Source of the DNA: Candidatus Omnitrophota bacterium
Lineage (GTDB): Bacteria; Omnitrophota; Gorgyraeia; Gygaellales; Profunditerraquicolaceae
Assembly: GCA_028712255.1 (NCBI GenBank)
Contig: JAQTQJ010000005.1
Location: 20,950-84,949 of the forward strand
DNA length: 64,000 nucleotides
Direction: 5' to 3'
Below are positions 1-64,000 of this stretch, one piece after another. Every line of letters begins with the position of its first letter. Within the stretch, counting starts at the first letter, position 1. The translations under genes were made by a program, and so were the position numbers. Under the pieces are notes generated by a model. That model had not been told where the DNA came from and searched no databases. It saw only the letters and a list, made by a program, of their open reading frames with translations.

Positions 1-1
1 T

Positions 2-3000
2 TCGTTTCTTGTAGAGATAACAAAAGGAGGAAGAATATCAGATGGGGCTCTAGAAGTTTTGGCAGAGGCTTTTGGTCGGATAAATATAACCGGCGCAGAT
101 AAAGAGTTGCATCTTGCAGCACTTGTTTCAATTGTTTACCTTGTCCTTCCGGGGATAGATGTATCAGAGGTTATGTCAATTTATTTGGAGAAAGAGAAAG
201 AGTATTTGACAGGGGTTGGATTAAAAGAAAGAGTAAATTTGGCAGCGTTTGTGGGGCTCATGGCCATGCTTTATTATCAGGATAAAAACGGTAGAGATGG
301 TGTTTTGTTTAAAAATTCATTGAGTATTCTTAGAACCTTTATTTCCGAAAGTTATTTAAATGTGAGAGACGTCTTGGAGGTTGCTTTAGAGCAGGATATG
401 GAATTAGCCATGGAGTTATTTCATTGGATATTAATAGAGAAGGCTGATTTCCTTTTTTCTGCTCTGACCGCAACGGATATAGATGAAGCTGGCGAAACAG
501 ATTTTATTATCGATGGTGTATTCCTGGCGGATTATTTATTGATGCATACCATGTATCTTACAGTTATAAAACCCGATTCTAAAAGATTAGTGAAGTTATT
601 AAAAATAGACCCGCTCAATACTTTAATCAAAACAGCCATGGCAGAAGCTGTAAATCCAGCCGCTAAAGGCTTAGATTTCTTTGTAGGTTATTCTAATGTG
701 GAAAAGTTTTTCAAACGATTCTTCTATCCGGGTATGGCCTCCGAAGTAGAACTTGTTAATGAGATTAACGAAAGATTAAATAGTTTTCCGCAAAGGGATG
801 CATTAGGAGAAGCACTGGAGATTGAATTGTTAGTCAGATTTTTGTCTGATGAAGACATCGGGATTTTTAGCGATACAAGAAAAAACATCAAATCAAGAGC
901 AAGTATTTTGATTGCATCTGTTAAAGAATGTGTGAGCCCTGCGGTTATGTCAAGATCAGGCTTACAGCGTGCGGATGCAATCATAGCCGAAAAAGTTAAA
1001 AAGTTTATTGGAGGTGACGGTTTATTAAATAAGGAGGCGATGGCAGGCCTTTTAGAAGCCATAATCTATTTTTCTGAAGATGTTTTAATGGATATTTTTA
1101 GTAATGTTGTTGTGCCTTTTGCCACTAAAGGCCAGTTTAACTTTGGGGGCCGTACTTATAATGTTGAGCCAGGACAAGTGAGCAAAGCTACTGAAATATC
1201 TGTAAGTTCGCTTATCCGGGTGTATCTTGGGCATGGGCATCCTCAGTTTGAAATGCTTAAGCCGATTTTTAGGCGCAATATCAGAAAAATTTATGAACTG
1301 AGCCCGGACCCTGGGAAAAGGATAATAAGGGCAAGCATTGAAGAAGCAGGAGCTGATACCCACGAAGTGCTAGAGGTAAATGAGAGAACAATTACTTTTC
1401 ATGCGCAGTTGCCTCGGCAGCTAGTTTTAATAAATTTAGCTAAAGATAAATACGTACAGAGAAGTGATATTTTAGAGACAAGCGTAACGGAAATCAAAAG
1501 AGGCAACGCAATAACCGTAACCGCAGAGCCGCTTACTTTTAAACAGGAAGAGATTGTCCGGCAAGCAATTGTTGATGGCCTTACGCAAAATAGTGGCCGG
1601 ATGCTTACCGCTGAAGAGCTCGCTGAGCATGATCCAAAAGGGACGGTATCCAAAAATAAAACGATAGTTTATGTATTGCCAGAATTAGCTATTACAGATC
1701 ATTTTTTAGTGGCGTATGCAAATAGGCAAATGTTTGGTATGCGGGTTTTTATTTCAGAAGCCAAATGGGTATTCATTAAAGGTTTACATGAAGATACCAA
1801 AGTGGAATTTTGGAAGCACGAAGTTTTAGGGCATCTTAAACATCCGTTATGGAGCGAAGCAGAAGTTAAAGCAAAGTATCCTTCAGAGATGGTGGTGATA
1901 CCGGCGACCGATCAGGCTACTCTTCCACAGATGCTTAAATTAGCCCTGGAATATGGCGATCCAATCGCCGCCGTAACATTAACCAGGGAGAAATTCCGCA
2001 ATTACGGACCTCCTAATGAGCCTGTTAATTGGGATGAATATTTAGTTTGGTTAGTAGAAAAAAGACACACCTATGCCCTTGAGCAAATCTTGAATAGTAC
2101 ACCTGATGATAGAGAAAAAATAAAAGCTTTGATGGAAAGAATCATCTTTATTAAAACCAATAATCCCAAGTTAAGAAAAATAGAATATAGTCCAGAGATA
2201 AAGCAAAAATTATTGGATGTCTGGATATTCGCTCTCTATAGCCCGGATATAGAAAAATTAACCTCTGCTTTGGCGTTACTAGAAGAATTGAATGCGCAAT
2301 ATCCATACCAAAATGATGGATTAGAAGATGGGGATTTAGTTGTTGGTAAGACTGCAAGGCCCTGTCTTACTTTTCAAATTAAGACTCAAGTTACAAAAGA
2401 ACGCAAACGTAAATTGGTGAATTCTCTTAGAGAAGCTATAGTTGCTTTAGGTTTTGGAGAATTAAAAATCCAAGATACACAGGAATGCCCCTTATCTGCA
2501 TTTGCGGAATCTTTATTAGCTCAGAATCGTTGCATAGTTCCTGCAGGAACGCAGGTTGTATTTCAAGATATAGCCGGCCGATATGCGATTATATTAAAGC
2601 CTAATATAGGCCGAGAATATTCGGTTGCTTTTTCTGACAGACAGACATTGCAATCTGAAGATTTTACTGTAGCAGGCTCTTTTGTTCCAGGTAGTACAAG
2701 AATTCAAGATATAGAAATAGTCGTTGGTGGCATAAGAAAGAATTTACTGGATTTTATAGTTGAAAAAGGCTTTGCACCCGAAGCTATCAAAGAGAATAGT
2801 TTATTTCTTGAGGCAAGTTGTTGTTTTATTTATAACCCTTCTGATGGCAAATTACGTATGATCGAGGGGCGGCAGGTTAAACAATTTAAATACAAAGCGG
2901 ATACAGGCGAGATTACCTGGTGGAATAGTTACTTGCCTCGTTTAAAGATATTTTCTGATAATCAGACAGGATCAGCCCGGGGAGTGTTGCCCGGGGAAAA

Positions 3001-6000
3001 GGTTATTTTTGTCCATAGCCACGGCATAAAAAGAAGAAAAGAAGAGTTGAGAGCTTCTAGCATGGATGTTGATTTTGGCATAGCCTGGACAAGGTGGAGC
3101 TCTATTTTTAGAGTAGGATTATCAAATTCTCAAAGCGACCTAGTTATGGGGACAGGAGATAGCCATGATCTGATAATTAGCGAAACAAGGAATGGTTTTA
3201 AATTTCTTTTACTACATTGCAGCGTTCAAGAAAACTATGCCGTTTGTATGAGCAAAAAGTATAATTTTTCTACACACCGATGGGAGAATGAAGGAATAGA
3301 AAAAATAGAATTTGCTTCAGGTATTCCTGGCGCATCTTATGCTAAAAACGGGGGTGTAACTTTAGTTTGCAGAGATAACGCAGAGGCTTTGCCTACGGAT
3401 GCAGATTCGTGGGGACGGCGTTTAGCGTTGTCCCATGAAGCAATAAGCGCAGATTTTTTAAGTAACGGTGATTACGCCTGCGCCATAGCTGCTTTGAGGT
3501 TGGCATTAGTACATTTACCTAAAGGAGTGAAAAATAAAAATATAAGAGACAGGATTCAGGAAAAGCTAGCGCAGCTTATAGTAGGGCGGGAAGCATCTCA
3601 TCCTAATAATGGAAGCAATCATTCAGAATTAGATTTAGGCGCCTCTGGTTTCGAAGGCGAGGCAATGTTTGCAGAAAGAGCAGCAGAGGTTAAATATGCG
3701 CAGAGCCACTGCGTGAGTAAGCTTAATAATGATAATGAATTGATAGAAGGCGTACGCTGTTTCTTAAGGCAGCTTGATTTATTCCGATTGGCTGATAAAT
3801 ATAAAGAAATTGAGGTTCGGGTAATAGGAGGTATGGGATTTAAGCACCGCGGATGGTGGAATATTGAAAATGGTAGATTGATAATCTATATTAAAGAAAC
3901 ATACGCATCCGATGTTCTTGATTTACAGAAAGTAATTCTTCATGAGATACTGGCGGCAAGCAGAAATCCTGTTTTTGCCGGTAAAGAAGGGCACAATAAC
4001 AGCCTAGCCCTAGAATGTTTATATACCTCCTTCTGTTTGGATTCAAAGCAAATGACAATAGGCGAGTTATTAAGATCTTATGATCCACATGGATTGTTGC
4101 GTCGTATAATTTTCAGAGCTATTCTTTCTCATCAGGAAGTAATCGATGCGAAGCTAGATTTAGGCGCATCAGCCAAAAAACGCCAGCCTGAGCCTACCGT
4201 GTCTTCATTGTCAAGGGTAGCGAAAGTTATTTTATGTTTAATTTTAGCATCTGTAGTTATTGTAGCCCATGCGGTATGGTTATTATTGTTGATTATGTTC
4301 GGTGGTGCTTCACAATTTAATTTAATGGATATATTTGGGATAAATATTACATGGGGTTGGTTGATTATGATGGAGACTATGATTGCAGTGGGGTTAATGT
4401 TTGCTTCGTTTATCATGGATGATGGTTCTATAGTTATAAGCGATGTGAATCTGCATAAAGGCCATACATCTCCTAGGGCTACGGAGGAAGATATTGTGCT
4501 AAGCAATGAACAGGCTATAATGTGGATTCAAGTGAAGCAGGAGCAGGGAGCAAAAACAATCTCCGTTCTAGGCGGTAAACCGGTTAGTATCAAAGAAGCG
4601 ATAGAAGGTGTTAATGACGGAAGATTCGCTGGTTCTCTTACTGGAGGAGATAACAAGCTTATACTGCAGGTAAAGTATCCTTCTGAAAAATTACCTACCA
4701 ACGCTTACAATTCAGATGTTCCTTGCGCGACGCCTCCTGTCCTTACTATTATTGATACCTATGAGGCGGCAGAAGAATTCTTTATTCGCCGAGGCTGGAA
4801 ATCGTTACCGAGATGGGTGGTGGGAATATTTGTTAGCCCTTGGTATGAATTTCAATTCAAGTGGATTTTGCATCCTGTAAAATTTATAAGAGCGCACATT
4901 AATAAAAACATATGGCAGCTTATTTCGCGGATTACTGGCGTAATATTTATGTATGCGGCTATGCTATGTTTTCTATTTCCTGCCATATACCTGTTTTTAA
5001 CCGCGCCATCTTTTAACGTTCTGCCGAATATAATTCAATCCGTACTTTATGGCATCATGGCTTTTATCGGTGTGCACTTTGTATACAATATAGTATTCTT
5101 CTGGGCAATGCTAGTCTTAGGAGATGATTTGCGTTTTCATAGTGAATATAAGCGAGTTTTTACTGCTCAACAAATTCGAGGGTTTATTAGTTGGCTTATA
5201 GAAGGAGAATTGCAACATGAACGGCAGAGGATTGTTATTGGTTTTGTTGAGGGGTACTCAGAAGGTATTTTCCGGAGGGAGGGCGTACGTATTCATGTTG
5301 CCAAGGAATTTTTGGATAGTTTTAGTGAATTATTAATAAGGCAGAAATTACGAAATGCTCTTGTGGATAGGGATTACAAGGAACAGGATCAATATTCTCG
5401 CGCTTTAGAATTAATAATTCAGCAGGCCAATATTATTTTAGGGCCGCAATTGTTTGAAGATTCTTCCGTTGAAATAGTTGACTTAGCTAGGCGTTATCTT
5501 ATTGATGCAGTTGTCAAACATAGTGCTTGGCTTATTACTTTCAGCGGTATTTTGAGTGTGTGGGAAGGTGTTGTGCATAGTATGGAGAGCCAGGTAGATG
5601 CTCGCCAGTTCGGCGAATTTATGAATCGATTATACAGGATAGCTATAAAAGAGCTAGATGTTGAATGGGTTATACGTAAAGGAGCAGTATTGGACCGGGA
5701 GATAATGGTTGTTATTGGAAGAAAGATGCTTTCATTGATTCCTGATCATAATTTCGAACCCACTATTTATAGCGTTTTAATGATTACTCCGGATTTCTCC
5801 TTAGAGGAAGTTAGAAAACGCATTATGTATCTATTAAGTGATTGTATTACCGATGAAACAATTAATTCTTTAAAAGAAATTCTAGTTAAATTAGATAAGG
5901 AGAAAATTAATCCGGAAGCCCAAGCTAAAGTTATAATGGCTTTAAAATATCTTTGTTTTGATGTGAATCCTGGGATATCTAAATTTGCGCGTATTCTCTT

Positions 6001-9000
6001 AGAGGCCTTTGAGCCTAGTTTTCAAAGGGGCCAAACCAGGGTTGATTACGCAATAGTAATAGGTATGGCTTCTGTTTTAACTGCAGTTATTGGTTTAGTT
6101 TTTAATGTAGAGATTTTAGATATAATTAATCAGATCGGCTCCTGGCTTACTGTGCTTTTTCATAGCCCTCCAATACAAGTTAATTTTAATTCTTTACCCG
6201 CCATATCAATTGTAACTGCAATTCCCCTTATTTGTTTAATCGGAAATTTCACACATTTTAACTATGTTTTTGAGCCTCAAGGATATATGTTTTTACATGA
6301 AGATGAGGCTGTTCGGGGTTTAGCAAGGAGAGCATTTAATCTGGCTACAGGAGATTTCTATAGGCAGATATTTAAAGAGATTGGCTTAGGTGATAGGGTG
6401 AGAATATTAGATATCGGTTTCGGCGAAGGTTCACATGTAGCCAGCCTTCTTTCGCAAACAAGACATAAGATTGTTGGCCTTGAAGTTATGCCTGAGTATG
6501 TGAAAAAGGCAAGAGAGAAAGATCCTTTGCAGGAGGTGATTGAAAGCGGATGGTATCATATGCAATTTTCTGATAATTTTTTTAATGCAGTTAGCGGGGT
6601 TAATGCGCTTTATTTTGCCGGAAATGAAAAAGAGTTAAGATGGTTAATTACGGAAATTGACCGGGTAATTAAAGCAGGCCCTGACGGGGTAAAAAGGATT
6701 TATCAGCTTTTTGATCGGCCGCTTACCCAATATTGGTTTACTATTGAAGAATGGTCGGTAATGGAGTCTTTAGGTTTATCCACTCCTGCTTTAAGAGTGA
6801 TGAATAATGGATGGAGAAGATTCTTTACAGTCTTGAGTAGCATTTTTAATGAATTAGGTTATGAAGTTAAGCTTTCTTATGTAACCAAAGAGGCGCAAGG
6901 AGAACGCACTGTCTCTCAAAAACAATTAACTTCAAGCTCACGCGGAAATAAATTCTTCTATGATGTAAATGGCAATCGGTCAGTTGAATATAGTAGTTTG
7001 ATTAGTGAGCCCTATGTGGCAGAAGAGGTGGGCGTTTATATTGTGAGGGCATGGAGACGAGAATCCGTCACTAAAGAAGATATGGTGATTCCTTCTGTTG
7101 CCAACGGTTTCTTTGGAAAACATATAAAAATAGATCAAGCGATGGCAGAGAGGTTGATTAAAAGACTGTTTACTCCCGAAGAATTACCAATTGTTAGTTA
7201 TTCTATTGAGCGCCATGAAAATGCGGAAGCCAAAGGTAAGTCACACTGGAAAGCGATAGGTGAACAAAGGAAGGTAAGTGGATATGAATTGGTAAGGGCA
7301 AGGTTGGAATTGTTGCAGATTCTTATTTACTTAGGCTATAAGAATGAAGTGGATTTAATTTCTATGTTTACCGAAATCCAAAATTTATCTTCGCGTAAAG
7401 AATTCACTGATTTCCGGGATAAAATAAAATCAGCCAGAGATACTGAGCAATTAAGGTTAGTTCTGGATGGGTTAATTTCGGTATTCTGGGGCCAGGGTTA
7501 TAGTAATGTAAATAAATACATGCCTATCTTTGAGTTTTTGGTTAATGGTTTACTAGACAAAGATATTTTCAGATTTATAGAAAATTTAGATATACCGTTA
7601 GAAGAACAAGGGGTCCTTAAGAAATTTATAATTTCCTGCGCTACTTTCCATCAGCTAGCCTATATTATTTTTAGTCTATGGGGTATTAATGTGCAGGCTG
7701 CATTTGCTCCAAGCCATGCGTTTCTCCTTATGCCAATTAACCGGCAAAAGGCCATAATTGTTGATTACAGCCTTGAAGTGGTGCGTGTAATTGACCTTTG
7801 GAAATATACTCGGAAAGGAAGAAAATTTGTTCTAATAGAAGAATATCGGGCTCCGTTAGGAAGAGTAATTGCGATTCGTAAGCAAGTCCGCGATGGTAAT
7901 TTAAAAGACATAAGCAGCCTTTTAGACGAAGAATTACTTAGTTCATATTATCCATATATTGAAATTGTCCCAGCCTACGGTTTTACCACAGGTATTTATA
8001 ATGATGTGGGTACTGTTTATAAGGAATTGGGCATGTACCATGAAGCAGGTGGCTATTTTCAGCAAGCTATTAAATTAATGCCCAGTCTTCCTGATGTCCA
8101 CTTTAACTTAGGCGTTACCTATTGGTGTCAGAATAGACCAAGAGAAGCAGTTGAAGAATTAGAGTTAACTACTAAGTATGATCCCGATGACACCGATGCT
8201 TACTATAATCTTGGCACGATTAATTTAGAATTAGGCAGGCAACAAAAAGCAATGACGGCATTAATAAAAGCAATTGAGCTTAATCCCCTTTTAATCGAAG
8301 CCCGTTATAACTTAGCCAATATTTATATGACGCAGGGTAGGTATCTAGAAGCAATCGAACAATACGAAATAGTAATTGTAATAAAACCCGATTTTGCACA
8401 AGCCCATTATAATCTTGGTATAGCTTACTGGCAGATAGGTAATCGGGATAAGGCGTATGAGGTGTATATTCGAGCCATTATATTTTTTAGAAGATGTCTT
8501 AATACTTTACCTCCCGAGGAAGATATGGTCGGGACAAGAATAGATGATCATTCTGTTTCTGGTGCAACTGAAGATGATGTAAGGCGGGAGTTATTAAGAT
8601 TGAGGGAGTTAAGGCTGATTTCTGAATATACGTTAATAGAAGAGGATCATATAATAGAAAGAGCCAGTCAGCTCTATCAGCAATTAACTGGCAAGATAGT
8701 TGATCTTAGAATTTCCAATATTCATTTTAGAAGAGCTCCCTTCGCAAGTAGATACCGCGCTTTCTGGTTGCGCGAAGATAACAAAATAAAAATATATATA
8801 AAAGGAGAGGCTACGGCGTACGATATCCTGCATGAATTCCTGGCTATTTTAGACAAGACAGGCCATTTGTCTAATGTAATTCTTAGTTGTGCTTACCTGC
8901 CTTTATTTGCAAGGAGATTTATTTACAGAATTGTCAATGGTAGGAATAATTCTGCTGTAGATTTTGCTTCTTATGGGGGATTTGCGCGTTTAGGCAGGTT

Positions 9001-12000
9001 TTTAGTAGGGACGGTTCTTGCTCTAATTGGTAAGCTGTCCCTTAAAAGGGGCACTTCTAGCTTTGACACAAGAAACGACCCTAAAAATGTACCGCCTTTC
9101 GTTTTTATATCAGATAAATTCACTTCGCGCGAGAAGCAATTGATTCAAAAAATAACAGCCGAAGTTATTGGTTTGCTTGTCCCTCAAGAGAAGCAGCAAA
9201 AACTAGCCCTACACCCACTTTTTTTCAAGAGAGTGAATGCGTTTGATGTGCTTGTGGATCATAAATTCATATGTACTTTGTACATTCTCAGTGTGTTAAT
9301 TATGTCAGTCGTGAACATCATACTAGGCAGAGATTTATTTTTTAATATTACGACATATCTAGTTGTAGTAGCAATATTATGGGTTGTCATAAACTATAAG
9401 TTCTATAGTTCGGATTTTTCGTATTATATTCAAGGAATAAGGAGGAGGCATAAAATTCTTATTGGCTCTTATATATTTGATGAGCAACTGGTCTCTATGG
9501 TAGCGCATGAAATGTATCATTATCTGAATTCCATTGGTTTAATTAAAAATCCTGATTTAACAACAGCTTTTGACATGCTTTTTACTTTGGAACACTTTGG
9601 GGAAGAAGCTCTTGATGATCATGATTGGTTGGAAGCTGGAGAGATACTTATGGGGATTCCAAATCCGGAAGTTAGGGAAAAAATTTTGTTAAAAACTGCA
9701 AGAATCAGCAGGTTTGCTTTATTGATGAGAAAAGTTTTCGGGTATTTACCTGAGAGATCATGGGGATATATGTATGGGCGCCTCCAAGCAGCCAATGCTT
9801 ATGCATTATCGAGTGTTTTGAATGGCCCACAAGAGGTCAGTTTTATTGCTCGGGATGCCTTGGAATACATAATATTACGCGTCCATGGCTATGAGCCTGG
9901 CGCGGCAGAAGAAACCATTAGAACATATATAAATAATAGGAACAGTTCTGCTTCCATTGGAAAACCCCATCACCTGCGCCCCGTTACGCAGTGGTTGGCT
10001 GGCCAGATTCTCAGGATTGTTGCTCGTCAAAAAGATAATATTTTCTTTAAAGTCTATCGGGAAACCTACAATGCCAACTTAGCCTACATTCAAGAAATCA
10101 ATGGCAACCGAGGCCCGCCTATATTAAAGAAATTTCTTGCTTTTACTCGCCCCATTGCCCGCGGCCTTACTCCTGATGGCGCTATCTGTTGGCTTATTCC
10201 GGTTAAATTTACTACTCAAGAATACCTTTCCGATGAAACCATTGCCTCTATTAGTAAACACGAATCCCAATCTACAGAATTAGAAGGCTTAATCGCGCAG
10301 TATAAATTAGGGACAGTTCTGAAACCAATAGAGAACCGTTTCTCATTTAAGGGGCATTTTAGTTTCGGCTCAATAATCGTCTTCAATAGTTTTTTGAGGC
10401 GCCTGTTTATTTTAGCGGCATTTATAAGTTTAGGAATAGGGCTTTTTTATGCCGCGAGCATAAGCGGGTTGATGAATTGGTATTTGGAAATAAAGGGAGT
10501 TATTCCTGAAGGCTCTTTGATAGGCTCGCCGAAAGCCATATTATTAGATATGCTCACGGGGGTATTGATTTGGGGCTTGCCTGATTTAGCCGGGCAGTAT
10601 TTAAAAGGCAGCCGCATAATATTAAAACAGGCCTTTATTTTGGCTTTTGCCGGTTTCTTTATCGGCGCCCTTTTGCATTTACTTTATAATTTTCCCGAGG
10701 CCGTTCTTCCCTATTTTATGTCACTTTTGGCAAGCAATATCCTGTTGGCAAAAGTGGCAGCCATAGGCGTTGTCCTGGTGATCGGCGTAGGCATCGCCGT
10801 AAGTTATGGCCGCCTCATCTCTTATTTAAAAGCTAATTTCAGAAAAGAAGAGGAAACCGGCAGAGGAATAGAGGCTTTGAAACTTTATGAAGTGCTCTTG
10901 TATAAACTTTTTGTAACTCCAGTTGTTTTAATTTTCATCGTTTTAACGTTTGAGCCGGTATTGCGTGTATTAGTTTCATTGCCTGTTGAAATAATAAAGA
11001 TGATACCGGTAGGGTACCTTATGAACCGTAGAGAGCCGCTTTTTATCACAGGTATTATTCAAAATATTGCTAGGTTTAAGCATTCTGTTGGATATGCCCG
11101 CGGGCGCAAGGATGTTTCTTCTATGCTTGATTCTCAAACTACAAGCGGCCCGGTAAATGGGGACGCTCCCCAAGGGGACACCCTTTATTGCAGCATTATT
11201 CCGGTTGACCCCGCATTATTGGCGCGTTGGGGTAAGCTATTAGCAGGGATACTTCTTAAGCTAATCGAAAAAGTGTCCTGTATCCGTGAAGGGGACAGGT
11301 TCAGCTTTGGTGTAAGAAGCGTCCTTAAATCTATAGGTATCGTAGCGGTTTTTGTGGGCAGCGCTTTTATGATGGCGCATGGGTTAAAGTCAACTGCCGG
11401 CACTGAAGGCTCTTTTGATGTGTATAGTTATATAGTAATTTTTGCCGTTAGTTTTTTAGCAGTATTGTATTGCGTGCTGTTCTTAGGGGCAGCGCTAATA
11501 AACGCTATGACAGATGAATCCGCCAAGAGGGCTTTTGAGAATCAATCTCTCGGGGTATATTATTTGAACCGTGGGGAATACAAAATGGCAAGCTGGTATT
11601 TCAGAAGGGCTGTAGAGTTTGCTCGTAATAGCAGAAAAGACAAATTCCGTTCCGCGTTGGTTGTGGAGAATGTTATGATGGAGGTTTCACGGACAGATTT
11701 CGTAAAAGCATGTGAGCGCGCGCTGGATGCGATACGCAGGTATTTAGATTTAGGCCAGGCCAGAAAAGCAGCTGATATAAAGGTAGGCATTGATAATTCA
11801 ACAACTACAATTATAGCGAGAGAAAACGTGAGGCAGCATGGCCCATTTATGGTTACAAATGAAGAGCCTTTTTCTCATGGCTGTCTGCAATCAGAAATAG
11901 TAAACGCCGATGATCCCTGCGTGCAAAGAATATTAACTGGCGCTTTCGGCGGATTTAACGCCAACAGCCGCTATTACCTTCTCTTTGGCCATTTAGATAT

Positions 12001-15000
12001 GCCTGTTGCCTTAGCAGAAAAAAGAGGAGGCATTTTATCGGGAATAAGGCCTTATATAGAGAAAACGTCTGCAGTATCGCTTATCAGTTGCAGTATTAGG
12101 TATTATCAGATAACGCTTGCTTATTTATGCCGGTTAAGGGGGTTAGAAAATGAGCAGCCAAATAGAGAATTACTTAAAGATATAGAGAGAATCTATACCC
12201 CTAAAACGGCAGATGCATTGTATTTGATGTATTTTAAAACAGTATCCCGCCTCAGGCCTTTTGAAATAAAATTTTTCCATGCCTGGTTCCATTTCCATCC
12301 GTTTTTTAGATGGATAAAAGGGTTTGACCTTCTATATAGGGCGATGGATGATTTAATAGCGCGGGAATCGCAGGAAGTTATTTCCCAGGAAGAAGGATTA
12401 TTAAGAGAAGGGGGCAGGCTCATATATATCCTGCCTGAGCAGATTGAAGAGGTAGCAGCCCTTTGGGATAAATACCCTCGGGGCAAGCGCCAGCCTTTAA
12501 TTCAGTTTTTGGTTGAGTCCGCGCAGTTAAACAGTTATCTATGGGATAAGGAGAGTAGTTATCAGATATACGAACAATTAGCAGAAAGAATCATACCCAG
12601 GGTGTGGCTTACGGCGACATTGGATGAAGCAGGAATGCTTTGCGATTTAATATGGCTTTTATGCCTCAGCGGCTCATACCCGGTGCGCGCCAGATTAGCC
12701 CAAAGCGTATCGTCTTGTCTTTCCGGGCTAAAAACAAAACGAGAAGAAGCTCAGCAGGAAAAAGGAAAATCGCCGCTAATTAAGCTTCAGGCATATGTTC
12801 TGGAGGAGTTTCTTAAGGCCATATATGTAATGTTACTTGGAGACAGTTCGCCTGTAGTCGTAGCAGCAGCTGAAGGCGAGATACGCTTTTTGGTTGGCGC
12901 AAGAGCAATAACCCGCGAAGAATACCTAGCTATGGAAACTTTTTGCGCAGGAATAAAAACCGTACCTGAAATGTTACCAGGTATAGGATATACACCCATA
13001 ATTCCTGAAGGGGCAGAATTAAGATTGCCATATGCTGAAATGACTCAAGGCATAAGGGACATGCTTGGACTGGGTGATTTACCAATCGCCTATAGATTGT
13101 TAGATGAGGGGGTGCGGCGGATAGACCTTTTTAGCCAACAGAAACCGCGCCATCCTTTGGCTCGTCTTTTTGCTTGGCCTCGGGTGTTATTAAGAAGGCT
13201 TACTTTATTAGGCCACGGTGCTCCGAAGCAGTTGCCTGTTATCCGCGCCATCATCCTTAGCTCCCAGCGCCAGGCAGTAGAGAATGATATCATCCGTGCT
13301 CCCCCCGCTGTAATAGAAGAGGTTGACTTCCACCTTCAAGGCTTTGCCCCTGCCCACCACCAAGCCGGTAAGATTTGTTATGAGGAATTTTCTAATTTAA
13401 ATAATTTAATCGAAGCAGTGAGGCGAGCGCAGCATCCGTTCTTAATAAGCTATGCCAGCGGCAAATTTCATTTAGGAATTCTCTTAGATAAGGGGGCATC
13501 TTGGTTGTGCGGGAAGGATTATATTAAGCAAAAAAGGCAAGAGCATTATGTGGGCAGGTATTTTCGTTTAGAAGAAGAAAGAGACTTGGGCATACGAGAG
13601 CGTATATTTCAATTTGAAGCCGCGACAAGTAATCAGTTAGCAAAGGTTTTAGACGGCCAACAAGTTTTGATTATCGGCCCAGGGGATAATTTAGATGAAG
13701 CTGCATACTTTATTAGAAATTACCCGGGCTTAGCGAGAGTGGTAGTTGTAGATTGGCATCTGCCAAATATTATTGATATATTGGAAAAGATGGCAGGATT
13801 AGAGCAGCCTATTAGGGAAAAGATAGTATTGTGTTATAGCGATGCAGCAAGCATGGTTTTTGATGGGGTTTTTACTATTTGTTATTCACGGTATACAATG
13901 GTAGGCGATATCCTTTCTGATGCCGTCATTGATTCTATATGGAGCAGAATCGCCTTAGCGCTTCAGCCCGGCGGATTTTTCATCGGTTATGCGCATGAGG
14001 CTGCGGCATTTTTTGAGAGTTTTAGCAAGATTGCCGGAGGACAGAAATCAGTAAGTATTGCGGTGAGAAGAGAAGGTATCTCTAGGCCACTAGTTAAATT
14101 CGAGAGCAGGGACGGCAATGGGGACGTTTCCCAAGGGTACACCCTTCCAGCTACTGGTTTAGATGGTGAGCAAGTAGTAACTGACGGTATCGTACGTCTC
14201 AGTGCTTTTACAGGCGCGGGATTAATTATGGCCTCTGCGCAGACAGTTTTAAACAATAACTCCTATTATTTGGATCCGCTTTCAGATTCTATTTTCCAGC
14301 CTGCTTTTTTGCTCGAGCTTATGAATAGAGGCCCGCCTGTAGAGTTGTTCGGTATTTCCTCTGATTTATCAGCCCTCTTTTTAATTCCTCTTGTAGCATT
14401 CTTTGCTTTTCCCTCTTTAAGAAGATTTATAAGTACCTTCTGGGCTAGCTTAAAAAATAATCTCAGGGTGTCCCTTTTGAGGACGTCCTTAACAGTGCAA
14501 AAAATATTTGAAAGAGTATTAAATTTAATTAAATCTTTACTGCAAAGTAAAAAAACATCTAATGGCGCGTTTGCATTAGCTCTGTTGGAATTAAGAAAAG
14601 CAAAAGAAGGGCAAAATATTCCCGAAAGGTTAAGTGAAAAGTTAGCATACCTATTTGCATTAGCTGCAAAATATTCTCATTATTCATTCGAGTTTTATGA
14701 ATGGGAAGAATTGGCGCAAGCGGCGGGTTTAGAAAATCCTAAGAAAACAAGAGACTCAATGCCAGATACTAAAAAGGCAATCAGGGTAAGCGCATTTGAT
14801 GTTTATAGAATAGCTAGAAGTAATTGCGTAGAGAGAAGACATATCGAACTGTCATTCTTTAAGCGGTTAATTAGCGGTTCAAAAAGAGTTTTTCATGGCC
14901 GATATATTAAAACATATGGCATATGTGATTGCATAGCTGTAACTTTATATAACAGACAAAATAGAGTAGGGGCGTTATTGCATTTATATAGAGGTTCCAA

Positions 15001-18000
15001 AGTAGACAAGGTGGTAGATAAAGTTTCTTTAGAATTAGAAAGGGAGTTTAATTTAAGGCCTCAGGATTTCAAAGCGCAACTGGTCGGTGGTTGGTGGACG
15101 CAGTCTCAGGAGCTTGCACTAAAAATTACAAAATGCCTTGAAGAAAAACAGATAGCAATCGAAGGAATTGATGTTTTAAATAATCCCGAGAGGTTTATTT
15201 TTGATGGCAGGGACGCTTTCTACGGAGATTGTAGGATCATTTTAGATTTAGAAACAGGAGAAATATTTGATCTTATAGATTTAATAGAGCCTCACGACGG
15301 AATCTCAAGGCATATTATGCACTTTAGATATTACGCTGAATATATATTTAGGAGGATTTATAATGGAGGACAGCGAATGTTTGTTTTGGCTAAAAAAATT
15401 ACCGTTGTCCCCAATTTAAAGAAACTATTTTTAAGTTTATTAATTGCCATGTATTTTTTCTTAAGCCCCTTGCCTAGTAATATAAGTTTTATTGCTCCAG
15501 GGGTGGTTACAGCGAGTGCCCAGACGCCAACTCCTACCCAATTGTCTACTGAAGATGATTATCTAAATCGAGGTAACGAACATTTTTTTAAAAAAGAATA
15601 TGATGCGGCGATTGAAGATTATACTCAGACAATAAAATTAAACCCAACAAATGCCTTTGCTTATCATAATCGAGGAGTCTCATATAATAACAAAGTTGAT
15701 TATGATAGAGCGATTCGAGATTACGATCAGGCAATATTACTAAATCCAAAATATGCTGAGGCTTACAATAGCAGAGGTCTCGCTTATTATTTTAAAGGAG
15801 AAAATGAGAAAGCAATAAAAGATTATGATAGGGCAATAGAATTAGAACCCGATAATGTAAAGTTTAGAGATTTTCGAGCAGATGCTATAGGAAAATTATC
15901 GGTAAAACCAACTTCTACCCTTACAGCGACAGTTACGCGTACTCCTATACCTAAAACATCTACTCCTGTACTTAAATCATCTACGCCTACAGCAACAGCC
16001 ATACATACTCCCATCGTAACCAATTCGCCAACGCCAACATTTATGCCTATCGTATCTAGGGTGGCGACATGGACAGTAATACCTGTTTCCGCAGTTGAAG
16101 GCCCTGGAACGTTGGATAGGATCAAAGATCACTTGAAAGATAAGTGGTTGTGGTTAATTTTTACAATAGGACTAATAGCTATTTTTATTAAATGGAGACA
16201 GCGAATATTTATTTTTGCTCAAAAAATGGTCATTATTCCTAATTTAAAAGGATTTCTTAAATTTAAACCAGTCAGATTTTACTTAGGGTCGGGTAAAGAA
16301 ATTAATAAATTAACTATTCAAGAACGGCTATCTCTAGCCAAGCTGGCAGATCAATATTACGTTAAACAGATTAAGGATGTCCAGCCGAGCCTTATTTGTA
16401 CTGTTAAGAAAATCTTTAGCTTGAGGGGCCTGATCCTTATGTTGGCCGGAGGATTGATTACTTTTAAACTTTCTGTTTCCAATGATTGGCTTACTTTGGC
16501 CCTCGGAGCATTCTTTATGACTTTGTTGCCATACCTGCTTTCTGTCATCTATAATTTCTTCTTTTCATATATAGAACGCTATAGATTCCGTAGTGAATTT
16601 GTCAGGCAATATCTAAGAGATAAAAAAGTACAAGATAAAATAAAAGAAGAGCTTTCACAGATTAAGTCGGTGACTCAACCTTTACTTTCCATTAGAAGTT
16701 TATGGAATGATTTTACTTTAAGATCTCCTGTGTTTGCCGGTATTGTTATCTTTATTTTAGTAAAGGCCCAGATAGTTTTCTGGGGTTACTTAGCTGGTTT
16801 GGCAATTATCCCCTTGATTAGAATTGATATTGTTAACTTTACCTTAACTGGCATATTATCGACAATTTTAAAACTTATAAAATGGGAATGGTTTATCACT
16901 CCGGGTTTACAATTGGTAAATACATTAAATAATTTGGGTTTTGCTTTTACATTAGGGGATATTATTAAGTTGAGTGTAATTGCTTTAGGGTTAGCAATAC
17001 TATACACATCGCGCCACCGTAAAACATTACGTAAAATTGTTATTCATAATTTTAGGCAATTCTGGGTTAATCTAGTACACATCCTGGTTATTATTGCTAT
17101 AATGGGGAATCTCGGACTTAGTAGTTTTATGTTAAATAATTTCAAGCAAGCAACTGGAATTAGATTTCCTCAAGCGATTCATGCTCCTCTTAGCGGTAAA
17201 GTGGATGCAGGAATTTGGAATAGGGCTAATTTTATTTATCAACAGTTAAAAATAAATTCCGACTTAGCTTTGAAGATGGAGAACGGCCAGCAAGAATTGG
17301 AATTTCTATTAGAAGAATTTAAGGCGGGTAATGATATTAAAATCGAGGGGCCGACTGCTCCGGAGGTCAGGCAATTTTGTCTTTTCCTTCTGGGTCAGAA
17401 AGACAATACTCGGTCTAGAGAACTTCTTAATTTAGCTTTAAATGATCCGGATAAAGATGTACGCACGATGGCAATAATTTCTTTAAGTATAGCTGGCGAT
17501 ACGAAAGTAGCGTCTTTGCTTAATAATGCTTCGTTTAGGCAGGGAGGCCAGGTTCAGCAAGCGGCAGTTATTAGTTTGAAAAGTGTAAAGTCTTCTGAGG
17601 TAACGAATTTTCTACTAAAGAGTTTAAAGGATAATTCGCGTTCGGATATCCGTTCTGCTGCGGCAGGGGGGTTGATGGACAGAGTAAGCTTGCAGACAGT
17701 TAAAGATGCTTTGATATTCGCTTTAAATGATCCCGATCCGCTGGTAAGGAAAGCAGCGATTAAATCTTTGGCGCCGATAATCACAGCTGTAATTCCTCAA
17801 GTGGATTTAAAGACAATTGAGTCCATAAAACCACTTTTGTCTGATCCGGATTTGAATGTTCGTCAAGTTGCAATATTAGTTCTAGCTTTACGACTAGATG
17901 ATTTTCCTGGTAATTTAGGCCTTCTTATGCCTAAATTGACTGATTCTGATCAGCAGATTCGTTTGACTACCGTAGCAGCCGTAGGTTCACACCTAGATAA

Positions 18001-21000
18001 GTTTCCGCAATTAAAACAGTCATTTTCCAATATTGCTAAAGATAGTTCGCAGCCCATTGAGATTCGTAAAGCTGCAGTTTTAAGTTTAGGTAATCTAAAA
18101 GATTGGTATTATTTTGTATCTCTAGCTTCAGATCCTGATTGGCAAATACGGGAAATTGTAGCGACTTCTTTTGGCTATTTTGACCAGTTTCAAGCTTTAT
18201 CGTATCTTAGACCGTTATTAAAAGATGATTCTGCAAAAGTTAGATTAGCGGCAGTGAATTCTCTTAGTCATTTCGACGATCCTCAGGTCTCTGAGATTTT
18301 AATCTCGATATTAGAGGATCATGACTTGCAAGTCCGAGAATCTGCGCTTAATATATTAGTTGATAAGAAGCCTCTGGAATTAAAACAGGTGTTCTTGGAT
18401 GTTGGTAGGGATATCTCTCAACCTGCTGAGGTTAGGCAAGATACGCTTCTATATTTATGCAATATAGATTTCTTAAAACGCAATATTTCATCGCCCAATA
18501 GAGCTCAGTATGTTGGTGGTTATAATTTTTTAATTAGTTCAGAAAAACTTCAAAGGGTAGCCTTATTGTTAGGTAATCTGAAAGGTATAATGATTCTTGA
18601 TTTACTTAAGCCTTTAACTAAGGATCTTAATGGGCCGGTGCGGGGAGCCGCTGCTACTTCACTTGGTAATTTTGACCAACCGGAAACCATAGATTATCTT
18701 AAGCCGCTTTTAAATGATTATGAGTGGCCAGTGAGAGTGGCAGCAATGCGTTCTTTAATTAAATTTAATGATCCTCGAGTTGCTGAATTATTAATTCCCC
18801 TGTTAACTCGCCCTGTTTTAGTAGAACCAATAGGTTATAATCCGTGGGTCCGAGAATATACGATTAGCGCCTTGGCTGACAATATAAATCGACCTGAAGT
18901 AAGGGAGATTTTTTTAGGTTTATTAAAATCTTCGTTTAGGGAGGAAGACGCGATTCTGTCAATAATTTCCCAGGCAAATTTAAAGACAATTGAGTCCGTA
19001 GAACCATTTTTGTCTGATCCTAATCCAAGTGTTCGGCGAATTGCAGTATTAGTTTTAGCTTCAAGGTTAGATGATTTTCCTGAAACATTAACTTTCCTTA
19101 TTCCACTTTTTAATGATAATGATTCACAGGTTCGCTCTACCGCTGTTTCAGCCTTAGCTCCGTATATAGGTAAATTTTCGCAATTAAAGCAGCCATTTTT
19201 CAATATTGTTAAAGATGTTTCTCAGCCTATCGAGGCACGCCAGAACGCATTATTTTATTTATCGAAGCTCGATGTCCCGGAAGTAAAAGCTTTGTTAGTT
19301 AGTAATTTAAATAATACTGACTGGAAAATGCGCCAGGCTGCAGTATTAGGTTTAGGTAATCTCAAGGATTCTGAAATTCCCGATTTACTTAAGCCTTTAA
19401 TTCGGGACCCTTACGAGAATGTCAGGCAAGCCGTTGTAACCTCTCTTGGTAATTTTAATCAACCCCAGGTAATTAGTTATCTTAAACTGTTTCTAAATGA
19501 TGATTCTTCGAATGTGCGTAAAAGTGCGATATTATCTATAGGTTCAAGGTTGGATGATTTTCCTGAAAATGTAACTCTTCTTACTCCACTTTTTAATAAT
19601 AAAGATTCACAGGTTCGCTCTGCTGCTGTCTTAGCTTTAGGCCCATACCTAGATAAGTTTCCGCAATTAAAGCAGCCATTTCTGGATATTACTAAAGATG
19701 TTTCGCAACCTATCGAGGCACGCCAGAATGCATTATTTTATTTGTCGAAGCTCGATGTTCCGGAAGTAAAGGCTTTATTAACTAGTAATTTAACTAGCAC
19801 TGATTGGAAAATGCGCCAGGTTGCAGTATCAGGTTTAGGTAATTTTCGAGGCCCCGAAATCTCTGGCCTACTTCAACCTTTAACCTTAGATCCTATTTCG
19901 GCTGTACGTGTGAGTGTTGCATTATCTTTGGGCCAATTAGATGAACCCCAGGCAGCGCAATCATTAGCATTTTTATTAAAAGATAATGATGTTTCTGTTC
20001 GTCAAGCCGCGTTGACATCTTTAGGTCTAAAGTTAGATCTTTTTCCTAAGAATTTAGATCTTTTGATACCGTTTTTAACTGACCCAAATTTACAGATTCG
20101 CTCTACTGCCGTTTCAGTCTTAGGACCAAGTATAGATAAATTCCCACAATTAAAACAACCATTCCTAGATATTGCTAAGGGTCTTTCTATGCCTATTGAT
20201 ATGCGTCAAAATGCGATGTTTTCTTTATCTAAGCTTGATACTCCTGAAGTAAAAGCTCTGCTAACTAGTAATTTAGCTAATACTGATTGGAGAATGCGTC
20301 AGGTTGCAGTATTGGGCTTGGGTAATTTTAAAGGTCCTGAAATCCTAGATCTGCTTAAACCTTTAACCCTTGATCCTGCCTGGCAGGTCAGACAAGCTAC
20401 TGCAACTTCTTTTGGTAACTTCAACCAACCTCAAACTATAGATTACCTTAAGCCGCTTTTAAGTGATAGTTATTGGCAAGTACGGTCGGCTACTACGGCC
20501 TCTCTTGGTAATTTTAATAATCCTCAAGTTCTAGATTCTCTTATCCCTAGACTAAATGATCCTGCTTGGCAGGTACGCGAGAGTACGGCAGTGTCTTTGG
20601 GTCAATTCGATGAATCCAAGATGGTGGAATCATTAATGCCTTTATTAAAAGATAATAATGTTTTTGTGCGGCAAGCCGCTGTATTATCCTTAGGAGATAA
20701 AGTTAGATTGTACCCGCAGTTGTCAGGAGAATTTGTCAATATTTTAAAAACAGACAACGATCTTTGGATTAAACAAATCTCTGCTTTTTCTCTGCAAAGT
20801 ATAAATACGCCGAAGGTAGAGGAAGTAAAACCATTAATTAAACAAGCCACTTCAGAAATAAGAGTTGTCGTTATTATATCTGGAATTGATGATTGGTTAG
20901 GATTTTTTCCCTTGACGGGTCGTAAAACAGGTGAGACTGGATTGAAAAATTGGTCTTTAGTTAATATACTAAAAGCGGGTGGTTTACAGGTGGTTGAACA

Positions 21001-21796
21001 TCCTTGGTCTGGAAATCTTCCTCTTCCTGGATTTCCAGGAAGTATTACTGGAAAAGAGTTTCGGAAGTCACAATTAGATTTAGATAAAACTATTAATCAT
21101 GCATTAGATTTAGCTAATGGAGGCAAGATAGGGGTTATTCTTTATAGCGGCGGTAATTATGTCGCAGAAAGATTATTTGAATCAGATTTATCTCCAAGAA
21201 TAAGGGAGGCATTTGAAGCAGGCAGGATACATATCGATAGTTTAGGCAATCCTTCTACCAAAAACTTCGGCTTATTAGATCCTAATTGGAAAAATATTTG
21301 GTCAATGAGTGACCCTATTTCTATATTGTCTATAATACCCCTTGGTATACATGATGTTTACTTTCCCAATCTTTCCCATTTTTCATATCAATATCCTAAT
21401 GTTATTTCTTATTTAGGGAATGATATAGCTCATTGGAATTACACTCCTACAAGTGGCTCTTGGCCGGGTACCTATAATTTTAATAGCATTGCGCCTTCTG
21501 ATTATTGGAAACAGCAACAATTTCAACAACCCAATTTTGGGTTACCTCAATATCAACCCTTTCCAAGTCAATCACCGTTGAATAATTATCAGCCGCTTCA
21601 GCAGTATCAGCCGTCTATATTGCAACCACAGCAGCCTTTATATCAACCTCCGCCAAGTGAACTTTTTAAAATACAATCACCGATAAATGATTATCAGTCA
21701 TCTCAACAGTATCAATCGCCGATGAGGGATTATCAGCCTTCGATGGCTCAACCTAATCTTCCATCTCTACCTAATTTCGGTGGGATTGGGAAATAA
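2..21796 (+). CDS. Giant multidomain membrane-associated protein of at least 7,245 aa. The reading frame is open to the 5' window edge, so the first candidate start (TTG at 59) may not be the true start. It carries multiple TM clusters, a SAM-MTase motif, HEXXH, a CheD-like motif, TPR blocks, a HEAT/PBS-like repeat array, and a Q/P/Y-rich C-terminal tail.
   Basis: A single uninterrupted 21.7 kb frame in 40% GC DNA is very unlikely by chance. Six-frame track gives 59..21796. I hand-translated the frame back to position 2 and found no stop. Recognisable motifs: ILDIGFGEG (nt about 6404-6430), HEMYH (9506-9520), GICDCIAVTLYN...ALLHLYRG (about 14917-14990), TPR consensus blocks (about 7990-8470 and 15540-15870), and 30-aa LxDxDxxVRxxAxxALG repeats (about 17400-20720). 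Confidence 0.85.
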   Translation, partial: SFLVEITKGGRISDGALEVLAEAFGRINITGADKELHLAALVSIVYLVLPGIDVSEVMSIYLEKEKEYLTGVGLKERVNLAAFVGLMAMLYYQDKNGRDGVLFKNSLSILRTFISESYLNVRDVLEVALEQDMELAMELFHWILIEKADFLFSALTATDIDEAGETDFIIDGVFLADYLLMHTMYLTVIKPDSKRLVKLLKIDPLNTLIKTAMAEAVNPAAKGLDFFVGYSNVEKFFKRFFYPGMASEVELVNEINERLNSFPQRDALGEALEIELLVRFLSDEDIGIFSDTRKNIKSRASILIASVKECVSPAVMSRSGLQRADAIIAEKVKKFIGGDGLLNKEAMAGLLEAIIYFSEDVLMDIFSNVVVPFATKGQFNFGGRTYNVEPGQVSKATEISVSSLIRVYLGHGHPQFEMLKPIFRRNIRKIYELSPDPGKRIIRASIEEAGADTHEVLEVNERTITFHAQLPRQLVLINLAKDKYVQRSDILETSVTEIKRGNAITVTAEPLTFKQEEIVRQAIVDGLTQNSGRMLTAEELAEHDPKGTVSKNKTIVYVLPELAITDHFLVAYANRQMFGMRVFISEAKWVFIKGLHEDTKVEFWKHEVLGHLKHPLWSEAEVKAKYPSEMVVIPATDQATLPQMLKLALEYGDPIAAVTLTREKFRNYGPPNEPVNWDEYLVWLVEKRHTYALEQILNSTPDDREKIKALMERIIFIKTNNPKLRKIEYSPEIKQKLLDVWIFALYSPDIEKLTSALALLEELNAQYPYQNDGLEDGDLVVGKTARPCLTFQIKTQVTKERKRKLVNSLREAIVALGFGELKIQDTQECPLSAFAESLLAQNRCIVPAGTQVVFQDIAGRYAIILKPNIGREYSVAFSDRQTLQSEDFTVAGSFVPGSTRIQDIEIVVGGIRKNLLDFIVEKGFAPEAIKENSLFLEASCCFIYNPSDGKLRMIEGRQVKQFKYKADTGEITWWNSYLPRLKIFSDNQTGSARGVLPGEKVIFVHSHGIKRRKEELRASSMDVDFGIAWTRWSSIFRVGLSNSQSDLVMGTGDSHDLIISETRNGFKFLLLHCSVQENYAVCMSKKYNFSTHRWENEGIEKIEFASGIPGASYAKNGGVTLVCRDNAEALPTDADSWGRRLALSHEAISADFLSNGDYACAIAALRLALVHLPKGVKNKNIRDRIQEKLAQLIVGREASHPNNGSNHSELDLGASGFEGEAMFAERAAEVKYAQSHCVSKLNNDNELIEGVRCFLRQLDLFRLADKYKEIEVRVIGGMGFKHRGWWNIENGRLIIYIKETYASDVLDLQKVILHEILAASRNPVFAGKEGHNNSLALECLYTSFCLDSKQMTIGELLRSYDPHGLLRRIIFRAILSHQEVIDAKLDLGASAKKRQPEPTVSSLSRVAKVILCLILASVVIVAHAVWLLLLIMFGGASQFNLMDIFGINITWGWLIMMETMIAVGLMFASFIMDDGSIVISDVNLHKGHTSPRATEEDIVLSNEQAIMWIQVKQEQGAKTISVLGGKPVSIKEAIEGVNDGRFAGSLTGGDNKLILQVKYPSEKLPTNAYNSDVPCATPPVLTIIDTYEAAEEFFIRRGWKSLPRWVVGIFVSPWYEFQFKWILHPVKFIRAHINKNIWQLISRITGVIFMYAAMLCFLFPAIYLFLTAPSFNVLPNIIQSVLYGIMAFIGVHFVYNIVFFWAMLVLGDDLRFHSEYKRVFTAQQIRGFISWLIEGELQHERQRIVIGFVEGYSEGIFRREGVRIHVAKEFLDSFSELLIRQKLRNALVDRDYKEQDQYSRALELIIQQANIILGPQLFEDSSVEIVDLARRYLIDAVVKHSAWLITFSGILSVWEGVVHSMESQVDARQFGEFMNRLYRIAIKELDVEWVIRKGAVLDREIMVVIGRKMLSLIPDHNFEPTIYSVLMITPDFSLEEVRKRIMYLLSDCITDETINSLKEILVKLDKEKINPEAQAKVIMALKYLCFDVNPGISKFARILLEAFEPSFQRGQTRVDYAIVIGMASVLTAVIGLVFNVEILDIINQIGSWLTVLFHSPPIQVNFNSLPAISIVTAIPLICLIGNFTHFNYVFEPQGYMFLHEDEAVRGLARRAFNLATGDFYRQIFKEIGLGDRVRILDIGFGEGSHVASLLSQTRHKIVGLEVMPEYVKKAREKDPLQEVIESGWYHMQFSDNFFNAVSGVNALYFAGNEKELRWLITEIDRVIKAGPDGVKRIYQLFDRPLTQYWFTIEEWSVMESLGLSTPALRVMNNGWRRFFTVLSSIFNELGYEVKLSYVTKEAQGERTVSQKQLTSSSRGNKFFYDVNGNRSVEYSSLISEPYVAEEVGVYIVRAWRRESVTKEDMVIPSVANGFFGKHIKIDQAMAERLIKRLFTPEELPIVSYSIERHENAEAKGKSHWKAIGEQRKVSGYELVRARLELLQILIYLGYKNEVDLISMFTEIQNLSSRKEFTDFRDKIKSARDTEQLRLVLDGLISVFWGQGYSNVNKYMPIFEFLVNGLLDKDIFRFIENLDIPLEEQGVLKKFIISCATFHQLAYIIFSLWGINVQAAFAPSHAFLLMPINRQKAIIVDYSLEVVRVIDLWKYTRKGRKFVLIEEYRAPLGRVIAIRKQVRDGNLKDISSLLDEELLSSYYPYIEIVPAYGFTTGIYNDVGTVYKELGMYHEAGGYFQQAIKLMPSLPDVHFNLGVTYWCQNRPREAVEELELTTKYDPDDTDAYYNLGTINLELGRQQKAMTALIKAIELNPLLIEARYNLANIYMTQGRYLEAIEQYEIVIVIKPDFAQAHYNLGIAYWQIGNRDKAYEVYIRAIIFFRRCLNTLPPEEDMVGTRIDDHSVSGATEDDVRRELLRLRELRLISEYTLIEEDHIIERASQLYQQLTGKIVDLRISNIHFRRAPFASRYRAFWLREDNKIKIYIKGEATAYDILHEFLAILDKTGHLSNVILSCAYLPLFARRFIYRIVNGRNNSAVDFASYGGFARLGRFLVGTVLALIGKLSLKRGTSSFDTRNDPKNVPPFVFISDKFTSREKQLIQKITAEVIGLLVPQEKQQKLALHPLFFKRVNAFDVLVDHKFICTLYILSVLIMSVVNIILGRDLFFNITTYLVVVAILWVVINYKFYSSDFSYYIQGIRRRHKILIGSYIFDEQLVSMVAHEMYHYLNSIGLIKNPDLTTAFDMLFTLEHFGEEALDDHDWLEAGEILMGIPNPEVREKILLKTARISRFALLMRKVFGYLPERSWGYMYGRLQAANAYALSSVLNGPQEVSFIARDALEYIILRVHGYEPGAAEETIRTYINNRNSSASIGKPHHLRPVTQWLAGQILRIVARQKDNIFFKVYRETYNANLAYIQEINGNRGPPILKKFLAFTRPIARGLTPDGAICWLIPVKFTTQEYLSDETIASISKHESQSTELEGLIAQYKLGTVLKPIENRFSFKGHFSFGSIIVFNSFLRRLFILAAFISLGIGLFYAASISGLMNWYLEIKGVIPEGSLIGSPKAILLDMLTGVLIWGLPDLAGQYLKGSRIILKQAFILAFAGFFIGALLHLLYNFPEAVLPYFMSLLASNILLAKVAAIGVVLVIGVGIAVSYGRLISYLKANFRKEEETGRGIEALKLYEVLLYKLFVTPVVLIFIVLTFEPVLRVLVSLPVEIIKMIPVGYLMNRREPLFITGIIQNIARFKHSVGYARGRKDVSSMLDSQTTSGPVNGDAPQGDTLYCSIIPVDPALLARWGKLLAGILLKLIEKVSCIREGDRFSFGVRSVLKSIGIVAVFVGSAFMMAHGLKSTAGTEGSFDVYSYIVIFAVSFLAVLYCVLFLGAALINAMTDESAKRAFENQSLGVYYLNRGEYKMASWYFRRAVEFARNSRKDKFRSALVVENVMMEVSRTDFVKACERALDAIRRYLDLGQARKAADIKVGIDNSTTTIIARENVRQHGPFMVTNEEPFSHGCLQSEIVNADDPCVQRILTGAFGGFNANSRYYLLFGHLDMPVALAEKRGGILSGIRPYIEKTSAVSLISCSIRYYQITLAYLCRLRGLENEQPNRELLKDIERIYTPKTADALYLMYFKTVSRLRPFEIKFFHAWFHFHPFFRWIKGFDLLYRAMDDLIARESQEVISQEEGLLREGGRLIYILPEQIEEVAALWDKYPRGKRQPLIQFLVESAQLNSYLWDKESSYQIYEQLAERIIPRVWLTATLDEAGMLCDLIWLLCLSGSYPVRARLAQSVSSCLSGLKTKREEAQQEKGKSPLIKLQAYVLEEFLKAIYVMLLGDSSPVVVAAAEGEIRFLVGARAITREEYLAMETFCAGIKTVPEMLPGIGYTPIIPEGAELRLPYAEMTQGIRDMLGLGDLPIAYRLLDEGVRRIDLFSQQKPRHPLARLFAWPRVLLRRLTLLGHGAPKQLPVIRAIILSSQRQAVENDIIRAPPAVIEEVDFHLQGFAPAHHQAGKICYEEFSNLNNLIEAVRRAQHPFLISYASGKFHLGILLDKGASWLCGKDYIKQKRQEHYVGRYFRLEEERDLGIRERIFQFEAATSNQLAKVLDGQQVLIIGPGDNLDEAAYFIRNYPGLARVVVVDWHLPNIIDILEKMAGLEQPIREKIVLCYSDAASMVFDGVFTICYSRYTMVGDILSDAVIDSIWSRIALALQPGGFFIGYAHEAAAFFESFSKIAGGQKSVSIAVRREGISRPLVKFESRDGNGDVSQGYTLPATGLDGEQVVTDGIVRLSAFTGAGLIMASAQTVLNNNSYYLDPLSDSIFQPAFLLELMNRGPPVELFGISSDLSALFLIPLVAFFAFPSLRRFISTFWASLKNNLRVSLLRTSLTVQKIFERVLNLIKSLLQSKKTSNGAFALALLELRKAKEGQNIPERLSEKLAYLFALAAKYSHYSFEFYEWEELAQAAGLENPKKTRDSMPDTKKAIRVSAFDVYRIARSNCVERRHIELSFFKRLISGSKRVFHGRYIKTYGICDCIAVTLYNRQNRVGALLHLYRGSKVDKVVDKVSLELEREFNLRPQDFKAQLVGGWWTQSQELALKITKCLEEKQIAIEGIDVLNNPERFIFDGRDAFYGDCRIILDLETGEIFDLIDLIEPHDGISRHIMHFRYYAEYIFRRIYNGGQRMFVLAKKITVVPNLKKLFLSLLIAMYFFLSPLPSNISFIAPGVVTASAQTPTPTQLSTEDDYLNRGNEHFFKKEYDAAIEDYTQTIKLNPTNAFAYHNRGVSYNNKVDYDRAIRDYDQAILLNPKYAEAYNSRGLAYYFKGENEKAIKDYDRAIELEPDNVKFRDFRADAIGKLSVKPTSTLTATVTRTPIPKTSTPVLKSSTPTATAIHTPIVTNSPTPTFMPIVSRVATWTVIPVSAVEGPGTLDRIKDHLKDKWLWLIFTIGLIAIFIKWRQRIFIFAQKMVIIPNLKGFLKFKPVRFYLGSGKEINKLTIQERLSLAKLADQYYVKQIKDVQPSLICTVKKIFSLRGLILMLAGGLITFKLSVSNDWLTLALGAFFMTLLPYLLSVIYNFFFSYIERYRFRSEFVRQYLRDKKVQDKIKEELSQIKSVTQPLLSIRSLWNDFTLRSPVFAGIVIFILVKAQIVFWGYLAGLAIIPLIRIDIVNFTLTGILSTILKLIKWEWFITPGLQLVNTLNNLGFAFTLGDIIKLSVIALGLAILYTSRHRKTLRKIVIHNFRQFWVNLVHILVIIAIMGNLGLSSFMLNNFKQATGIRFPQAIHAPLSGKVDAGIWNRANFIYQQLKINSDLALKMENGQQELEFLLEEFKAGNDIKIEGPTAPEVRQFCLFLLGQKDNTRSRELLNLALNDPDKDVRTMAIISLSIAGDTKVASLLNNASFRQGGQVQQAAVISLKSVKSSEVTNFLLKSLKDNSRSDIRSAAAGGLMDRVSLQTVKDALIFALNDPDPLVRKAAIKSLAPIITAVIPQVDLKTIESIKPLLSDPDLNVRQVAILVLALRLDDFPGNLGLLMPKLTDSDQQIRLTTVAAVGSHLDKFPQLKQSFSNIAKDSSQPIEIRKAAVLSLGNLKDWYYFVSLASDPDWQIREIVATSFGYFDQFQALSYLRPLLKDDSAKVRLAAVNSLSHFDDPQVSEILISILEDHDLQVRESALNILVDKKPLELKQVFLDVGRDISQPAEVRQDTLLYLCNIDFLKRNISSPNRAQYVGGYNFLISSEKLQRVALLLGNLKGIMILDLLKPLTKDLNGPVRGAAATSLGNFDQPETIDYLKPLLNDYEWPVRVAAMRSLIKFNDPRVAELLIPLLTRPVLVEPIGYNPWVREYTISALADNINRPEVREIFLGLLKSSFREEDAILSIISQANLKTIESVEPFLSDPNPSVRRIAVLVLASRLDDFPETLTFLIPLFNDNDSQVRSTAVSALAPYIGKFSQLKQPFFNIVKDVSQPIEARQNALFYLSKLDVPEVKALLVSNLNNTDWKMRQAAVLGLGNLKDSEIPDLLKPLIRDPYENVRQAVVTSLGNFNQPQVISYLKLFLNDDSSNVRKSAILSIGSRLDDFPENVTLLTPLFNNKDSQVRSAAVLALGPYLDKFPQLKQPFLDITKDVSQPIEARQNALFYLSKLDVPEVKALLTSNLTSTDWKMRQVAVSGLGNFRGPEISGLLQPLTLDPISAVRVSVALSLGQLDEPQAAQSLAFLLKDNDVSVRQAALTSLGLKLDLFPKNLDLLIPFLTDPNLQIRSTAVSVLGPSIDKFPQLKQPFLDIAKGLSMPIDMRQNAMFSLSKLDTPEVKALLTSNLANTDWRMRQVAVLGLGNFKGPEILDLLKPLTLDPAWQVRQATATSFGNFNQPQTIDYLKPLLSDSYWQVRSATTASLGNFNNPQVLDSLIPRLNDPAWQVRESTAVSLGQFDESKMVESLMPLLKDNNVFVRQAAVLSLGDKVRLYPQLSGEFVNILKTDNDLWIKQISAFSLQSINTPKVEEVKPLIKQATSEIRVVVIISGIDDWLGFFPLTGRKTGETGLKNWSLVNILKAGGLQVVEHPWSGNLPLPGFPGSITGKEFRKSQLDLDKTINHALDLANGGKIGVILYSGGNYVAERLFESDLSPRIREAFEAGRIHIDSLGNPSTKNFGLLDPNWKNIWSMSDPISILSIIPLGIHDVYFPNLSHFSYQYPNVISYLGNDIAHWNYTPTSGSWPGTYNFNSIAPSDYWKQQQFQQPNFGLPQYQPFPSQSPLNNYQPLQQYQPSILQPQQPLYQPPPSELFKIQSPINDYQSSQQYQSPMRDYQPSMAQPNLPSLPNFGGIGK
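17400..20720 (+). repeat. Intragenic HEAT/PBS-lyase-like repeat array inside the giant ORF. Three tandem super-repeats of about 483 bp (161 aa) start near 19179, 19662 and 20145; an older diverged copy starts near 18005.
   Basis: Protein shows recurring DPxxxVRxxAxxxLGN units. Nucleotide stretches such as 19179-19320 and 19662-19800 are about 90% identical at a 483-bp offset. Confidence 0.75.
21490..21796 (+). repeat. Low-complexity Gln/Pro/Tyr-rich C-terminal tail of the giant protein, with YQP/QQYQ repeats.
   Basis: Translation reads KQQQFQQPNFGLPQYQPFPSQSPLNNYQPLQQYQPSILQPQQPLYQPP... Confidence 0.7.
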
Positions 21797-21935
21797 GAAA
21801 GAAGATGAAAAAAACTATTAATTTATAGGTGTTTTTTTGGAAATAAGCCTAGCGGTAACTATACCATCATACACGCTGCCATAATAGACTTATACACTAT
21901 CACCGCGCAGCGTTAAATAGAGAGGAGAGAGTATA

Positions 21936-22337
21936 ATGAATAAGATAAATTTATTTTTACTAATAGTAATAAGCTTAATAGCAATCTGCGTTGATTGTTA
22001 TGCTGGGTACTTTCTTTTTTTTATGACCGCTATGCCTATAGGGTATTATTTATCTCCAATTTTATTATTGATTATTGTTATATCGGCGCCAACCATCTTT
22101 ATTGTTTCGATTATAAATTTATTTAAATTTAAAAAATGGGCGTATTACGCATTTTTTATTATAACAGTCTTGATGCATTTGTTTTTGATAGGGTTAGATA
22201 TGTATTTTTTAAATACTAAAATAATCAAGTACCTAAAGATCGAACAGTTCATTCCCATAATTTCATTGTCATTTTTCGTTATATATTTTATGCTTCCATC
22301 TACCAAAAGCATGTTTAAATATATATCTAAAACATAA
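21936..22337 (+). CDS. Small hydrophobic membrane protein with about 4 TM helices; hypothetical.
   Basis: ORF of 133 aa, strongly hydrophobic and Ile/Leu/Phe-rich. Preceded by gagaggagagagtataATG. Confidence 0.4.
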   Translation: MNKINLFLLIVISLIAICVDCYAGYFLFFMTAMPIGYYLSPILLLIIVISAPTIFIVSIINLFKFKKWAYYAFFIITVLMHLFLIGLDMYFLNTKIIKYLKIEQFIPIISLSFFVIYFMLPSTKSMFKYISKT

Positions 22338-22394
22338 GCAGAACAAACATAAGCATAAGTAAGGACCGTCTGTTTTTATCTATTTGTAGATTAA

Positions 22395-23005
22395 TTAGTT
22401 CCAACGGAACGGTTCCGTTCTTTGAAAAGCTTGTTAGAAATATCTTCTTTCTCCGTCTATTGTCTTAGGAGGGAGGGTATATGGCAAGACAAGAGAGAAT
22501 TTACTTTGAGAATGCTGTTTACCACATAACAATAAGAGGTAATAATAAACAAAATATCTTGAAGCAAGACGAGGATAAAAAAAGTTTTCTTGAGTCTTTA
22601 GTAAGATTCAAATCTCGTTTTGGATTTAAGCTCCACGCTTTCGTTTTAATGGATAACCACGTTCATCTTATTATTGGGACTAACAGTAAGATAAATATAT
22701 CAAAGATTATGCATGCCATAACGCTGTCTTACAGCGTTAAGTTTAGGAGAAAGTATCTTTATTCTGGATACGTTTGGCAGGGAAGGTTCAAAAGTAATGT
22801 CATTGATGGTGATAGATATATTATTGAATGTTTAAACTATATCCATAACAATCCCGTAAGGGCAGGCATGGTTACAAGGGTCGAAGATTACTTTTGGAGT
22901 AGTTATCAATTTTGCAATGGATTAGAAAATAAAATTAAAGATTATATTCAGATAGATTGGTTTAAGGATAATTAAAAAGGGGACAGTTCCTTTGGAACGT
23001 TATAT
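22395..23005 (+). mobile_element. RAYT unit: tnpA(REP)-like gene bracketed by short palindromes, 22403-22419 aacggaacggttccgtt and 22979-22999 ggggacagttcctttggaacg.
   Basis: The hairpins share the GGGGAC(A/G)GTTC core with the dispersed hairpin family found elsewhere in the window. Confidence 0.6.
22481..22975 (+). CDS. REP-associated tyrosine transposase (RAYT, IS200/IS605 TnpA-like, HUH family).
   Basis: Motifs NAVYHITIRGNN, FVLMDNHVHLII (HUH), YVWQGRF (catalytic Tyr region) and NYIHNNPV. RBS ggagggagggtatATG. Flanked on both sides by GGAAC/GTTCC hairpins. Confidence 0.85.
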   Translation: MARQERIYFENAVYHITIRGNNKQNILKQDEDKKSFLESLVRFKSRFGFKLHAFVLMDNHVHLIIGTNSKINISKIMHAITLSYSVKFRRKYLYSGYVWQGRFKSNVIDGDRYIIECLNYIHNNPVRAGMVTRVEDYFWSSYQFCNGLENKIKDYIQIDWFKDN

Positions 23006-23786
23006 ATACCAAAAAGTTAGAAGGAAACGGTGCTGTGTAATAGATTATGCAAAAAATCTTCTTCAACAAGCTGAGATTTCTAGAGCAGGCAATTTAACAT
23101 TTATATTACATAGCGAAGCTAACAATGTGGCTTTTGATGGGATTTCTAGTATAGTTGATGACGCTAGAAAGAAAGGGATAAAAATCAATATTGTTAGCAT
23201 CGGATCACCGTCTCCATTTAGGACTATTGATTACCTTAAATTTTTAAAGCAGAATAAAGACATTGTAAGGTATGAAAATTTCGTTAATACAGCTGATCCT
23301 ATTGCTTGGTTGAGTCTGTCATTTTTGAATCCAGATACGCATTATATTCTTGGTTTAGATTTTATAGGAGCGCATGGGAGTTATTTTTCAGACTCAGGTG
23401 TAAGGCAAACCGCACTTTCAATGGCTACAGGAGTAAATATTCCTATTGGTTACTCTAATTTTTCTACTGGTTCTTTTTCTGATCCTTATTTTTCTGGTAC
23501 TTTTAGCGTGCGAGAGACAGTTATTTATCCTTCTCCAGATGTAAGAATTACCCAAACAAATATTACATCTAATTATGGTTCAAATTACCAGATTTTTTCG
23601 AATTCAAGTATTCCGTCTACTCAATTTGTTGCACCGCAACCATTTAATTCTTCATCAAATTATCAGGTGCCAGATTTTAGTTCTTGGAATGGTAGTAGTT
23701 TTAAACCTCTCCCAAGTATTGATTTTTCTCCGCCTAGTATTAGCATGCCCTCGAGTCCTATTCAAAGACCGGGTAATGGACCTTAA
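22992..23786 (+). CDS. Hypothetical protein with a Ser/Pro/Asn-rich C-terminal half. Start uncertain; TTG at 22992 per the ORF track.
   Basis: 264-aa ORF directly after the RAYT gene. No recognisable domain. Low-complexity S/P tail. Confidence 0.35.
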   Translation: MERYIYQKVRRKRCCVIDYAKNLLQQAEISRAGNLTFILHSEANNVAFDGISSIVDDARKKGIKINIVSIGSPSPFRTIDYLKFLKQNKDIVRYENFVNTADPIAWLSLSFLNPDTHYILGLDFIGAHGSYFSDSGVRQTALSMATGVNIPIGYSNFSTGSFSDPYFSGTFSVRETVIYPSPDVRITQTNITSNYGSNYQIFSNSSIPSTQFVAPQPFNSSSNYQVPDFSSWNGSSFKPLPSIDFSPPSISMPSSPIQRPGNGP

Positions 23787-23799
23787 AAAGGAGTGTAGA

Positions 23800-25134
23800 A
23801 TGAGTCATTTAGGGACAAAGAGATCAAAAATATTAGTAGGATTGATAATTTTATTTATGTTGTTTCAAGTTTATAATTTTTTTAAAGCTCATATCGTTAC
23901 CGTTGGCTTACCTAAAGGTAAAATTGTATTTTGTTCAGGTTTGCGTGGGGATAATGAGGTTTATCTAATGAACCTTAATGGTACTGGTTTACAAAGACTA
24001 ACAGAATACTCATTTTTTGGTCCCACATTTAACACGTGGATATCAGATTTTAGATCTTCTTTCTCTCATAATGGCAATAGAATAATATTTGAATCAGATC
24101 GCGATGATAAGAATTCCCGTAAAAAAACTATTTTTGATTATAAGGGGGAACCCATTGGGTGGGAACATGTATCTCGATTAAGTGATGTATATAGTATGGA
24201 TATAAATGGAGAACATCAGACTCGTTTAACTTATAGCTCTATAGGAAGTGGTTTGCTATTTTTTTCTTTTAATGATCAGAAGATACTGTTTCACTCAGAC
24301 CCTTTACCCGAATATCCACTTTACGAAGAACTGAAAATAATTAATTCTGATGGTTCCAATGAAATAACTTTAGCAAAGGGGTGGGGAATTTCTCAGTTGG
24401 CAAGATTTTCTCCTGATAGCCAAAAAGTTTTTTTTGTTCTTCGAGGGGATCTTCATGTGGTGGATATTTATAAAGGTACTTTAACTAGATTAACTCACTT
24501 TAATACTAGTGATATTGATCGGCCTGATAAGGTAGAAGGTTTACGATTTATTGATAATTTCGCTTTGTCTCCAAACGGAGACAAAATTACTTTGGTAACG
24601 ACAGAAAGAAATGCTTTTCGATTTGTATTTTATTCTATGGATGTAGGTGGGGCAGGTATGACACAAATTAACATATTGGATAATCCTGATCAGCATGGTT
24701 ATTTAGGCTACATTGCTGAGATGAAATATTCTCCTGATGGTAAAAAAATAACATTTATTGGTCATTTTAAAAATAGGCCATTCTATATATTAGATGAAAA
24801 TAATGATTTAAATTTTGTCAGGGATTTTTATGGTATCGATAGCGGAATTGAAGATATCGAACACGATCTTTTTGTCTTTACTCCAGATAGCAAACAAATT
24901 CTTTTCGTAGCCACGTTTCCTTATGGACCATTTAATGATTGGTTCACTTGGATTAAATCAGTAGGTTATGAGGTTTTTAGTAAATTTAAATATTTTATAA
25001 CTAAAACGATAAGTGGAACTTACGATAATAAGTATTTATGTATTATGGATATCAAAACAGGTAAGCTCAAAAAAATAGCCAGAATACTTATTTCATCTGA
25101 CCTTGGCCGTGATTTTATCCATTGGGAAAAGTGA
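23800..25134 (+). CDS. Secreted or membrane-anchored TolB-like beta-propeller protein with PD40/WD40-like repeats.
   Basis: ATG at 23800 preceded by aaaggag. N-terminal TM/signal ILVGLIILFMLFQVY. Recurring FSPDxxKxxF and YSPDGKKITF PD40-type motifs. The upstream part of the 23575 ORF translates to nonsense. Confidence 0.6.
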   Translation: MSHLGTKRSKILVGLIILFMLFQVYNFFKAHIVTVGLPKGKIVFCSGLRGDNEVYLMNLNGTGLQRLTEYSFFGPTFNTWISDFRSSFSHNGNRIIFESDRDDKNSRKKTIFDYKGEPIGWEHVSRLSDVYSMDINGEHQTRLTYSSIGSGLLFFSFNDQKILFHSDPLPEYPLYEELKIINSDGSNEITLAKGWGISQLARFSPDSQKVFFVLRGDLHVVDIYKGTLTRLTHFNTSDIDRPDKVEGLRFIDNFALSPNGDKITLVTTERNAFRFVFYSMDVGGAGMTQINILDNPDQHGYLGYIAEMKYSPDGKKITFIGHFKNRPFYILDENNDLNFVRDFYGIDSGIEDIEHDLFVFTPDSKQILFVATFPYGPFNDWFTWIKSVGYEVFSKFKYFITKTISGTYDNKYLCIMDIKTGKLKKIARILISSDLGRDFIHWEK

Positions 25135-25307
25135 CTCTATTTCCCGATTAGCTTGGAAACTGTTTCGGTGTAACATGTTGTACTGCAAATGGTTTGGAAT
25201 AAATGCGTTTGTGTAGAAAAATATTTTTTTCCTTGATTTATTCGGTGAAATAAGGGATAATATTTGTAAGTTAACTTGTCTCAGTGGCTTAGGGATGGGA
25301 GAAAATA

Positions 25308-25664
25308 ATGGATGAGCGTAGGATTGAGCCTAGATGGCAGATTAATCAGGAGGCAGAGTTAACCGTTGAAAACGGGGTTCGCGCTATCCCCTGTGTCGTA
25401 GAAGATATTAGCCCTACAGGTGTCTGTGTTTCTCTGAAGAGGAACTTATTCGATGATGTGTTTTTAAATTTTAAGTTAGCCCTGGCGCAAGATTTTGAGT
25501 TAGACATTGGCGCTCATGTGGCCTGGCGCGATCAGTCATATGAAAAAAATATCTACGGCCTTTCATTCAACAGGATTGACGATTCGGTAAAAAGTAGGAT
25601 AGGGGAATATGTTAAGAAAAATTTTCCTGGATTGTTAGTTAAGCAATGGTGGAAAGGCGTATAA
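25308..25664 (+). CDS. PilZ domain protein, a putative c-di-GMP receptor.
   Basis: RIEPR...DISPTG matches the RxxxR / D-x-S-x-x-G PilZ signature. Confidence 0.7.
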   Translation: MDERRIEPRWQINQEAELTVENGVRAIPCVVEDISPTGVCVSLKRNLFDDVFLNFKLALAQDFELDIGAHVAWRDQSYEKNIYGLSFNRIDDSVKSRIGEYVKKNFPGLLVKQWWKGV

Positions 25665-26369
25665 ATGAAAGAGCATAGAAAATTAGTCAGATCTCAGATA
25701 AATCAGCATGCCAAGCTTAAATTAGAGCAGGACGTAGGTTCAAAAGAATTATTATGTCAAGTTAAAGATATTAATGCCAGAGGCGCCAGGATTACTTTAA
25801 ACACAAAGTTACCGGAGGATAAATCGTTTAGGATAAGCTTGGAGCTTGATAATGCTTGTTCTATTGATACTGAGGTTTGGGTTGCTCGGAGTAAGGTTAT
25901 TAATGGTATTAATCATTATGGGCTTTTCTTTAGTAAGATAAAAGATGTTGATAAAGATAAAATTTATAAATTTATTAATAAGTATTCTTGTCGTAATTCC
26001 GAACAGAAACCATCTTTGGGAGCTATGGAATTAGAAAAGGAGGAAGGAGGTGAAGATATGAATGATCACCGGATATTCGAAAGGTTCAATAAGGAATTTT
26101 CCGCCCGATTTATCGGTTTAGATGGAAACGAAAGGCAGGCTCAGACTTTTGACGTGAGCGCAAAAGGCTTAGGGTTATCCACTACCGATGAATTGGAATC
26201 CAATGTTCCTTTGGAGATTTGGTTAGACGTTCCCAACAGTACTGAACCGTTATATACACGGGGCCAGGTCGTCTGGTCAAGGCTTTCGGGATCAGGGGTG
26301 GGGTATCACTCAGGTATTGAACTGGAAAGAGCTGATCTTATGGGTATTTCGCGCCTGTTACGTGCTTGA
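25665..26369 (+). CDS. Tandem PilZ domain protein (two PilZ modules), translationally coupled to the upstream PilZ gene.
   Basis: HRKLVR...DINARGARI and HRIFERF...DVSAKGLGL. ATG abuts the TAA of the previous gene. Confidence 0.7.
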   Translation: MKEHRKLVRSQINQHAKLKLEQDVGSKELLCQVKDINARGARITLNTKLPEDKSFRISLELDNACSIDTEVWVARSKVINGINHYGLFFSKIKDVDKDKIYKFINKYSCRNSEQKPSLGAMELEKEEGGEDMNDHRIFERFNKEFSARFIGLDGNERQAQTFDVSAKGLGLSTTDELESNVPLEIWLDVPNSTEPLYTRGQVVWSRLSGSGVGYHSGIELERADLMGISRLLRA

Positions 26370-26484
26370 TTTAGCCAATAAAAAACTTGACCTGCTGGCT
26401 AAAATATGTTAAATTTTAATATTACGTCTTTTTATAATCTATTCCTATTGGGTTAAGCCTCCACGACAAACGGAAGGAGATAAA

Positions 26485-27783
26485 ATGTTGTTTAAGAACG
26501 TATTTTTGGGTATTTTTGTATTGTTTTCAGTCTTAGGTTGTTCAGGCCAAAAAACAGATTCAAAACCTGCCATTAGTATCTGGCATTGGATGACTGACCG
26601 CGATGCGGCTTTCCAGGAATTAGCAAAAAAATATGAAACTTTAACAGGCATAAGGGTAAATTTTGAACTTTATGCTCCTTCAGATGCTTATTCGCAGAAG
26701 ATCCGTGCCGCTGCCCAAGGTATAAACCTTCCGGATGTCTTTGGTATTTTAGGAGAAAAGAGGGATTTTGCCTCTTTCATTAAAGCCGGACATATCTTAG
26801 ATCTTACTTTTTATATGGATGCAAACAATAATATTTGGAAGAATAATTTCTTTCCCAAGGCTTTGGCGGTAAATGAATTTACCGCAGGTAACAGTTACGG
26901 AATAAATCCCGGCATATACGGCGCGCCCATAGATATTATGACCATTCAGATGGTCTATAATAAAAAACTTTTTTCACAATTAGGCCTGAATCCTAATCGG
27001 CCGCCGAAGACTCTGCAAGAGTTTTTGGATATTGGCCCTAAGATTCAGGCTGCCGGAATGCAGGGGTTGGTTTCCGGATGGGGAGAGGTTTGGATGATTG
27101 ATTGTTTGGCCAATGATTTCGCCTTTAATATTATGGGTAAAGATAAGGTATTGGCTACGATAAGAGGGGAAGTTTCTTACACTGACCCGGATTGGATCAA
27201 GGTATTTTCTATTTTTAAGCAGATGCAGGGCTCAGGTGTTTTGGCTAAGGGCTTGGTGACGATGATTAATAAATCTGCTGAGCAGCTTTTTGCCAATGAA
27301 AAAGCAGTGTTTGCTTTTAACGGTTCATGGTGTGTAAACGTTTACAAAGGAATGAATCCTAGCCTTGAGTACGGAGCAATGCTTCCGCCACAGGTATCCG
27401 ATAAGTATCCGGTTTCTATATGGGGAGGAGCAGGCTCTTCTTTTATGGTAAACGCCCGTTCTAAAAACAAAGAAGAAGCAGTTAAGTTTTTAATCTGGTT
27501 GACCGATCAGGAGCAACAGGCATATTTATCTAAAGTTACCAATAATCTGCCTGCTAACAAAAATTGTTTAGCTAAGATTCCCGAGGTTTTGGCCCAGTTT
27601 GCCCGCGGCATGGATTATGCCACTCATCCGAATATCTGGGGGGTTTCAGAGTTTTCTCTTGTGATTGAAGCTTTTGATCGAGGAATCCAATCGATTATTA
27701 TCGGTGAAAAAACTCCCGAACAGGTTGCCAGCGAAGTGCAGCAGATTAAGGAAAGGGAATTAGATAAGAGGAAGGCCCGTTAG
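26485..27783 (+). CDS. ABC transporter substrate-binding lipoprotein (carbohydrate-type SBP, family 1).
   Basis: Lipobox VLGCSG after a signal peptide. SBP_bac_1-like sequence. RBS aaggagat. Confidence 0.85.
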   Translation: MLFKNVFLGIFVLFSVLGCSGQKTDSKPAISIWHWMTDRDAAFQELAKKYETLTGIRVNFELYAPSDAYSQKIRAAAQGINLPDVFGILGEKRDFASFIKAGHILDLTFYMDANNNIWKNNFFPKALAVNEFTAGNSYGINPGIYGAPIDIMTIQMVYNKKLFSQLGLNPNRPPKTLQEFLDIGPKIQAAGMQGLVSGWGEVWMIDCLANDFAFNIMGKDKVLATIRGEVSYTDPDWIKVFSIFKQMQGSGVLAKGLVTMINKSAEQLFANEKAVFAFNGSWCVNVYKGMNPSLEYGAMLPPQVSDKYPVSIWGGAGSSFMVNARSKNKEEAVKFLIWLTDQEQQAYLSKVTNNLPANKNCLAKIPEVLAQFARGMDYATHPNIWGVSEFSLVIEAFDRGIQSIIIGEKTPEQVASEVQQIKERELDKRKAR

Positions 27784-27858
27784 TCATTGCGAGGAGCGAT
27801 AGCGACGAAGCAATCTAAACCGGGATTGCTTCGGGCACTTCGTGCCCTCGCAATGACA
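27783..27858 (+). repeat. Composite palindromic element, family II copy 1. Structure: GTCATTGCGAGG...CGAAGCAATC..GATTGCTTCG..CCTCGCAATGAC.
   Basis: Nested inverted repeats. Sits between the SBP stop and the permease gene. Confidence 0.8.
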
Positions 27859-27877
27859 CATAATAACGATTAACCAG

Positions 27878-28756
27878 ATGAAAATAAAAAATACACTAGA
27901 GAATTATATTTTTATCCTGCCGGCAGTAACTATATTCGCCATATTTTATGTTATTCCCTTTATTTGGGTTTTTCAGTTGGGCCTGTTTGAGTGGGATGGT
28001 ATCTCCTTTACCAAAACATTTGTAGGTTTACAGAATTTTAAAGAGATTTTTCTGCAGGATAAGAATTGGTGGCAGTCGATATGGAATGCCGGTTACATTA
28101 CTTTGATTGCTCTTACCTTTCAAAATATCCTGGCTTTTATGCTTGCCTGGGCATGCGACCGTGAAATCAGAATGAAAAATTTCTACCGGGTGATTTTTTT
28201 TATTCCTCCGGTTCTTTCGGAAGTAGTCGTGGGTATGGCTTGGCGTTTTATCATTAACGATATTGATGGAGCAAATGTAGTTAACCGTATACTTACACAG
28301 ATGGGTTTTCCGCATCTGGTACATAATTGGCTTTCAGATCCTAACACTGCGCTTACCACTGTTGCTTTAGTCCATTGCTGGAAGGGTTTTGGCTGGGGGT
28401 TCCTTATTTTCTTGGCGGGGCTACAAACCATACCGCGTGAACTTTACGAAGCCGCACGTGTTGATGGAGCCAGCGCCTGGCAATCATTTAAAAAAGTAAC
28501 TATTCCCCTAATGATTCCGGTGATGGTATTGGTTGCAATCCTGACGGTTTTGGGTACGATGCAGGTGTTTGTATTGATTGTGAGCCTTGTCGGAGGAGAA
28601 TTTGCCGGCCATACTTCGGTGCCGGTCTTAAGGATTTTGGCTTCTATGCGCGGCTCTTCACGTTTCGGCTATGCCTGCGCCCAGGGGATTACCTTTGGCA
28701 TGGTGTTAATTATGATATCTTTTATTCAGTATCGTTTTTCCAAGAAAGGGCAATAG
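27878..28756 (+). CDS. Sugar ABC transporter permease (MalF/UgpA-like).
   Basis: EAA loop EAARVDGASAWQSFKKVTIP. Six TM segments. Confidence 0.85.
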   Translation: MKIKNTLENYIFILPAVTIFAIFYVIPFIWVFQLGLFEWDGISFTKTFVGLQNFKEIFLQDKNWWQSIWNAGYITLIALTFQNILAFMLAWACDREIRMKNFYRVIFFIPPVLSEVVVGMAWRFIINDIDGANVVNRILTQMGFPHLVHNWLSDPNTALTTVALVHCWKGFGWGFLIFLAGLQTIPRELYEAARVDGASAWQSFKKVTIPLMIPVMVLVAILTVLGTMQVFVLIVSLVGGEFAGHTSVPVLRILASMRGSSRFGYACAQGITFGMVLIMISFIQYRFSKKGQ

Positions 28757-28891
28757 TAAATACTGTGAAAATCTAAAGTTTGTCATCCTGAACGTCAGCG
28801 AAGGATCTCGTTTTAAAATTCTTCGTCGCCCTGCCGTTGGAGGGGTTCCTCAGAATGACGGGATTATTAAGAAAGGCCAGTAAGATAAAAA

Positions 28892-29740
28892 TTGAAGAAT
28901 TCATTTTATTATAAGAGTAAAAAATTTGTTGTAAATACTCTGATTCATATTCTTCTAATCAGCGTAGCGGTAACTTGTTTGTACCCGCTGCTTTGGATGA
29001 TCGTTTCTAGCCTGAAGACTCAAGATATGATTTTTAAAGATATTTCTTTGATTCCTCATCAGTTTCATTTTGAAAACTATACTCAGGCTTGGAAAGAGGG
29101 GGGCTTTGGCGGGAACTTCTTTAATAGTATTGTTTATACAGTATCAGTAGTTTTTGGAATAGTGATTATTTCTTCCATGGCTGCGTATGCTTTCAGCCGC
29201 CTGCGTTTTGTGGGAAGCAAATTTCTGTTTATTATGTTTATGGCGGCAATGATGATTCCTATACCGGGAAGTTTTGTTGCTCTCTATGTTTTATTGAACA
29301 AATTGCATCTAAGAAATACCCCCATTGGTTATATTTTATGTATGATTAATGTGGGTTTATCTACGAGTATATTTCTACTTAAAACTTTTTTTGACAAGAT
29401 GCCCAAAGAGTTAGAAGATGCCGCTCGCATCGACGGCTGCTCAAAGATTGGAATCTGGTGGCATGTGGCTTTGCCGCTAGCAAAACCGGTTTTGGCGGTA
29501 GTTATTGTGTTTAATGCTCTGGCCGTATGGAATGAATATATTTTAGCCTTGATTATTTTTGATAACCGTAAATTTATGCCTCTTCAGGTGGCCTTACAAT
29601 CTTTCCAGGGAGAGTTTGTTACCAACTATCCGCTATTAATGGCAGGCCTAACCATTACTGCCCTACCTATAATTTTGGTATACCTATTTATGCAAAAATA
29701 TATTATTAAAGGTGTTACTCAAGGGGCGGTGGTAGGATGA
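28892..29740 (+). CDS. Sugar ABC transporter permease (MalG/UgpE-like).
   Basis: EDAARIDGCSKIGIWWHVALPLAKP EAA motif. TTG start per ORF track. Confidence 0.8.
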   Translation: MKNSFYYKSKKFVVNTLIHILLISVAVTCLYPLLWMIVSSLKTQDMIFKDISLIPHQFHFENYTQAWKEGGFGGNFFNSIVYTVSVVFGIVIISSMAAYAFSRLRFVGSKFLFIMFMAAMMIPIPGSFVALYVLLNKLHLRNTPIGYILCMINVGLSTSIFLLKTFFDKMPKELEDAARIDGCSKIGIWWHVALPLAKPVLAVVIVFNALAVWNEYILALIIFDNRKFMPLQVALQSFQGEFVTNYPLLMAGLTITALPIILVYLFMQKYIIKGVTQGAVVG

Positions 29741-29764
29741 GTTGTTTAAAATTTGAATTTAATG

Positions 29765-29899
29765 TGTCATTGCGAGCCCGTTATATTAGTCATTACGAGG
29801 AGCGAAGCGACGAAGCAATCTCTAAAAATGGGATTGCTTCGGGCACTTCGTGCCCTCGCAATGACGGAGTTGGTTTTATTCGGCTCCTCGCAATGACAA
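29765..29899 (+). repeat. Family II palindromic element, copy 2. Extended or double unit with four CATTGCGAG/CTCGCAATG half-sites.
   Basis: Same core as copy 1. Overlaps the 5' end of ORF 29737 and supplies the ATG at 29893. Confidence 0.8.
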
Positions 29900-32172
29900 T
29901 AGTTGTGTTTTCAATGTGCCAATGTGTAAATGTCTGGGCGCAAGAATCAATTCCTCAGGCGGCCAAACCTTCCTCAGGCGAACTTACTACTCAGGCCTGG
30001 ATTGCGCATGGTAAAAAAGATATCGAAGCTACAAAAAAATATACTCAAACCTGTATAGATTTATATAAGGAAGAGGCAGATAAGGAGCAGGCTTCATTAA
30101 CTGCGTTGCCCAAAAATAAAAAAGAGATTGAGGCAGTGCAAGTTTTAAATGACGTAACTACCTGTTATTTTATCCAGGCAGAGAGCCTGATGCGCCAGGA
30201 AAAACTTGATGAGGCTAAGAAAATATTCAAGTTAATTATCGATAAATATTCTTACGGCCAGGGCTGGGATCCACGCGGATGGTTCTGGTCAATTAGGCTC
30301 GCTGCCGAACAAAGCATCAAAAAAATCGAAACCGGCTCTATCGAAATAGAGCAGAAAAAAAAGGTCAGCCAGCTTCCGACGAAATTGGTTTTGTTTAGTC
30401 CGGGCAAAGAAGAATTTGTCGATTATGTAAAATACGGTGAGTTTCAAAATATCGGCGAAAAAGATTATAAGTATGTTGTTACCGATCAGCAGGGCTTAAT
30501 CGATGCGGTAGGGGAAGGTGTTTATCCTAATAATAGCGCAGTCAGGAAGGATCCGATCTTTAAGCAGGTTATTAAAGATAAGCGTTTAGAAGGTGATGTT
30601 TGGGATTTTATCTATTCTCCTGATTTAGAGGCAGCATTTGTCAAATGGACGACCTCCAATGAGCCTGTGGGGGTTAGGTTATTTGGCACCGGCTTGATTT
30701 TAGAAAAAGCAGGATTAATTACTCAGGCGATCAAATGTTATTATTCGATAGTCGTGCATTTTCCTGCTAGCTATGGTTGGACTTATTGGCATACTCCTTG
30801 GTATGTTGGGCCTGCATCTTTAGCTAAAATAAATTTTCTTCTCAAACGTAATCCGCAGCTAGGTTATAAATTAGAAGGCGCCCAGATTGATATTGTTAAT
30901 GGTTTTGATAATGATATCTCCAATGATGTTGCCATAACTAATCCTGGGAAATTCGTGAAAGTTGACATGATCCAGGAGGCAGCCAAAGTAAAACCTACAG
31001 CTGAATCTGTGGGGATCAAACAGGAAGTTGGCACAGGTAAGGTGCGTTTAGTGCAATATAAAAATGATGACTGGCAGCTTTTGGTTGATGATAAGCCCTA
31101 TATTATCAAAGGAATTACTTATGCCCCTACCAAGGTTGGGCAGTCTCCGGATGACGGGACTCTCCAGAATTGGATGGAGGAAGACTTAAATAAAAACGGT
31201 AAAACCGATGGCCCTTATGATGCCTTTGTAGATAAAAATAGAAATAACAGCGATGATACTGATGAGCCAGCTGTCGGTGATTTTAAATTGATGCAGGATA
31301 TGGGGGTTAATACTATCAGGCTTTACCACCATCCTTTAAAGATTAATAAAGAGTTAATGCGCGATATGTATAATACTTATGGTATGCGCGTAATTATGGG
31401 TGATTTTTTAGGTAAATACGCCATTGGTAGCGGCGCTGCCTGGAATCCTGGAACCGACTATAATAACGAAGAACATAAAAAGAAAATGGTTGAGTCAGTT
31501 AAGGCGATGGTCAATGAATTTAAAGATGAACCCTATATTCTATTCTGGCTCTTGGGTAATGAAAATGTTTATGGTTATGCTTGTAATGCCAATGAATATC
31601 CGGAAGTTTATTTTAAATTTGCCAATGAAGTGGCTAAGATAATTAAGTCAATTGATCCGAATCATCCGGTAGCTATATGCAGTGGAGACATCCTATTTTT
31701 AGATAAATTTGGTAAGAATACCCCAGACATAGATATTTTTGGGACCAATGCTTACCGCGGGGATTATGGTTTTGGCGCTTTCTGGAGACAGGTTAAGGAG
31801 CAGTCGGGTAAACCAGCTTTTATTACGGAGTTTGGCTGTCCTGCATATGCTGAGGGAAAGAGTGTTGATGAGGCTGAGGAGTTTCAGGCGCAATACCACT
31901 TGGGTTCCTGGGAAGACATCCAGAATAATATGGCATTTGCAGGAGGGCAGGGTAATGCATTAGGTGGAGTGGTTTTTGAATGGCTGGATGAATGGTGGAA
32001 GGCGTATGAACCGGCGATTCATGATACAAAAGGTCTATGGGCTGGGCCATTTCCCGATGGATATATGCATGAAGAATGGCTGGGCGTGGCTGGCCAGGGG
32101 GATGGTTCACAGAGCCCATTTTTAAGGCAGTTGCGAAAAGTATATTATATGTATCAGAAGAAATGGAAATAA
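29893..32172 (+). CDS. Secreted clan GH-A (TIM-barrel) glycoside hydrolase. The start is reassigned to ATG 29893 because the longer ORF N-terminus runs through a palindromic repeat.
   Basis: Signal peptide MTIVVFSMCQCVNVWAQE. NTIRLY, LLGNENVY (acid/base NE) and FITEFG (nucleophile TE) motifs. FEWLDEWWK shared with the paralog at 33555. Confidence 0.7.
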   Translation: MTIVVFSMCQCVNVWAQESIPQAAKPSSGELTTQAWIAHGKKDIEATKKYTQTCIDLYKEEADKEQASLTALPKNKKEIEAVQVLNDVTTCYFIQAESLMRQEKLDEAKKIFKLIIDKYSYGQGWDPRGWFWSIRLAAEQSIKKIETGSIEIEQKKKVSQLPTKLVLFSPGKEEFVDYVKYGEFQNIGEKDYKYVVTDQQGLIDAVGEGVYPNNSAVRKDPIFKQVIKDKRLEGDVWDFIYSPDLEAAFVKWTTSNEPVGVRLFGTGLILEKAGLITQAIKCYYSIVVHFPASYGWTYWHTPWYVGPASLAKINFLLKRNPQLGYKLEGAQIDIVNGFDNDISNDVAITNPGKFVKVDMIQEAAKVKPTAESVGIKQEVGTGKVRLVQYKNDDWQLLVDDKPYIIKGITYAPTKVGQSPDDGTLQNWMEEDLNKNGKTDGPYDAFVDKNRNNSDDTDEPAVGDFKLMQDMGVNTIRLYHHPLKINKELMRDMYNTYGMRVIMGDFLGKYAIGSGAAWNPGTDYNNEEHKKKMVESVKAMVNEFKDEPYILFWLLGNENVYGYACNANEYPEVYFKFANEVAKIIKSIDPNHPVAICSGDILFLDKFGKNTPDIDIFGTNAYRGDYGFGAFWRQVKEQSGKPAFITEFGCPAYAEGKSVDEAEEFQAQYHLGSWEDIQNNMAFAGGQGNALGGVVFEWLDEWWKAYEPAIHDTKGLWAGPFPDGYMHEEWLGVAGQGDGSQSPFLRQLRKVYYMYQKKWK

Positions 32173-32188
32173 ATAATAGAAGACAAGG

Positions 32189-32263
32189 GTGTCATTGCGA
32201 GGAGCCGAAGGCGACGAAGCAATCCAAATCGAGATTGCTTCGCCCTGCGGGCTCGCAATGACG
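32189..32263 (+). repeat. Family II palindromic element, copy 3.
   Basis: gtgtcattgcgaggagccgaaggcgacgaagcaatcc...gattgcttcgccctgcgggctcgcaatgac. Confidence 0.8.
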
Positions 32264-32280
32264 AAATGATGGAGGTGGGT

Positions 32281-33432
32281 ATGAGGAAGTTGTTAGTGGT
32301 GTTATTGGCTTTATTTCTTTTAGCTCCGGTAATGGCCGCAGCTGAAGAAAAAGCCGCAATGTCCCCTAAGGAATTTGTGGTTTTCTTGGATAAGAATGGC
32401 AAGGATAATCATTATATTCCTAGCGGTTGGATGGGTGATTATGGCGATATTAAAATGAATGACCAGGCAGCGGATAATCCGCATAGCGGCACAAGCAGCA
32501 TTCAGTTTATTTATAGCGCTAAGAAATCACAGAATCAAGGTTGGGCTGGAGTTTACTGGCAGAATCCCTCGAACAATTGGGGAAATAAAAAAGGCGGTTT
32601 TGATCTAACCGGCATGACTAAACTTACTTTCTGGGCGCGCGGCGCAAAGGGAGGAGAGATAATTCAAAAGGTAATGGTCGGCGGGATCAAAGGTACATAT
32701 CCTGATACCGTGATGGTTGAGGATGGCCCTATTGAATTGACCAATGAATGGAAACAGTTTACGGTTAACTTAGTAGGCAAAGACCTTTCTTATGTTAACG
32801 GAGCTTTTGGTTGGACGACGACTGCGGATTTAAATCCGGAGGGCGCCACATTCTATATCGATGACATAAAGTTTGAGTCTGATGCAACTTTAAAACCTGA
32901 AGGTAAAAAGCAGCAGGCGATGCCATTTTATATTTATGCCGATCGATCAAGCGCAGCCAATCATTTTATTCCTAGTGGCTGGATGGGTGATTACGGCGAC
33001 ATAAAATATGATGGAGCCTCAAAAGAGGATGCGTATTTAGGGGATACTTGCGTTAAAATAATCTATAGTGGTAAGGCTACCCAAGGGGCGCGCTGGGCAG
33101 GAATTTTCTGGCAGAATCCGGCGAACAACTGGGGCAGTGTGGATGCGGGTATTGATCTTTCCAAAGCAACCAAGCTTACTTTCTGGGCGCGCGGCGCAAA
33201 AGGCGGTGAGCGCATCGAAGAGTTTAAGGTTGGCGGCATTATGGGAGAGTTTTCAGATTCAGATAGCGCAACCATCGGGCCAGTTCTCTTGAACAAAGAG
33301 TGGACTCAATACACTATTGATTTGAAAGGCAAAGATATGTCATATATTATCGGAGGTTTTGCCTGGTCAGCCAATGTGGATAATAACCCGGAAGGCGCAA
33401 CATTCTATCTGGATGAGATTAAGTTTGAATAA
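32281..33432 (+). CDS. Secreted protein made of two tandem carbohydrate-binding-module-like repeats of about 190 aa.
   Basis: Signal peptide MRKLLVVLLALFLLAPVMAAA. The block HFIPSGWMGDYGDIK...FWARGAKGGE...PEGATFY(I/L)D(D/E)IKFE occurs twice. Confidence 0.5.
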   Translation: MRKLLVVLLALFLLAPVMAAAEEKAAMSPKEFVVFLDKNGKDNHYIPSGWMGDYGDIKMNDQAADNPHSGTSSIQFIYSAKKSQNQGWAGVYWQNPSNNWGNKKGGFDLTGMTKLTFWARGAKGGEIIQKVMVGGIKGTYPDTVMVEDGPIELTNEWKQFTVNLVGKDLSYVNGAFGWTTTADLNPEGATFYIDDIKFESDATLKPEGKKQQAMPFYIYADRSSAANHFIPSGWMGDYGDIKYDGASKEDAYLGDTCVKIIYSGKATQGARWAGIFWQNPANNWGSVDAGIDLSKATKLTFWARGAKGGERIEEFKVGGIMGEFSDSDSATIGPVLLNKEWTQYTIDLKGKDMSYIIGGFAWSANVDNNPEGATFYLDEIKFE

Positions 33433-33455
33433 AATAACATTTTGAGTTTAGTTCT

Positions 33456-33535
33456 GTGTCATTGCGAAGAGCCAAGCGACGAAGCAATCTTTTATTAGAT
33501 TGCTTCGTCCGCCTTCGGCGGACTCGCAATGACAC
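33456..33535 (+). repeat. Family II palindromic element, copy 4.
   Basis: gtgtcattgcgaagagccaagcgacgaagcaatc...gattgcttcgtccgccttcggcggactcgcaatgacac. Confidence 0.8.
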
Positions 33536-33554
33536 AAGCATATTTAAAAAATCA

Positions 33555-34787
33555 GTGAAAAAATATTATTTTCTCGTCTTTGCGCTAATTTTTACGGTTA
33601 TCACCAGTATTTCCTGCGCCCCTTCTCCCAAGGTTTTTATTAAACAACTCAAAAACCAGCATTATCAACTTATCGTTAACGGTCGCCCGTATGTTGTCAA
33701 AGGGGTTTGTTATAACCCAATCCCGATAGGCCAGAATCATGAATATGATTGGTGGAGTGATCCGAATAAGCCCTGGATTGTTGACGGGAAACTTATGAAG
33801 GATATGGGGGTTAATACTATTCGTCTTTATCAAGCGCATGATAATCCTGAGGAGGTAAAACAAGTAATTCGAGACCTGTATAATTTGTATGGAATCCGTA
33901 CTCTTTTAGGTGATTGGTTGGGCTTCTGGGAGTATCCCTGCCCTTTTTATGGTGACAAAAAATTTCAGGATAAGGTAAAGGCCCAGGTATTGGAGATGGT
34001 TAATCTCTATAAAGATGAACCCGGAATTTTAGGCTGGATTTTGGGAAATGAGAATAATTATTCCTGCCTTGGACATGTAAATCCCTGGTCAAGCCCAGAG
34101 GTTGATCAAGAACCTGATCCACAGAAACAAAAATTGATGCGTGCAAAAATTTATTATTCTTTTGTAAATGATTTATCTAAGGAAATACATAAGGTTGACC
34201 TAAAGCATCCTGTAGGATTGGGTAATGGCGAATTAGTAGGTTTAGATTCTGCCAATAAATTTTGTCAGGATGTTGATTTTGTAGCCTGTATAATTTACCG
34301 TGGTAAAACCTTCGGCAACCTTTTTAATTCCCTCAAAGCAACATTTGATAAGCCGATGCTGTTAGCAGAATTTGGCGCGGATTGTTATGATGCTTATCTT
34401 AAGAAGGAAGATCAAAATATGCAGGCGTTTTTCTTGCAATCACAGTGGGAGCAGATTTACAAAAACTTAGCCAATAAAAAAGAAGGCGTAGGTAATTGTA
34501 TAGGCGGAACAATTTTTGAATGGGTGGATGAATGGTGGAAATATGCTTCTGATAATCCGCAAGGATGGAAAGTTCATAATACCGAGAGCGGTTGGTCTAA
34601 TGGAAGCTATTATTTTGATATCCGCGCACAAAATAATATGAATATGAATGAAGAATGGTTTGGTATTGTTGCATTAGGAGAGCAGTTGGAAAACGGTTTA
34701 AATAAGCGCATACCGCGTAAGGCTTATTATGTAATTAGGGAGTTTTGGAAGAATCCGGTAGTTAAAAAAACGCGTAAGAAGAAATAA
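33555..34787 (+). CDS. Clan GH-A glycoside hydrolase paralog. Start tentatively GTG 33555, because the ORF 5' part lies in a repeat element.
   Basis: NTIRLYQ, ILGNENNY, LLAEFGADCY, FEWVDEWWKY. Lipoprotein-like N-terminus ...ITSISCAP. Confidence 0.6.
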   Translation: MKKYYFLVFALIFTVITSISCAPSPKVFIKQLKNQHYQLIVNGRPYVVKGVCYNPIPIGQNHEYDWWSDPNKPWIVDGKLMKDMGVNTIRLYQAHDNPEEVKQVIRDLYNLYGIRTLLGDWLGFWEYPCPFYGDKKFQDKVKAQVLEMVNLYKDEPGILGWILGNENNYSCLGHVNPWSSPEVDQEPDPQKQKLMRAKIYYSFVNDLSKEIHKVDLKHPVGLGNGELVGLDSANKFCQDVDFVACIIYRGKTFGNLFNSLKATFDKPMLLAEFGADCYDAYLKKEDQNMQAFFLQSQWEQIYKNLANKKEGVGNCIGGTIFEWVDEWWKYASDNPQGWKVHNTESGWSNGSYYFDIRAQNNMNMNEEWFGIVALGEQLENGLNKRIPRKAYYVIREFWKNPVVKKTRKKK

Positions 34788-34791
34788 AACA

Positions 34792-34838
34792 AAGGGGACG
34801 GTTCTCTTAAAAAAGAGAACCGTCCCCTTTATTTTTAA
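34792..34838 (+). terminator. Terminator / REP-like hairpin aggggacggttctc-ttaaaaaa-gagaaccgtcccct + TTATTTTT.
   Basis: 14-bp perfect stem followed by a T-tract. Confidence 0.7.
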
Positions 34839-34850
34839 GACGGAGGCCGT

Positions 34851-36416
34851 ATGACAGTTTTCTTAAAATACTTATTGACAATTTTTTTAAGTTTATTTTT
34901 ATGCCTGCCTTCACTTTACTCTGTTGAGCAGACAAGCTGTTCTTCTATTGAAGAATCCAAGATAAAATATTTGGCAGTCAATCAGTATAATGAATTTATT
35001 GACTTCCTCAGCAATTTTAAAGAGAAAGATTTAGTTAACCAGCTTTGTCTTAATTATTATAAAGCGCAAGCGCGTTACCTGCAACTTAAGTATTTAGAAG
35101 AAAAGCAATCCTGGGATGATTATTTTACTAATGGCAACAGCTATCGCCAGCAGTTAGAGCAGAGCGCCCAGAAAGTTATCAGCCAGGCTCAAACCGATAA
35201 TCCCTTAAGGCTAAAAGCCAGGCTTTTACTTTGGCAATACCATCACGGCCAGCAGGATGTTCTTGCTCAGGCTGCCTTAGATGACCTGCTTACAGACGTT
35301 GGCGCTTATGCTAAAGATGAAAGAAATCCGGGGTTAATTAAAAATATTGCCGATACTCTTTTGGCTGGCGAAGAAAAGTCAAAGGCCCGCCAAATCTATA
35401 AACTTTATGTCGACCAGCTTATCGCAGGCGAGATTACTGATGCGCAGCTCAAAAGCATAGCAGGCGCTTCCTATAAGGAAGGCAATGTAGAATTAGCCGA
35501 GGTTCTTTATAATATTTATATAAATATTTGTATAGAAAAGATTTCAAAAACTCTTGAACCGGAAAAATTTATCCAGGAGTTATTTGAAGTTGCCAGCCTT
35601 TTCGTCTATAAGCCGCAAGGTTTATATGATATGGCTTATGCTGAAGAAATCTATTCCAAGATAGAAGGGTTAGGCAAAGCAGATGTTTTTAACCAGACGA
35701 CAATCTACTTGCGCGCATTTAACTTAGAGAAACTAAGAGATTATAAGGGGGCAATAAAACTTTATCTGCAGTTGATCCAGCTTTATCCCGACAGTAAAAT
35801 TTTTGACGAGGCCAATTATAAAATTGCTATGATTAATGCGTATGTATTCTCTAATATAAAAGAAGCAAAAAAATACTTTAATATACTTGCGGCAAAACAA
35901 GAGTTTAGTCCCCATGTTATTTCCAGTTTATACCAGTTAGGGTTGTTGGCGCAATGGGAAGGGGATTTAGTCAAAGCCAAAGAGTATTATGAGCTATTGT
36001 TGAAGAATGCTGTAGATCAATACCCTTCAGTTGTTGACCGGGCTAAGGAAAGGCTCAAGGAAATCCAGGAAAATAAACAGCTCGACTACAATTTAAAAAC
36101 ATTTTTAGACCTTTGTTTTAAAAATGAAAATTCTCTCAGTGAAATGGGCAAAGCAGAATTGAAATCTTCAAGTTATGTATTAAAAAAAGGAGAGCCGGTT
36201 ACAGTTTTCTCTTCTGTTAATATGCCTCAGAGTGGCTGCAACCAGGTCCAATTGCAGTATCTCTGGAGCGGTGATATAGGTGATGTTATTTCCCCGGTAA
36301 ACAATGATAGTCTTCAATGTAACTATTCCGATCCCGGGACAAAAGCAATAAATATGGTTACGATTTCACCTTCAGGGACTATAGACCGTTCTTTTACCAT
36401 GGTGGATGTCTATTAA
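34851..36416 (+). CDS. Secreted alpha-helical (TPR-like) protein; hypothetical.
   Basis: Signal peptide and helical repeat composition. Followed by a strong terminator hairpin. Confidence 0.4.
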   Translation: MTVFLKYLLTIFLSLFLCLPSLYSVEQTSCSSIEESKIKYLAVNQYNEFIDFLSNFKEKDLVNQLCLNYYKAQARYLQLKYLEEKQSWDDYFTNGNSYRQQLEQSAQKVISQAQTDNPLRLKARLLLWQYHHGQQDVLAQAALDDLLTDVGAYAKDERNPGLIKNIADTLLAGEEKSKARQIYKLYVDQLIAGEITDAQLKSIAGASYKEGNVELAEVLYNIYINICIEKISKTLEPEKFIQELFEVASLFVYKPQGLYDMAYAEEIYSKIEGLGKADVFNQTTIYLRAFNLEKLRDYKGAIKLYLQLIQLYPDSKIFDEANYKIAMINAYVFSNIKEAKKYFNILAAKQEFSPHVISSLYQLGLLAQWEGDLVKAKEYYELLLKNAVDQYPSVVDRAKERLKEIQENKQLDYNLKTFLDLCFKNENSLSEMGKAELKSSSYVLKKGEPVTVFSSVNMPQSGCNQVQLQYLWSGDIGDVISPVNNDSLQCNYSDPGTKAINMVTISPSGTIDRSFTMVDVY

Positions 36417-36436
36417 CCTGGATTCCGCTGAAAACT

Positions 36437-36495
36437 AGGGACCGTTTCTATTTTTTTTAAAAAAAATAGAAACGGTCCCTTTCCTTTTTTTGTTT
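36437..36495 (+). terminator. Terminator / REP-like hairpin gggaccgtttcta...tagaaacggtccc + TTTCCTTTTTTT. An inverted half-site tagaaccgccccc lies at 36510-36523.
   Basis: 13-bp stem with an AT loop, followed by a T-tract. Confidence 0.65.
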
Positions 36496-36636
36496 TAAAA
36501 ACAAACAAAAAATAGAACCGCCCCCTTAGATTTAAACATTCACTTTTCTTGAAATCGCTTGACTTAAGAGTTTTTTAGTAGTACAGTAAAATTAATATTT
36601 TATTTAACTTTTTAGAAAGCTAAGTAATTTTATATT

Positions 36637-37869
36637 ATGCAATTATTAGATTTACAAAAAGAAGATTTTAGCGAAAAAGAAAAACGTAATATTGAAATGC
36701 TGGGCATACTTAGAAAGCACGGGCCCATAAGCCGTCCTGATATTTCGCAAGAAATGGGCATAAATATCGTAAGTATCTCTAATTACATCGATAATTTTAT
36801 CAAAGATAATCTTGTTTATGAAAAGGAGCTCGATGTATCTGAAGGCGGCAGGCGGCCGGTATTGTTAGATTTAAATCCCCGCGCAGGTTACGCAATAGGG
36901 GTGGGGTTAAATTTAATGAATATGGTCGGACTTCTTGTGGATTTAAAAGGCAACATTATTACTAAGACCCAAATTGCCCGTCCGCAACCTTCAGTCAGAG
37001 AAGTATCTGAGTGCCTTTTAGAAATTGTGCGTGAGATTTTAAGGCGCTCTAAAGGGTATGTTGAAAATATAAAAGGTATTGGCATCGGTGTGGCCGGATT
37101 AATCAATAAGAGAGATGGCTCTATCCACTGGCCTCAAAAAATGGATCATTATTATACCTATGCTTCAGTAGATCTTCCTTTGAAGGGATTAATTGAAAGA
37201 GAATTTAACCTACCAACCTTAATTGAAAATGACGCAACCAGCGCCTGTTTTGGCGAAAATTGGCTGAATCTCGGGAAAACTTACAAAAATATTATTTATA
37301 TGTTTTCTGGAGTTGGCTGCGGTATTATGATTAATGGAGAACTTTATCGCGGCGCCCAAGGATATGCTGGAGAGGTTTCTGTATATAATTATAAAGAACA
37401 GGATCTCTTTAGCTGTGTAAGTGGGGCTCCCTGTTTTGTTAAGCGTTGGGATATGGACTTAGGGATAGTTGATGAGGTGAAGGATATCTTACTGAAAGAT
37501 AAATCAAAAGCTTTAGAGTTTTCTAAAACTACATCAACCAATATAGAGAATCTGGATTTTAAAAGTATTTTTACCGCTAGTCGGCTAAAGAACCAGGTAG
37601 CATCGACGGCACTAGAAGGTGCAGCTAAAAGATTGGGAATTAAAATTGCTTATTTAGTAAATCTACTTAATCCTCAGGTAGTGATTATTGGCGGAGGTTT
37701 TGAGGAGGCAGGTGAAGAGTTTTTAAGCAAGGTAAGAAGTACGGTTATGGATTGGGCTTTTCGAGAAGTAGCAAATGATTTAAAAATAATTTACTCCAAA
37801 TTAAGAGAGAATGCCGTGGCAATGGGGGCGGCAAGTTTGGTTTTAGAAAGAGTATTCGCCCAATTATAA
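36637..37869 (+). CDS. ROK family transcriptional regulator (NagC/XylR-like).
   Basis: N-terminal wHTH plus ROK fold motifs GIGIGVAGLIN, LIENDATSACFGE, Cys-rich CVSGAPC. Confidence 0.75.
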   Translation: MQLLDLQKEDFSEKEKRNIEMLGILRKHGPISRPDISQEMGINIVSISNYIDNFIKDNLVYEKELDVSEGGRRPVLLDLNPRAGYAIGVGLNLMNMVGLLVDLKGNIITKTQIARPQPSVREVSECLLEIVREILRRSKGYVENIKGIGIGVAGLINKRDGSIHWPQKMDHYYTYASVDLPLKGLIEREFNLPTLIENDATSACFGENWLNLGKTYKNIIYMFSGVGCGIMINGELYRGAQGYAGEVSVYNYKEQDLFSCVSGAPCFVKRWDMDLGIVDEVKDILLKDKSKALEFSKTTSTNIENLDFKSIFTASRLKNQVASTALEGAAKRLGIKIAYLVNLLNPQVVIIGGGFEEAGEEFLSKVRSTVMDWAFREVANDLKIIYSKLRENAVAMGAASLVLERVFAQL

Positions 37870-37923
37870 GCCGCAAGGCGGATGGTTTGGCTTCTACTAG
37901 CCAAAGCTATAACAGGGGGGATT

Positions 37924-39078
37924 ATGGAACAAAAAACAAAATTTATCATTATCGGCCTGATAGGTTTTTCAGTAATATGCCTTTTTCTTTTTGTACAGGT
38001 AAATAGTAAGCAGCAGGTATTGGTCAGGGAAAATGCTGATTTAAAGACTGAAAACACTAGCATGCTTAGCAAAGTCAGCCAGCTTGAGAATGATTTAAGG
38101 GCTAACCAAGGTAAGATTGAGTCTCTTAAGGCTGAAAGAGATAAAGGTGTTGATGCGCTTAGCGACCTACAAAAAAAGTATGATACGGCCACTAAGGACA
38201 GAGATGAATTGATTGAGAAACTAAAAAGACAAAGCCAACGTCAGCAAGAAATGGTTGTTACTCAAGCGCCAGCGGTTTCAGCTCCGGAAAATAATGATGC
38301 ATATTGGGGCCAGATACTTAAAGCAAAAACAGATTTGGAGATGCAGCTAGCTAGTATAAGAGTGGATTTAAGGAATCTGCAGATTAGTAACGAGGCGTTG
38401 CAGAGGCAAAAGGCCGTTTTAGAGATGGATGTCAATAGCCTGCATAATGAAAAGAAGGATCTTTTAAGGCAGCTTGATTATAATCAGAAGCTCCTTGATA
38501 GTATATCTCAAGAGGTAGTACGGGAAAAGAATGATAAGACAGGAATCCAGGATACCCTTAAAATACTTAGGGCCGAAAATGAGGCTTTTAGCCGGCAGTT
38601 AAAGAGTTTAACCAGCCGTAAAATAGCTTTGGATCAGAAGGTTCAGGGCCTTCAGGATAGTAAAGCTACGGTGGAGAAACGTTTGAGTGAAATGGATACA
38701 ATGCTTACCGATAAGATATCTCAGATTGATTCTCTTAAAAGTGAATTGGACGCGGTAAAAAGCGGCAAGCCTGCGGTTTTAGAGAGAGAAAAGGAATCCG
38801 TTGAATTGCCGGCAATAGTGGTAAAGTCTTCATCTTCTCCCGGAAAGGCACAAGCTCCGGCATCCAGCGGTAAAATCCTGGCAATAAATGCGGATAATAA
38901 TTTTGTGGTTGTAGATTTGGGTTCTTCAAGCGGGGTTAAGGTTGGAGATATGTTTAATGTTTACCGCGCAGGTAAACAAATAGGAGCGCTTGTAGTGATT
39001 CAGACAAGGGATAGTATTTCTGCTTGTGATATAAAAAGGATTAATGTACCTTTAAGAATTGGTGATAATATTAAATAG
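37924..39078 (+). CDS. Membrane-anchored coiled-coil protein; hypothetical.
   Basis: ATG 37924 after gggggg. One TM (FIIIGLIGFSVICLFLFV), then a long heptad-rich region. Confidence 0.4.
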   Translation: MEQKTKFIIIGLIGFSVICLFLFVQVNSKQQVLVRENADLKTENTSMLSKVSQLENDLRANQGKIESLKAERDKGVDALSDLQKKYDTATKDRDELIEKLKRQSQRQQEMVVTQAPAVSAPENNDAYWGQILKAKTDLEMQLASIRVDLRNLQISNEALQRQKAVLEMDVNSLHNEKKDLLRQLDYNQKLLDSISQEVVREKNDKTGIQDTLKILRAENEAFSRQLKSLTSRKIALDQKVQGLQDSKATVEKRLSEMDTMLTDKISQIDSLKSELDAVKSGKPAVLEREKESVELPAIVVKSSSSPGKAQAPASSGKILAINADNNFVVVDLGSSSGVKVGDMFNVYRAGKQIGALVVIQTRDSISACDIKRINVPLRIGDNIK

Positions 39079-39093
39079 TTTGTCTTTATACAA

Positions 39094-40119
39094 ATGACTC
39101 GTACCAAAAAAGTTCCTTCCAAAAATGTTTCTATCGTAGATGTTGCTCGTTCCAGCGGAGTATCCATAACTACCGTTTCCCGGGTTATCAATAAAATCGG
39201 AACCGTTAAAGAAGCTAATCGCATAAAAGTGATGAATGCGGTCCGTGAATTAAAATTCCAGCCGTCTATTTTCGCGCAACGCCTGGCAACTGGCAGGAGC
39301 AATGTTGTGGCCTTGGTTATTCCCCGTTATGAAGGAGTATTCTATTCTTTTTATGCCTTGGAGCTTATCCGTGGGGTAGGCACAATGTGTGAAGCTTTAA
39401 AATTAGATTTACTTTTACATTTAACTGATTCACGCACTCCGCTAGCTTTACGCGGGGTAGGCGGAATAATTTTTTCTGATATTATCGGTAATCGCGCTCA
39501 GTTAGAAGAGGCTCTAGCCAAGGGTATTCCTAGCGTTGTGATTAATTATTATGTGGATGATCTGAATGTTTCTTGTATTGCCATTGATAATGCTGGAGGG
39601 GCAGAGAGCGCGGTTAATTATTTGATTGAACTGGGACATAAAAAGATAGCGCATATTACCGGAGATATAATGACTCAGGCAGCGGCAAAACGCTTGGAGG
39701 GTTATAAGCGTGCGCTAGAAAAAAATAATATTAAGGTGCGGGAAGATTATATATTTCAAACTGATTATTCCCGCGGAGCAGCAAGAGGCGCGGCTGAGAA
39801 GTTGATTAAAGCGGCCGACCCGGCAACTGCTGTATTTGTCGCCTCTGATGCTATGGCGCTGGAGGTAATGGCAGTAGCTCGCGAATTAGGAAAAAAGATT
39901 CCGGATGATTTATCGATTGTCGGTTTTGATGATAATCCTTCCGGGCTCTATGGCCCGGTTGGGCTTACTACTGTTCGCCAGCCCTTAATCCGCATGGCTG
40001 AAGAAAGCGTTAAAGAATTAAACCGTCTGATTGCTGTAAATAAAAATTCTCCAAAAAAAATTCTGCTTCCTGCAGAATTAGTTATTCGAGAGTCCTGCAA
40101 ATCTCTTGTCGGCAGATAA
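39094..40119 (+). CDS. LacI family transcriptional regulator.
   Basis: HTH VSIVDVARSSGVSITTVSRVIN plus a periplasmic-binding-like core. Confidence 0.8.
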   Translation: MTRTKKVPSKNVSIVDVARSSGVSITTVSRVINKIGTVKEANRIKVMNAVRELKFQPSIFAQRLATGRSNVVALVIPRYEGVFYSFYALELIRGVGTMCEALKLDLLLHLTDSRTPLALRGVGGIIFSDIIGNRAQLEEALAKGIPSVVINYYVDDLNVSCIAIDNAGGAESAVNYLIELGHKKIAHITGDIMTQAAAKRLEGYKRALEKNNIKVREDYIFQTDYSRGAARGAAEKLIKAADPATAVFVASDAMALEVMAVARELGKKIPDDLSIVGFDDNPSGLYGPVGLTTVRQPLIRMAEESVKELNRLIAVNKNSPKKILLPAELVIRESCKSLVGR

Positions 40120-40183
40120 ACTTTTTCTACAATCAGTAGTATATTATGATAAATGGTTATACCATATATTGTAAAATTTTTTG

Positions 40184-40212
40184 TTGACAATAGATATCAC
40201 TTTTGTTATATT
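40184..40212 (+). promoter_or_regulatory. Sigma70-like promoter for nrdJ: TTGACA-17 nt-TATATT.
   Basis: TTGACA at 40184-40189, TATATT at 40207-40212, 47 nt before the ATG. Confidence 0.5.
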
Positions 40213-40258
40213 GCTTAAGTAATTTATCACTAATCTTCCTAATTATTCGAGGTGAAAA

Positions 40259-42583
40259 ATGGATTTAAAATTATCCCCCAATGCCGTCAAGGTTCTTGAG
40301 CGCAGGTATTTACGCAAGGACCAGGGGGGCTCGCTCATCGAGACCCCGGAGCAGTTGTTCGTTCGTGTAGCAGGCGCTATTGCTATTGCGGACAAACTTT
40401 ACGGGGCAGGAGAGCAGGAGCTAAAGCTTCTTACGGATTCATTTTTTAAGATGATGGTTAATTTAGAATTTTTGCCGAATTCTCCCTGTTTAATGAACGC
40501 GGGAAAAGAATTAGGGCAACTCTCAGCTTGTTTTACCCTTCCCATTGAAGATTCAATGGAGTCGATTTTTGAGACCTTGAAGGTCACTAGCCTTATTCAT
40601 AAATCCGGCGGCGGCACAGGTTTTAATTTTTCTCGCCTGCGCCCTAAAAATGCCGTAGTTAAAACTACAGGTGGCGTAGCAAGCGGGCCGATTTCATTTA
40701 TGCGTGTATATGATGCGGCAACTGAGGCGGTCAAACAAGGGGGAACCCGACGCGGGGCAAATATGGGGATCTTGCGCGTCGACCATCCGGATATTATGGA
40801 GTTTATTACTTGCAAGGAGAATAATAATCATATTACTAACTTTAATATTTCCGTTGCCATTACTGATGAGTTTATGCGTAGGCTTGCTCGCGGCGAAGAT
40901 TATGATTTGATTGATCCGCACACGCATAAGCCGGTGCAGAAAATCAATAGTAAGGATGTATTTAATCTAATCGTAAAACAGGCGCACAAAAATGGCGAGC
41001 CCGGAATTATTTTCATTGACCGTATTAATCAATATAATCCTACTCCAAAATTAGGGGAAATTGAAAGTACTAATCCTTGTGGCGAACAACCGCTTTTGCC
41101 TTATGAAAGTTGCGATTTGGGTTCGATAAATTTAGACCAGATGTTTAAGAAGGTTGGTACGCGTTGTGAAATTAATTGGGACAGGTTAAAAGAGGTTACA
41201 TCTTTAGCCGTACATTTTCTGGATAATTTAATTGATGTAAATAAATTTCCTCTTCCGGAAATTGAGCAGGCTACCAAGGCTACCCGTAAAATCGGCTTAG
41301 GGGTTATGGGTTGGGCGAGTTTATTGATTCGCCTGAATATTCCTTATAATAGCGAAGAGGCTGTGAATTTGGCTGAAAAAGTAATGTCATTTATTTTAGA
41401 TGAAGCAAATAAAAAATCCTTGGAGTTAGGGAAAAAGAAGGGTGTATTTCCTGCTTTTAAAGAAAGTATTTATGATAGAAAAGACGGTTCGACCAGAATG
41501 CGCAATGCTACGCTGACTACCATTGCTCCTACCGGAACCATTAGTATCATTGGCGGGCCATGTTCATCGGGAATCGAGCCTTTGTTTGCGTTATCATATT
41601 ATCGCAAAGTTATGGATAATGATAAATTAGTGGAAGTAGAGCCACTATTTGAACAGGTTGCCCATCAGAGGGGATTCTATAGTTTGAAGCTTATGGAGAA
41701 GGTTGCTGAGAGCGCGTCCATAAAAGATATTAAAGAGATTCCTGAAGATGTGCGCAGAGTTTTTGTAACTAGCCATGATATTGCTCCGGAGTGGCATGTG
41801 CGTATGCAGGCAGCTTTTCAGAAATATGTGCATAATGCCACAAGCAAAACAATTAATTTTCCGCATGAAGCAACTATTGAGGAAGTACGAAAATCTTATA
41901 TTATGGCATTTGATTTAGGCTGTAAAGGCATAACTATTTATCGTGACAGGAGCCGTGAAGAGCAGGTATTAAATGTTGGTAAGCCTAAAGAGAAGCAAGA
42001 AGAACAGGCAAAACACCTTGGCCTATCGGAAGGCCAAGTGTTCGCTCGTGCGAAAGAGATTGCCCCCCGTCCGCGTCCGGAAGTAATTATCGGTACGACT
42101 ACTAAGGTTTCGACCGGTTGTGGCAATCTTTACGTAACTATAAATATCGATGAAGACGGTAAACCGTTTGAGTTATTTACCCAGATGGGTAAAGCCGGAG
42201 GCTGCGCAGCCAGCCAGCTGGAAGCAACCGGACGCCTAGTTTCTTTGGCATTTCGCGCCAACATTGAAGTAAAATCTATTATTGAGCAATTGCGTAATAT
42301 TCGCTGTCCATCTCCTTCCTGGGAAAAAGGGCAGAGAATATTTTCTTGCGCTGATGCTATTGCCCGGGTTATCGAGCGGCGCCTTATAAATACGCAGCCA
42401 GCTGTTATTGTATCATCAGAATCGGTGACTATTCCTATGAAGCATTCACATGATGACCAGCTACAGTCATCGGATTTAGATGAGCAGGTAAATATCGTCG
42501 GCATGTGTCCTGATTGTGGAGGTGCTTTGCGTCACGAGGAAGGCTGTGTTAAGTGCCACGGCTGCGGTTATTCTAAGTGCTAA
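40259..42583 (+). CDS. nrdJ: Class II adenosylcobalamin-dependent ribonucleotide reductase.
   Basis: NPCGEQPL active-site region. C-terminal Cys cluster CPDCGG...CVKCHGCGYSKC. Overall RNR class II architecture. Confidence 0.9.
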   Translation: MDLKLSPNAVKVLERRYLRKDQGGSLIETPEQLFVRVAGAIAIADKLYGAGEQELKLLTDSFFKMMVNLEFLPNSPCLMNAGKELGQLSACFTLPIEDSMESIFETLKVTSLIHKSGGGTGFNFSRLRPKNAVVKTTGGVASGPISFMRVYDAATEAVKQGGTRRGANMGILRVDHPDIMEFITCKENNNHITNFNISVAITDEFMRRLARGEDYDLIDPHTHKPVQKINSKDVFNLIVKQAHKNGEPGIIFIDRINQYNPTPKLGEIESTNPCGEQPLLPYESCDLGSINLDQMFKKVGTRCEINWDRLKEVTSLAVHFLDNLIDVNKFPLPEIEQATKATRKIGLGVMGWASLLIRLNIPYNSEEAVNLAEKVMSFILDEANKKSLELGKKKGVFPAFKESIYDRKDGSTRMRNATLTTIAPTGTISIIGGPCSSGIEPLFALSYYRKVMDNDKLVEVEPLFEQVAHQRGFYSLKLMEKVAESASIKDIKEIPEDVRRVFVTSHDIAPEWHVRMQAAFQKYVHNATSKTINFPHEATIEEVRKSYIMAFDLGCKGITIYRDRSREEQVLNVGKPKEKQEEQAKHLGLSEGQVFARAKEIAPRPRPEVIIGTTTKVSTGCGNLYVTINIDEDGKPFELFTQMGKAGGCAASQLEATGRLVSLAFRANIEVKSIIEQLRNIRCPSPSWEKGQRIFSCADAIARVIERRLINTQPAVIVSSESVTIPMKHSHDDQLQSSDLDEQVNIVGMCPDCGGALRHEEGCVKCHGCGYSKC

Positions 42584-42663
42584 AATCTAGGGGACGGTTC
42601 TATTTTTCTGCCGTCTAGTTGAGTAGGAAAATAGAATTGCCCCCCTTGTTTTTCAATATCCCC

Positions 42664-44577
42664 ATGAAAAATTTTGATGTAATCGTTATCGGTGCCGGCC
42701 ATGCCGGTATTGAAGCAAGCCTGGCGTGCGCCCGTATGGGCGCTAGAACCCTTATGCTTACTCTGGATATTAATTCTATCGGAAGGATGAGTTGCAATCC
42801 GGCTATCGGTGGAGTAGGTAAGGGCCAGTTGGTAAAAGAGATTGATGCTTTAGGCGGACAAATAGGTATTGCTACCGATGCCTGCGCAATTCAATTTCGT
42901 ATTCTTAATTCTTCCAAAGGCCAAGCTGTTCAGTCATCGCGGGCCCAGATTGATATGCACAGATATAGCCGTTATATGCGTGGAATAGTTTTACATCAGA
43001 AGAATTTAACGGTAAAAGAAGCGCAGGTAAGAAAATTAATTGTAGAAGATGGCAGAGTTTTGGGGGTAATTACGGATAATGAAAAGATTCGTTCTAAAAG
43101 TGTAGTTATATGCCCGGGAACATTCCTAGATGGTGTAATTCATATAGGATTAAAACATTTTAGTGCCGGGCGTATCAATGAGCGTGCTTCTATAGGCCTG
43201 GCGGATAATTTAAAAAGCCTAGGTTTTAACCTATTACGTTTTAAAACCGGAACCTGCCCGCGCCTGGATAAGCGTACAATTGAATTCTCTAATCTGATAA
43301 TCCAAGAAGGTGATTTAATCCCTAAGCCTTTTTCATTCTCAACCAAACAAATAAAACAAAAACAAGTTCCTTGCCACATCACTTATACCAATAAGAGTAC
43401 TCATGAGATAATTCGCGCTAACCTTGATCGCTCGCCGCTTTATGCAGGGATAATTAAAGCTACAGGCGTTAGGTATTGCCCTTCAATTGAAGACAAGATT
43501 GTTAAATTTGCAGGCAAAGAACGCCACCAGGTATTTCTGGAACCTGAAGGTTTAGGGGTTAATGAAATTTATCCTAATGGCATATCTACCAGTTTGCCTG
43601 AAGATGCGCAGCTTAAACTTTTGCATTCTATTTCGGGCTTAGAGAAAACAAAGGTTATCCGTTTTGGTTATGGTATTGAACATACCGTAGTTGACCCCAC
43701 GCAGCTTTTCCCAACTCTGGAGACAAAGCTAATTAAAAATCTTTATTTGGCTGGCCAAATTAACGGCACAACCGGTTATGAAGAAGCAGCCGCGCAGGGA
43801 TTGGTTGCCGGAATTAATGCGGCTTTACGTTTAAAAAATAAGGAACCTCTAATTTTGGACCGCGCAAGCAGTTATATCGGCGTATTAATTGATGATTTAA
43901 CTACTAGGGGGACTCTTGAGCCATACCGGATGTTTACCTCAAGAGTAGAATATCGTCTGGTTATCCGTGAAGATAATGCGGATTTGCGCCTGGGAAAAGT
44001 AGGTTTTGAGTTGGGGTTGGTGAAAAAAAATGTTTATCGTAAAATAAAAAAGAAAGCGGATGGCATTAAAGAAGGGATGGAATTTTTAAGAAAAACGCGG
44101 ATTAATTGTCCTGTTGGCCATTCTGAGCCCGCCGCTTTAGGCGGCGAGGCGAAGAATCTAAGATTGGTAACCCTAGAAAAATTATTGAAGCGGCCGCAAA
44201 TAACGATCAAAGATTTAAAGAAGATGCATAAATTAAAAACAGGTATACCCGAATCTGCTTGGCAACAGATTCAAATCGAGGTAAAATATGCTGGATTTAT
44301 CCAGAGGCAACTTAAAGATGTAGAACGGTTTGAGCATCTAGAAAAAATTAAATTGCCGCAAGATTTTGATTATAGCAGTTTGTCTGGAATATCCCTGGAG
44401 ATAAGAGAAAAACTGGCTAAATTTAAACCGCTTAACTTGGGGCAGGCGTCGCGTATTTCAGGAGTAACCCCGGCAGCCGTATCTCTTTTGATGGTTTATT
44501 TGCGAAAATGTAACAGCTTTCGGAATTCAGCGACGAGTGTCATTGCGAGCGACCGAAGGGAGCGAAGCAATCTTTAA
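42664..44577 (+). CDS. mnmG: tRNA uridine 5-carboxymethylaminomethyl modification enzyme MnmG (GidA). The last roughly 20 codons read into a repeat element.
   Basis: MKNFDVIVIGAGHAGIEA FAD motif. GidA-family sequence throughout. Confidence 0.9.
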   Translation: MKNFDVIVIGAGHAGIEASLACARMGARTLMLTLDINSIGRMSCNPAIGGVGKGQLVKEIDALGGQIGIATDACAIQFRILNSSKGQAVQSSRAQIDMHRYSRYMRGIVLHQKNLTVKEAQVRKLIVEDGRVLGVITDNEKIRSKSVVICPGTFLDGVIHIGLKHFSAGRINERASIGLADNLKSLGFNLLRFKTGTCPRLDKRTIEFSNLIIQEGDLIPKPFSFSTKQIKQKQVPCHITYTNKSTHEIIRANLDRSPLYAGIIKATGVRYCPSIEDKIVKFAGKERHQVFLEPEGLGVNEIYPNGISTSLPEDAQLKLLHSISGLEKTKVIRFGYGIEHTVVDPTQLFPTLETKLIKNLYLAGQINGTTGYEEAAAQGLVAGINAALRLKNKEPLILDRASSYIGVLIDDLTTRGTLEPYRMFTSRVEYRLVIREDNADLRLGKVGFELGLVKKNVYRKIKKKADGIKEGMEFLRKTRINCPVGHSEPAALGGEAKNLRLVTLEKLLKRPQITIKDLKKMHKLKTGIPESAWQQIQIEVKYAGFIQRQLKDVERFEHLEKIKLPQDFDYSSLSGISLEIREKLAKFKPLNLGQASRISGVTPAAVSLLMVYLRKCNSFRNSATSVIASDRRERSNL

Positions 44578-44613
44578 AGATTGCTTCGTCGCTGTCGCTC
44601 CTCGCAATGACAC
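44537..44613 (+). repeat. Family II palindromic element, copy 5, at the mnmG 3' end.
   Basis: gtgtcattgcgagcgaccgaagggagcgaagcaatc...gattgcttcgtcgctgtcgctcctcgcaatgacac. Confidence 0.8.
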
Positions 44614-44651
44614 GATTAATTTCGAAATTTTGATTGTTATAAGAAAAGGCA

Positions 44652-45326
44652 ATGGATAAAGAAAAAAATTATATAGAGCTAGAGAAATTTTGTCTCGATG
44701 AAGGCATAGACCTTTTTGGAGTTGCTGATATAAGTAAGGTAAGGGAGGAATTTAAGCTTTCTCCTAAAATATCCCAGAATTTACAGAGCGCTATTTGTTT
44801 GGGAGTTATGCTTTCTGGAGCAGTATTATCTGAAATAGATATCGTGCCTACTAAATTATATTTTCATCATTACAAAATAGTCAATTCTTTTTTGGATCAT
44901 ATAGCATTAAGATTATGTAATATAATTCAGAAAAAGGGTTTTTTGGCTTTGGCTGTTCCTGCGACACAAATTATCGATTGGGAAAAAAATGTTGGGCATC
45001 TCTCGCATAGAAAATTAGGTGTTTTAGCAGGTTTAGGTTGGATCGGCAGGAATAATCTTCTGGTGAATGAAAAATTAGGCAGCCAATTCCGTATAGTTTC
45101 GGTATTGACCAATATTCCGCTAAAAATAGATGAATCAAACAAAAAAGACTGCGGTGAGTGTAGGCGTTGTGTTGAGGTATGCCCGTCAGGAGCGATTCAG
45201 GATAATCCTGCTGATTTTGATCATGTTAAATGCTTTGAAAAACTCAAAAGTTTTCAAAAACAGCGTCAAGCTGAACAGTTTGTCTGCGGAATATGTGTGA
45301 ATGTTTGTAAAGGCAAGAGAAATTAA
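44652..45326 (+). CDS. Short QueG-like (epoxyqueuosine reductase-related) 4Fe-4S protein.
   Basis: LGVLAGLGWIGRNNLL and CGECRRCVEVCPSGAI motifs. Only 224 aa, compared with about 380 for canonical QueG. Confidence 0.5.
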   Translation: MDKEKNYIELEKFCLDEGIDLFGVADISKVREEFKLSPKISQNLQSAICLGVMLSGAVLSEIDIVPTKLYFHHYKIVNSFLDHIALRLCNIIQKKGFLALAVPATQIIDWEKNVGHLSHRKLGVLAGLGWIGRNNLLVNEKLGSQFRIVSVLTNIPLKIDESNKKDCGECRRCVEVCPSGAIQDNPADFDHVKCFEKLKSFQKQRQAEQFVCGICVNVCKGKRN

Positions 45327-45359
45327 CAGTAACAGCTTAGTTCTCGGAAGTATCCGTCG

Positions 45360-45439
45360 GTGTCATTGCGAGTCCGCCGAAGGCGGACGAAGCAATCTAA
45401 TAAAAGATTGCTTCGTCGCTATCGCTCCTCGCAATGACA
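45360..45439 (+). repeat. Family II palindromic element, copy 6. A degenerate short relative gtcattcccgctttcgcgggaataac lies at 52398-52426.
   Basis: gtgtcattgcgagtccgccgaaggcggacgaagcaatc...gattgcttcgtcgctatcgctcctcgcaatgacac. Confidence 0.8.
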
Positions 45440-45475
45440 CAGATAATTCCAAGGGCTGAGCTGAACAATTAAAAA

Positions 45476-46168
45476 ATGAAAGAAAAAATATTAATTGTTG
45501 AAGACGAAAAAGATATTGTTAAGATGCTCAGGTATAATCTTGAAAAAGAAGGGTTTAAGGTTATTGATGCCAGAGATGGAGAGGATGCTCTAGATTTGGC
45601 TGTGCGCCAGCATCCGGATCTTATTTTGCTGGATTTAATGCTTCCGGGTATGGATGGTTTGGAGGTATGTAAGGCTTTAAAGAAGGAAAGTAAGACCGGT
45701 TCCATACCGATAATTATGCTTACTGCAAAAAGCCAGGAATCGGATAAAGTGGTAGGGCTAGAGCTGGGTGCCGATGATTATATTACTAAACCATTTAGCC
45801 CGCGCGAGCTGATTGCGCGCATTAAAGCGGTTTTACGCCGCGCAACTGAAAAAGAAAAGCTCCCTGAAATATTTCAAGTAGAAGATTTAAAAATAGATTT
45901 TGCCAAGATCTCCGTGAACGTTAAGGATAAACCGGTTGAGTTAACCTCAAAAGAGTTTGAGCTTTTAAAAACCCTGCTTAAAGCCAAAGGTAGAGTTTTA
46001 TCACGTGATTATCTCTTGGACACTATCTGGGGTTTTGATCATGCCATGGAGATTCAAACACGCACAGTGGATGTGCATATCCGCACTTTACGTAAAAAAT
46101 TAAAAAGTGCATCCAAGTATATTATAACAGTTAAGAATTACGGTTACCGTTTTGAAACCGAGGATTAA
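45476..46168 (+). CDS. phoB: OmpR/PhoB family response regulator.
   Basis: REC domain (DLILLDLMLPGMDG) plus winged-helix C-terminus. Adjacent to PhoR and pst genes. Confidence 0.85.
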   Translation: MKEKILIVEDEKDIVKMLRYNLEKEGFKVIDARDGEDALDLAVRQHPDLILLDLMLPGMDGLEVCKALKKESKTGSIPIIMLTAKSQESDKVVGLELGADDYITKPFSPRELIARIKAVLRRATEKEKLPEIFQVEDLKIDFAKISVNVKDKPVELTSKEFELLKTLLKAKGRVLSRDYLLDTIWGFDHAMEIQTRTVDVHIRTLRKKLKSASKYIITVKNYGYRFETED

Positions 46169-46170
46169 AC

Positions 46171-47277
46171 TTGTTCAATTCCCACCTAAAAAAGAAGATC
46201 TTTGAGTTAGATTCTCAGCTAGAAACATTCAAAAAACGCATTAACATTCTAGAAAACGAGAACAACCGCATACATGCCATATTAAATAGCATGGTTGAAG
46301 GGGTAATCGCGGTAGATAGGGATACGCGTGTCCTTTGGCTTAATCCGACAGCTGAAGATATTTTTAATATCTCTCAGGGCAGTGCGCAAGGCAGGATTTT
46401 TCTGGAGGTGTTTCCTAATAATGATATTGCTGCGATTATAGCTTTGGTTTTAAAAAAAGGGGAACATATCTCTAAAGAGTTAACTCTTATTTGGCCGATG
46501 CAGAAAGTATTTCAGGTGAACGCTTCGCCCATCTTTGAATCTAAAGCAACAAGTGGCTGCCTTATGGTTATACATGATATTACCGAGATAAGGCGCCTGG
46601 AAAACATGCGCCGGGATTTTGTGGCCAATGTTTCACATGAATTAAAAACTCCTCTTACTTCTATAAAGGGCTTTGTGGAGACTCTTTTAGAGGGTGCCAT
46701 CAACGATAAAGAGAATAGCGTTAACTTCCTAAAGATAATTAATGATCACGCTGATAGGCTTAGTACTTTGATTAATGATTTGCTTGATCTTTCGCATATC
46801 GAATCAAAGCAGATGCAATTAAGAAGGGATAAATTTGATTTGTTAGGGCTTATTAATGAAATTATATTGGGGTTTAATTCTCAGGCCAAAAAGAAAGAAA
46901 TAGAAATTAATTATAAATTACCTCAAAGCTTAGAGATCATCGCTGATAAGAGCAAGATCGAACAGGTATTTACCAACTTAATTGATAATGCTATTAAATA
47001 TAATAAAGAAAAAGGCTTTGTGAAGATTTATTCTGAAGAACCTGTAAACAAGATAAAGATTGTTATCGAGGACTCCGGCCCAGGAATACCTGCAAAAGAT
47101 ATCCTTCGTATTTTTGAGCGTTTCTATCGTGTAGATAAAGCCCGCTCGCGCCAGCTTGGAGGCACCGGGCTTGGGTTATCTATTGTTAAGCATATTATCG
47201 AGCTGCATGGCGGTAATGTTGGCGTTGAAAGTACTGAAGGAATAGGCTCGAAGTTTTGGTTTATACTTCCAAGGTAG
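46171..47277 (+). CDS. phoR: Sensor histidine kinase PhoR-like (PAS + HisKA + HATPase).
   Basis: H-box FVANVSHELKTPLTSI. N, G1 and G2 boxes DNAIKY and GGTGLGLSIV. Confidence 0.85.
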   Translation: MFNSHLKKKIFELDSQLETFKKRINILENENNRIHAILNSMVEGVIAVDRDTRVLWLNPTAEDIFNISQGSAQGRIFLEVFPNNDIAAIIALVLKKGEHISKELTLIWPMQKVFQVNASPIFESKATSGCLMVIHDITEIRRLENMRRDFVANVSHELKTPLTSIKGFVETLLEGAINDKENSVNFLKIINDHADRLSTLINDLLDLSHIESKQMQLRRDKFDLLGLINEIILGFNSQAKKKEIEINYKLPQSLEIIADKSKIEQVFTNLIDNAIKYNKEKGFVKIYSEEPVNKIKIVIEDSGPGIPAKDILRIFERFYRVDKARSRQLGGTGLGLSIVKHIIELHGGNVGVESTEGIGSKFWFILPR

Positions 47278-47289
47278 TTTTCTTAGTGA

Positions 47290-47378
47290 GATCCTTCGTC
47301 GCTTCGGTCATATCTAGGGCTCTTCAGGATAAATGCGCCTCTAATTAAAATAATTGGCGCATTTAGTTTTACTTACAT
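47290..47378 (+). promoter_or_regulatory. Conserved 3'/intergenic dual-hairpin element: GATCCTTCGTC...TCAGGATAAAT followed by hairpin aaatgcgcc/ggcgcattt and a TTTTACTTACA box. Copy A, after phoR.
   Basis: Relatives at 48194-48266, 58521-58618 and 61325-61423. The ATCCT/AGGAT arms and the AAAT...ATTT stems are conserved, while the loop sequences vary. Confidence 0.45.
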
Positions 47379-47533
47379 TTTACCTGCCTTTGAAGCGGAT
47401 TTAACTACCTCCTTTTATACTATCTTTAGAGTTAAAAAGGAAGGAGGTGAAATGTTTAACGAGTTAGTGTTATTGGGGATATTCTGTATATTGACAGAAT
47501 TTAAAATTAACAAGTTATTTAATAGGAGAGAAT

Positions 47534-48190
47534 ATGAAAAGGATAGTTTTGGTTGCGATAGGGGCGGTTTTGTTTTTATCAGTTAACGCCCATGCTTATG
47601 ATGATGGTGATTTTCAAATTTGGAACACTGATGTGGAAGAGATGCAACTTAAGAAAGATCTAAAGCTTGTATTTGAACAGGAGTTTCGCTGGGGGGAAAA
47701 TGCAAGTGATTTTTACTATCAGCATTATGATCTGGGGCTATTCTATAATCTAAATAAATATTGGAGTATAGGTGGTGGATACAGGCATGTTCTTAATAAA
47801 AGCAAAGGTAAATTTTTGGTTGAAAATGAGCCTTATGTTGCTGCTACTTTTACTAACCAATTTGCAGGGTTTAAATATGATGACCGCAGCCGGCTCGAAT
47901 ATAACCATTTTGATTATAAAGATGATACCTGGAGGTATCGCAATAAGCTTACCGTGAAGGCGCCGTGGAAATTCACCAAGTTAGAATTTCAACCGTTTGT
48001 TGCTGAGGAATTATTTATCCTTTTTGATGATGGACAAAGGCTAAATGAAAGCAGGTCTACTGCCGGTTTGACAATGAGTATAACTAAAAACCTCAAAGGT
48101 GAAATCTATTACATGTTCAGAACCACAAAAAGCGGCCTGAAGTGGACAGATACAAATGTGCTGGGAACTAAGTTAAAGCTTGTGTTCTAA
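47534..48190 (+). CDS. Putative outer-membrane beta-barrel protein (DUF2490-like), next to the Pho genes.
   Basis: Signal peptide ending NAHA. Alternating amphipathic pattern with aromatic residues. C-terminal F. Confidence 0.45.
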   Translation: MKRIVLVAIGAVLFLSVNAHAYDDGDFQIWNTDVEEMQLKKDLKLVFEQEFRWGENASDFYYQHYDLGLFYNLNKYWSIGGGYRHVLNKSKGKFLVENEPYVAATFTNQFAGFKYDDRSRLEYNHFDYKDDTWRYRNKLTVKAPWKFTKLEFQPFVAEELFILFDDGQRLNESRSTAGLTMSITKNLKGEIYYMFRTTKSGLKWTDTNVLGTKLKLVF

Positions 48191-48328
48191 AAAGATCTTT
48201 CGCTAACGCTTTAGGATAAATGCGCCCGTATGTTAAAAAATTATAGCGCATTTAATTTTACGTAGATTTAACATTGGTTTGGTATAAATAAGGTATAATA
48301 TACAGTAAAGATAAATGGAGGATTTAAA

Positions 48329-49180
48329 ATGTTTAAAAAGGATTTATTTATTTTAGCCGTACTTATGTTTACGGCTTCGGCGTTTGCTGGAAATGATAAA
48401 AATTCTATTCAGATTAAAGGTTCTGATACTATGGTTAATCTGGCTCAAGCCTGGGCAGAGAAATATATGGAAAAAAATTCCGAAGATTTTGTGGCAGTAA
48501 CCGGTGGTGGTTCAGGTACAGGAATAGCCGCGTTTATTAACTCAACATGTGATATTGCTGAGTGCTCTCGCTCGATGAAAAAAGAAGAGATTCAGCTTGC
48601 CGAAAATAAAGGAGTAAAACCAGTTGAGCACATTGTGGCTTTAGACGGGATTGTTGTAGTCGTGAGCCCGAAAAATCCCGTAAGTAAACTTACTATAGAA
48701 CAGCTTCGTGCAATATTTATGGGTACTATAAAAAACTGGAAGGAAGTTGGAGGGGAAGATAAAACTATAGTCATATTATCCAGGGAAATCAACTCCGGTA
48801 CGCACGTATTTTTTAAAGAGCATGTTTTGCGAGGCGGCCATGAAAAAGGCCCTGAAGAATTTGCGCCTGGTGCATTGCTTATGTCATCAAGCCAGGCAAT
48901 CGCAGACGAAGTAGCACAGAATCAAAATGCAATAGGATATTATGGTATGGGATATATCAGCCCTAAGCAGAAAGTTATTTTGGTTGCCAAAGATGAAAAA
49001 TCCGAATATATCATGCCGACAATAGAAAACGTGGTGAAAGGCAGATATCCTATATCGCGGCCTTTGTATCTTTATACTAATGGAGAAGCTTTAGGGTTAG
49101 TGAAAAAGTTTTTGGATTTTACGCTTTCTAAAGAAGGACAGGAGATTGTAGCAAAAACTGATTTTGTGCCGGTTAAATAA
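48329..49180 (+). CDS. pstS: Phosphate ABC transporter substrate-binding protein.
   Basis: GSDTMVNLAQAWAEKY and TGGGSGTGIAA motifs. Confidence 0.85.
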   Translation: MFKKDLFILAVLMFTASAFAGNDKNSIQIKGSDTMVNLAQAWAEKYMEKNSEDFVAVTGGGSGTGIAAFINSTCDIAECSRSMKKEEIQLAENKGVKPVEHIVALDGIVVVVSPKNPVSKLTIEQLRAIFMGTIKNWKEVGGEDKTIVILSREINSGTHVFFKEHVLRGGHEKGPEEFAPGALLMSSSQAIADEVAQNQNAIGYYGMGYISPKQKVILVAKDEKSEYIMPTIENVVKGRYPISRPLYLYTNGEALGLVKKFLDFTLSKEGQEIVAKTDFVPVK

Positions 49181-50043
49181 TGCGTAAGCTAAAAGAATTT
49201 ATTATTGAGAAGCTAATCCTGATTTCAGGGTTAGCTTCCATATTTTTTGTAATTTTAATATTTTTATTTTTGGCTAAGGAAGGGCTATCGGTATTTAAAT
49301 CCGTTACTCCATTTAATTTCCTCTTAGGTAAAAATTGGTATCCCATTTCTGAGCCTGCGCAATTAGGGATTTTACCGTTAATATTGGGTTCATTAATCGT
49401 AACTTTAGGAGCAGCAATTATCTCTATTCCTATAGGAGTGGCTTGTGCGGTCTATATTGCCGAAATTGCCCCATTAAAAATCAAAGAAATTTTAAAAGCT
49501 GGGATCGAATTATTAGCTGCAATTCCCAGTGTAGTTTTAGGCTTTATCGGTATGGTAACTTTAGTCCCATGGGTAAAGTCTACTTTTCATTTGCCTACAG
49601 GCCTTACTGCTTTGTCAGGAGCAATAATCTTAGCTTTTATGGCTATGCCGACGATAGTTTCAATTGCTGAAGACGCTTTATACTCGGTGCCCAAGAGTTA
49701 TAAAGAAGGTGCTTTTGCTTTAGGGGCAACACATTGGCAGACAATTTATCGGGTTTTGCTTCCGGCTGCCTCTTCAGGGATTGTTGCTGCGGTAATGCTT
49801 GGTATAGGCCGCGTAATCGGTGAGACTATGGCGGTGATGATGATTACCGGAAATGCAGCGGTTATTCCGCAAAGCATTTTTGTCCCGGTACGTACTTTAA
49901 CTGCTACTATCGCCGCTGAAATGGGGGAGGCAGTTGTAGGCAGCGAACATTATTTTGCCTTGTTTGCTATCGGTATAGTTTTATTTATTATGAGTTTTAT
50001 TATCAATGTTACTGCAGACCTATTTTTACATAAAAGGAACTGA
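49180..50043 (+). CDS. pstC: Phosphate ABC transporter permease PstC.
   Basis: Permease with an EAA-like loop. Gene order pstSCAB. Confidence 0.85.
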   Translation: MRKLKEFIIEKLILISGLASIFFVILIFLFLAKEGLSVFKSVTPFNFLLGKNWYPISEPAQLGILPLILGSLIVTLGAAIISIPIGVACAVYIAEIAPLKIKEILKAGIELLAAIPSVVLGFIGMVTLVPWVKSTFHLPTGLTALSGAIILAFMAMPTIVSIAEDALYSVPKSYKEGAFALGATHWQTIYRVLLPAASSGIVAAVMLGIGRVIGETMAVMMITGNAAVIPQSIFVPVRTLTATIAAEMGEAVVGSEHYFALFAIGIVLFIMSFIINVTADLFLHKRN

Positions 50044-50891
50044 TGCGTAATACGCAAAGATCACAAAGAATCGCATTCTTTTTTCTTTTTCTGGCAACAC
50101 TTTTAATCGTCGTACCTGTTGGCCTGATTGTGGTAATTATTATTCAGAAAGGCCTGCCTGCAATTAACTGGCAGTTTTTATTGGATGTTCCACGCCTGGG
50201 AATGCGTGCCGGAGGTATTTTTCCGGCAATTATCGGAACTTTTTACCTAGTTTTGGGTGCCATAATCTTTGCACTTCCTATAGGCTTACTTGCAGCAATT
50301 TATTTGAGCGAATATGCCAAAGATAACATACTTAACCGCATAATTAAGCTGGCAATAGTGAATCTTTCCGGTGTGCCTTCAGTTGTCTACGGTTTATTTG
50401 GTTTGGCGCTTTTTGTTGTCTTTTTAAAATTTGGGGCATCTATTTTATCCGGCTCCCTTACTTTAGGGATAATGATTCTGCCGATAATTATTACTACATC
50501 GCGGGAAGCACTGGAAAGTGTACCGCAATCATTTCGTGAGGTAAGTTTATCATTAGGCGCAAGTAAATGGCAGACTATAAGGCATATAGTTTTGCCCAAT
50601 GCAATACCCGGAATTCTGACTGGTACTATTCTTGGCTTAGGCCGTGCAGCAGGGGAAACTGCGCCGATTCTTTTTACTGTGGCTGCTTTTTATTTACCAC
50701 GGCTTCCCAAATCTATTTTTGATCAGGCAATGGCTTTACCGTATCACTTATATGTAATTTCAACTCAAGTGCCCAACGTAGATGAAAAAATACGTTATGG
50801 CACGGCTTTAGTTTTGTTATCTTTAGTTTTGTTTATGAATCTGGTTGCTATAATTATTCGTTACAATTTCAGGAAGAAAAAGAAATGGTGA
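50043..50891 (+). CDS. pstA: Phosphate ABC transporter permease PstA.
   Basis: Permease. Overlaps neighbouring genes by 1-7 nt, consistent with operon coupling. Confidence 0.85.
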   Translation: MRNTQRSQRIAFFFLFLATLLIVVPVGLIVVIIIQKGLPAINWQFLLDVPRLGMRAGGIFPAIIGTFYLVLGAIIFALPIGLLAAIYLSEYAKDNILNRIIKLAIVNLSGVPSVVYGLFGLALFVVFLKFGASILSGSLTLGIMILPIIITTSREALESVPQSFREVSLSLGASKWQTIRHIVLPNAIPGILTGTILGLGRAAGETAPILFTVAAFYLPRLPKSIFDQAMALPYHLYVISTQVPNVDEKIRYGTALVLLSLVLFMNLVAIIIRYNFRKKKKW

Positions 50892-51631
50892 AATTTAAAG
50901 CTAAAGATTTGAATATTTGGTTTGGGCAGATTCATGCTTTAAAAGGCGTGAACATCGAGGTGGAGGATAATGAGATTTTGAGTGTAATCGGTCCGTCCAA
51001 TAGCGGAAAGACAAGTTTTCTGCGTATGCTCAACCGTTTGAATGACTTACATCCGGGTTTTAAAATGGGTGGAAGTTTAGAGTTTGATCAAGAAGATATA
51101 AGAAAAATAGATATTGAAGGTTTACGTAAAAGAGTGGGAATGGTTTTTGCTTTGCCTCTACCTTTACCCTTGTCCATTTTTGAGAATGTGGCTTATGGTG
51201 TGAAAATGCATGGAGAGAAAAACCGCAATAAGATATCTGAGGTTGTTGAGGGTTCATTAAAACAAGCATATCTTTGGGAAGAAGTTAAGGACAGGCTTGA
51301 TGTGTCAGCTTTTAAATTATCTGGCGGCCAGCAACAGAGGCTTTGCATTGCCCGGACGCTGGCTGTTAGCCCCGAGGTAATTTTATTTGATGAGCCGTGT
51401 TCCGGACTGGATCCGATTTCAACCGCTAAAGTTGAAGAGGCGATTGTTAAGCTGAAGAAAGACTACACAATAGTTTTGGTGACTAATAATGTTAAGCAGG
51501 CAGCCAGAGTCGGTGATCGCACAGCTTTCTTCTTATTAGGTGAGCTAGTGGAACTGGATAAAACAGAGAAAATATTTACTGTGCCAAGTGACCAGCGTAC
51601 GGATGGATATATCAGAGGGAAATTCGGATAA
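50885..51631 (+). CDS. pstB: Phosphate ABC transporter ATPase, copy 1.
   Basis: Walker [10 protein letters not shown], signature LSGGQQQRL, Walker B ILFDEP. Confidence 0.9.
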
Positions 51632-52386
51632 TGGCGGATATTTTGGTAGATAAATTGAATTTATGGTATGGTGATTTTCAAGCGCTTATAAATGTAAACG
51701 CGCATTTCACCCAAAATCAGATTACCGCGATGATCGGGCCTTCGGGTTGTGGTAAGTCGACTTTATTACGGGTATTTAACCGGATGAACGACCTTATTGA
51801 AGGTGTACGCGTAAAAGGAGAGGTAATTATTGATGCGGAGAATATAATTTCGGATAAAACTGATCTGGTGAGATTACGTAAGAAAGTGGGAATGGTGTTT
51901 CAGCGGCCTAATCCGTTTCCCCTATCTATTTATGAAAATATTGTTTTTGGCCAGAAAGTACATGCTGAAGGGTTGACTAGATTAAAGCTGGATGAGGTAG
52001 TCGAAAGTAGTTTGAAATCCGTTCTTTTATGGGATGAATTAAAAGATAAGCTTAATAAATCAGCGCTTAGTTTATCGCTGGAACAGAAACAGCGGCTTTG
52101 TATTGCCAGATTGATTGCGGTAAAGCCTGAGATTTTACTGATGGATGAACCATGTTCTACGCTTGACCCGCAGGCAACCAGCCGTATTGAAGAATTAATG
52201 CGTGAACTCAAGAATAACTATACTATAATAATTGTTACACACAATATGCAGCAAGCAGCGCGTGTTTCCGATGATACGGGTTTTATGCTTTTAGGCGAGT
52301 TAGTTGAGTTTGCTAAAACAGAAGATATTTTTACTAGGCCAAAAGACAAGAAAACAGAAGACTATATTACCGGCCGTTACGGTTAA
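51631..52386 (+). CDS. pstB: Phosphate ABC transporter ATPase, copy 2 (tandem paralog).
   Basis: Walker [10 protein letters not shown], signature LSLEQKQRL, Walker B LLMDEP. Confidence 0.9.
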
Positions 52387-52447
52387 AGATTTAACTATGT
52401 CATTCCCGCTTTCGCGGGAATAACAATGGGAAAACAGGAGGTACTTA

Positions 52448-53116
52448 ATGTTAAGACATCTAGACGAAGAATTAAAAGAATTGCATAAAGAGATTTTGAA
52501 GATGGCGGTGTTTGCCCAGGAGGCAATCTTTAAATCTATTGAGTCATTGAAAAACCGTGATAAATACCTGGCTCAGGAAGTAATTGATACCGATAATAAA
52601 ATTGACGAACTTGAGTTGGCCATAGATGAGAAATGTATCGATCTTATTGCCCGCTACCAGCCGATGGCAGGCGATTTAAGGTATATTACAACCGGGATGA
52701 AGATAAATAACGAGCTTGAACGTATTGCCGATATAGCATTGGATATTGCGCAAAAGTCTTTAGGGTTGATTGATAAACCTTTACTTAAGCCATTAGTCGA
52801 TATTCCTAAGCTTTCCCAGGTGGCACAAAACATGGTGCATGATGCGATTGATGCTTTTGTCAAAAGGGATGCGTATTTAGCCCGTCAAGTAGTTTTGGCG
52901 GATTCAGAAGCCGATCGTTTACGTAATTTGGTGCAGGATGAATTGGTTAGTGAATATCTGGCGCGCGATGCTAAAACTGCAGACCGAGCTGTGGCGTTGA
53001 TACTTATTGCCCGTTATCTTGAGCGTATTTGCGACCATACTACTAACATTGCCGAAGATGTAATTTATATGGTTGAGGCAAAGGTAGTTAAGCATCATCC
53101 TGAAGAACTAAAATAG
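52448..53116 (+). CDS. phoU: Phosphate signalling regulator PhoU.
   Basis: Two PhoU repeats. E(N)xxERIAD and ERICDHTTNIAE motifs. Confidence 0.85.
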   Translation: MLRHLDEELKELHKEILKMAVFAQEAIFKSIESLKNRDKYLAQEVIDTDNKIDELELAIDEKCIDLIARYQPMAGDLRYITTGMKINNELERIADIALDIAQKSLGLIDKPLLKPLVDIPKLSQVAQNMVHDAIDAFVKRDAYLARQVVLADSEADRLRNLVQDELVSEYLARDAKTADRAVALILIARYLERICDHTTNIAEDVIYMVEAKVVKHHPEELK

Positions 53117-53201
53117 TCGGCTAATTTATCCTCTTGACCCTCTCTATTTAGTGGTATATAATCCTTTCATTATCTCTTGAATATAACCAAAATAATATTT
53201 C

Positions 53202-53933
53202 TTGGAGTTTAGGTGCATGAAAAATAAAATTGTTTTCTGGATCAAGAAACAGATTAAGGATTCTGGGGCCAAGGGTATTGTGATGGGGCTTTCCGGAGGG
53301 ATAGATTCTGCCGTAGTGGCTGCTTTGTGTAAAGAGGCAGTAGGTAAGAATAATATGCTGGTCCTATTTATGCCTTGTAATAGTAATATACAGGATCTAA
53401 AGGATGCTCGATTAGTTGCCAGGAAGTTTAATCTTAAATCAAAGCTGGTAGACCTTTGCGGCGTATATAATGATTTCTTAAGAGTTCTGCCTCAGGCAGG
53501 AGGCTTAGCCAGAGGGAATCTTAAGCCCCGCCTGCGTATGAGCACGCTTTATTATTTTGCTAATAAGCTAAATTACTTAGTATGCGGAACAGGAAATAAA
53601 TCTGAACTTATGGTTGGGTATTTCACCAAATATGGCGACGGCGGAGTGGATATTTTACCGATTGCGGATTTATTCAAGCGCCAGGTGCGTCAACTTGCGC
53701 AGGAGTTGAAGATACCGCAAAATATTATTACCAAGCCGCCTACTGCCGGGCTTTGGCAGGGGCAGACTGATGAAGGAGAGATGGGGATAACTTATAATGA
53801 ACTGGATGATATCTTAGATAGGTTTTGTAATAATCGAAAACAGATTGTTGGTAGCAGTAAAATTAACAAGGTAAAAAGAATGTACAAAAATTCAGAGCAT
53901 AAACGAAAAGGTGCGGATATTTGCCGCATTTAG
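53202..53933 (+). CDS. nadE: NH3-dependent NAD+ synthetase.
   Basis: PP-loop GLSGGIDSAVVAAL. YGDGG motif. Confidence 0.85.
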   Translation: MEFRCMKNKIVFWIKKQIKDSGAKGIVMGLSGGIDSAVVAALCKEAVGKNNMLVLFMPCNSNIQDLKDARLVARKFNLKSKLVDLCGVYNDFLRVLPQAGGLARGNLKPRLRMSTLYYFANKLNYLVCGTGNKSELMVGYFTKYGDGGVDILPIADLFKRQVRQLAQELKIPQNIITKPPTAGLWQGQTDEGEMGITYNELDDILDRFCNNRKQIVGSSKINKVKRMYKNSEHKRKGADICRI

Positions 53934-53947
53934 CTGGAGGAGCCAGA

Positions 53948-54433
53948 ATGGATGAGATCTTAGAGATTTTAGAAAAAGATGGCCGGGCAAGTATAGAAGA
54001 TATTGCCAAGATGACCTGCAGGAAGCCTGAGGACGTTAAAAAAGCGATTAAGAAATACGAAAAAGAGGGAGCAATTTTAAAATATAAGGCAGTAATTAAC
54101 AAGGATTTGGTTAGAGATAATGAATCTGAGGTTAGGGCTTTAATTGAAGTGAATATCGTTCCGCAGAAGGATCTGGGTTTTGAGAAGATTGCCGAGCGCA
54201 TCTATTCGTTTCCTGAGGTCACTAGCTGTTATTTAATCAGCGGCACATATGATTTACTGGTGGTTGTAGAAGGTAAGAATTTGCATACGGTTTCCAATTT
54301 TGTGGCAGAGAAGCTTTCCTGTTTAGAAAATGTGCGCGGCACAGCGACACATTTTTTATTAAAGAAATACAAGGAAGACGGAGTAATCCTGAAGCAGAAG
54401 TCGGAGAATAAGAGGATAGCGATATCCTATTAA
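53948..54433 (+). CDS. Lrp/AsnC family transcriptional regulator.
   Basis: N-terminal HTH (ILEILEKDGRASIEDIAKMT) plus a RAM domain. Confidence 0.75.
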   Translation: MDEILEILEKDGRASIEDIAKMTCRKPEDVKKAIKKYEKEGAILKYKAVINKDLVRDNESEVRALIEVNIVPQKDLGFEKIAERIYSFPEVTSCYLISGTYDLLVVVEGKNLHTVSNFVAEKLSCLENVRGTATHFLLKKYKEDGVILKQKSENKRIAISY

Positions 54434-54435
54434 AC

Positions 54436-54500
54436 AAGCTGTCAGCTGTAAGCGGTAAGTTTTAAGCTTACAGCTTATAACTTAAAGCTTATGGCTTAGT
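54436..54500 (+). repeat. Family III palindromic element (GTAAGCGG.AAGTTTTAAGCTTACAGCTTATAACTTAAA core).
   Basis: Related copies at 60886-60952 and 62910-62976. Nested inverted repeats ctgtaagc/gcttacag. Confidence 0.65.
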
Positions 54501-54518
54501 TTTTAGGGCCTATAAAAA

Positions 54519-55688
54519 ATGAAAGATCTTATTTCAAAAAAAGTTCAAGTTATGCAGCCATCCGGAATTCGGGCGTTCTTTGATTTAGTGCTTGGGATGA
54601 AGGATGTTATATCTTTGGGCGTAGGTGAGCCGGATTTTGTTACTCCTTGGCAGATTCGTGAAGCGGGAGTTTATTCTCTGGAGCAGGGGTTTACCAGTTA
54701 TACCTCAAATAAGGGGTTGTATAAACTGCGTTTGGGGATCAGCCGTTTTTTAAAAAATAAATATGGTTTAGATTATTGCCCGGATGAAGAAATATTAATT
54801 ACGGTAGGAGTTAGTGAAGGTTTGGATTTGCTCATGCGGGCGATAATTAACCCCGGTGATAAAATACTGGTTCCACAGCCAAGTTATGTTTCATATGGGC
54901 CGATTACAGAGCTTGCAGGGGGTACTCCGATTTATATCGATACTTCCAAAGATGGTTTTAAAATTACCCCTAAACTTTTGGAAAAACATATTGATAAGAA
55001 AACCAAAGGAATTGTTTTGAATTATCCCACTAATCCTACTGGAGTTTCTTATCGGCGTAAGGAATTAGAAGAGATAAATAAAGTTTTATTGAAGCATAAA
55101 ATACTTTGTATCAGCGACGAGGTTTATGGCGATTTAACCTACGATTTTGAACATGTTGCTTTTTCGACTTTGTCTGGAGCAAAGAAAAATACGGTTTATT
55201 TTAACGGATTTTCCAAATCCTATGCGATGACCGGCTGGCGGGTGGGTTTTGCTTGCGGCCCGAAAGAGATTATCGCGGCGATGACCAAGATTCATCAGTA
55301 TACGATTATGTGCGTGCCAATTACCAGCCAAATGGCAGCGGCAGAAGCTTTGATTAGCGGCGCAAGATCAGTTGAGCAGATGAAACGCGAATATAATCGC
55401 CGGAGAGAGCTTATGGTATTTGAGTTAAATTCTTTAGGATTAAAATGTTCTCGGCCGCAAGGGGCTTTCTATGTTTTTCCTTGTATTAAAAGTACAGGAT
55501 TAAGTTCAATTGAATTTTCGCGCAAGCTGCTGGAAGAAGAAAAGGTGGCGGTTGTTCCAGGCACGGCTTTTGGTACAAGCGCAGAAGGTTATATTAGAAT
55601 CTCTTATGCTTCTAGTATGGATAATTTAAAAGAAGCTTTAGTTCGCGTGAGGAGATTCTTGGATAAAATAAAACTTAAACCTAGGTAG
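54519..55688 (+). CDS. Class I/II PLP-dependent aminotransferase (aspartate aminotransferase-like).
   Basis: PLP-lysine motif FNGFSKSYAMTGWRVGF. Confidence 0.85.
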   Translation: MKDLISKKVQVMQPSGIRAFFDLVLGMKDVISLGVGEPDFVTPWQIREAGVYSLEQGFTSYTSNKGLYKLRLGISRFLKNKYGLDYCPDEEILITVGVSEGLDLLMRAIINPGDKILVPQPSYVSYGPITELAGGTPIYIDTSKDGFKITPKLLEKHIDKKTKGIVLNYPTNPTGVSYRRKELEEINKVLLKHKILCISDEVYGDLTYDFEHVAFSTLSGAKKNTVYFNGFSKSYAMTGWRVGFACGPKEIIAAMTKIHQYTIMCVPITSQMAAAEALISGARSVEQMKREYNRRRELMVFELNSLGLKCSRPQGAFYVFPCIKSTGLSSIEFSRKLLEEEKVAVVPGTAFGTSAEGYIRISYASSMDNLKEALVRVRRFLDKIKLKPR

Positions 55689-55692
55689 TAAA

Positions 55693-56190
55693 ATGTTCAT
55701 CTATGAAGATATCTTACGTGAATTTCAAAAACATAAAATTCAATATATCGTTATCGGCGGTATTGCTGTTAATTTGCATGGGGCCTTAAGAAGTACTGCT
55801 GATTTGGATATAATGCTTGAAATGAGCGAGGATAATCTTAAGAATTGTTTAATTATTCTGAAAAGAAACAATTACCGCAGCAAACAACCTATTGATTGGA
55901 TTCAGATAGCTGATAAAAAAACTAGAGAATATTTAATACGAAAGAAGAATTTAAAAGCGGTGAATTTCTATAAAAATAGTAGTTTTGAGGAAGTCGATAT
56001 AATAATAGAGGCGCCGTTTACTTTTGGAGAAGCAAGAAATGATATTATTTGGGTTAGGAGCGGGAGCATAAGAATACCATTGTTATCAATTGATGGTTTG
56101 ATTAAAATGAAAAAAAAAGCGGGACGTATTGTTGATAAGCTTGATATAGACGCATTAAAGCGGATAAAAAGATTAAGGGTGAACGCATGA
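55693..56190 (+). CDS. Nucleotidyltransferase-fold protein, possibly the toxin/antitoxin-type minimal NTase.
   Basis: YIVIGGIAVNLHGALRSTADLDIM resembles the GS...D.D NTase motif. Confidence 0.45.
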   Translation: MFIYEDILREFQKHKIQYIVIGGIAVNLHGALRSTADLDIMLEMSEDNLKNCLIILKRNNYRSKQPIDWIQIADKKTREYLIRKKNLKAVNFYKNSSFEEVDIIIEAPFTFGEARNDIIWVRSGSIRIPLLSIDGLIKMKKKAGRIVDKLDIDALKRIKRLRVNA

Positions 56191-56345
56191 TTTTTAAATG
56201 GGAGAGTGAAGATGAACGTATTCTCAGGTTCATAAGTATTCCTGTAAAAAAGAAGCTAGAGTGGCTTTATGAAATGAATAAGTTTTTAAATAATTTTTCT
56301 TCGGTAAAAATTAGAAAAATTAGGCAGAAGCTAAGGGAATCTTAA
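56187..56345 (+). CDS. Small ORF of 52 aa that overlaps the stop of the NTase gene (ATGA). Possible partner protein.
   Basis: Hand-translated as MIFKWESEDERILRFISIPVKKKLEWLYEMNKFLNNFSSVKIRKIRQKLRES. Below the ORF-track size cut-off. Confidence 0.3.
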   Translation: MIFKWESEDERILRFISIPVKKKLEWLYEMNKFLNNFSSVKIRKIRQKLRES

Positions 56346-56360
56346 ATATTAGGAGAATAG

Positions 56361-57083
56361 ATGGTGGTGAAAAAGAAGGAAAATTATGAAATATACGTAA
56401 AACAGATCGAGGCTATTTCAAAAGTGGCGAATTTGCTTACCTCGGGAATGTATTTGGAGGAAATTTTACGTTTAGTGGTGCAGGTTACCGCTGAAATTAT
56501 GAATTCTAAAATTTCTTCTTTAATGCTGCTTGACCCGGAGAAAAAAGAGCTGGTGGTTAAAGCTACCCAATCAATATCCGAGGCATATAATAAGAAGCCG
56601 AATATCCGTTTAGGCCAGGGGATAGCCGGCGCGGTGGCACAGGAGAACAAGCCGATGTGTATCTTGGATATTAAGACCGATGCGCGCTACCTGAACCAGG
56701 ATATTGCTAGAAAAGAGGGTCTTTGTTCTTTAGCCTGCGTTCCGCTGGCAGTCAAGGGAAGAGTTATTGGAGTGCTTAATTGTTATACTTCTAAAAAGCA
56801 TAAATTTTCCAAGCATGAATTGGATCTTCTGACGGCTTTGGCTAATCAGGCAGCCATTGCTATTGAAAACGCAGAGCTTGATTTACGCGCGCGCTCCGCA
56901 GAGGAGGCTCTTACCATCCGTAAATTAGTCGAACGGGCAAAGGATATTCTGTCTCAGGAAGCTAATATTTTGCCTTCAGAGGCTTATCGGCTGATTCAAA
57001 AGCAAAGCATGGATATGCGTAAATCCATGCGTGAAGTGGCAGAAGCCATAATTCTAGCTAAAGATATTAGAGGTAAGAGGTAG
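56361..57083 (+). CDS. GAF-ANTAR regulator (RNA-binding antitermination regulator with a GAF sensor domain).
   Basis: C-terminal ANTAR signature IRKLVERAKDILSQEANILPSEAYRLIQKQSMDMRKSMREVAEAII. N-terminal GAF-like domain. Confidence 0.75.
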   Translation: MVVKKKENYEIYVKQIEAISKVANLLTSGMYLEEILRLVVQVTAEIMNSKISSLMLLDPEKKELVVKATQSISEAYNKKPNIRLGQGIAGAVAQENKPMCILDIKTDARYLNQDIARKEGLCSLACVPLAVKGRVIGVLNCYTSKKHKFSKHELDLLTALANQAAIAIENAELDLRARSAEEALTIRKLVERAKDILSQEANILPSEAYRLIQKQSMDMRKSMREVAEAIILAKDIRGKR

Positions 57084-57114
57084 TTATAGGAGAGGTTGAG
57101 CTGGCTTACAATTC

Positions 57115-57762
57115 ATGGAATTTTTCCCAAAGTTAATCGATGTATTACTTCATTTTAATACCTACCTTAGTGTTTTAATCCAGCAGTGCGGTTTGTGGAC
57201 ATATCTTATACTTTTTGGGGTTATTTTTGCGGAGACCGGATTTGTGGTAACGCCGTTTCTGCCCGGGGATTCGCTTCTTTTTGTGTTAGGCGCTTTTTCC
57301 GCCCAAGGAACATTTAATCCTTTTGTTTTGTCCGGAATTCTCATGTTTGCGGCGATTTTAGGCGATAGTGTCAATTATGCTATCGGGAAATATTTAGGAA
57401 ATCGGCTGATTTCCGCTAGACACATCCCTTTTTTTAAGAAAGAACATTTGGACCGGACCCACCATTTCTATAAAAAGTATGGCGGCAAAACAATTATTTT
57501 AGCCAGGTTTATACCTATAGTAAGGATGTTTGCTCCGTTTATCGCAGGTATCGTGCGTATGGATTATGCCAAATTCTTTATCTATAATGTAATAGGGGGC
57601 ATATTATGGGTAGCAATCTTTGTGTTTGGAGGTTTTTATTTCGGAAATATTCCTATTGTGAAAGAAAATTTTTCTGTAGTTACGCTACTAATTATTAGTA
57701 TCTCGATAATACCGGTTATAGTTGAATTTATTAAAGCGAGAAGAAAAAAGAATTTACCTTGA
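57115..57762 (+). CDS. DedA/SNARE-associated family membrane protein.
   Basis: PGDSLLF and ARFIPIVRMFAPFIAGIV motifs. Confidence 0.8.
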   Translation: MEFFPKLIDVLLHFNTYLSVLIQQCGLWTYLILFGVIFAETGFVVTPFLPGDSLLFVLGAFSAQGTFNPFVLSGILMFAAILGDSVNYAIGKYLGNRLISARHIPFFKKEHLDRTHHFYKKYGGKTIILARFIPIVRMFAPFIAGIVRMDYAKFFIYNVIGGILWVAIFVFGGFYFGNIPIVKENFSVVTLLIISISIIPVIVEFIKARRKKNLP

Positions 57763-57997
57763 CAGTAGTAAAAGGTATGGTATGCTTTAATTAGATTACA
57801 GCGTTGTAGTAAAAGACACAGAAGTCTTCTAGGCGGTTAGGTTTGCTTAGGAGGCTTTTTGTTGGTCAGGACTAAGGCGTCCTTACCCGATAAAAGGGTG
57901 AGGACGTTTTTTATTGTACGGGAGATTAGTATATCTAGTAGGGACTGTCCCACGACAAGTTAAGTATAATTTGCTGCTAACGAAAAAAGGAATAGCA

Positions 57998-58519
57998 ATG
58001 AGTTTTGAGGAGCTGTATCATAAATTATCGCCAACAATTAAGCGGATTGCCTATAAGTTAAACGGACGCTACCGTTCCTTTAACCATGATGATCTGTACC
58101 AAGAGGCTTCAATCCACCTTTGGAGTAATTTCTTAAAAGGGAAACTTAACGATAAAACTGATAGCTATATTTTACAGGGGTGTTATTTTCACTTGAGGAA
58201 CCATATTCGAAAAGTAAATGAGTATTCCAATATTATTAGTATTGATACTCACCTGAGCACGAATGAGAAATCAACCATAGAGGATATTTTGGGTAAATTT
58301 TGGTCTTGTCCTGATTGCCGGGAAGATTTACACAATAAGTTTCTGGCGCAAAATATCCAAAATAACGGTTTTAGCCCAAGAGAGAAAAAGCTGCTTGCTT
58401 ATTTTAGCCAGGGCTTAACTACCAGGGATATAGGTAATCGTATGGGGATATCTCATGTTAGCGTAGTTAAGATGATGCAAAAAGTTAGAGCTAAGGCAAA
58501 AAAACATTTAGATAGATAA
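57998..58519 (+). CDS. Sigma-70 family (ECF-like) sigma factor. Start moved to ATG 57998, which has an aagga RBS.
   Basis: Region-2-like DLYQEASIHLW. Region-4 HTH LTTRDIGNRMGISHVSVVKMMQKVRAKAKK. Confidence 0.6.
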   Translation: MSFEELYHKLSPTIKRIAYKLNGRYRSFNHDDLYQEASIHLWSNFLKGKLNDKTDSYILQGCYFHLRNHIRKVNEYSNIISIDTHLSTNEKSTIEDILGKFWSCPDCREDLHNKFLAQNIQNNGFSPREKKLLAYFSQGLTTRDIGNRMGISHVSVVKMMQKVRAKAKKHLDR

Positions 58520-58588
58520 TATCCTTCGTCTCTAGATAAAAACTTATTGTAGACTCAGGATAAATTTTGCTTGGCAAAATTTAATTTG

Positions 58589-58618
58589 GTTACCAGATTT
58601 AGTTATTCTTTACTTGTA
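58589..58618 (+). promoter_or_regulatory. Promoter-like motif GTTACC-N16-TACTTGTA, upstream of the OM-protein/amt/glnB unit.
   Basis: The same bipartite motif with identical spacing recurs at 61394-61423 and 63403-63432. Confidence 0.5.
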
Positions 58619-58656
58619 GTAATGTAAAACACATTGAAGTGTAAGATTTAAACAAC

Positions 58657-58686
58657 GGCGTTCTATGAAAATAGAGCGCCTTTTTT
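58657..58686 (+). terminator. Leader intrinsic-terminator-like hairpin (ggcgttctat gaaa atagagcgcc + TTTTTT) between the promoter motif and the OM-protein gene.
   Basis: 10-bp stem followed by a T6 tract. Further hairpin/T-tract structures at about 58697-58716 and 58770-58800. Confidence 0.45.
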
Positions 58687-58841
58687 GTTTTAACCAGACG
58701 CAGGCGTCTTTTGCCCAACAAGGGCACACCCGCGCAATTCCTTATAAGCGCGGGGTGTTACTGAGAGGGGTTTAGAAAGGCGCTTTTTGTTTTTAAAAGC
58801 AATTTAAGCGCAACACGGGCATAATAATAAAAAGGAGAAAA

Positions 58842-59642
58842 ATGCGAAAATTATCAATGATTTTGTTTTTTCTGTTTTCTGTCCTCTGTTTTCTGTTCTC
58901 TGTATGTTATGCAACACCTTCAACGCTTATTTGGGCTCCTTCAACCGATATTCAACCTTATGGTTTGATCCATTTAACCGTAGATAACTACACGCCGGTT
59001 AAGAGCAGGGATCATAATGATAATCAGCTTTATGTTCAACAAGTTTATGGACCAACTTTTAGTTTGTTATCCAATAAGCCGGAAGATAACTTTTTAGGTA
59101 AATTTTGGTCGCCTTTAGGTAAAATAATGGCAGAGACTGGTTTTGATTACAAAAAGGGTTTTGGCTCCATACTGGACAAGTGGCCGGTATATTTTCATTT
59201 TAAATTCGGCGTACCTGAAAGCGCCTATTTTAACTATATGCCTGCATTTGCAATCGGTGTATATGATATGGGTTATAAGCATAATTTTACCAATAACAAT
59301 GTTTGGTACTTGAGGGCAGCAAAAACTGCTTCTATAGGTAAGTTTAATTTAGGTAGGTTCTCTGTCGGTTATTTTAACGGTAATGGCAGGACTTTGCGGG
59401 ATAAAAATGGAGAGCGTGATAATTCCGGGCCGATGATTGCTTGGGAACGCACGATTTCAGAGATAAGTGACAGGCTTTGGTTATGTGTGGATTATCAGGG
59501 AACGCAGTCATCTTACGGCGCGCTTAATTACGGATTTGCCTGGAAGTTTACGAATAATATCGTAGCGATACTTGCATATGATGTTTATAATAATCCGAAT
59601 TCAAAAAATACCGTAACGTTTCAGTTAGATGTTGATTTTTAA
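58842..59642 (+). CDS. Putative outer-membrane/secreted protein encoded upstream of amt.
   Basis: Signal peptide MRKLSMILFFLFSVLCFLFSVCYA. Aromatic-rich beta-strand-like pattern. C-terminal DVDF. Confidence 0.4.
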   Translation: MRKLSMILFFLFSVLCFLFSVCYATPSTLIWAPSTDIQPYGLIHLTVDNYTPVKSRDHNDNQLYVQQVYGPTFSLLSNKPEDNFLGKFWSPLGKIMAETGFDYKKGFGSILDKWPVYFHFKFGVPESAYFNYMPAFAIGVYDMGYKHNFTNNNVWYLRAAKTASIGKFNLGRFSVGYFNGNGRTLRDKNGERDNSGPMIAWERTISEISDRLWLCVDYQGTQSSYGALNYGFAWKFTNNIVAILAYDVYNNPNSKNTVTFQLDVDF

Positions 59643-59657
59643 CATAGGAGGAGCCAA

Positions 59658-60884
59658 ATGAATTCAGGTGATACAGCATGGGTTTTAATTTCATCAGCCC
59701 TTGTTTTACTGATGACTCCCGGCCTTGCTTTTTTCTACGGAGGCATGGTGCGGCGCAAAAATGTTTTAAGTGTTTTGATGCAATGTTTTATTATCATGTG
59801 TGTTTTAAGCCTTCAGTGGGTTTTGGTTGGTTATAGCCTATCTTTTCATCCGGGAAATGGATTTTGGGGAGGTTTACAATGGATGGGTTTAAATGGAGTA
59901 GGTTTAGAGCCTTACGCGGACTACGCAGGGTCAATACCACATCAAGCGTTTATGGTCTTTCAAGGGATGTTTGCCATAATTACACCGGCTTTGATTATTG
60001 GCGCGTTTGCCGAAAGGATGAAATTTTCCGCGTTTTTGATTTTTACTTTGCTTTGGGCAACGTTTGTTTATGATCCTTTATGCCACTGGGTTTGGGGAAT
60101 GGGTGGTTGGTTAAGAAATTTAGGCGCTTTGGATTTTGCCGGAGGTACGGTTGTGCATATCAATGCCGGTATTGCAGCTTTGGTTACGGCAATCGTATTA
60201 GGTAAAAGAAGTAACCTGGATAAAAATGTTCCTACGCCGCATAACATGCCTTTTGTGGTTTTAGGCACAGTGCTTTTGTGGTTTGGTTGGTTTGGTTTTA
60301 ATGCCGGCAGTGCGTTAGCGGCAAACGGCTTAGCGGTAAATGCGTTTGTGGTAACTAATACCGCAGCAGCGGCTGCGGGTTTAGCTTGGGCTTTGATCGA
60401 ATGGATGCATAATGGAAAGCCTACCATTTTTGGTGTCTGTTCTGGTGCAGTCGCAGGCTTAGTCGCGATTACTCCTGCAGCAGGTTTTGTGGGTGTAATT
60501 GGAGCTATAGTTATTGGTTTATTGGTGAGTGTAGTTTGTTTTATTGCCGTGACTGTAATCAAGCCGCTTTTTGGTTATGATGATTCTTTGGATGCATTTG
60601 GCGTACACTGTGTAGGAGGAATCTGGGGGGCGTTAGCTACAGGATTATTTGCTTCTAAGCTGATTAATCCTGCTGGAGCCAATGGGTTATTTTTTGGTAA
60701 TCCTAAACAATTCCTGACACAGGCTTTAGCTGTAGGTGTAACCATTGTTTATACAGGAGTTGTAACCTTTATTATTTATAAATTAGTGGATATTTTTATT
60801 GGGGTTAGGGTTGATGAGAAGTCAGAAGCTATAGGTCTTGACCTTACCCAGCATCGTGAGAGGGCATATACGATACTTGAATGA
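59658..60884 (+). CDS. amt: Ammonium transporter, copy 1.
   Basis: DFAGGTVVHINAGIAALV Amt signature. 11 TM helices. Confidence 0.9.
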   Translation: MNSGDTAWVLISSALVLLMTPGLAFFYGGMVRRKNVLSVLMQCFIIMCVLSLQWVLVGYSLSFHPGNGFWGGLQWMGLNGVGLEPYADYAGSIPHQAFMVFQGMFAIITPALIIGAFAERMKFSAFLIFTLLWATFVYDPLCHWVWGMGGWLRNLGALDFAGGTVVHINAGIAALVTAIVLGKRSNLDKNVPTPHNMPFVVLGTVLLWFGWFGFNAGSALAANGLAVNAFVVTNTAAAAAGLAWALIEWMHNGKPTIFGVCSGAVAGLVAITPAAGFVGVIGAIVIGLLVSVVCFIAVTVIKPLFGYDDSLDAFGVHCVGGIWGALATGLFASKLINPAGANGLFFGNPKQFLTQALAVGVTIVYTGVVTFIIYKLVDIFIGVRVDEKSEAIGLDLTQHRERAYTILE

Positions 60885-60885
60885 A

Positions 60886-60952
60886 AGCTCTAAGCCATAA
60901 GCCGTAAGCGGCAAGTTTTAAGCTTACAGCTTATAACTTAAAACTTAGAGCT
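60886..60952 (+). repeat. Family III palindromic element between amt1 and glnB1. An exact second copy lies at 62910-62976.
   Basis: agctctaagccataagccgtaagcggcaagttttaagcttacagcttataacttaaaacttagagct. The outer agctctaag/cttagagct and inner gtaagc/gcttac arms are inverted repeats. Confidence 0.65.
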
Positions 60953-60974
60953 AGAGTTTACAAAGGAGGATAAT

Positions 60975-61316
60975 ATGAAACTAGTGATTGCTATAATTCA
61001 ACCGTATAAGCTAGAAGAAGTAAAGGAGGAGCTGTATAAGGTAGAAGTAAACCTGATTACCGTAAGCGAAGTTTTAGGCCATGGCCGCCAGAAAGGTATC
61101 ACTGAAGTCTACCGCGGTTCTAAAGAAACCGGGAATCTCCTGCGAAAAATCCGCCTTGAGATTGCCGTAAACGATAATTATCTTGAACCGACAATCAAGG
61201 CAATTGTTAAAGGCGCCAAAACCGGTGAAACCGGAGATGGAAAAATATTTGTCCTCGATCTTAAAGAATGCATCCGTATCCGCACTGAAGAACGCGGGGC
61301 AGTGGCGATAGGGTAG
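60975..61316 (+). CDS. glnB: P-II nitrogen regulatory protein, copy 1.
   Basis: GHGRQKG and TGETGDGKIFV P-II motifs. T-loop YRGS. Confidence 0.9.
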   Translation: MKLVIAIIQPYKLEEVKEELYKVEVNLITVSEVLGHGRQKGITEVYRGSKETGNLLRKIRLEIAVNDNYLEPTIKAIVKGAKTGETGDGKIFVLDLKECIRIRTEERGAVAIG

Positions 61317-61393
61317 GAATTAGAGATCCTTCGTCTGTAGATAAAAGCTTATTGTGGACTCAGGATAAATTTTGCTTCGCAAAATTTAATTTA

Positions 61394-61423
61394 AGTTACC
61401 AAAACAGGTAGTTGTTTACTTGT
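61394..61423 (+). promoter_or_regulatory. Promoter-like motif GTTACC-N16-TACTTGTA, upstream of amt copy 2.
   Basis: See 58589-58618. Confidence 0.5.
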
Positions 61424-61481
61424 ACTATTATAGATTAATATAAGCACACAGTAGTGTTTATATTGAAGAAGCGCAATGTAA

Positions 61482-61525
61482 GCGCCAATACGGTTTATAA
61501 AATAACCGTAAAGGCGCTTTTTTTT
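61482..61525 (+). terminator. Leader terminator-like nested hairpin (gcgcc...acggtt/aaccgt...ggcgc + T8) upstream of amt copy 2.
   Basis: GC stem followed by TTTTTTTT. Confidence 0.45.
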
Positions 61526-61681
61526 CGCCAGAAATCGTGGCGAATCCGCCATGTATTATGGCGGAATTTACTTACCCTATTTTTACGCAATTGGTTATCC
61601 AGTTGAGCAAATTAATCGAAACAGTTTCCAGCCCAATCGGGAAATGGGGTTTAAGAGAAGAAACTATTTATGGGAGGTGAG

Positions 61682-62908
61682 ATGATTAATCAAGCGGATA
61701 CGTTGTTTGTTCTGATGTCGGCGGCGTTTGTAATGCTGATGACTCCCGGCCTTGCTTTTTTCTACGGAGGCATGGTCAGGCGCAAGAATATTTTAAGCGT
61801 TTTAATGCAATGTTTTGTTGCTTTATGTCTGTTGTCTTTACAATGGATAATTTTTGGTTATAGCCTATCTTTTGCTCCAGGAAATGGGTTTTGGGGAGGC
61901 CTTAGTTGGTTTGGTTTAAACGGAGTGGGGGCAGCTCCTTATGCGGGTTATTCTGTGACTATTCCGCATCAGGCATTTATGGTTTTTCAGATGATGTTTG
62001 CTGTTATAACTCCAGCGCTTATTATTGGTGCTTTTGCCGAAAGGATGAAGTTTTCGGCTTTCTTAGTTTTCACCCTACTTTGGGCAACCTTTGTTTATGA
62101 TCCTTTGTGTCACTGGATTTGGGGAGTAGGAGGTTGGCTTAGAAACCTTGGCGTGCTTGATTTTGCCGGAGGTATTGTTGTGCATACTAGCGCCGGAATT
62201 GCAGCTTTAGTTTCTACTATTATCATTGGTAAAAGAAAGAACTTGGAGCATACACCGTCTCCACATAACCTCCCTTTTGTAGTTTTAGGAACTGCGCTTT
62301 TATGGTTTGGCTGGTATGGTTTTAATGCCGGCAGCGCTTTGGCGGTAAATGGAATTGCAGTAAGCGCTTTTATTGCTACTAATACTGCTGCAGCCGCAGC
62401 CGGTTTAAGCTGGGCGTTCTTGGAGTGGATACGTAATGGCAAACCTACGGTTTTTGGTATTGTAACCGGTTCGATTGCTGGGCTTGCCACTGTTACTCCT
62501 GCTTCGGGATTTGTAAGCCCGATTTCAGCAATTATTATCGGTATTGCTGCCAGTATAATTTGTTTTATCGCGGTTGCAGTAACTAAACCGCGGTTTGGTT
62601 ATGATGATTCTTTGGATGCCTTCGGCGTGCATGGCGTAGGAGGAATACTGGGTACGCTTTTAACCGGGGTATTGGCTTCTAAAGCAATAAATCCGGCAGG
62701 AGCGGACGGTTTATTATATGGTAATCCTAAGCAGTTACTTATACAATTATTGGCGGTTACGGTTGCAGTAAGCTATACTTTTATTGCTACTTTTATTATT
62801 TATAAGCTCGTAGATATTTTCTTTAGGATGCGTGTAAGTGAGAAAGATGAGCTGGTCGGTCTTGACCTTACCCAGCATCGTGAGAGGGCATATACGATAC
62901 TTGAATGA
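61682..62908 (+). CDS. amt: Ammonium transporter, copy 2. Start set at ATG 61682, which has a ggaggtgag RBS.
   Basis: About 80% identical to copy 1. DFAGGIVVHTSAGIAALV. Confidence 0.9.
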   Translation: MINQADTLFVLMSAAFVMLMTPGLAFFYGGMVRRKNILSVLMQCFVALCLLSLQWIIFGYSLSFAPGNGFWGGLSWFGLNGVGAAPYAGYSVTIPHQAFMVFQMMFAVITPALIIGAFAERMKFSAFLVFTLLWATFVYDPLCHWIWGVGGWLRNLGVLDFAGGIVVHTSAGIAALVSTIIIGKRKNLEHTPSPHNLPFVVLGTALLWFGWYGFNAGSALAVNGIAVSAFIATNTAAAAAGLSWAFLEWIRNGKPTVFGIVTGSIAGLATVTPASGFVSPISAIIIGIAASIICFIAVAVTKPRFGYDDSLDAFGVHGVGGILGTLLTGVLASKAINPAGADGLLYGNPKQLLIQLLAVTVAVSYTFIATFIIYKLVDIFFRMRVSEKDELVGLDLTQHRERAYTILE

Positions 62909-62998
62909 AAGCTCTAAGCCATAAGCCGTAAGCGGCAAGTTTTAAGCTTACAGCTTATAACTTAAAACTTAGAGCTAGAGTTTACAAAGGAGGATAAT

Positions 62999-63340
62999 AT
63001 GAAACTAGTGATTGCTATAATTCAACCGTATAAGCTAGAAGAAGTAAAGGAGGAGCTGTATAAGGTAGAAGTAAACCTGATTACCGTAAGCGAAGTTTTA
63101 GGCCATGGCCGCCAGAAAGGTATCACTGAAGTCTACCGCGGTTCTAAAGAAACCGGGAATCTCCTGCGAAAAATCCGCCTTGAGATTGCCGTAAACGATA
63201 ATTATCTTGAACCGACAATCAAGGCAATTGTTAAAGGCGCCAAAACCGGTGAAACCGGAGATGGAAAAATATTTGTCCTCGATCTTAAAGAATGCATCCG
63301 TATCCGCACTGAAGAACGCGGGGCAGTGGCGATAGGGTAG
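62999..63340 (+). CDS. glnB: P-II nitrogen regulatory protein, copy 2. Identical nucleotide sequence to copy 1.
   Basis: Exact duplicate of 60975-61316. Confidence 0.9.
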   Translation: MKLVIAIIQPYKLEEVKEELYKVEVNLITVSEVLGHGRQKGITEVYRGSKETGNLLRKIRLEIAVNDNYLEPTIKAIVKGAKTGETGDGKIFVLDLKECIRIRTEERGAVAIG

Positions 63341-63345
63341 GAAAA

Positions 63346-63391
63346 CCAGGTGACGGTTCTCTTTCTTAAGAGAACCGTCACCTGGTTTTTA
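63346..63391 (+). terminator. Rho-independent terminator / REP-like hairpin ccaggtgacggttctc-tttcttaa-gagaaccgtcacctgg + TTTTT.
   Basis: Perfect 16-bp stem followed by a T-tract. Member of the GGGGACGGTTC hairpin family. Confidence 0.7.
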
Positions 63392-63402
63392 AGAAGATTG
63401 AA

Positions 63403-63432
63403 GTTACCAGAAATGATTCTTTTTTACTTGTA
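63403..63432 (+). promoter_or_regulatory. Promoter-like motif GTTACC-N16-TACTTGTA, upstream of glnN.
   Basis: See 58589-58618. Followed by hairpin agaggc...gcctct + T-rich at 63443-63485. Confidence 0.5.
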
Positions 63433-63537
63433 ATTAGAGAACAGAGGCGTTCTGGTGTATTAGAGAATGCCTCTTTTAATTTTTGCTGATTGTGGTAAGA
63501 TAAATCCAATATTCTTTTAATGTGCAAGGGGGGGAAA

Positions 63538-64000
63538 ATGAGCATAAGACAGAAGGTTTTATTTAAAATTAAGAGCACTGACTTGGAAAAAATTGATTCT
63601 CCGAAAAAGGTTTCTTCTTATTTTGGAGAAAATACTTTTAACACCGAAACTATGCAGAAGCATATCTCTAAGCCTACCTTTGAAGCTTTTAAGCTTTGGA
63701 TGTCTGAGGGCAAGACCATTACCATGGAACAGGCGAATGAGATTGCCGGTGCCATGAAAGACTGGGCGATGGCCAAAGGCGCCACATATTATACGCATTG
63801 GTTTCAGCCGATGACCGGCCTGACTGCAGAGAAGCACGATAGTTTCATCTCTATTACTGCTCCGGGAAAAGTAATTGAAAAATTTTCAGGCAATAAATTA
63901 ATCCAGGGTGAGCCGGATGCCTCAAGTTTTCCCTCAGGAGGAATTCGCGCGACTTTTGAAGCCAGAGGTTATACTGCCTGGGATCCTTCAAGCCCGGCAT
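63538..64000 (+). CDS. glnN: Glutamine synthetase type III, N-terminal fragment. Runs off the 3' window edge.
   Basis: Hand-translated as MSIRQK...[18 protein letters not shown]...[31 protein letters not shown], matching GSIII N-terminal motifs. Confidence 0.8.

Follow-up and report, generated by a model that had tools for sequence, protein, structure and literature searches.

Terminator-like hairpins with a shared GGGGAC-tagged core in a Candidatus Omnitrophota genome are probably REPIN-like doublets of the RAYT/TIRYT kind

Why do the strongest terminator-like hairpins of one stretch of bacterial genome, each standing behind a different gene, share a sequence? The stretch, here called the window, is 64 kb of DNA from a Candidatus Omnitrophota MAG, and it holds four such hairpins (H1 to H4) that have the arm (G)GGGAC(G/C)GTT(T)CT in common. 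H1 (34786-34835) is a palindromic doublet, AAAGGGGACGGTTCTCTT-aaaa-AAGAGAACCGTCCCCTTT, between a GH5-like ORF (33456-34787) and a TPR ORF (34851-36416); a repeat search of the window gave its arms, 34786-34808 and 34813-34835, as 23 nt long and 96% complementary. H2 (36437-36480), 3′ of the TPR ORF, is a perfect 22-bp palindrome, AGGGACCGTTTCTATTTTTTTT / AAAAAAAATAGAAACGGTCCCT, whose arms (36437-36458 and 36459-36480) were 22 nt long and 100% complementary in the same search. The imperfect doublet H3 (42590-42644), GGGGACGGTTCTATTTTTCT ... AGGAAAATAGAATTGCCCCC, lies between a ribonucleotide reductase gene and mnmG, with arms at 42590-42609 and 42625-42644 (20 nt, 80% complementary, 15-nt loop), and H4 (63342-63389), 3′ of a P-II (glnB-like) gene, is a perfect 22-bp doublet, AAAACCAGGTGACGGTTCTCTT / AAGAGAACCGTCACCTGGTTTT, with arms at 63342-63363 and 63368-63389 (22 nt, 100% complementary). 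H1, H2 and H4 are the top three of the longest perfect hairpins of the window. Folded as RNA, the four reached -32.8, -29.8, -29.5 and -40.5 kcal/mol, respectively, with z-scores against shuffles of -7.2, -8.1, -5.4 and -8.3. The ORFs ahead of them (33456-34787, 34851-36416, 40259-42583 and 62999-63340) are all on the + strand, so oriented that each hairpin is transcribed in sense, with 3-25 nt from stop codon to hairpin, and every hairpin is followed by a T-run, H1 ending in CCCCUUUAUUUUU, H2 in CCCUUUCCUUUUUUU, H3 in CCCCCCUUGUUUUU and H4 in CCUGGUUUUU.

All four hairpins of the original prediction are thus present after stop codons and with T-rich runs, the weak one at 42590-42644 instead of 42588-42617. 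The left arm that they were said to share proved to be over-represented: GGGACGGTTCT at up to two mismatches occurs 24 times in the window against 7.8 +/- 2.3 expected, and none of 100 shuffles reached 24. Exact matches lie at 9008, 34795, 34816 (minus strand) and 42591, and the density of arms is about 8 per 64 kb. The predicted extra half-site exists as a solo arm, tagaaccgccccc, at 36513-36525 rather than 36510-36523; it is a right arm on the minus strand (TAGAACCGCCCCC) with an A-run ahead and without a left partner, it contains a one-mismatch motif match at 36514-36524 (minus strand), and folding gave no stable hairpin there (-7.4 kcal/mol). Two degenerate inverted pairs within the giant ORF 59-21796 are of uncertain membership: GGGACGGTTCT ... 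AGAAACGACCC at 9008-9081 folds at -29.2 kcal/mol (z -3.1), and GGGACAGTTCT ... AGAACCGTTTC at 10310-10342 at -12.2 kcal/mol (z -2.8). Exact-protein look-ups of two window proteins found no record. The hairpins with shared sequence are a genuine repeat family in the window.

H1 to H4 have the layout of intrinsic terminators, with a stable hairpin, a GC-rich base and a U-run downstream of a gene, and from their position, stem strength and T-run it is plausible that they also terminate transcription. A strong G-C stem base generally favours termination. The T-run may merely belong to the palindrome, since an A-run is mirrored on the other side. Position, stem strength, T-run and favourable G-C stem base would equally fit intrinsic terminators of the ordinary sort that arose where they stand and resemble one another through local duplication or convergent selection of a GGGG/CCCC stem base beside the U-tract, without any mobile element. 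Against such an origin, and against a terminator role as well, the stem mismatches of the family carry no mark of strand-specific selection at the RNA level, there being no excess of G-U over A-C on the transcribed strand (G-T versus A-C, 5 versus 4 in ++ contexts and 7 versus 5 in -- contexts). In H3, on the + strand, G-U wobbles make up 3/4 of the non-Watson-Crick positions.

The distribution of the core also argues against evolution in place. Palindromic doublets of GGGGACGGTTCT were found at at least 120 genome loci in about 10 phyla, 3′ of unrelated genes, and the GG adjoining the 12-nt core, which was outside the search pattern, is 95-96% conserved. The doublets occur as genome-specific families, as tandem arrays and as in-frame insertions. 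Family copies tend to stand downstream of genes, in contexts that were convergent in 27 cases, tandem in 37 and divergent in 7, which suits a terminator role; many copies in other phyla, however, are without a T-run, which weakens it. A local stem of at least 5 bp around the motif was present in 49% of 106 arms as against 7% with permuted partners, a feature that the window's own arms show only weakly. All-against-all clustering of the ORFs of the 120 loci returned common families only (ABC ATPases, two-component systems, aminotransferases), as would be expected if the transposase is single-copy. A scan of eight family loci against Rfam 15 (E <= 1) gave only generic sub-threshold miRNA-precursor matches, a full-text literature search for the motif as DNA and RNA returned unrelated primers only, and a keyword search for repeat or terminator families retrieved nothing specific. 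Viral contigs had the doublet in 10 stretches, compared with 4 and 0 in two composition-matched shuffled controls, which is no useful enrichment and provides no link to phages.

A candidate mobilizing gene lies 12 kb upstream of the hairpins. The ORF at 22481-22975 (+ strand, 164 aa) encodes a REP-associated tyrosine (Y1, HUH) transposase with the HUH motif NHVH and the catalytic tyrosine in YIHNNP; H60, H62 and Y120 are invariant in the transposase alignment (A1). The protein scores 65 bits against Pfam PF01797 (Y1_Tnp) and 95 bits, over a cut-off of 80, against NCBIfam NF047646 ('REP-associated tyrosine transposase'), but 32.6 against the IS200 model, under the cut-off of 55. Its 670 homologues include many named as Omnitrophota transposase or RayT, and it matches the RAYT of locus L022 at E 4.7e-27 (tblastn). 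The gene is single-copy and stands among housekeeping genes. No C-terminal HTH extension (Bac_DnaA_C, HTH_23, HTH_28) was found in the window protein, which appears to be a short relative, as its 164 aa end soon after the Y motif.

Both ends of this gene carry repeats. On the left (22362-22416), AGGACCGTCTGT (22362-22373) and GGAACGGTTCC (22406-22416) are decayed positional homologues of the intact AAGACCGTTTCTA and AGAACTGTCCCC that stand upstream of the genes in loci L139, L140, L219 and L220. On the right (22979-23034), GGGGACAGTTCC (22979-22990) begins 4 nt 3′ of the transposase stop codon and is followed by TAGAAGGAAACGGTGCT (23018-23034); AAAGGGGACAGTTCCTTT in this flank shares 15 of 18 positions with the H1 arm AAAGGGGACGGTTCTCTT, and GGGGACAG agrees exactly with GGGGWSAS, the TIR tag known from the literature. 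Judged from its flanks, the window transposase gene has copies of both arm variants, in decayed form, around it.

The four related loci, which encode Omnitrophota-type homologues of 63-87% identity, each possess an outer repeat pair. These outer repeats, AAGACCGTTTCTA...TAGAAACGGTCTT, or more fully the inverted repeat A(A/G)GACCGTTTCT(A)...TAGAAACGGTC(C/T)T, are the arms of H2. The inner repeats, AGAACTGTCCCC...GGGGACAGTTCT, are the arms of H1, H3 and H4 save for one base; both were found in L139, L140 and L219, and the upstream one alone was seen in L220. Three arm types can be told apart, an outer type (GGACCGTTTCT), a G type (GGGGACGGTTCT) and an A type (GGGGACAGTTCT), and the tag varies as GGGGACGG, GGGGACAG, GGGGTCAG and others.

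Beyond this clade, the motif is found inverted around RAYT-type genes in Oribacterium, in a Clostridiales MAG and on many metagenome contigs. In the Oribacterium locus (L074) the transposase gene (976-1725) lies between two perfect doublets identical to three further dispersed copies within the same 8 kb, and the gene of L022 is flanked by inverted motif arrays; both proteins have a C-terminal extension, with weak HTH matches in L074. Exact GGGACGGTTC stands within 130 nt upstream of the transposase gene in 10 of 80 metagenome loci encoding homologues, and its complement within 110 nt downstream in 8 of 80, where about 0.01 would be expected. GGGWC is present in 27 of the 39 metagenome loci that have an inverted repeat of at least 9 nt spanning the gene, and in many independent loci the motif precedes the Y1 gene at a fixed spacing of about 60-90 nt. 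Comparison of these loci shows a link between the repeat family and RAYT-type genes, with the repeats inverted around the gene both in the window and in several phyla; such a link is difficult to reconcile with terminators that arose in place.

The one base that separates the inner repeats from the dispersed arms bears on which enzyme moved them. Position 7 of the motif is G in H1, H3 and H4 (GGGGACGG) and A (GGGGACAG) in the flanking repeats of the window transposase clade, in 5 of 5 loci seen; the flank in L140 also reads GGGGACAG. No A-type doublet (GGGACAGTTC...GAACTGTCCC) was found in all the sequence searched, so H1, H3 and H4 may have been mobilized by a different, HTH-bearing TIRYT whose gene lies outside the window, elsewhere in the genome.

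Synteny provides a further view of mobility. At the orthologous H1 junction, two syntenic relatives (L121 and L123) have 3-12 nt and no hairpin; because the site is empty in both, H1 is read as an insertion, and the comparison shows that at least one copy has been inserted relative to syntenic relatives. The position of H1 is inside an apparent operon in the relatives, a point against a terminator role. An orthologous H2 hairpin, GGGGACGTTTCTA...TAGAAACGTTCCC, is present in L122, and at the orthologous H3 site the relatives carry other GGGGAC-initiated hairpins. Such hairpins at the same intergenic sites would favour terminators evolved in place; the empty H1 site, the arrays and the in-frame insertions speak against them, and we regard that origin as quite unlikely.

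The hairpins are, in our assessment, probably REPIN-like non-autonomous doublets of the RAYT/TIRYT kind, presumably spread by such enzymes. An inverted repeat with a conserved end could also belong to MITEs derived from a DDE transposon of conventional type, with GGGGACGGTTCT as 12-bp terminal inverted repeats and the Y1 gene nearby by coincidence. One copy has a MITE-like appearance, an in-frame inserted unit in Muribaculaceae (L031) with the motif exactly at both ends and an internal hairpin. However, no target-site duplication was found at any family copy examined, the palindrome mostly extends past the motif, DDE transposase genes show no enrichment around the copies, and the Y1 gene recurs at its fixed spacing in many independent loci; we give MITEs very little credence. 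Still harder to credit are DNA-uptake-type or other protein-binding signals comparable to the Neisseria DUS, whose inverted pairs double as terminators. A conserved 12-mer in inverted pairs at gene ends, occasionally in frame inside genes, is what such signals would look like, but the arms are sparse (about 8 in 64 kb), the identical core occurs in phyla without shared known uptake machinery, nested palindromes and tandem arrays occur, and the link to Y1 transposase genes is specific. The Y1 association, the absent target-site duplication and the variable loops are misfits for several other candidates that were considered and rejected: a tRNA-like acceptor/T-arm minihelix (7+5 bp), a Mini-III or RNase III site, a CsrA or SD-like loop, an integron attC and iterons, as well as for the DNA-uptake sequence and the DDE MITE.

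If the hairpins are REPIN-like doublets, each element would be a pair of short repeats, inverted relative to one another, that share the core (G)GGGAC(G/C)GTT(T)CT, and the enzyme would be supplied by RAYT/TIRYT genes, which encode single-copy Y1 (HUH) tyrosine transposases, kin of the IS200/IS605 TnpA. By analogy with TnpA of IS200/IS605 and with TnpA-REP of E. coli, the enzyme would bind the folded single-stranded hairpin, cut beside a short tag, with GGGGAC... in place of GTAG, and rejoin the element elsewhere. We know of no TIRYT for which transposition or cleavage has been demonstrated. In this AT-rich genome, each element would bring a stem of 18-22 bp that is GC-rich at its base and stands between an A-run and a T-run, so that a copy landing 3′ of a gene could serve at once as an intrinsic terminator, probably one that works in both directions, or as a 3′-end stabilizer. 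More tentatively, and with doubt prevailing, all GGGGACGGTTCT elements might belong to a single pan-bacterial population of REPIN-like 'portable terminators', whose invariant 12-nt core would be recognized and cleaved by a conserved clade of TIRYT/RAYT enzymes.

The question posed by the locus would then have a simple answer: the likeness of the strongest terminator-like hairpins comes from their being copies of one selfish palindromic element. For annotators, an apparent operon is here interrupted by the recent insertion H1. RAYT/TIRYT genes are now tied to a repeat that has a GGGGAC tag and a 12-nt core kept across phyla; for these genes, published surveys reported no REP-like structures, or modest repeat families only. 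If the elements terminate reliably, they would offer a natural supply of compact bidirectional terminators and would illustrate how mobile DNA can reshape the transcription units of uncultured phyla, Omnitrophota among them. Should the pan-bacterial reading be true, it would represent the first direct link between the transposases of subclass 2.1 / RAYT group 1, with their short relatives, and genome-wide repeat populations in about 10 phyla, including in-frame protein insertions and arrays with a 21-nt period.

With IS200/IS605 elements, the window system shares the Y1 HUH catalytic core (PF01797) and, presumably, chemistry on single-stranded hairpin DNA; unlike theirs, the gene is single-copy among housekeeping genes, and the repeats multiply without it. 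Neisseria DUS pairs and the pneumococcal SPRITE are other repeats with a second role as terminators or with in-frame insertions. Rickettsia palindromic elements (RPEs; also cited in PMC3733652) resemble the family in the in-frame copies of L031, and DUS, SPRITE and RPEs all resemble it in having shared sequence inside terminator-like hairpins at gene ends, but these are lineage-specific and have no link to a Y1 transposase gene.

Classical REP/REPIN elements with RAYTs were reportedly described in E. coli and Pseudomonas (Nunvar 2010, Bertels & Rainey 2011, Ton-Hoang 2012; see also PMC5581495). The window family is like them in its short, dispersed, mostly extragenic palindromes downstream of genes, in inverted doublets that fold into one long hairpin, in a single-copy Y1 gene between inverted copies, with a one-base A/G difference between flanking and dispersed arms, and in termination and mRNA stabilization as proposed side roles. 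No GTAG/GTGG tetranucleotide was found 0-2 nt 5′ of the hairpins, the arms starting (A)AAGGGGAC or CCAGGTGAC. Classical REPs are genome-specific over the full palindrome, whereas in the present family it is the surrounding stem that varies, and the tag and the bases next to it are kept from phylum to phylum; the copy density in the window is also modest by comparison. The original prediction of REP-type elements therefore stands in a broad sense, given a RAYT gene in the window with arm relatives on its flanks, a motif that also flanks RAYT-type genes in other phyla and an H1 site empty in two relatives, but not in the sense of the classical GTAG REP.

The closest match is with TIRtrons and their TIRYTs (TIR-associated tyrosine transposases), defined by the tag GGGGWSAS (Di Nocera et al. 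2013, PMC3733652) and equated with TnpA-REP subclass 2.1 / RAYT group 1 (Quentin et al. 2018, PMC6006769). Some TIRs belong to moderately abundant dispersed families, as dimers or clusters (PMC3733652), REP-like structures were not seen beside subclass 2.1 genes (PMC6006769), and Omnitrophota do not appear to be among the hosts surveyed in either. Subclass 2.1 / RAYT group 1 transposases are very widespread and of obscure function. Unlike the description of subclass 2.1 by Quentin et al., many arms here are themselves stem-loops; unlike TIRtrons, the dispersed arms of the window (GGGGACGG) depart by one base, a G for an A at tag position 7, from the consensus that the right flank of the transposase gene fits, the conserved core reaches 12 nt, and the window enzyme is short (164 aa) and without the HTH extension. 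The likeness lies in a Y1/HUH gene, inverted repeats at a roughly fixed distance and the tag GGGG[AT][CG]A[CG], and the C-terminal HTH that typifies subclass 2.1 occurs in the long homologues of L022 and L074. By sequence comparison, the window elements match the published TIRYT/TIRtron class, an element type already known.

Four hairpins with a shared motif lie in the window where the original prediction had placed them, three of them essentially perfect palindromes and one imperfect. Repeat searching and folding gave H1 (34786-34835; 23-nt arms, 96% complementary, -32.8 kcal/mol as RNA) and H2 (36437-36480; 22-nt arms, 100% complementary, -29.8 kcal/mol). The imperfect H3 (42590-42644) has 20-nt arms, 80% complementary, around a 15-nt loop (-29.5 kcal/mol as RNA), and H4 (63342-63389) has fully complementary 22-nt arms (-40.5 kcal/mol as RNA). 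RNA folding z-scores for the four range from -5.4 to -8.3, and a scan of the window for perfect stems of at least 9 bp ranks H1, H2 and H4 as its longest three. Each starts 3-25 nt after a stop codon and is followed by a T-rich run; going from H1 to H4, the genes upstream encode a GH5-like protein, a TPR protein, a ribonucleotide reductase of class II type and a P-II protein. All annotated-size ORFs around them are on the + strand. That strand carries almost every ORF of 200 aa or more in the window, where GC skew is positive throughout (0.05-0.21), placing the whole window on one replichore with a strong gene-strand bias. Allowing up to two mismatches, GGGACGGTTCT occurs 24 times in the window against 7.8 +/- 2.3 in shuffled sequence, a count reached in none of 100 shuffles. 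A predicted solo arm also exists, but at 36513-36525 rather than 36510-36523.

The family is linked to transposase genes, both within the window and elsewhere. At the compared locus L022, a 258-aa ORF (SNHVHLV ... YVHQNP) lies between two arrays of the motif in inverted orientation; it matches Pfam Y1_Tnp, and its nearest NCBIfam entry is the REP-associated tyrosine transposase (RAYT). A tblastn search of all the collected sequences with this protein found two further genes. One, in Oribacterium (976-1725 of L074), sits exactly between perfect doublets at 795-820 and 1746-1771; the other is in the window, at 22481-22975 (E 4.7e-27). The 164-aa product of the window gene scores 95 bits against the curated NCBIfam cut-off of 80 for REP-associated tyrosine transposase and 65 bits against Y1_Tnp; the invariant histidines of the HUH motif and the tyrosine are retained. 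In a database search its exact sequence was not among the matches, the best being 87% identical, and the neighbouring TPR protein of the same Candidatus Omnitrophica MAG was matched at 100% (locus tag PHC29_03455, on a 118-kb contig); the gene may have been left uncalled in public annotation.

The flanks of this gene carry relatives of the hairpin arms. Four nt past its stop lies AAAGGGGACAGTTCCTTT, which shares 15 of 18 positions with the H1 arm, with TAGAAGGAAACGGTGCT farther downstream, and AGGACCGTCTGT and GGAACGGTTCC upstream. They are decayed forms of a nested double inverted repeat, which four homologues with 63-87% identity still have in largely intact form (L139, L140, L219 and L220, the last from an NCBI Omnitrophota MAG). 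The outer pair is present in all four; both inner repeats are found in L139, L140 and L219, and the upstream one alone was seen in L220. The outer repeat, A(A/G)GACCGTTTCT(A) ... TAGAAACGGTC(C/T)T, is identical in sequence to the H2 arms, and the inner repeat, AGAACTGTCCCC ... GGGGACAGTTCT, is the arm sequence of H1, H3 and H4 with A instead of G at position 7. The two hairpin variants of the original prediction thus match the outer and inner repeats around the genes of this transposase clade.

Metagenome contigs searched with a profile yielded 80 loci encoding homologues. In 11 of the 80, the coding strand carries exact GGGACGGTTCT at 57-94 nt upstream of the gene, and in five more at 139-182 nt upstream; the reverse complement follows just beyond the gene end. 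The exact 10-mer occurs within 130 nt upstream in 10 loci and within 110 nt downstream in eight, where about 0.01 would be expected. Exact inverted repeats of at least 9 nt span the gene in 39 of the 80 loci, 27 of these 39 with GGG(A/T)C, and clade-specific continuations in the flanks include GGGGACAG..., GGGGACGGGGTTGTTGACA, GGGGTCAGGCTTG (with 310-325-aa proteins) and GGGGACGCAACCC. The homologues are single genes amid housekeeping genes, many of them on very short contigs, which is to be expected where repeats bracket a gene.

Scanning 185,579 species genomes with GACGGTTCT-N0-30-AGAACCGTC gave at least 120 loci. Among the matches listed, G occupies each of the two positions just 5' of the searched core in 95-96% of arms, and the third position out has G in 73% and A in 23%; since these three bases lie outside the search pattern, nearly all the listed matches are true relatives, (G/A)GGGACGGTTCT, rather than hairpins formed by chance. 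Their hosts are mainly Bacillota (Clostridia, Lachnospiraceae, Neobacillus and relatives), with further matches in Bacteroidales, Omnitrophota (six loci), Actinomycetota, Elusimicrobiota, Atribacterota, Aminicenantes and one Planctomycetales MAG, and almost none in classical Proteobacteria. The copies of one genome form a family with its own stem sequence, as in Oribacterium, with five identical doublets within 8 kb, and in Coprococcus. A local stem of at least 5 bp brackets the motif in 49% of 106 arms versus 7% with permuted partners; in many cases a single arm is therefore a small stem-loop in its own right, and the doublet is a REPIN in architecture. Gene contexts among the matches listed (27 convergent, 37 tandem, seven divergent) show a preference for sites downstream of genes; no enriched neighbouring protein family was found around these copies, and a scan of eight loci of the family gave no matching Rfam family.

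Other arrangements of the motif occur. Tandem arrays have a 21-nt period in L022 (4450-4575 and 5700-5790) and L033 (5313-5530); with those at about 4810-4990 of L093 included, periods are 21-23 nt, motif orientation is constant and successive 9-nt spacers are by turns a sequence and its complement. Nested palindromes occur in L097. A Muribaculaceae MAG (JAFTDD010000077.1; L031 6951-8000) carries the motif in frame three times within a dihydrolipoamide-dehydrogenase-like ORF, translated G-D-G-S ... E-P-S-P; one insertion has its right half three times in tandem, in 42-nt units encoding RVIQLAAETQEPSP, recalling Rickettsia palindromic elements. In the window, a giant ORF typical of Omnitrophota (59-21796, + strand, 7245 aa) holds two degenerate in-frame inverted motif pairs (9008-9081 and 10310-10342) that read G-T-V-L and may be decayed insertions or a portion of a protein repeat.

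The window was compared with three syntenic relatives (L121, L122 and L123, about 70% protein identity). The GH5-like/TPR intergenic distance is 3 nt in L121 and 12 nt in L123, and H1, filling this junction in the window, is therefore an insertion; in L122 the junction holds an unrelated 170-nt palindromic element. The H2 site has a related hairpin in L122 (GGGGACGTTTCTA ... TAGAAACGTTCCC), a different one in L121 and none in L123, and other hairpins beginning GGGGAC occupy the H3 site in the relatives. The element at the L122 junction belongs to a second palindromic family, GTGTCATTGCGAG...CGAAGCAATC-loop-GATTGCTTCG...CTCGCAATGACAC, unrelated to the motif, also found elsewhere in L122 (for example at 5068 and 19252) and in six window copies (about 80 nt around each of 27806, 29811, 32215, 33480, 44563 and 45388), most of them at gene starts or intergenic. 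The window also contains an inverted repeat, ggaTAAATGCGC(C)-16/20 nt-(G)GCGCATTTA, at 47330-47365 and 48217-48254, about 80-170 nt upstream of ORFs 47534 and 48329, which may represent operators or a leader structure, and an imperfect 45-nt overlapping palindrome rich in AGCT/AAGCTTA (54426-54507), between ORFs 53921-54433 and 54519-55688.

The analysis establishes that the repeats form a family, that they accompany Y1 transposase genes in inverted orientation and that orthologous sites have gained or lost them. The chemistry we propose follows the established models IS200/IS605 TnpA and E. coli TnpA-REP; by analogy, the enzyme would work on folded single-stranded DNA and cut next to a short tag, so that doublets would be mobilized in trans. 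H2 exactly matches the outer flank repeat. Position 7 is G in the dispersed H1, H3 and H4 arms versus A in five of five flanks of the short transposase clade, which limits the claim that 22481-22975 encodes the enzyme that placed H1, H3 and H4. The enzyme may accept either base, or the genome may encode a second, G-type TIRYT elsewhere; G-type flanks go with homologues of 250-300 aa, and no A-type doublet was found among all sequences searched.

Co-option as terminators, also proposed in the original prediction, is plausible for H1-H4. All four lie just past genes, on the coding strand, and in this AT-rich genome the palindrome takes in an A-run at one end and a T-run at the other, so that every copy is built like a strong bidirectional intrinsic terminator. 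Against over-reading this role, the T-run may be just part of the palindrome, and it is absent from many copies in other phyla. Family-wide, G-U stem mismatches are not in excess over A-C on the transcribed strand, which fits palindromes at the DNA level better than maintenance at the RNA level; the sole case of such a bias is the sense strand of H3, with three G-U wobbles versus one A-C. Terminator-like sites without the motif are also present in the window (e.g. 57874-57910). A short terminator-like hairpin at 58657-58680, GGCGTTCTAT-gaaa-ATAGAGCGCC with a T-run behind it, may be a truncated relative: one of its arms is similar to the 3' half of the motif (ACGGTTCTAT).

The elements belong to a kind already known. 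RAYT-like genes with terminal inverted repeats (TIRs) rather than GTAG REPs have been named TIRtrons and their enzymes TIRYTs; the TIRs share the tag GGGGWSAS, and some are members of moderately abundant dispersed families, as dimers or clusters (Di Nocera et al. 2013, PMC3733652). TIRYTs have been equated with subclass 2.1, Bertels' RAYT group 1, long proteins with a C-terminal HTH, beside whose genes that study reported finding no REP-like structures (Quentin et al. 2018, PMC6006769), and the flanking 16-mers of group 1 are only modestly abundant (Bertels et al. 2017, PMC5581495). The window enzyme is short and lacks the HTH extension, so we refrain from placing it in subclass 2.1. So far as our search went, the new points are Omnitrophota as a host, the conservation of the 12-nt GGGGACGGTTCT core in about ten phyla, arms that are often stem-loops, and the arrays and in-frame insertions. 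The inverted association with Y1 transposase genes supports the REP-type reading of the original prediction in its TIRYT/GGGGWSAS flavour, a classification that the A/G difference at position 7 leaves unaffected: the window elements differ from classical REPs in having no GTAG, and share the defining features of TIRtrons.

Follow-up and report, generated by a model that had tools for sequence, protein, structure and literature searches.

The window analysed here, a 64,000-nt stretch of a Candidatus Omnitrophota contig, carries on its forward strand a gene for an AsnC/Lrp-family regulator (53921..54433; Pfam PF01037, 2.4e-17, and HTH_24), followed by a class I/II aminotransferase gene (54519..55688; PF00155, 8e-75) and, further downstream, by two pairs of ammonium transporter and PII genes. 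The first pair consists of amt-1 (59658..60884; PF00909, 1.9e-132), whose product is 95% identical to a protein of an Omnitrophota MAG, and a PII (GlnB/GlnK) gene (60975..61316; PF00543, 2.4e-26), and the second of amt-2 (61670..62908; PF00909, 3e-129) and a PII gene (62999..63340) identical in nucleotide sequence to the first; the genes of each pair, like the asnC and aminotransferase genes, are probably co-transcribed. The initial annotation placed three palindromic elements between these genes, at 54436-54500, 60886-60952 and 62910-62976. All three are present there, and their intercistronic placement is confirmed: each fills a spacer between same-strand ORFs (AsnC/Lrp to aminotransferase once, Amt to PII twice), with 0-2 nt separating it from the preceding stop codon and ~18-22 nt from the ATG that follows. 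A 39-nt core, GTAAGCGGYAAGTTTTAAGCTTACAGCTTATAACTTAAA, occurs exactly three times in the window, with none expected from 100 shuffles.

The count of three nevertheless needs qualification. The segments 60834..61319 and 62858..63343, both on the + strand and each made up of the 3'-terminal 51 nt of amt, the array-bearing spacer and a complete PII gene, show 100% identity along 486 nt, the longest identical run found. Because the third element lies within this duplicated block it equals the second base for base, and therefore only two sites are independent; these are 87% identical over ~61 nt (repeat family D4). Outside the block the two amt genes are only ~70% identical to each other, and the PII paralogues of the relatives L001, L002 and L011 are 82-87% identical, versus 100% in the window. 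The 486-nt identity is the product of a recent gene conversion or duplication, which brought the array into the second operon. A perfect repeat of this kind could in principle also arise by collapse or chimerism in metagenome assembly, but the first element lies within unique sequence, zero matches are expected by chance, and the repeat family is present in many independent assemblies from different sources, so that the elements are almost certainly neither an artefact nor a chance similarity.

Heptamer architecture of the elements

Each element consists of degenerate 7-nt tandem arrays in head-to-head arrangement, in which (TAAGCNN)4-5 precedes the complementary (NNGCTTA)5; no strand is assigned to any of the three. 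Copy 1 (54436..54498, in the AsnC-aminotransferase spacer) has nine heptamer units followed by G TTTTT: its left arm (54436-54463) reads AAGCTGT CAGCTGT AAGCGGT AAGTTTT and its right arm (54464-54498) AAGCTTA CAGCTTA TAACTTA AAGCTTA TGGCTTA. Copy 2 (60885..60954, in the first amt-PII spacer) abuts the amt stop codon TGA (60882-60884) and has ten units, AAGCTCT AAGCCAT AAGCCGT AAGCGGC AAGTTTT in the left arm (60885-60919) and AAGCTTA CAGCTTA TAACTTA AAACTTA GAGCTAG in the right arm (60920-60954); copy 3 occupies the second amt-PII spacer (62909..62978). The nested inverted repeats on which the palindromic description was based (copy 1, ctgtaagc/gcttacag; copies 2 and 3, agctctaag/cttagagct) are real, as is the AAGCTT core, but all of them exist because heptamer arrays meet head-to-head, and it is these arrays that form the primary feature.

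The 7-nt periodicity is evident from several analyses. TRF reports period-7 arrays of AAGCTGT (x4.7), AAGCTTA (x4.0-4.7) and TAAGCCA (x2.7), and lag-7 autocorrelation across the 64-kb window picks out the three element sites and one coding repeat, and no other; lags 4, 5 and 8-13 yielded nothing over the same 64 kb. The pattern (TAAGCNN)2TAAGC, with up to 2 mismatches, has 23 matches in the window versus 0.29 expected, and 22 of them fall within the three elements, where the left halves match on the + strand and the right halves on the - strand. Copies 1 and 2 moreover share an ordered series of atypical units, AAGCGGY AAGTTTT AAGCTTA CAGCTTA TAACTTA, spanning 39 nt with one difference. Such a shared series is not producible by slippage alone and requires copying between non-homologous spacers.

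Orthologous sites and distribution of the repeat family

At the orthologous sites of close Omnitrophota relatives (Amt 90-95% identical) the array is variable or absent. L001, whose Amt is 95% identical, has an array-free asnC-aminotransferase spacer of 37 nt and an amt2-PII spacer reduced to 9 nt, and its amt1-PII spacer holds a different array of 180 nt, made of CTAAACN/NGTTTAG units. In L002, L009, L010 and L011 (90-91% identical) no lag-7 array was detected in the 16-21 kb available for each. In the relatives devoid of the element at their nitrogen operons, the regulators AsnC and GAF-ANTAR are both retained. TAAGC-type arrays are present in the fabD-fabG spacer of L008 and in the orthologous spacer of L119, both genomes being Omnitrophota; one array has 5 units on the left and 4 on the right, the other ~1 and 5, a difference that points to turnover of units in place.

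The motif proved abundant outside the window, where its absence would have told against the initial annotation, and it is dispersed over unrelated spacers and phyla. The 21-mer centre of the element also lies in unrelated spacers of two other Omnitrophota MAGs, and two Bacteroidota MAGs contain it as well. At least 120 metagenome stretches (contig GC 0.30-0.68) match the right-arm pattern; 2.9 million viral contigs contain it once. Of the metagenome arrays, about 70% are one-sided, i.e. devoid of an inverted partner, and these lie in the sense orientation in 30 cases and in the antisense in 22; arrays commonly end just 5' of a ribosome-binding site and start codon. Where inverted pairs were observed, all 30 have the polarity 5'-(TAAGCNN)n(NNGCTTA)n-3' and none the reverse, a strictness predicted neither by random slippage nor by hairpin stability. 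Other heptamer arrays with unrelated units are also frequent (six in 8 kb of L005, five in 8 kb of L006), and since many unrelated units thus occur on neighbouring contigs, a sequence-independent 7-nt process is favoured. The recurrence of the TAAGC family across phyla and its persistence at fabD-fabG could nonetheless reflect selection or a dedicated mechanism.

Another reading would be mobility, with the elements acting as REP/REPIN- or MITE-like miniature elements whose hairpin is recognised and copied by a transposase. A candidate enzyme is encoded within the window, a REP-associated tyrosine transposase (RAYT) at 22481-22975 (NF047646, 95 bits vs a cutoff of 80); the 39-nt core is common to two non-homologous spacers, copies are dispersed in other genomes, and the invariable polarity of the inverted pairs recalls a REPIN or two terminal repeats that face inwards. 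The RAYT gene is, however, flanked by another palindrome family, GGAACGGTTCC at 22406 and GGGACAGTTCC at 22980, both of the motif GGRACNGTTCY (9 occurrences in the window vs 0.21 expected), and no TAAGC units border it. The arms are not bordered by a fixed tag of the GTAG or CGTC type: the window copies contain no GTAG, and the GTAAGC in them is just the internal unit. Element ends are ragged, arm lengths are unequal among copies, no target-site duplication was seen around them, most of the family is one-sided, and the pattern is nearly absent from viral contigs. Classification of the elements as the local REP family was accordingly rejected, as the palindromes flanking the RAYT gene fit REP better, and we consider a mobile element of any of these kinds very improbable.

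Hairpin potential and proposed origin

REP elements were classically proposed as mRNA stabilisers, and a comparable role, as RNase processing or stability determinants, had been suggested for the elements studied here. They share with REP/REPIN the form of short imperfect palindromes between co-transcribed genes and differ in lacking the defining tag and any association with the RAYT flanks. Functional intercistronic stem-loops would be cut by RNase III or block 3'-5' exonucleases, so that stability or translation of the upstream genes (asnC, amt) would no longer be tied to that of the downstream genes (aminotransferase, PII). The RNA is indeed capable of forming a hairpin, as anticipated in the initial annotation, with folding significant against dinucleotide shuffles (z from -3.4 to -5.9). 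Copy 1 folds at -30.5 kcal/mol on the + strand (z -3.4) and -23.4 on the - strand, copy 2 at -26.3 on the + strand and -33.2 on the - strand (z -5.9), the latter with 25 consecutive pairs, G-U included. The duplex of ~25-30 bp is within the range of RNase III substrates, and its placement exactly between stop codon and ribosome-binding site would suit a processing signal. In addition, the amt-PII spacers of L009 (z -7.7) and L011 (z -5.0) contain strong, unrelated GC-rich hairpins, so that a hairpin might be favoured at this position, and of the first six arrays examined, five folded better on the sense strand.

Several results nevertheless speak against a selected structure. The same spacers of relatives with 90-95% identical genes are devoid of the element; those of L002 are unstructured (z about 0), and the second amt-PII spacer of L001 is the one reduced to a few nucleotides. 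In copies 2 and 3 it is the sense strand that folds worse, with C-A mismatches (-26.3 vs -32.9), and the larger sample of related arrays has no preference for the sense strand (13-14 vs 10 antisense). When whole heptamer units were permuted inside each arm and the arms refolded, the observed energies matched those of the shuffled arms (copy 1, -25.8 vs a mean of -27.8; copy 2, -26.3 vs -24.3; copy 2 minus strand, -32.9 vs -29.8), and pairing at variable positions was no better than in these controls; the hairpin is therefore probably a by-product of the heptamer arrangement. About 70% of the family, being one-sided, cannot form it, and no Rfam family or terminator signature fits the element. 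The proposed role in RNA processing or stability thus received no positive support, and we regard it as rather unlikely.

The origin that we consider probable is that of intergenic heptanucleotide simple-sequence repeats, generated by slippage and recombination, whose hairpin forms passively in the operon mRNA. Replication slippage would add and remove heptamer units one by one, and recombination or gene conversion would copy arrays between sites, the 486-nt amt-PII conversion being the one such event directly visible. The persistence of the arrays may be due to their being tolerated in the interval from a stop codon to the next ribosome-binding site. Once transcribed in the asnC-aminotransferase and amt-PII operons, the arms would pair into an imperfect AU-rich hairpin of 25-30 bp, presumably an unselected consequence of the head-to-head arrangement, and whatever influence it had on decay of the mRNA or on downstream translation would probably be modest and incidental.

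Comparison with known heptamer repeats

The elements belong to the class of heptanucleotide repeats known from cyanobacteria (STRR), Beggiatoaceae, Xanthomonas, Geobacter and Bacteroidetes. What is new for this class is the host phylum, Omnitrophota, from which we found no report of heptanucleotide repeats in the literature, and the unit TAAGCNN. According to the summaries of Mrazek et al. 2007 given in PMC4679880 and PMC4692102, heptanucleotide repeats are the most abundant class of long SSRs in most genomes surveyed, with polymerase slippage over a 7-nt contact as the proposed cause. As described in the same two sources, the long SSRs and the STRR of Calothrix and Nostoc resemble our elements in having 7-nt units repeated head-to-tail in intergenic regions, several unit families per genome, variability between close relatives and no established function. 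The units of our elements are apparently different and more degenerate, and their arrays are paired head-to-head.

The TAACTGA repeats of Beggiatoaceae, Cyanobacteria and Bacteroidetes (MacGregor 2015, PMC4679880) likewise form arrays of 2-6 or more heptamers a few nt before start codons inside operons, with a patchy distribution across phyla and no known mechanism of transfer. They are, however, almost exclusively direct (169 sets, one indirect), were chosen as unstructured, and are biased in orientation towards the downstream gene (PMC4679880), whereas TAAGC-type arrays often form inverted pairs and exhibit no clear bias. In the GGGAATC/GGGGAYT repeats of Xanthomonas and Nostoc, intergenic heptamer arrays are found in some cases within an operon (pecE-pecF); some, including some in Xanthomonas, are inverted with stem-loop or cruciform potential, and the length and sequence of such repeats vary extensively at the same site between close relatives (PMC4692102). 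Those units are G-rich and quadruplex-capable, while TAAGC units, with their AGCT core, are rich in AT and without G4 potential. The "predicted global regulator binding sites" of Geobacter metallireducens (PMC2700814) are tandem repeats of 7-9 nt, among them heptanucleotides (e.g. five MTYCTGA), that mostly form opposite-strand pairs in many intergenic places; they have other units and variable separation, some with an IS insertion at a fixed distance, and their function is only predicted.

An array of oriented heptads could also serve as a protein-binding site regulating the adjacent nitrogen genes, its ligand being either a DNA-binding protein or a single-strand RNA binder of the cold-shock/S1-domain type. 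The strict 7-nt register and fixed converging polarity are those expected of an oriented binding site, and genes of nitrogen metabolism flank both sites in the window. To our knowledge, the plasmid pSM19035 provides the sole heptad array with a demonstrated mechanism. Its parS/omega-repressor operators consist of contiguous, gapless 7-bp units, direct and inverted, of which at least four form a functional array, bound cooperatively by one ribbon-helix-helix dimer per heptad (PMC9499535). The likeness is one of resemblance only, as the pSM19035 array serves as plasmid centromere and promoter operator, has another unit and adjoins the gene for its dedicated protein (omega/ParB), and no such protein or promoter context was seen at our elements. 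The position of many arrays 5' of a ribosome-binding site and start codon matches that of the TAACTGA repeats (PMC4679880), for which an RNA binder was proposed. Heptamer repeats alter the expression of recF and recO in Nostoc (bioRxiv 10.1101/2022.06.06.494920). Against regulation by binding, the many unrelated units per contig would need many binders, the units are degenerate with no candidate binder identified, orthologous nitrogen operons with the same regulators have no element, and other family members adjoin unrelated genes, such as fabD and fabG; a binding function is thus improbable.

Composition of the palindromic elements

The three stretches that the initial annotation had described as a palindromic element family are present where it had placed them and have the sequence it gave, including the inverted repeats and the AAGCTT centre. 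All of them fill stop-to-start spacers between ORFs of the same strand, so that their intercistronic position is also borne out. Copy 1 (about 54436-54498) separates an AsnC/Lrp regulator (53921-54433) from a class I/II aminotransferase (54519-55688), copy 2 (60885-60954) an ammonium transporter (59658-60884) from PII (60975-61316), and copy 3 (62909-62978) a second ammonium transporter (61670-62908) from a second PII (62999-63340). Co-transcription of the flanking genes is plausible, since the spacers are short and no promoter or terminator is called within them. The + strand of the window contains a 39-nt core, GTAAGCGGYAAGTTTTAAGCTTACAGCTTATAACTTAAA, at three places, against an expectation of zero from shuffles.

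Analysis of periodicity reveals that each half of each copy is a tandem array of period 7, with 2.7-4.7 units per arm (Tandem Repeats Finder), and the lag-7 autocorrelation at the copies is 0.71-0.74. Scanned at this lag, the window contains only the three copies and one coding repeat (58846-58917) that stand out, and a scan of the whole window at lags 4, 5 and 8-13 gives nothing. Read in register, the left arm of copy 1 is AAGCTGT CAGCTGT AAGCGGT AAGTTTT and the right arm AAGCTTA CAGCTTA TAACTTA AAGCTTA TGGCTTA; the respective arms of copy 2 are AAGCTCT AAGCCAT AAGCCGT AAGCGGC AAGTTTT and AAGCTTA CAGCTTA TAACTTA AAACTTA GAGCTAG. A run of (T)AAGCNN makes up the left half and one of the complementary NNGCTTA the right half; phased TAAGC units are on the + strand in the former and on the - strand in the latter. 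The nested inverted repeats with a "HindIII core" are therefore real, but secondary to two degenerate heptamer arrays placed head to head. Nor does the palindrome follow trivially from a unit that is its own complement: AAGCTTA has the reverse complement TAAGCTT, which is no rotation of it, hence the two arms are genuinely different, complementary arrays. The coding repeat, on the + strand, comprises (TTTTCTG)n-like repeats that encode a repetitive, signal-peptide-like N-terminus (MRKLSMILFFLFSVLCFLFSVCYA) of a 266-aa ORF (58842-59642) with no Pfam match.

The count of three copies has to be reduced, although all three stretches exist. Positions 60834-61319 and 62858-63343 are 100% identical over 486 nt, a block that takes in the 3'-terminal 51 nt of amt and continues through the spacer and the entire PII gene, while the two amt genes are about 70% identical outside it and the PII paralogue pairs of three relatives show 82-87% DNA identity. 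This comparison argues for a recent gene conversion or duplication that probably took the element along, failing which the block would be an assembly problem. As copies 2 and 3 lie within one duplicated block, they represent one event, and only two sites are independent; these share 87% identity over about 61 nt, and their central 39 nt are alike except for one base. For annotation, this means that a perfect repeat containing such arrays can indicate gene conversion, not separate insertions. That the arrays themselves are an artefact is hardly credible: an assembly problem could concern the 486-nt block, and the observation as such is real and non-random, with the core recurring at a second, non-homologous site.

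Orthologous spacers in related Omnitrophota

The window has a GC content of 39%, and its Amt shows 95% identity to proteins from Candidatus Omnitrophota MAGs, all of the best 100 matches in the protein search coming from Omnitrophota or from unnamed metagenome bins. We compared the nitrogen gene cluster across five related contigs (L001, L002, L009, L010 and L011). In L001, the nearest relative (Amt 95% identical), the asnC-aminotransferase spacer is 37 nt long and lacks the array, the amt1-PII spacer has 180 nt and the amt2-PII spacer 9 nt. In L002 (Amt 91%) the amt1-PII and amt2-PII spacers (54 and 55 nt) are both devoid of arrays; L009 and L010 (Amt 90%) have array-free asnC-aminotransferase (12 nt) and amt1-PII (96 nt) spacers and no second paralogue of this type. 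In L011 (Amt 91%) the 32-nt amt1-PII spacer is without an array, and amt2 and PII overlap in the gene calls. The asnC-aminotransferase spacer falls outside the loci L002 and L011. No lag-7 array was found anywhere within the 16-21 kb of each of L002 and L009-L011, whereas the 64-kb window has two independent arrays of one unit family. The 180-nt spacer of L001 (11228-11407) is occupied by different head-to-head heptamers, CTAAACN / NGTTTAG, which enclose a GC-rich hairpin, CCTGCCTGCCGGTAGGCAGG (MFE -54 kcal/mol, z -6.3 for the whole array); L001 and the window share the 18 nt (TAGAGTTTACAAAGGAGG) that directly precede the start codon. Some other amt-PII spacers carry unrelated GC-rich hairpins (z -7.7 in L009, -5.0 in L011), and those of L002 are unstructured (z about 0).

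The absence or replacement of the array at orthologous spacers shows that the TAAGC-type element is not a conserved part of the asnC-aminotransferase and amt-PII operons; these spacers are sites at which structured inserts of different kinds are gained and lost. Such variability between close relatives at one and the same site is also found in the long-SSR class of repeats, and the data make the turnover of arrays at orthologous operon spacers visible.

Distribution of the family

The motif does recur elsewhere, in other MAGs and in metagenome and viral contigs. A scan of the genome collection with the 21-mer centre AAGTTTTAAGCTTACAGCTTA retrieved two sites in the Omnitrophota MAG JAPLLY01, the best-matching MAG; both are operon spacers (e.g. 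fabD-fabG), and two of the retrieved loci, L004 and L008, are the same JAPLLY01 site. Another Omnitrophota MAG, DAONDX01, has one site with a one-sided array only, and two Bacteroidota MAGs also match. The right-arm pattern AAGCTTACAGCTTAYARCTTA is present in at least 120 metagenome stretches; the contigs of the listed matches range in GC from 0.30 to 0.68, and the family therefore spans many lineages. An association with phages was rejected, because the pattern was found once in 2.9 million viral contigs.

Among the matches listed, 84 of 119 non-redundant arrays are one-sided, 18 have at least three inverted units upstream and 12 have two. Ten of 120 related arrays from the same matches fall within long frames free of stops. 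Of the 65 listed arrays for which a confident frame could be assigned on either side, 52 are located between co-directional genes, the NAGCTTA strand of such arrays being the sense strand in 30 cases and the antisense strand in 22.

Heptamer arrays of other units accompany some members of the family. In the Bacteroidota MAG JBJOKO01 (locus L005, 1-8000) six arrays fill every one of the successive spacers in a run of same-strand genes, each with a different unit, including GTAAGCN/NGCTTAC (150 nt, MFE about -84), TTTTGAT, GTCACCA, GGCTGTT and CCCTCTA; the 8-kb locus L006 contains five, likewise of unrelated units. Two Omnitrophota loci, L008 (JAPLLY01) and L119, have orthologous fabD-fabG spacers, and in each the spacer holds a TAAGC-type array; the architecture differs, with 5 left and 4 right units in the former and about 1 left and 5 right units in the latter. 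In L008 (3440-3480) the first heptamer provides the TAA stop of fabD (...V N I E K K E D V F K L *), whereas in L119 fabD terminates ahead of the array (...V N I E K A S D L S K S *), so that the array has remodelled the C-terminus of the upstream protein.

Folding and strand preference

The initial annotation had proposed that the palindromes act as determinants of RNase processing or stability between co-transcribed genes. The elements fold significantly better than dinucleotide shuffles: copy 1 reaches -30.5 kcal/mol (z -3.4) and copy 2 -26.3 kcal/mol (z -3.7) on the + strand, and copy 2 reaches -33.2 kcal/mol (z -5.9) on the - strand. A more fitting null model, however, retains the heptamer units and shuffles them inside each arm. 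Against this background the observed energies are unexceptional for copy 1 (-25.8 vs -27.8 ± 3.3), copy 2 (-26.3 vs -24.3 ± 3.4), its minus strand (-32.9 vs -29.8 ± 3.6) and L008 (-20.0 vs -21.8 ± 2.7), and this test of mirror order reveals no surplus pairing in any copy from the window. The one array with a marginal advantage over its unit shuffles is the 150-nt array from Bacteroidota, whose energy is reached by 10-21 of 200 shuffles. Since the energies lie within the unit-shuffled range, stability derives from the constant TAAGC/GCTTA cores and not from matched variable positions.

Nor is there a preference for the transcript strand. The mRNA-sense strand of copies 2 and 3 even folds less well than its complement. 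A sense-strand G-U asymmetry, seen at first in 5 of 6 cases and considered as a sign of selection at the RNA level, was lost in the larger sample: among 27 listed palindromic arrays with known gene direction, the sense strand folds better in 14 (13 once a duplicate is removed) and the antisense strand in 10, with 3 ties. The comparative and structural tests thus lend no support to a role in RNase processing or stability. A functional intercistronic stem-loop, for which the stop-to-start position and the excess over dinucleotide shuffles would speak, is on the whole unlikely, the hairpin energy being accounted for by unit composition and the orthologous spacers lacking the array.

Assignment to known classes of elements

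Several identities were considered and discarded. The terminator scan calls no intrinsic (Rho-independent) terminator, and the stems are AU-rich, not GC-rich; T5 follows copy 1 on its 3' side, and copies 2 and 3 have no T-run. Rfam at gathering thresholds yields no match in the whole window, and a permissive search returns only generic hairpins of the miRNA-precursor type (16-24 bits vs thresholds of 34-100). ANTAR targets consist of two adjacent short stem-loops with hexanucleotide loops that overlap a terminator; the fold predicted here is a single extended, imperfect hairpin whose loop measures 3 or 12 nt, and the relatives keep the GAF-ANTAR gene while lacking the array. The TnrA/GlnR-type operator is TGTNA-N7-TNACA, and by inspection the spacing here is wrong (TGTAA-N16-TTACA).

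A REP- or MITE-like mobile element could have dispersed the shared core to non-homologous spacers, and a REP-associated tyrosine transposase (RAYT) is encoded in the window. As defined in PMC3733652, REPs are palindromes of 20-40 nt whose 5' end carries a conserved tag, GTAG or CGTC. The window copies have no GTAG, CGTA (not CGTC) appears once inside copy 2, their ends are ragged, and it is GGAACGGTTCC and GGGACAGTTCC, rather than TAAGC units, that border the RAYT gene (22481-22975). As to MITEs, which have defined terminal inverted repeats, target-site duplications and a uniform length, the arms are unequal in length (4+5 vs 5+5 units), identity falls outward from the centre, there is no flanking direct repeat, and the one-sided majority (84 of 119) among the listed family members does not fit either. 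Mobility of this kind is thus very improbable. REPs generally reach tens to hundreds of near-uniform copies per genome; the best-matching MAG of the genome-collection scan has two sites.

The element very probably belongs to the class of heptanucleotide repeats. Like long-SSR/STRR-like repeats, the copies consist of a 7-nt unit repeated head to tail at least 3-4 times contiguously, all three lie between genes, and the number and sequence of units differ between close relatives, both at the orthologous spacers and in fabD-fabG. They are not cyanobacterial STRRs in the strict sense, i.e. one of the three Calothrix/Nostoc heptamers in a heterocystous cyanobacterium, since the unit here is TAAGCNN and the host is an omnitrophote. 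According to Mrazek et al. (2007), as cited in PMC4679880 and PMC4692102, heptanucleotides are the commonest type of long simple repeat in most of the genomes examined, and these two sources relate the proposal that they arise by slippage over a 7-nt polymerase contact. PMC4692102 cites three tandem heptanucleotides in Calothrix PCC 7601. Such repeats, known since that work, are in many bacterial genomes the long simple repeats with the strongest over-representation, without an established origin or function. In Beggiatoaceae, Cyanobacteria and Bacteroidetes, TAACTGA repeats are located just 5' of the start codon; they are suspected of horizontal spread, by no known mechanism (PMC4679880). GGGAATC and GGGGAYT repeats of Xanthomonas and Nostoc include sites within operons and inverted arrays, and they vary strongly from one close relative to another (PMC4692102). 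Paired tandem heptanucleotide sites on opposite strands occur in Geobacter metallireducens (PMC2700814), and heptamer repeats alter the expression of recF and recO in Nostoc (bioRxiv 10.1101/2022.06.06.494920). Our literature search found nothing on such repeats in Omnitrophota and no relevant paper on the TAAGC-type unit sequence. With the present element the class comes to include Omnitrophota and gains a unit, TAAGCNN, that is common in environmental metagenomes; such elements should not be annotated as conserved regulatory RNAs or REP elements.

Among heptad arrays, only the parS/operator of pSM19035 is known to have a proven mechanism: a ribbon-helix-helix protein binds to it (PMC9499535). 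Omega/ParB-type operators have at least 4 contiguous 7-bp units and a binding protein encoded nearby. The window copies also contain contiguous heptads, a likeness that concerns sequence only, and a heptad protein-binding array is a rather improbable reading of them.

We therefore regard the element not as a new palindromic RNA element but as a new member of a known and functionally unexplained class: its arrays are 7-nt periodic, degenerate, head-to-head and dispersed over unrelated spacers and phyla. Arrays would lengthen and shorten by slippage, recombination would copy them between sites, spacers between the stop codon and the RBS would tolerate them, and the hairpin would arise passively in the mRNA, with effects that are at most modest. 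We favour this near-neutral by-product account as a whole with some reserve. Three facts are not explained by it: the ordered 39-nt core shared by two non-homologous sites, the recurrence of one unit family across phyla, and the fixed polarity of the arrays.

Fixed polarity of inverted arrays

Wherever TAAGC-type and GCTTA-type runs adjoin, they stand in the order 5'-(TAAGCNN)n ... (NNGCTTA)n-3', which reads alike on both strands. In the sample comprising loci L012-L132 and L004-L006 and the window, this holds for 17 of 17 listed pairs under a strict and 29 of 29 under a relaxed definition; with the single viral match the total is 30 of 30. No reverse pair was seen in this sample, in which L042 contains one degenerate candidate. 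In a second family, (GGTAnTA)n ... (TAnTACC)n, the G-rich arm is 5' in 5 of 5 pairs. An A-rich 5' arm is no general rule across families, since the A/T skew of a GTTTAC-type pair in L077 runs the other way. Folding of the reverse order would be just as good, so hairpin energetics cannot explain the polarity. The seed pattern may favour the observed junction; among the matches listed, most seeds lie in one-sided arrays, none of which are then followed by inverted units.

The polarity, together with the recurrence of the centre AAGTTTTAAGCTTACAGCTTA in Omnitrophota and Bacteroidota, could indicate that head-to-head heptamer arrays form a distinct cross-phylum class generated or maintained by a directional mechanism, as opposed to random juxtapositions by slippage. 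We consider this doubtful; candidate mechanisms would be a protein that binds heptads in a fixed orientation, or the addition of templated units to DNA 3' ends in the course of break repair or replication restart. If true, it would give the first mechanistic handle on the commonness of 7-nt repeats in bacteria, and the invariant polarity is possibly a useful clue and the one lead worth pursuing at the genome scale.

Other features of the window

The RAYT gene (22481-22975, + strand) matches NCBIfam NF047646 with 95 bits (cutoff 80) and Pfam Y1_Tnp (7.8e-18), and its flanks at 22340-22480 and 22976-23040 are the ones that carry GGAACGGTTCC and GGGACAGTTCC. The palindrome GGRACNGTTCY occurs 9 times in the window (0.21 expected), and together with the RAYT it looks like the true REP/RAYT system of this genome; it probably corresponds to another of the palindromic families in the initial annotation. 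Further places of this palindrome family are 34786-34835 (a perfect or near-perfect 22-23-nt palindrome downstream of a gene), 36437-36480, 42590-42644 and 63342-63389. The last is near-identical, with GGTGACGGTTCT replacing GGGGACGGTTCT, and as a one-base variant is outside the 9 counted.

A GAF-ANTAR regulator is encoded at 56361-57083 (+ strand), and the gene adjoins the aminotransferase in relatives too. A 67-nt sequence is 94% identical 5' of both amt operons (58521-58587 and 61326-61392), and the first amt leader contains a terminator-like hairpin with a T-run at 58657-58680 (GGCGTTCTATGAAAATAGAGCGCC TTTTTTG); in combination, these features suggest possible ANTAR-controlled antitermination of the amt-PII operons.

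The single ORF at 59-21796 (+ strand) encodes 7245 aa; it has a 483-nt tandem repeat near its 3' end (19062-20377, 2.7 copies, 74% matches) and includes three GGRACNGTTCT motifs, at 9008, 9939 and 10310.

Follow-up and report, generated by a model that had tools for sequence, protein, structure and literature searches.

The locus studied here raises the question of how an Omnitrophota-like bacterium switches on its genes for ammonium assimilation, and whether a putative RNA-binding regulator encoded on the same strand may take part in this by overriding termination of transcription in the leaders of these genes. Such a circuit had been proposed in an earlier reading made from the sequence alone (hereafter the sequence-only reading). 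The window, i.e. the whole stretch of 64,000 nucleotides (nt) that was analysed, is likely to contain an ammonium-assimilation regulon controlled by transcription attenuation of the ANTAR type, the nitrogen genes being probably switched on by overriding early termination.

Nitrogen units and the GAF-ANTAR regulator

Three nitrogen units are found on the plus strand. Unit 1 (58842–61316) comprises a gene for a porin-like outer-membrane protein (58842–59642), amt (59658–60884) and glnB (60975–61316). Unit 2 (61670–63340) consists of amt (61670–62908) and glnB (62999–63340), and is closed by a strong bidirectional terminator (63342–63389), a perfect 22-bp palindrome. The third unit is glnN (63538–64000), encoding type III glutamine synthetase (GSIII_N, E 1.2e-58) and cut by the window end, such that only the GSIII N-terminus, from 63538 onwards, is present. 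Pfam analysis assigns both amt products to Amt and both glnB products to P-II, which confirms the gene identities of the sequence-only reading for all members of the three units except the porin-like gene, the product of which has no family match in the domain search and is an outer-membrane protein by appearance.

The gene at 56361–57083 (plus strand) encodes a putative one-component RNA-binding regulator of 240 amino acids with Pfam matches to GAF_2 (E 1.5e-24) and ANTAR (E 2.1e-15). The ANTAR domain (PF03861, residues 180–231) scores 56.6 bits versus a Pfam cut-off of 27.3, and the GAF-ANTAR architecture assigned earlier is thus borne out. The N-terminal domain is a GAF domain and not a receiver; its best matches are the N-terminus of NifA (E 2.1e-15), PtsP (E 1.6e-13) and Nlh1 (E 5.5e-13). 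The ANTAR domain aligns with the PDB entries of Rv1626, EutV and NasR. In the phmmer alignment with EutV (chain 6wsh), the regulator sequence ...SEAYRLIQ... stands opposite ...EEAYQMLR..., matching an aromatic residue to Tyr; its equivalence to Tyr164, which in EutV stacks on loop G4 (PMC8934654), is by alignment only, with a PDB numbering offset of about 2. The position of the G4-stacking aromatic residue is aligned with F in Rv1626 and W in NasR. More than 6000 homologues of the regulator exist, the nearest named ones belonging to Omnitrophota. The regulator gene lies 0.7–6.4 kb upstream of the leaders described below, on the same strand of the same genome, and not immediately upstream of the nitrogen units as had been stated, since a DedA/VTT gene (57115–57762) and an ECF-type sigma factor gene intervene.

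Hairpins and terminators in the leaders of the nitrogen units

Hairpins in the leaders follow the pattern NAC-NNNGNN-GUN, and usually a second such hairpin (P1) stands ahead of the one overlapping the terminator (P2). In attenuator 1 of unit 1 (58629–58690, plus strand), P1 (ACAC-AUUGAA-GUGU, 58629–58642), which is the hairpin with A1 and G4 already picked out by the sequence-only reading, is followed by a linker of 8 nt, P2 (AAC-AACGGC-GUU, 58651–58662), and a terminator (58657–58680) with U6. The loop and the 3′ arm of P2 form the 5′ arm of this terminator, which was found by scan and folds at −16.4 kcal/mol, while P2 itself has 3 base pairs only (0.0 kcal/mol); the covariance model scores this attenuator at 40 bits. 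Attenuator 2 of unit 1 (58696–58794, plus strand) displays a hairpin AGAC-GCAGGC-GUCU (58696–58709) overlapping a long-range terminator (58702–58785) with a U-tract. A repeat-like insert occupies the terminator loop (fold −42 kcal/mol, z −4.3), and the same module is found without the insert in three relatives (L001, L005, L006). Two terminators previously placed at 58697–58716 and 58770–58800 turn out to be the two arms of this single structure, while those at 58657–58686, 61482–61525 and 63443–63485 are recovered by folding.

The unit 2 attenuator (61435–61526, plus strand) has a P1 with a 13-bp stem and the hexaloop ACAGUA (61435–61466), a P2 of the form GCGC-AAUGUAA-GCGC (61471–61485), and a terminator (61481–61518) with U8; the segment 61481–61526 folds at −20.8 kcal/mol. 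This P2 is non-canonical in having a 7-nt loop, the covariance model sees P1 only, and the heptaloop is also present in L004. The glnN attenuator (63438–63485, plus strand) consists of a single hexaloop hairpin AGAAC-AGAGGC-GUUCU (63438–63453; −4.4 kcal/mol), overlapping a terminator (63443–63474; −16.6 kcal/mol) with a U-tract, and has no P1; the covariance model match is partial and covers P2 only. This single-hairpin layout is shared with L002, L004 and L005.

Altogether, four leaders (sigma gene, porin-amt-glnB, amt-glnB and glnN) display such structures, with terminators of −16 to −42 kcal/mol, and P2 mini-hairpins of 0 to −5.7 kcal/mol. Leader folds give z-scores of −2.3 to −7.4 versus shuffled sequences. 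P2 shares the 5′ arm of the terminator in 6/6 attenuators of the window, so that the two structures are mutually exclusive. Tandem mini-hairpins with 6-nt loops are found in the leaders of unit 1 (58629–58662) and the sigma gene (57796–57828), and the linker measures 3–4 nt in the sigma leader and in unit 2. A lack of any dual-hexaloop arrangement in the leaders had been named beforehand as a refutation, which the folds do not bear out: they yield P1 and P2 in unit 1 and a P2 overlapping the terminator in units 2 and 3 too, the heptaloop P2 of unit 2 and the lone hairpin of glnN deviating from the dual-hexaloop ideal. The minimal ANTAR-binding motif is a single hexaloop (PMC8934654).

Eight of the 14 plus-strand occurrences of NAC-NNNGNN-GUN in the 64 kb, a pattern defined after the leaders were seen, fall within the four leaders, which together span 1107 nt (7.2 per kb versus 0.095 per kb), and the remaining hairpins lie inside coding sequence. 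The window hairpins (n=8) carry G4 in 8/8 and A1 in 6/8 cases. Search of 56000–64000 with the Rfam 15 covariance models (E up to 10) gave no meaningful match to a cis-regulatory RNA or nitrogen riboswitch.

The sigma factor gene and the promoters

The gene at 57998–58519 (plus strand) encodes an ECF-type sigma factor of the sigma-70 family (173 amino acids), matching TIGR02937 over its full length (49.4 bits versus a cut-off of 42.9); the Pfam matches to Sigma70_r2 (22.9, just below the cut-off of 24) and GerE (25.4) are both weak. It is syntenic in 15 related loci. The sequence-only reading had overlooked this gene between the regulator and the units.

The sigma leader begins with a sigma-70-type promoter TTGACA-N16-TGgTATGCT (57759–57786, plus strand; 10 of 12 with TG), the best promoter match in the region and conserved in relatives. 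It is followed by two attenuators on the plus strand. The first (57796–57863; 39 bits, present in 13 loci) comprises P1 (UUAC-AGCGUU-GUAG, 57796–57809), P2 (AAGAC-ACAGAA-GUCUU, 57813–57828; −3.9 kcal/mol) and a terminator (57824–57855; −23.3 kcal/mol) with a U-tract. The second (57869–57916) has a hexaloop hairpin GGAC-UAAGGC-GUCC, kept in relatives and matched partially by the covariance model, overlapping the strongest terminator of the scan (57874–57910 with a U-tract; 15 pairs, −24.3 kcal/mol). The sigma start codon follows this terminator within ~20–30 nt in most relatives. No ORF for an anti-sigma factor is found adjacent to the sigma gene, and the pattern of autoregulation is absent, its own promoter being sigma-70-like and not the motif of the nitrogen units. 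Control of the sigma gene seems to be exerted by attenuation in place of autoregulation or an anti-sigma factor.

All three nitrogen units start with one invariant motif, GTTACC-N16-TACTTGTA, on the plus strand (unit 1, 58589–58618; unit 2, 61395–61424; glnN, 63403–63432), in agreement with the promoter-like motif noted before the terminators by the sequence-only reading. These 3 copies in the 64-kb window compare with 0.02 expected by chance, and none is found elsewhere in the window. The 16 sources that have the sigma gene contain 30 copies, each on the plus strand, and the 65 sources lacking the gene contain none, i.e. sigma gene and motif co-occur in 16/16 versus 0/65. From this co-occurrence we infer that the sigma factor reads the GTTACC-N16-TACTTGTA promoters. 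Taken together, the perfect co-occurrence and the attenuators in the sigma leader suggest a sigma/antiterminator cascade at the nitrogen units.

Downstream of the glnN attenuator, a proximal extended −10 promoter (TGTGGTAAGAT, 63491–63501, plus strand) is conserved in relatives: TGnTA[A/G][A/G]AT is kept upstream of glnN in 9/13 loci, 3 of them without the distal motif (L009, L016, L018). This second, unattenuated glnN promoter was absent from the sequence-only reading. Sigma-54 promoters (TGGCAC-N5-TTGC with up to 2 mismatches) gave 36 matches versus 43 expected, none of them on the plus strand in the leaders.

Conservation and covariation

Fifteen related Omnitrophota loci share the attenuator layout, and their stems covary. 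In an alignment of 27 leaders, drawn from 13 genomes, G occupies loop position 4 in 27/27 P1 and 26/27 P2. At position 1, both hairpins have A in 20/27 cases; the others have G (about a quarter of the hairpins) and once U. Paired cells amount to 82%, versus 29–45% with slid partners. Compensatory changes are seen at pair 3 of P1 (C-G 16, U-A 10) and pair 3 of P2 (A-U 13, G-C 11). The covariation score of 0.348, versus 0.186 in shuffles (0/500 shuffles reach 0.348), reflects mostly differences between two classes of sequence, the leaders of the units and those of the sigma gene, in genomes that are related.

The covariance model, the seed of which included the window matches, returns in the window the two full matches given above, partial ones at the other attenuators and one weak off-target. 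In 1.2 Mb, 51/52, 47/47 and 57/57 matches are located on the strand of the regulator. Covariance modelling across related genomes, proposed earlier as a check, thus displays covarying stems and matches almost all on the regulator's strand. Non-seed matches occur upstream of gltB, gdhA-carB, glnA, amt-glnB and nadE, and the terminator overlaps P2 in each. Matches in other phyla (e.g. Nitrospirota) stand before gdhA, glnA, gltB, amt and nadE beside orthologous GAF-ANTAR genes, and in L054 and L055 directly 3′ of the GAF-ANTAR gene. Lineages without the sigma gene have the same hairpins behind sigma-70 promoters.

The most constant neighbour of the regulator in Omnitrophota loci is an aminotransferase gene, and no nitrogen cluster is found near the regulator within the fetched flank in L008, L011, L015, L022 and L023.

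A possible mechanism and its alternatives

Leader hairpins, covariation, strand bias and recurrence across phyla support the antitermination proposed by the sequence-only reading, as do the weakness of P2 beside strong terminators, the ANTAR alignment with EutV, the likeness of P2 loops to the GnfR site and the similarity of the GAF domain to those of NifA and EI-Ntr. By default, transcription would end in the leader. With the GAF domain active, an ANTAR dimer would bind the hexaloops, the flipped-out G4 resting on the conserved aromatic residue, and would keep P2 closed; the terminator would thereby be blocked, and RNA polymerase would continue into the genes. Nitrogen status probably determines whether the GAF domain is active, be it through 2-oxoglutarate, glutamine or contact with P-II. 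Transcription of the three nitrogen units would start at GTTACC-N16-TACTTGTA, recognised by the ECF-type sigma factor encoded beside them. An ordinary sigma-70 promoter would serve the sigma gene, with two attenuators of the same type in between, while glnN would retain basal transcription from its unattenuated proximal promoter. Since the sigma gene lies behind attenuators and the target units are attenuated as well, the regulator would control the sigma factor as well as every operon under that factor, forming a coherent feed-forward loop.

Several observations speak against this model. The heptaloop P2 of unit 2 is unrecognised by the covariance model, glnN is without P1, and P2 of unit 1 has just its 3 bp. 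The G or U at loop position 1 of some hairpins, and the Omnitrophota loci in which the regulator is not accompanied by a nitrogen cluster within the fetched flank, count against it as well. The linker varies between 0 and ~33 nt among relatives, although EutV is sensitive to linker length and linkers in eut leaders measure 5–12 nt (PMC3369931). GAF-ANTAR orthologues elsewhere sit before gdhA. Furthermore, a perfect TATAAT at 57965–57970 (L002 has one too) and the extended −10 at 63491 are possible bypass promoters.

An unlikely alternative, yet the best of those considered, is that the attenuators are real but worked by another factor, such as a second ANTAR protein encoded elsewhere in the genome, an RNA-binding protein of a different kind or a metabolite that acts directly on the RNA, with the GAF-ANTAR protein serving the aminotransferase operon. 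The linkage of the regulator with the aminotransferase gene is indeed more conserved than that with the nitrogen cluster, and only 64 kb of the genome are visible. However, conservation is centred on the hexaloops (G4) and the closing pairs, which is the signature of ANTAR targets and not of an aptamer core; the Rfam search of 56000–64000 gave no meaningful match to a cis-regulator; and the motif is found across phyla beside orthologous GAF-ANTAR genes, at times directly downstream. Upstream of the aminotransferase gene the motif is missing (the model gives 9.9 bits only, at 54413).

It is still less probable that the short RNA transcribed from the sigma-70 promoter at 57759 and ending at terminator 1 or 2 is mainly a decoy which titrates the ANTAR protein, in the way EutX/Rli55 titrates EutV. 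This explanation applies to the sigma leader alone, and antitermination at the three nitrogen units could hold alongside it. A compact RNA of ~70–125 nt with three ANTAR-type hairpins would suit such a role, RNAs with one or two hexaloops are known to sequester ANTAR proteins (PMC8934654), and the TATAAT at 57965–57970 could drive the sigma gene separately; however, most relatives leave no room for a promoter between terminator 2 and the sigma start, and each P2 overlaps its own terminator, as in an attenuator. Least probable is that the ECF-type sigma factor exerts essentially all control, at the stage of initiation, the leader hairpins being constitutive partial terminators, insulators or sources of short RNAs and their likeness to hexaloops incidental: sigma/motif co-occurrence is perfect and the AT-rich genome is full of terminators (12 found versus 8.2 expected), but the invariant G4, the AC...GU closing pairs of both hairpins, the stem covariation, the constant position of P2 over the 5′ arm of the terminator, and the retention of the hairpins behind sigma-70 promoters in lineages without the sigma gene would all be left unexplained.

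Returning to antitermination by the GAF-ANTAR protein, we tentatively extend this reading, with slightly less than even confidence, to a single one-component GAF-ANTAR sensor that acts as the main switch for ammonium assimilation across little-studied phyla (Omnitrophota, Nitrospirota, Desulfobacterota-like and Elusimicrobia-like genomes), wired as a feed-forward loop via the ECF-type sigma factor in the clade of the window. If true, GAF-ANTAR would fill the role held elsewhere by NtrBC/sigma-54, GlnR/TnrA or NtcA, and antitermination in the sigma leader would have to precede that of the sigma-transcribed porin-amt-glnB, amt-glnB and glnN. The sigma-transcribed targets of relatives would also include fis-like-gltB and glnA, and feedback might arise if the P-II proteins so produced acted on the NifA-like GAF domain.

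Comparison with known systems

The leaders resemble the eut leaders controlled by EutV/EutW in Enterococcus faecalis (PMC3369931; PMC8934654) in having two mini-hairpins with 6-nt loops, A1, G4 and conserved closing pairs, P2 placed over an intrinsic terminator, and several attenuators per regulon. The ANTAR domains align, including the aromatic residue that apparently corresponds to Tyr164. On the other hand, EutV has a phosphorylated receiver, whereas here a GAF sensor is part of one polypeptide; the eut targets are ethanolamine genes, whereas here ammonium-assimilation genes with specialised promoters are concerned; and loop position 1 alternates between A and G here, with one heptaloop P2 and one single-hairpin leader.

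The NasR/nasF leader of Klebsiella oxytoca is similar in its one-component sensor-ANTAR protein, the ANTAR domain of which aligns with that of our regulator, and in an A1/G4 hexaloop hairpin before the terminator of a nitrogen-assimilation operon. However, the NIT domain of NasR senses nitrate/nitrite, whereas the sensor here is a NifA-like GAF domain, and nasF precedes nitrate reductase genes in place of amt, glnB, glnN and a sigma gene.

The GAF domains of NifA and EI-Ntr (PtsP) are the best sequence matches of the regulator's GAF domain. That of EI-Ntr senses glutamine and 2-oxoglutarate. The GAF domain of NifA is described as the module by which fixed nitrogen controls NifA, and an interaction with GlnB, assayed in the presence of ATP and 2-oxoglutarate, is reported for that of Azospirillum NifA. 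The output of NifA and EI-Ntr is AAA+ or phosphotransfer, whereas here it would be RNA binding. Our literature search found no GAF-ANTAR protein characterised before.

The novelty claimed by the sequence-only reading was overstated. A covariance search had already placed multiple ANTAR-type attenuators before genes for P-II, ammonium transporters, glutamine synthetase and glutamate synthase in a wide range of bacteria (Ramesh et al., 2012; PMC3369931), with nitrogen regulons predicted in Desulfotomaculum acetoxidans, D. reducens and Pelobacter carbinolicus (PMC3369931). In contrast to the present case, those regulons belong to Firmicutes and Deltaproteobacteria, involve mostly response-regulator ANTAR proteins, and were described with no link to a sigma factor. 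In Geobacter sulfurreducens, antitermination by GnfR was shown at the nifH leader, and the same termination signals are found in the amtB and glnK leaders; the RNA site of GnfR, CAGGCAANGGCGCC (GGC-AANGGC-GCC), closely resembles the ANNGGC P2 loops described here (PMC2995071). Both systems have two layers, combining special promoters with attenuators. However, GnfR is a response regulator with the cognate kinase GnfK, whereas the present regulator has a GAF domain and no receiver; GnfL/GnfM activate gnfR and the promoters are of the sigma-54 type, whereas the leaders here have no sigma-54 promoter. Unlike in GnfK/GnfR, the upper layer would be an ECF-type sigma factor, the gene of which is itself placed behind attenuators. 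ANTAR control of nitrogen genes is therefore already known or predicted, and the locus presents a known type of switch in an uncultured phylum, apparently wired here through its own sigma factor as well.

Gene content of the region

A sequence-only reading had placed a GAF-ANTAR regulator immediately upstream of three nitrogen units. Both domains are found in the protein encoded at 56361-57083 (ANTAR E 2.1e-15), and family matches to amt, glnB and glnN on the + strand establish the three units downstream. The adjacency does not hold, because the genes of a DedA/VTT membrane protein (57115-57762) and an ECF-type sigma factor (57998-58519; TIGR02937, 49.4 bits, cut-off 42.9) lie in between. Unit 1 consists of a secreted porin-like protein without family (58842-59642), amt (59658-60884) and glnB (60975-61316); unit 2 of a second amt (61670-62908) and a glnB (62999-63340) identical to the first; glnN (GSIII) extends from 63538 to the window end. 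The regulator gene is preceded by an Lrp/AsnC-type regulator (53921-54433), a class I/II aminotransferase (54519-55688) and a small DUF6036 nucleotidyltransferase pair (55693-56345). All these genes are on the + strand, and those listed without other details were assigned by ORF and family match. The first third of the window is occupied by a single giant ORF of 7245 codons (59-21796, +).

The comparative set comprised 80 fetched loci encoding relatives of the regulator (L001-L080). Directly upstream of the GAF-ANTAR gene, the aminotransferase is its most constant neighbour (the window, L001-L024, L027, L064). This linkage is more conserved than that to the nitrogen cluster, which does not always adjoin the regulator gene, and the two genes are probably co-transcribed. 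They abut in relatives; in the window they are separated by the DUF6036 gene and an overlapping 52-codon ORF, which look like a toxin-antitoxin-like insertion. A DedA/VTT gene also follows the GAF-ANTAR gene in the Elusimicrobia-like loci L061 (10894-11301) and L067 (3116-3724), and is absent from this place in close Omnitrophota relatives.

Units 1 and 2 show 100% identity over the 3′ end of amt, the spacer and all of glnB (60834-61340 and 62858-63364), while the remainder of the two amt genes shares only about 70-73% identity; this could reflect recent gene conversion, duplication or assembly collapse. A palindromic element of ~60-75 nt (...GTAAGCGGYAAGTTTTAAGCTTACAGCTTATAACTTAAA...) precedes the aminotransferase gene (54436-54510) and is also found in both amt-glnB spacers (60878-60952, 62902-62976).

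Predicted attenuators in the unit leaders

ANTAR dimers bind hexaloops with A at position 1 (A1) and G at position 4 (G4); an aromatic residue of the protein stacks on G4, and binding blocks terminator formation (PMC3369931, PMC8934654). In the leaders described here, a first hairpin (P1) would be followed by an antiterminator hairpin (P2) overlapping the terminator 5′ arm. What the sequence itself shows is the domain content, the motifs, P2 and terminator structures that exclude each other, conserved and covarying positions, and specificity for strand and gene context. Within this 64-kb window of the genome, the protein at 56361-57083 is the putative factor acting on these leaders.

The promoter-like motif proposed for each unit leader corresponds to an invariant 30-nt pattern, GTTACC-N16-TACTTGTA, present exactly once per unit leader and nowhere else in the 64 kb (0.02 matches expected). 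A generic sigma-70 promoter scan returned 18 sites against 19.3 expected, thus without enrichment, and did not pick up the GTTACC motif, so the units do not start from promoters of the standard sigma-70 kind. No sigma-54 promoter was found in the leaders. A 67-nt repeat with two internal hairpins (58521-58587 and 61326-61392, 94% identical) directly precedes the motifs of units 1 and 2; a similar element occupies the same place in L004 and is missing from L001-L003 and L005, where the motif follows immediately on the stop codon of the sigma gene. The repeat may serve as an upstream regulatory site or terminate transcription of the gene before it, or it may be a mobile element.

Terminator-like sites with strong folds exist in all three leaders, as had been supposed. 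The hairpin ACAC-AUUGAA-GUGU is located at 58629-58642 and forms P1 of unit 1; after an 8-nt linker follows P2, AAC-AACGGC-GUU, whose loop and 3′ arm (GGCGUU) are the start of the terminator stem 58657-58680. A second module, AGAC-GCAGGC-GUCU, overlaps a long-range terminator. Its arms are the sites 58697-58716 and 58770-58800, rightly taken for terminator sequence but belonging to one terminator with an inserted repeat-like element, not to two. This REP-like element (GCCCAACAAGGGCACACC-hairpin-GGGTGTT, 58713-58760) sits within the terminator loop, and similar copies, one of them tandem, are found in leaders of relatives (L010 17410-17520; glnN leaders of L005 and L018).

The expectation of dual hexaloops overlapping terminators is borne out as to overlap everywhere, and as to dual hexaloops in unit 1. 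In unit 2, P1 has a 13-bp stem with the loop ACAGUA, and the sole terminator-overlapping P2 is GCGC-AAUGUAA-GCGC, with a 7-nt loop carrying A1 and G4; no canonical hexaloop P2 was found for this unit in the window or in L004, where again only the 7-nt loop fits. Past the unit 2 terminator lies a further element (CGCC...GGCGAATCCGCC...GGCGGA, 61526-61565) that recurs in relatives. The glnN leader holds one hairpin, AGAAC-AGAGGC-GUUCU, 5 nt past the promoter motif, whose loop and 3′ arm constitute the 5′ arm of the terminator; no P1 was detected in glnN leaders of the window, L002, L004, L005 or L007.

Predicted folding energies are weak for the P2 hairpins (0 to -5.7 kcal/mol) and strong for the terminators (-16 to -42 kcal/mol), which suggests that termination is the default and that a factor is needed to keep P2 closed. 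Hairpins of the form NAC-NNNGNN-GUN number 8 in 1107 nt of leaders (7.2 per kb, compared with 0.095 per kb elsewhere), a descriptive density, as the pattern was defined after inspecting the leaders. The other such hairpins (1455, 3233, 8105, 17115, 32182, 47926) lie inside coding sequence without terminators and were rejected as targets. An Rfam scan of 56000-64000 with E up to 10 returned no glutamine riboswitch or other cis-regulator, and only chance matches to a palindromic terminator.

Downstream of the glnN attenuator, an extended -10 element, TGnTA[A/G][A/G]AT, is conserved in 9/13 loci, including three without the distal motif (L009, L016, L018), so that glnN probably has basal expression outside attenuation. 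Possible bypass promoters were noted at 57965-57970 and 63491-63501.

A sigma factor probably under the same control

The sigma gene has a good sigma-70 promoter upstream (57759-57786), the -35 hexamer of which contains the stop codon of the DedA gene, and a 210-nt leader with two predicted attenuators. The leader's P1 is UUAC-AGCGUU-GUAG; P2, AAGAC-ACAGAA-GUCUU, overlaps terminator 1, and a third hairpin, GGAC-UAAGGC-GUCC, overlaps terminator 2, the strongest of the region. This design is kept in 13 loci.

The GTTACC motif is present, in 30 copies altogether and invariably on the + strand, in 16/16 sources with the sigma gene and in 0/65 sources without it, a co-occurrence that is phylogenetically non-independent and extends to sigma orthologues only 36-42% identical. 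From this we infer that the motif is the promoter read by the ECF-type sigma, and that the ANTAR protein would gate both the sigma gene and the sigma's target operons.

A perfect TATAAT (57965-57970) lies in the ~88-nt segment between terminator 2 and the sigma start codon, and could be an attenuator-independent promoter of the sigma gene. L002 has a similar segment (about 10940); in most relatives the start codon is ~20-30 nt past the terminator.

Conservation across related loci

Close Omnitrophota relatives share the gene order aminotransferase, GAF-ANTAR, sigma, (porin), amt, glnB, (amt, glnB), glnN, after which a Fis-type small protein and gltB, or glnA, are often found. Every unit opens with GTTACC-N16-TACTTGTA, and the hairpins of the leader recur as well. 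Past the position of the window end, some relatives (L002 16736-20720, L003, L005, L007, L016) have one more unit, the fourth, which shares the promoter motif and the dual hairpins and encodes a 127-aa protein with a Fis/NtrC-type HTH and a degenerate receiver-like N-terminus, then gltB. The HTH protein may be an additional regulator of the system.

The covariation anticipated across related genomes is seen in 27 aligned dual-hairpin leaders: 82% of cells are paired, compared with 29-45% with slid partners, a signal that comes from two classes of leaders in related genomes. In each stem, pairs three and four show compensatory changes. The AC...GU closing pairs do not vary in either hairpin; loop position 4 is always or almost always G, and position 1 is occupied by A (74%) or G.

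A covariance model based on this alignment recovers the layout in related loci. In the window, whose sequences were part of the seed, it gives two full matches (40 and 39 bits), partial ones at the other attenuators and one weak off-target, its E-values being rough; a match at 17780, within coding sequence and without terminator, was discarded as a target. Over 1.2 Mb of loci, 51/52 matches are on the regulator's strand (47/47 and 57/57 in two further searches). Non-seed matches precede gltB, gdhA-carB (five loci), glnA, amt-glnB and porin-like genes, and in Nitrospira the glutamine-dependent nadE, immediately downstream of the GAF-ANTAR gene. A terminator overlapped by P2 comes after every one of these matches; promoters in these lineages are ordinary TTGACA...TATAAT sites.

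The regulator and its possible signal

The regulator shares 86-94% identity with its closest homologues, of which the named ones are from Candidatus Omnitrophota MAGs. The aromatic residue that stacks on G4 in the ANTAR family is conserved. Its GAF domain best matches the N-terminal GAF of NifA (E 2.1e-15), the EI-Ntr/PtsP GAF (E 1.6e-13) and the GAF of the Aquifex NifA-like Nlh1 (E 5.5e-13). NifA GAF domains are reported as mediators of fixed-nitrogen control, in Azospirillum with GlnB interaction, which makes nitrogen status a reasonable guess, though only a guess, for what this GAF domain would read (e.g. 2-oxoglutarate, glutamine or P-II). The response could be of either sign, because orthologues elsewhere precede gdhA.

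With the covariance model, no credible motif for autoregulation was found in the window, either before 56361 or before the aminotransferase gene; in L029, a distant locus, a motif precedes the ANTAR gene itself. In Nitrospira-like and Elusimicrobia-like loci (L054, L055, L060, L061, L065-L080), a paralogous GAF-only ORF lies ~70-500 nt directly upstream of the GAF-ANTAR gene, with 23-30% identity to the GAF part of the query.

Significance and comparison with known systems

To our knowledge, there is no experimental work on nitrogen control in Omnitrophota, and we know of little in Nitrospira, a key nitrifier. The locus is a compact circuit of a 240-aa sensor, ~40-nt RNA sites, a small sigma factor and a sharply defined promoter, which could be reconstituted in vitro without a cultured organism. 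The GAF-ANTAR architecture is abundant, actinobacteria included, and the literature searched reported no characterised member; if true, our model would provide its first functional assignment and target set. A sigma gene sharing its targets' attenuators would make an unusual feed-forward design of post-initiation and initiation control. The covariance model may be used for annotating the regulon in metagenomes.

The RNA element and the proposed mechanism fit the ANTAR paradigm. The claim of novelty stands for the lack of a characterised GAF-ANTAR example, but not for nitrogen control by ANTAR RNAs as such: in 2012 such RNAs were predicted in many bacteria ahead of P-II, amt, GS and GOGAT genes (PMC3369931), and Geobacter GnfR is needed for read-through of the nifH leader, with the same termination signals before amtB and glnK (PMC2995071). 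The site bound by GnfR, GGC-AANGGC-GCC, is almost identical to sites here (PMC2995071). The present system differs from the known ones in its one-component GAF-ANTAR architecture, in its heptaloop and single-hairpin variants, and in the probable coupling of the regulon to a dedicated ECF-type sigma factor that is itself attenuated.
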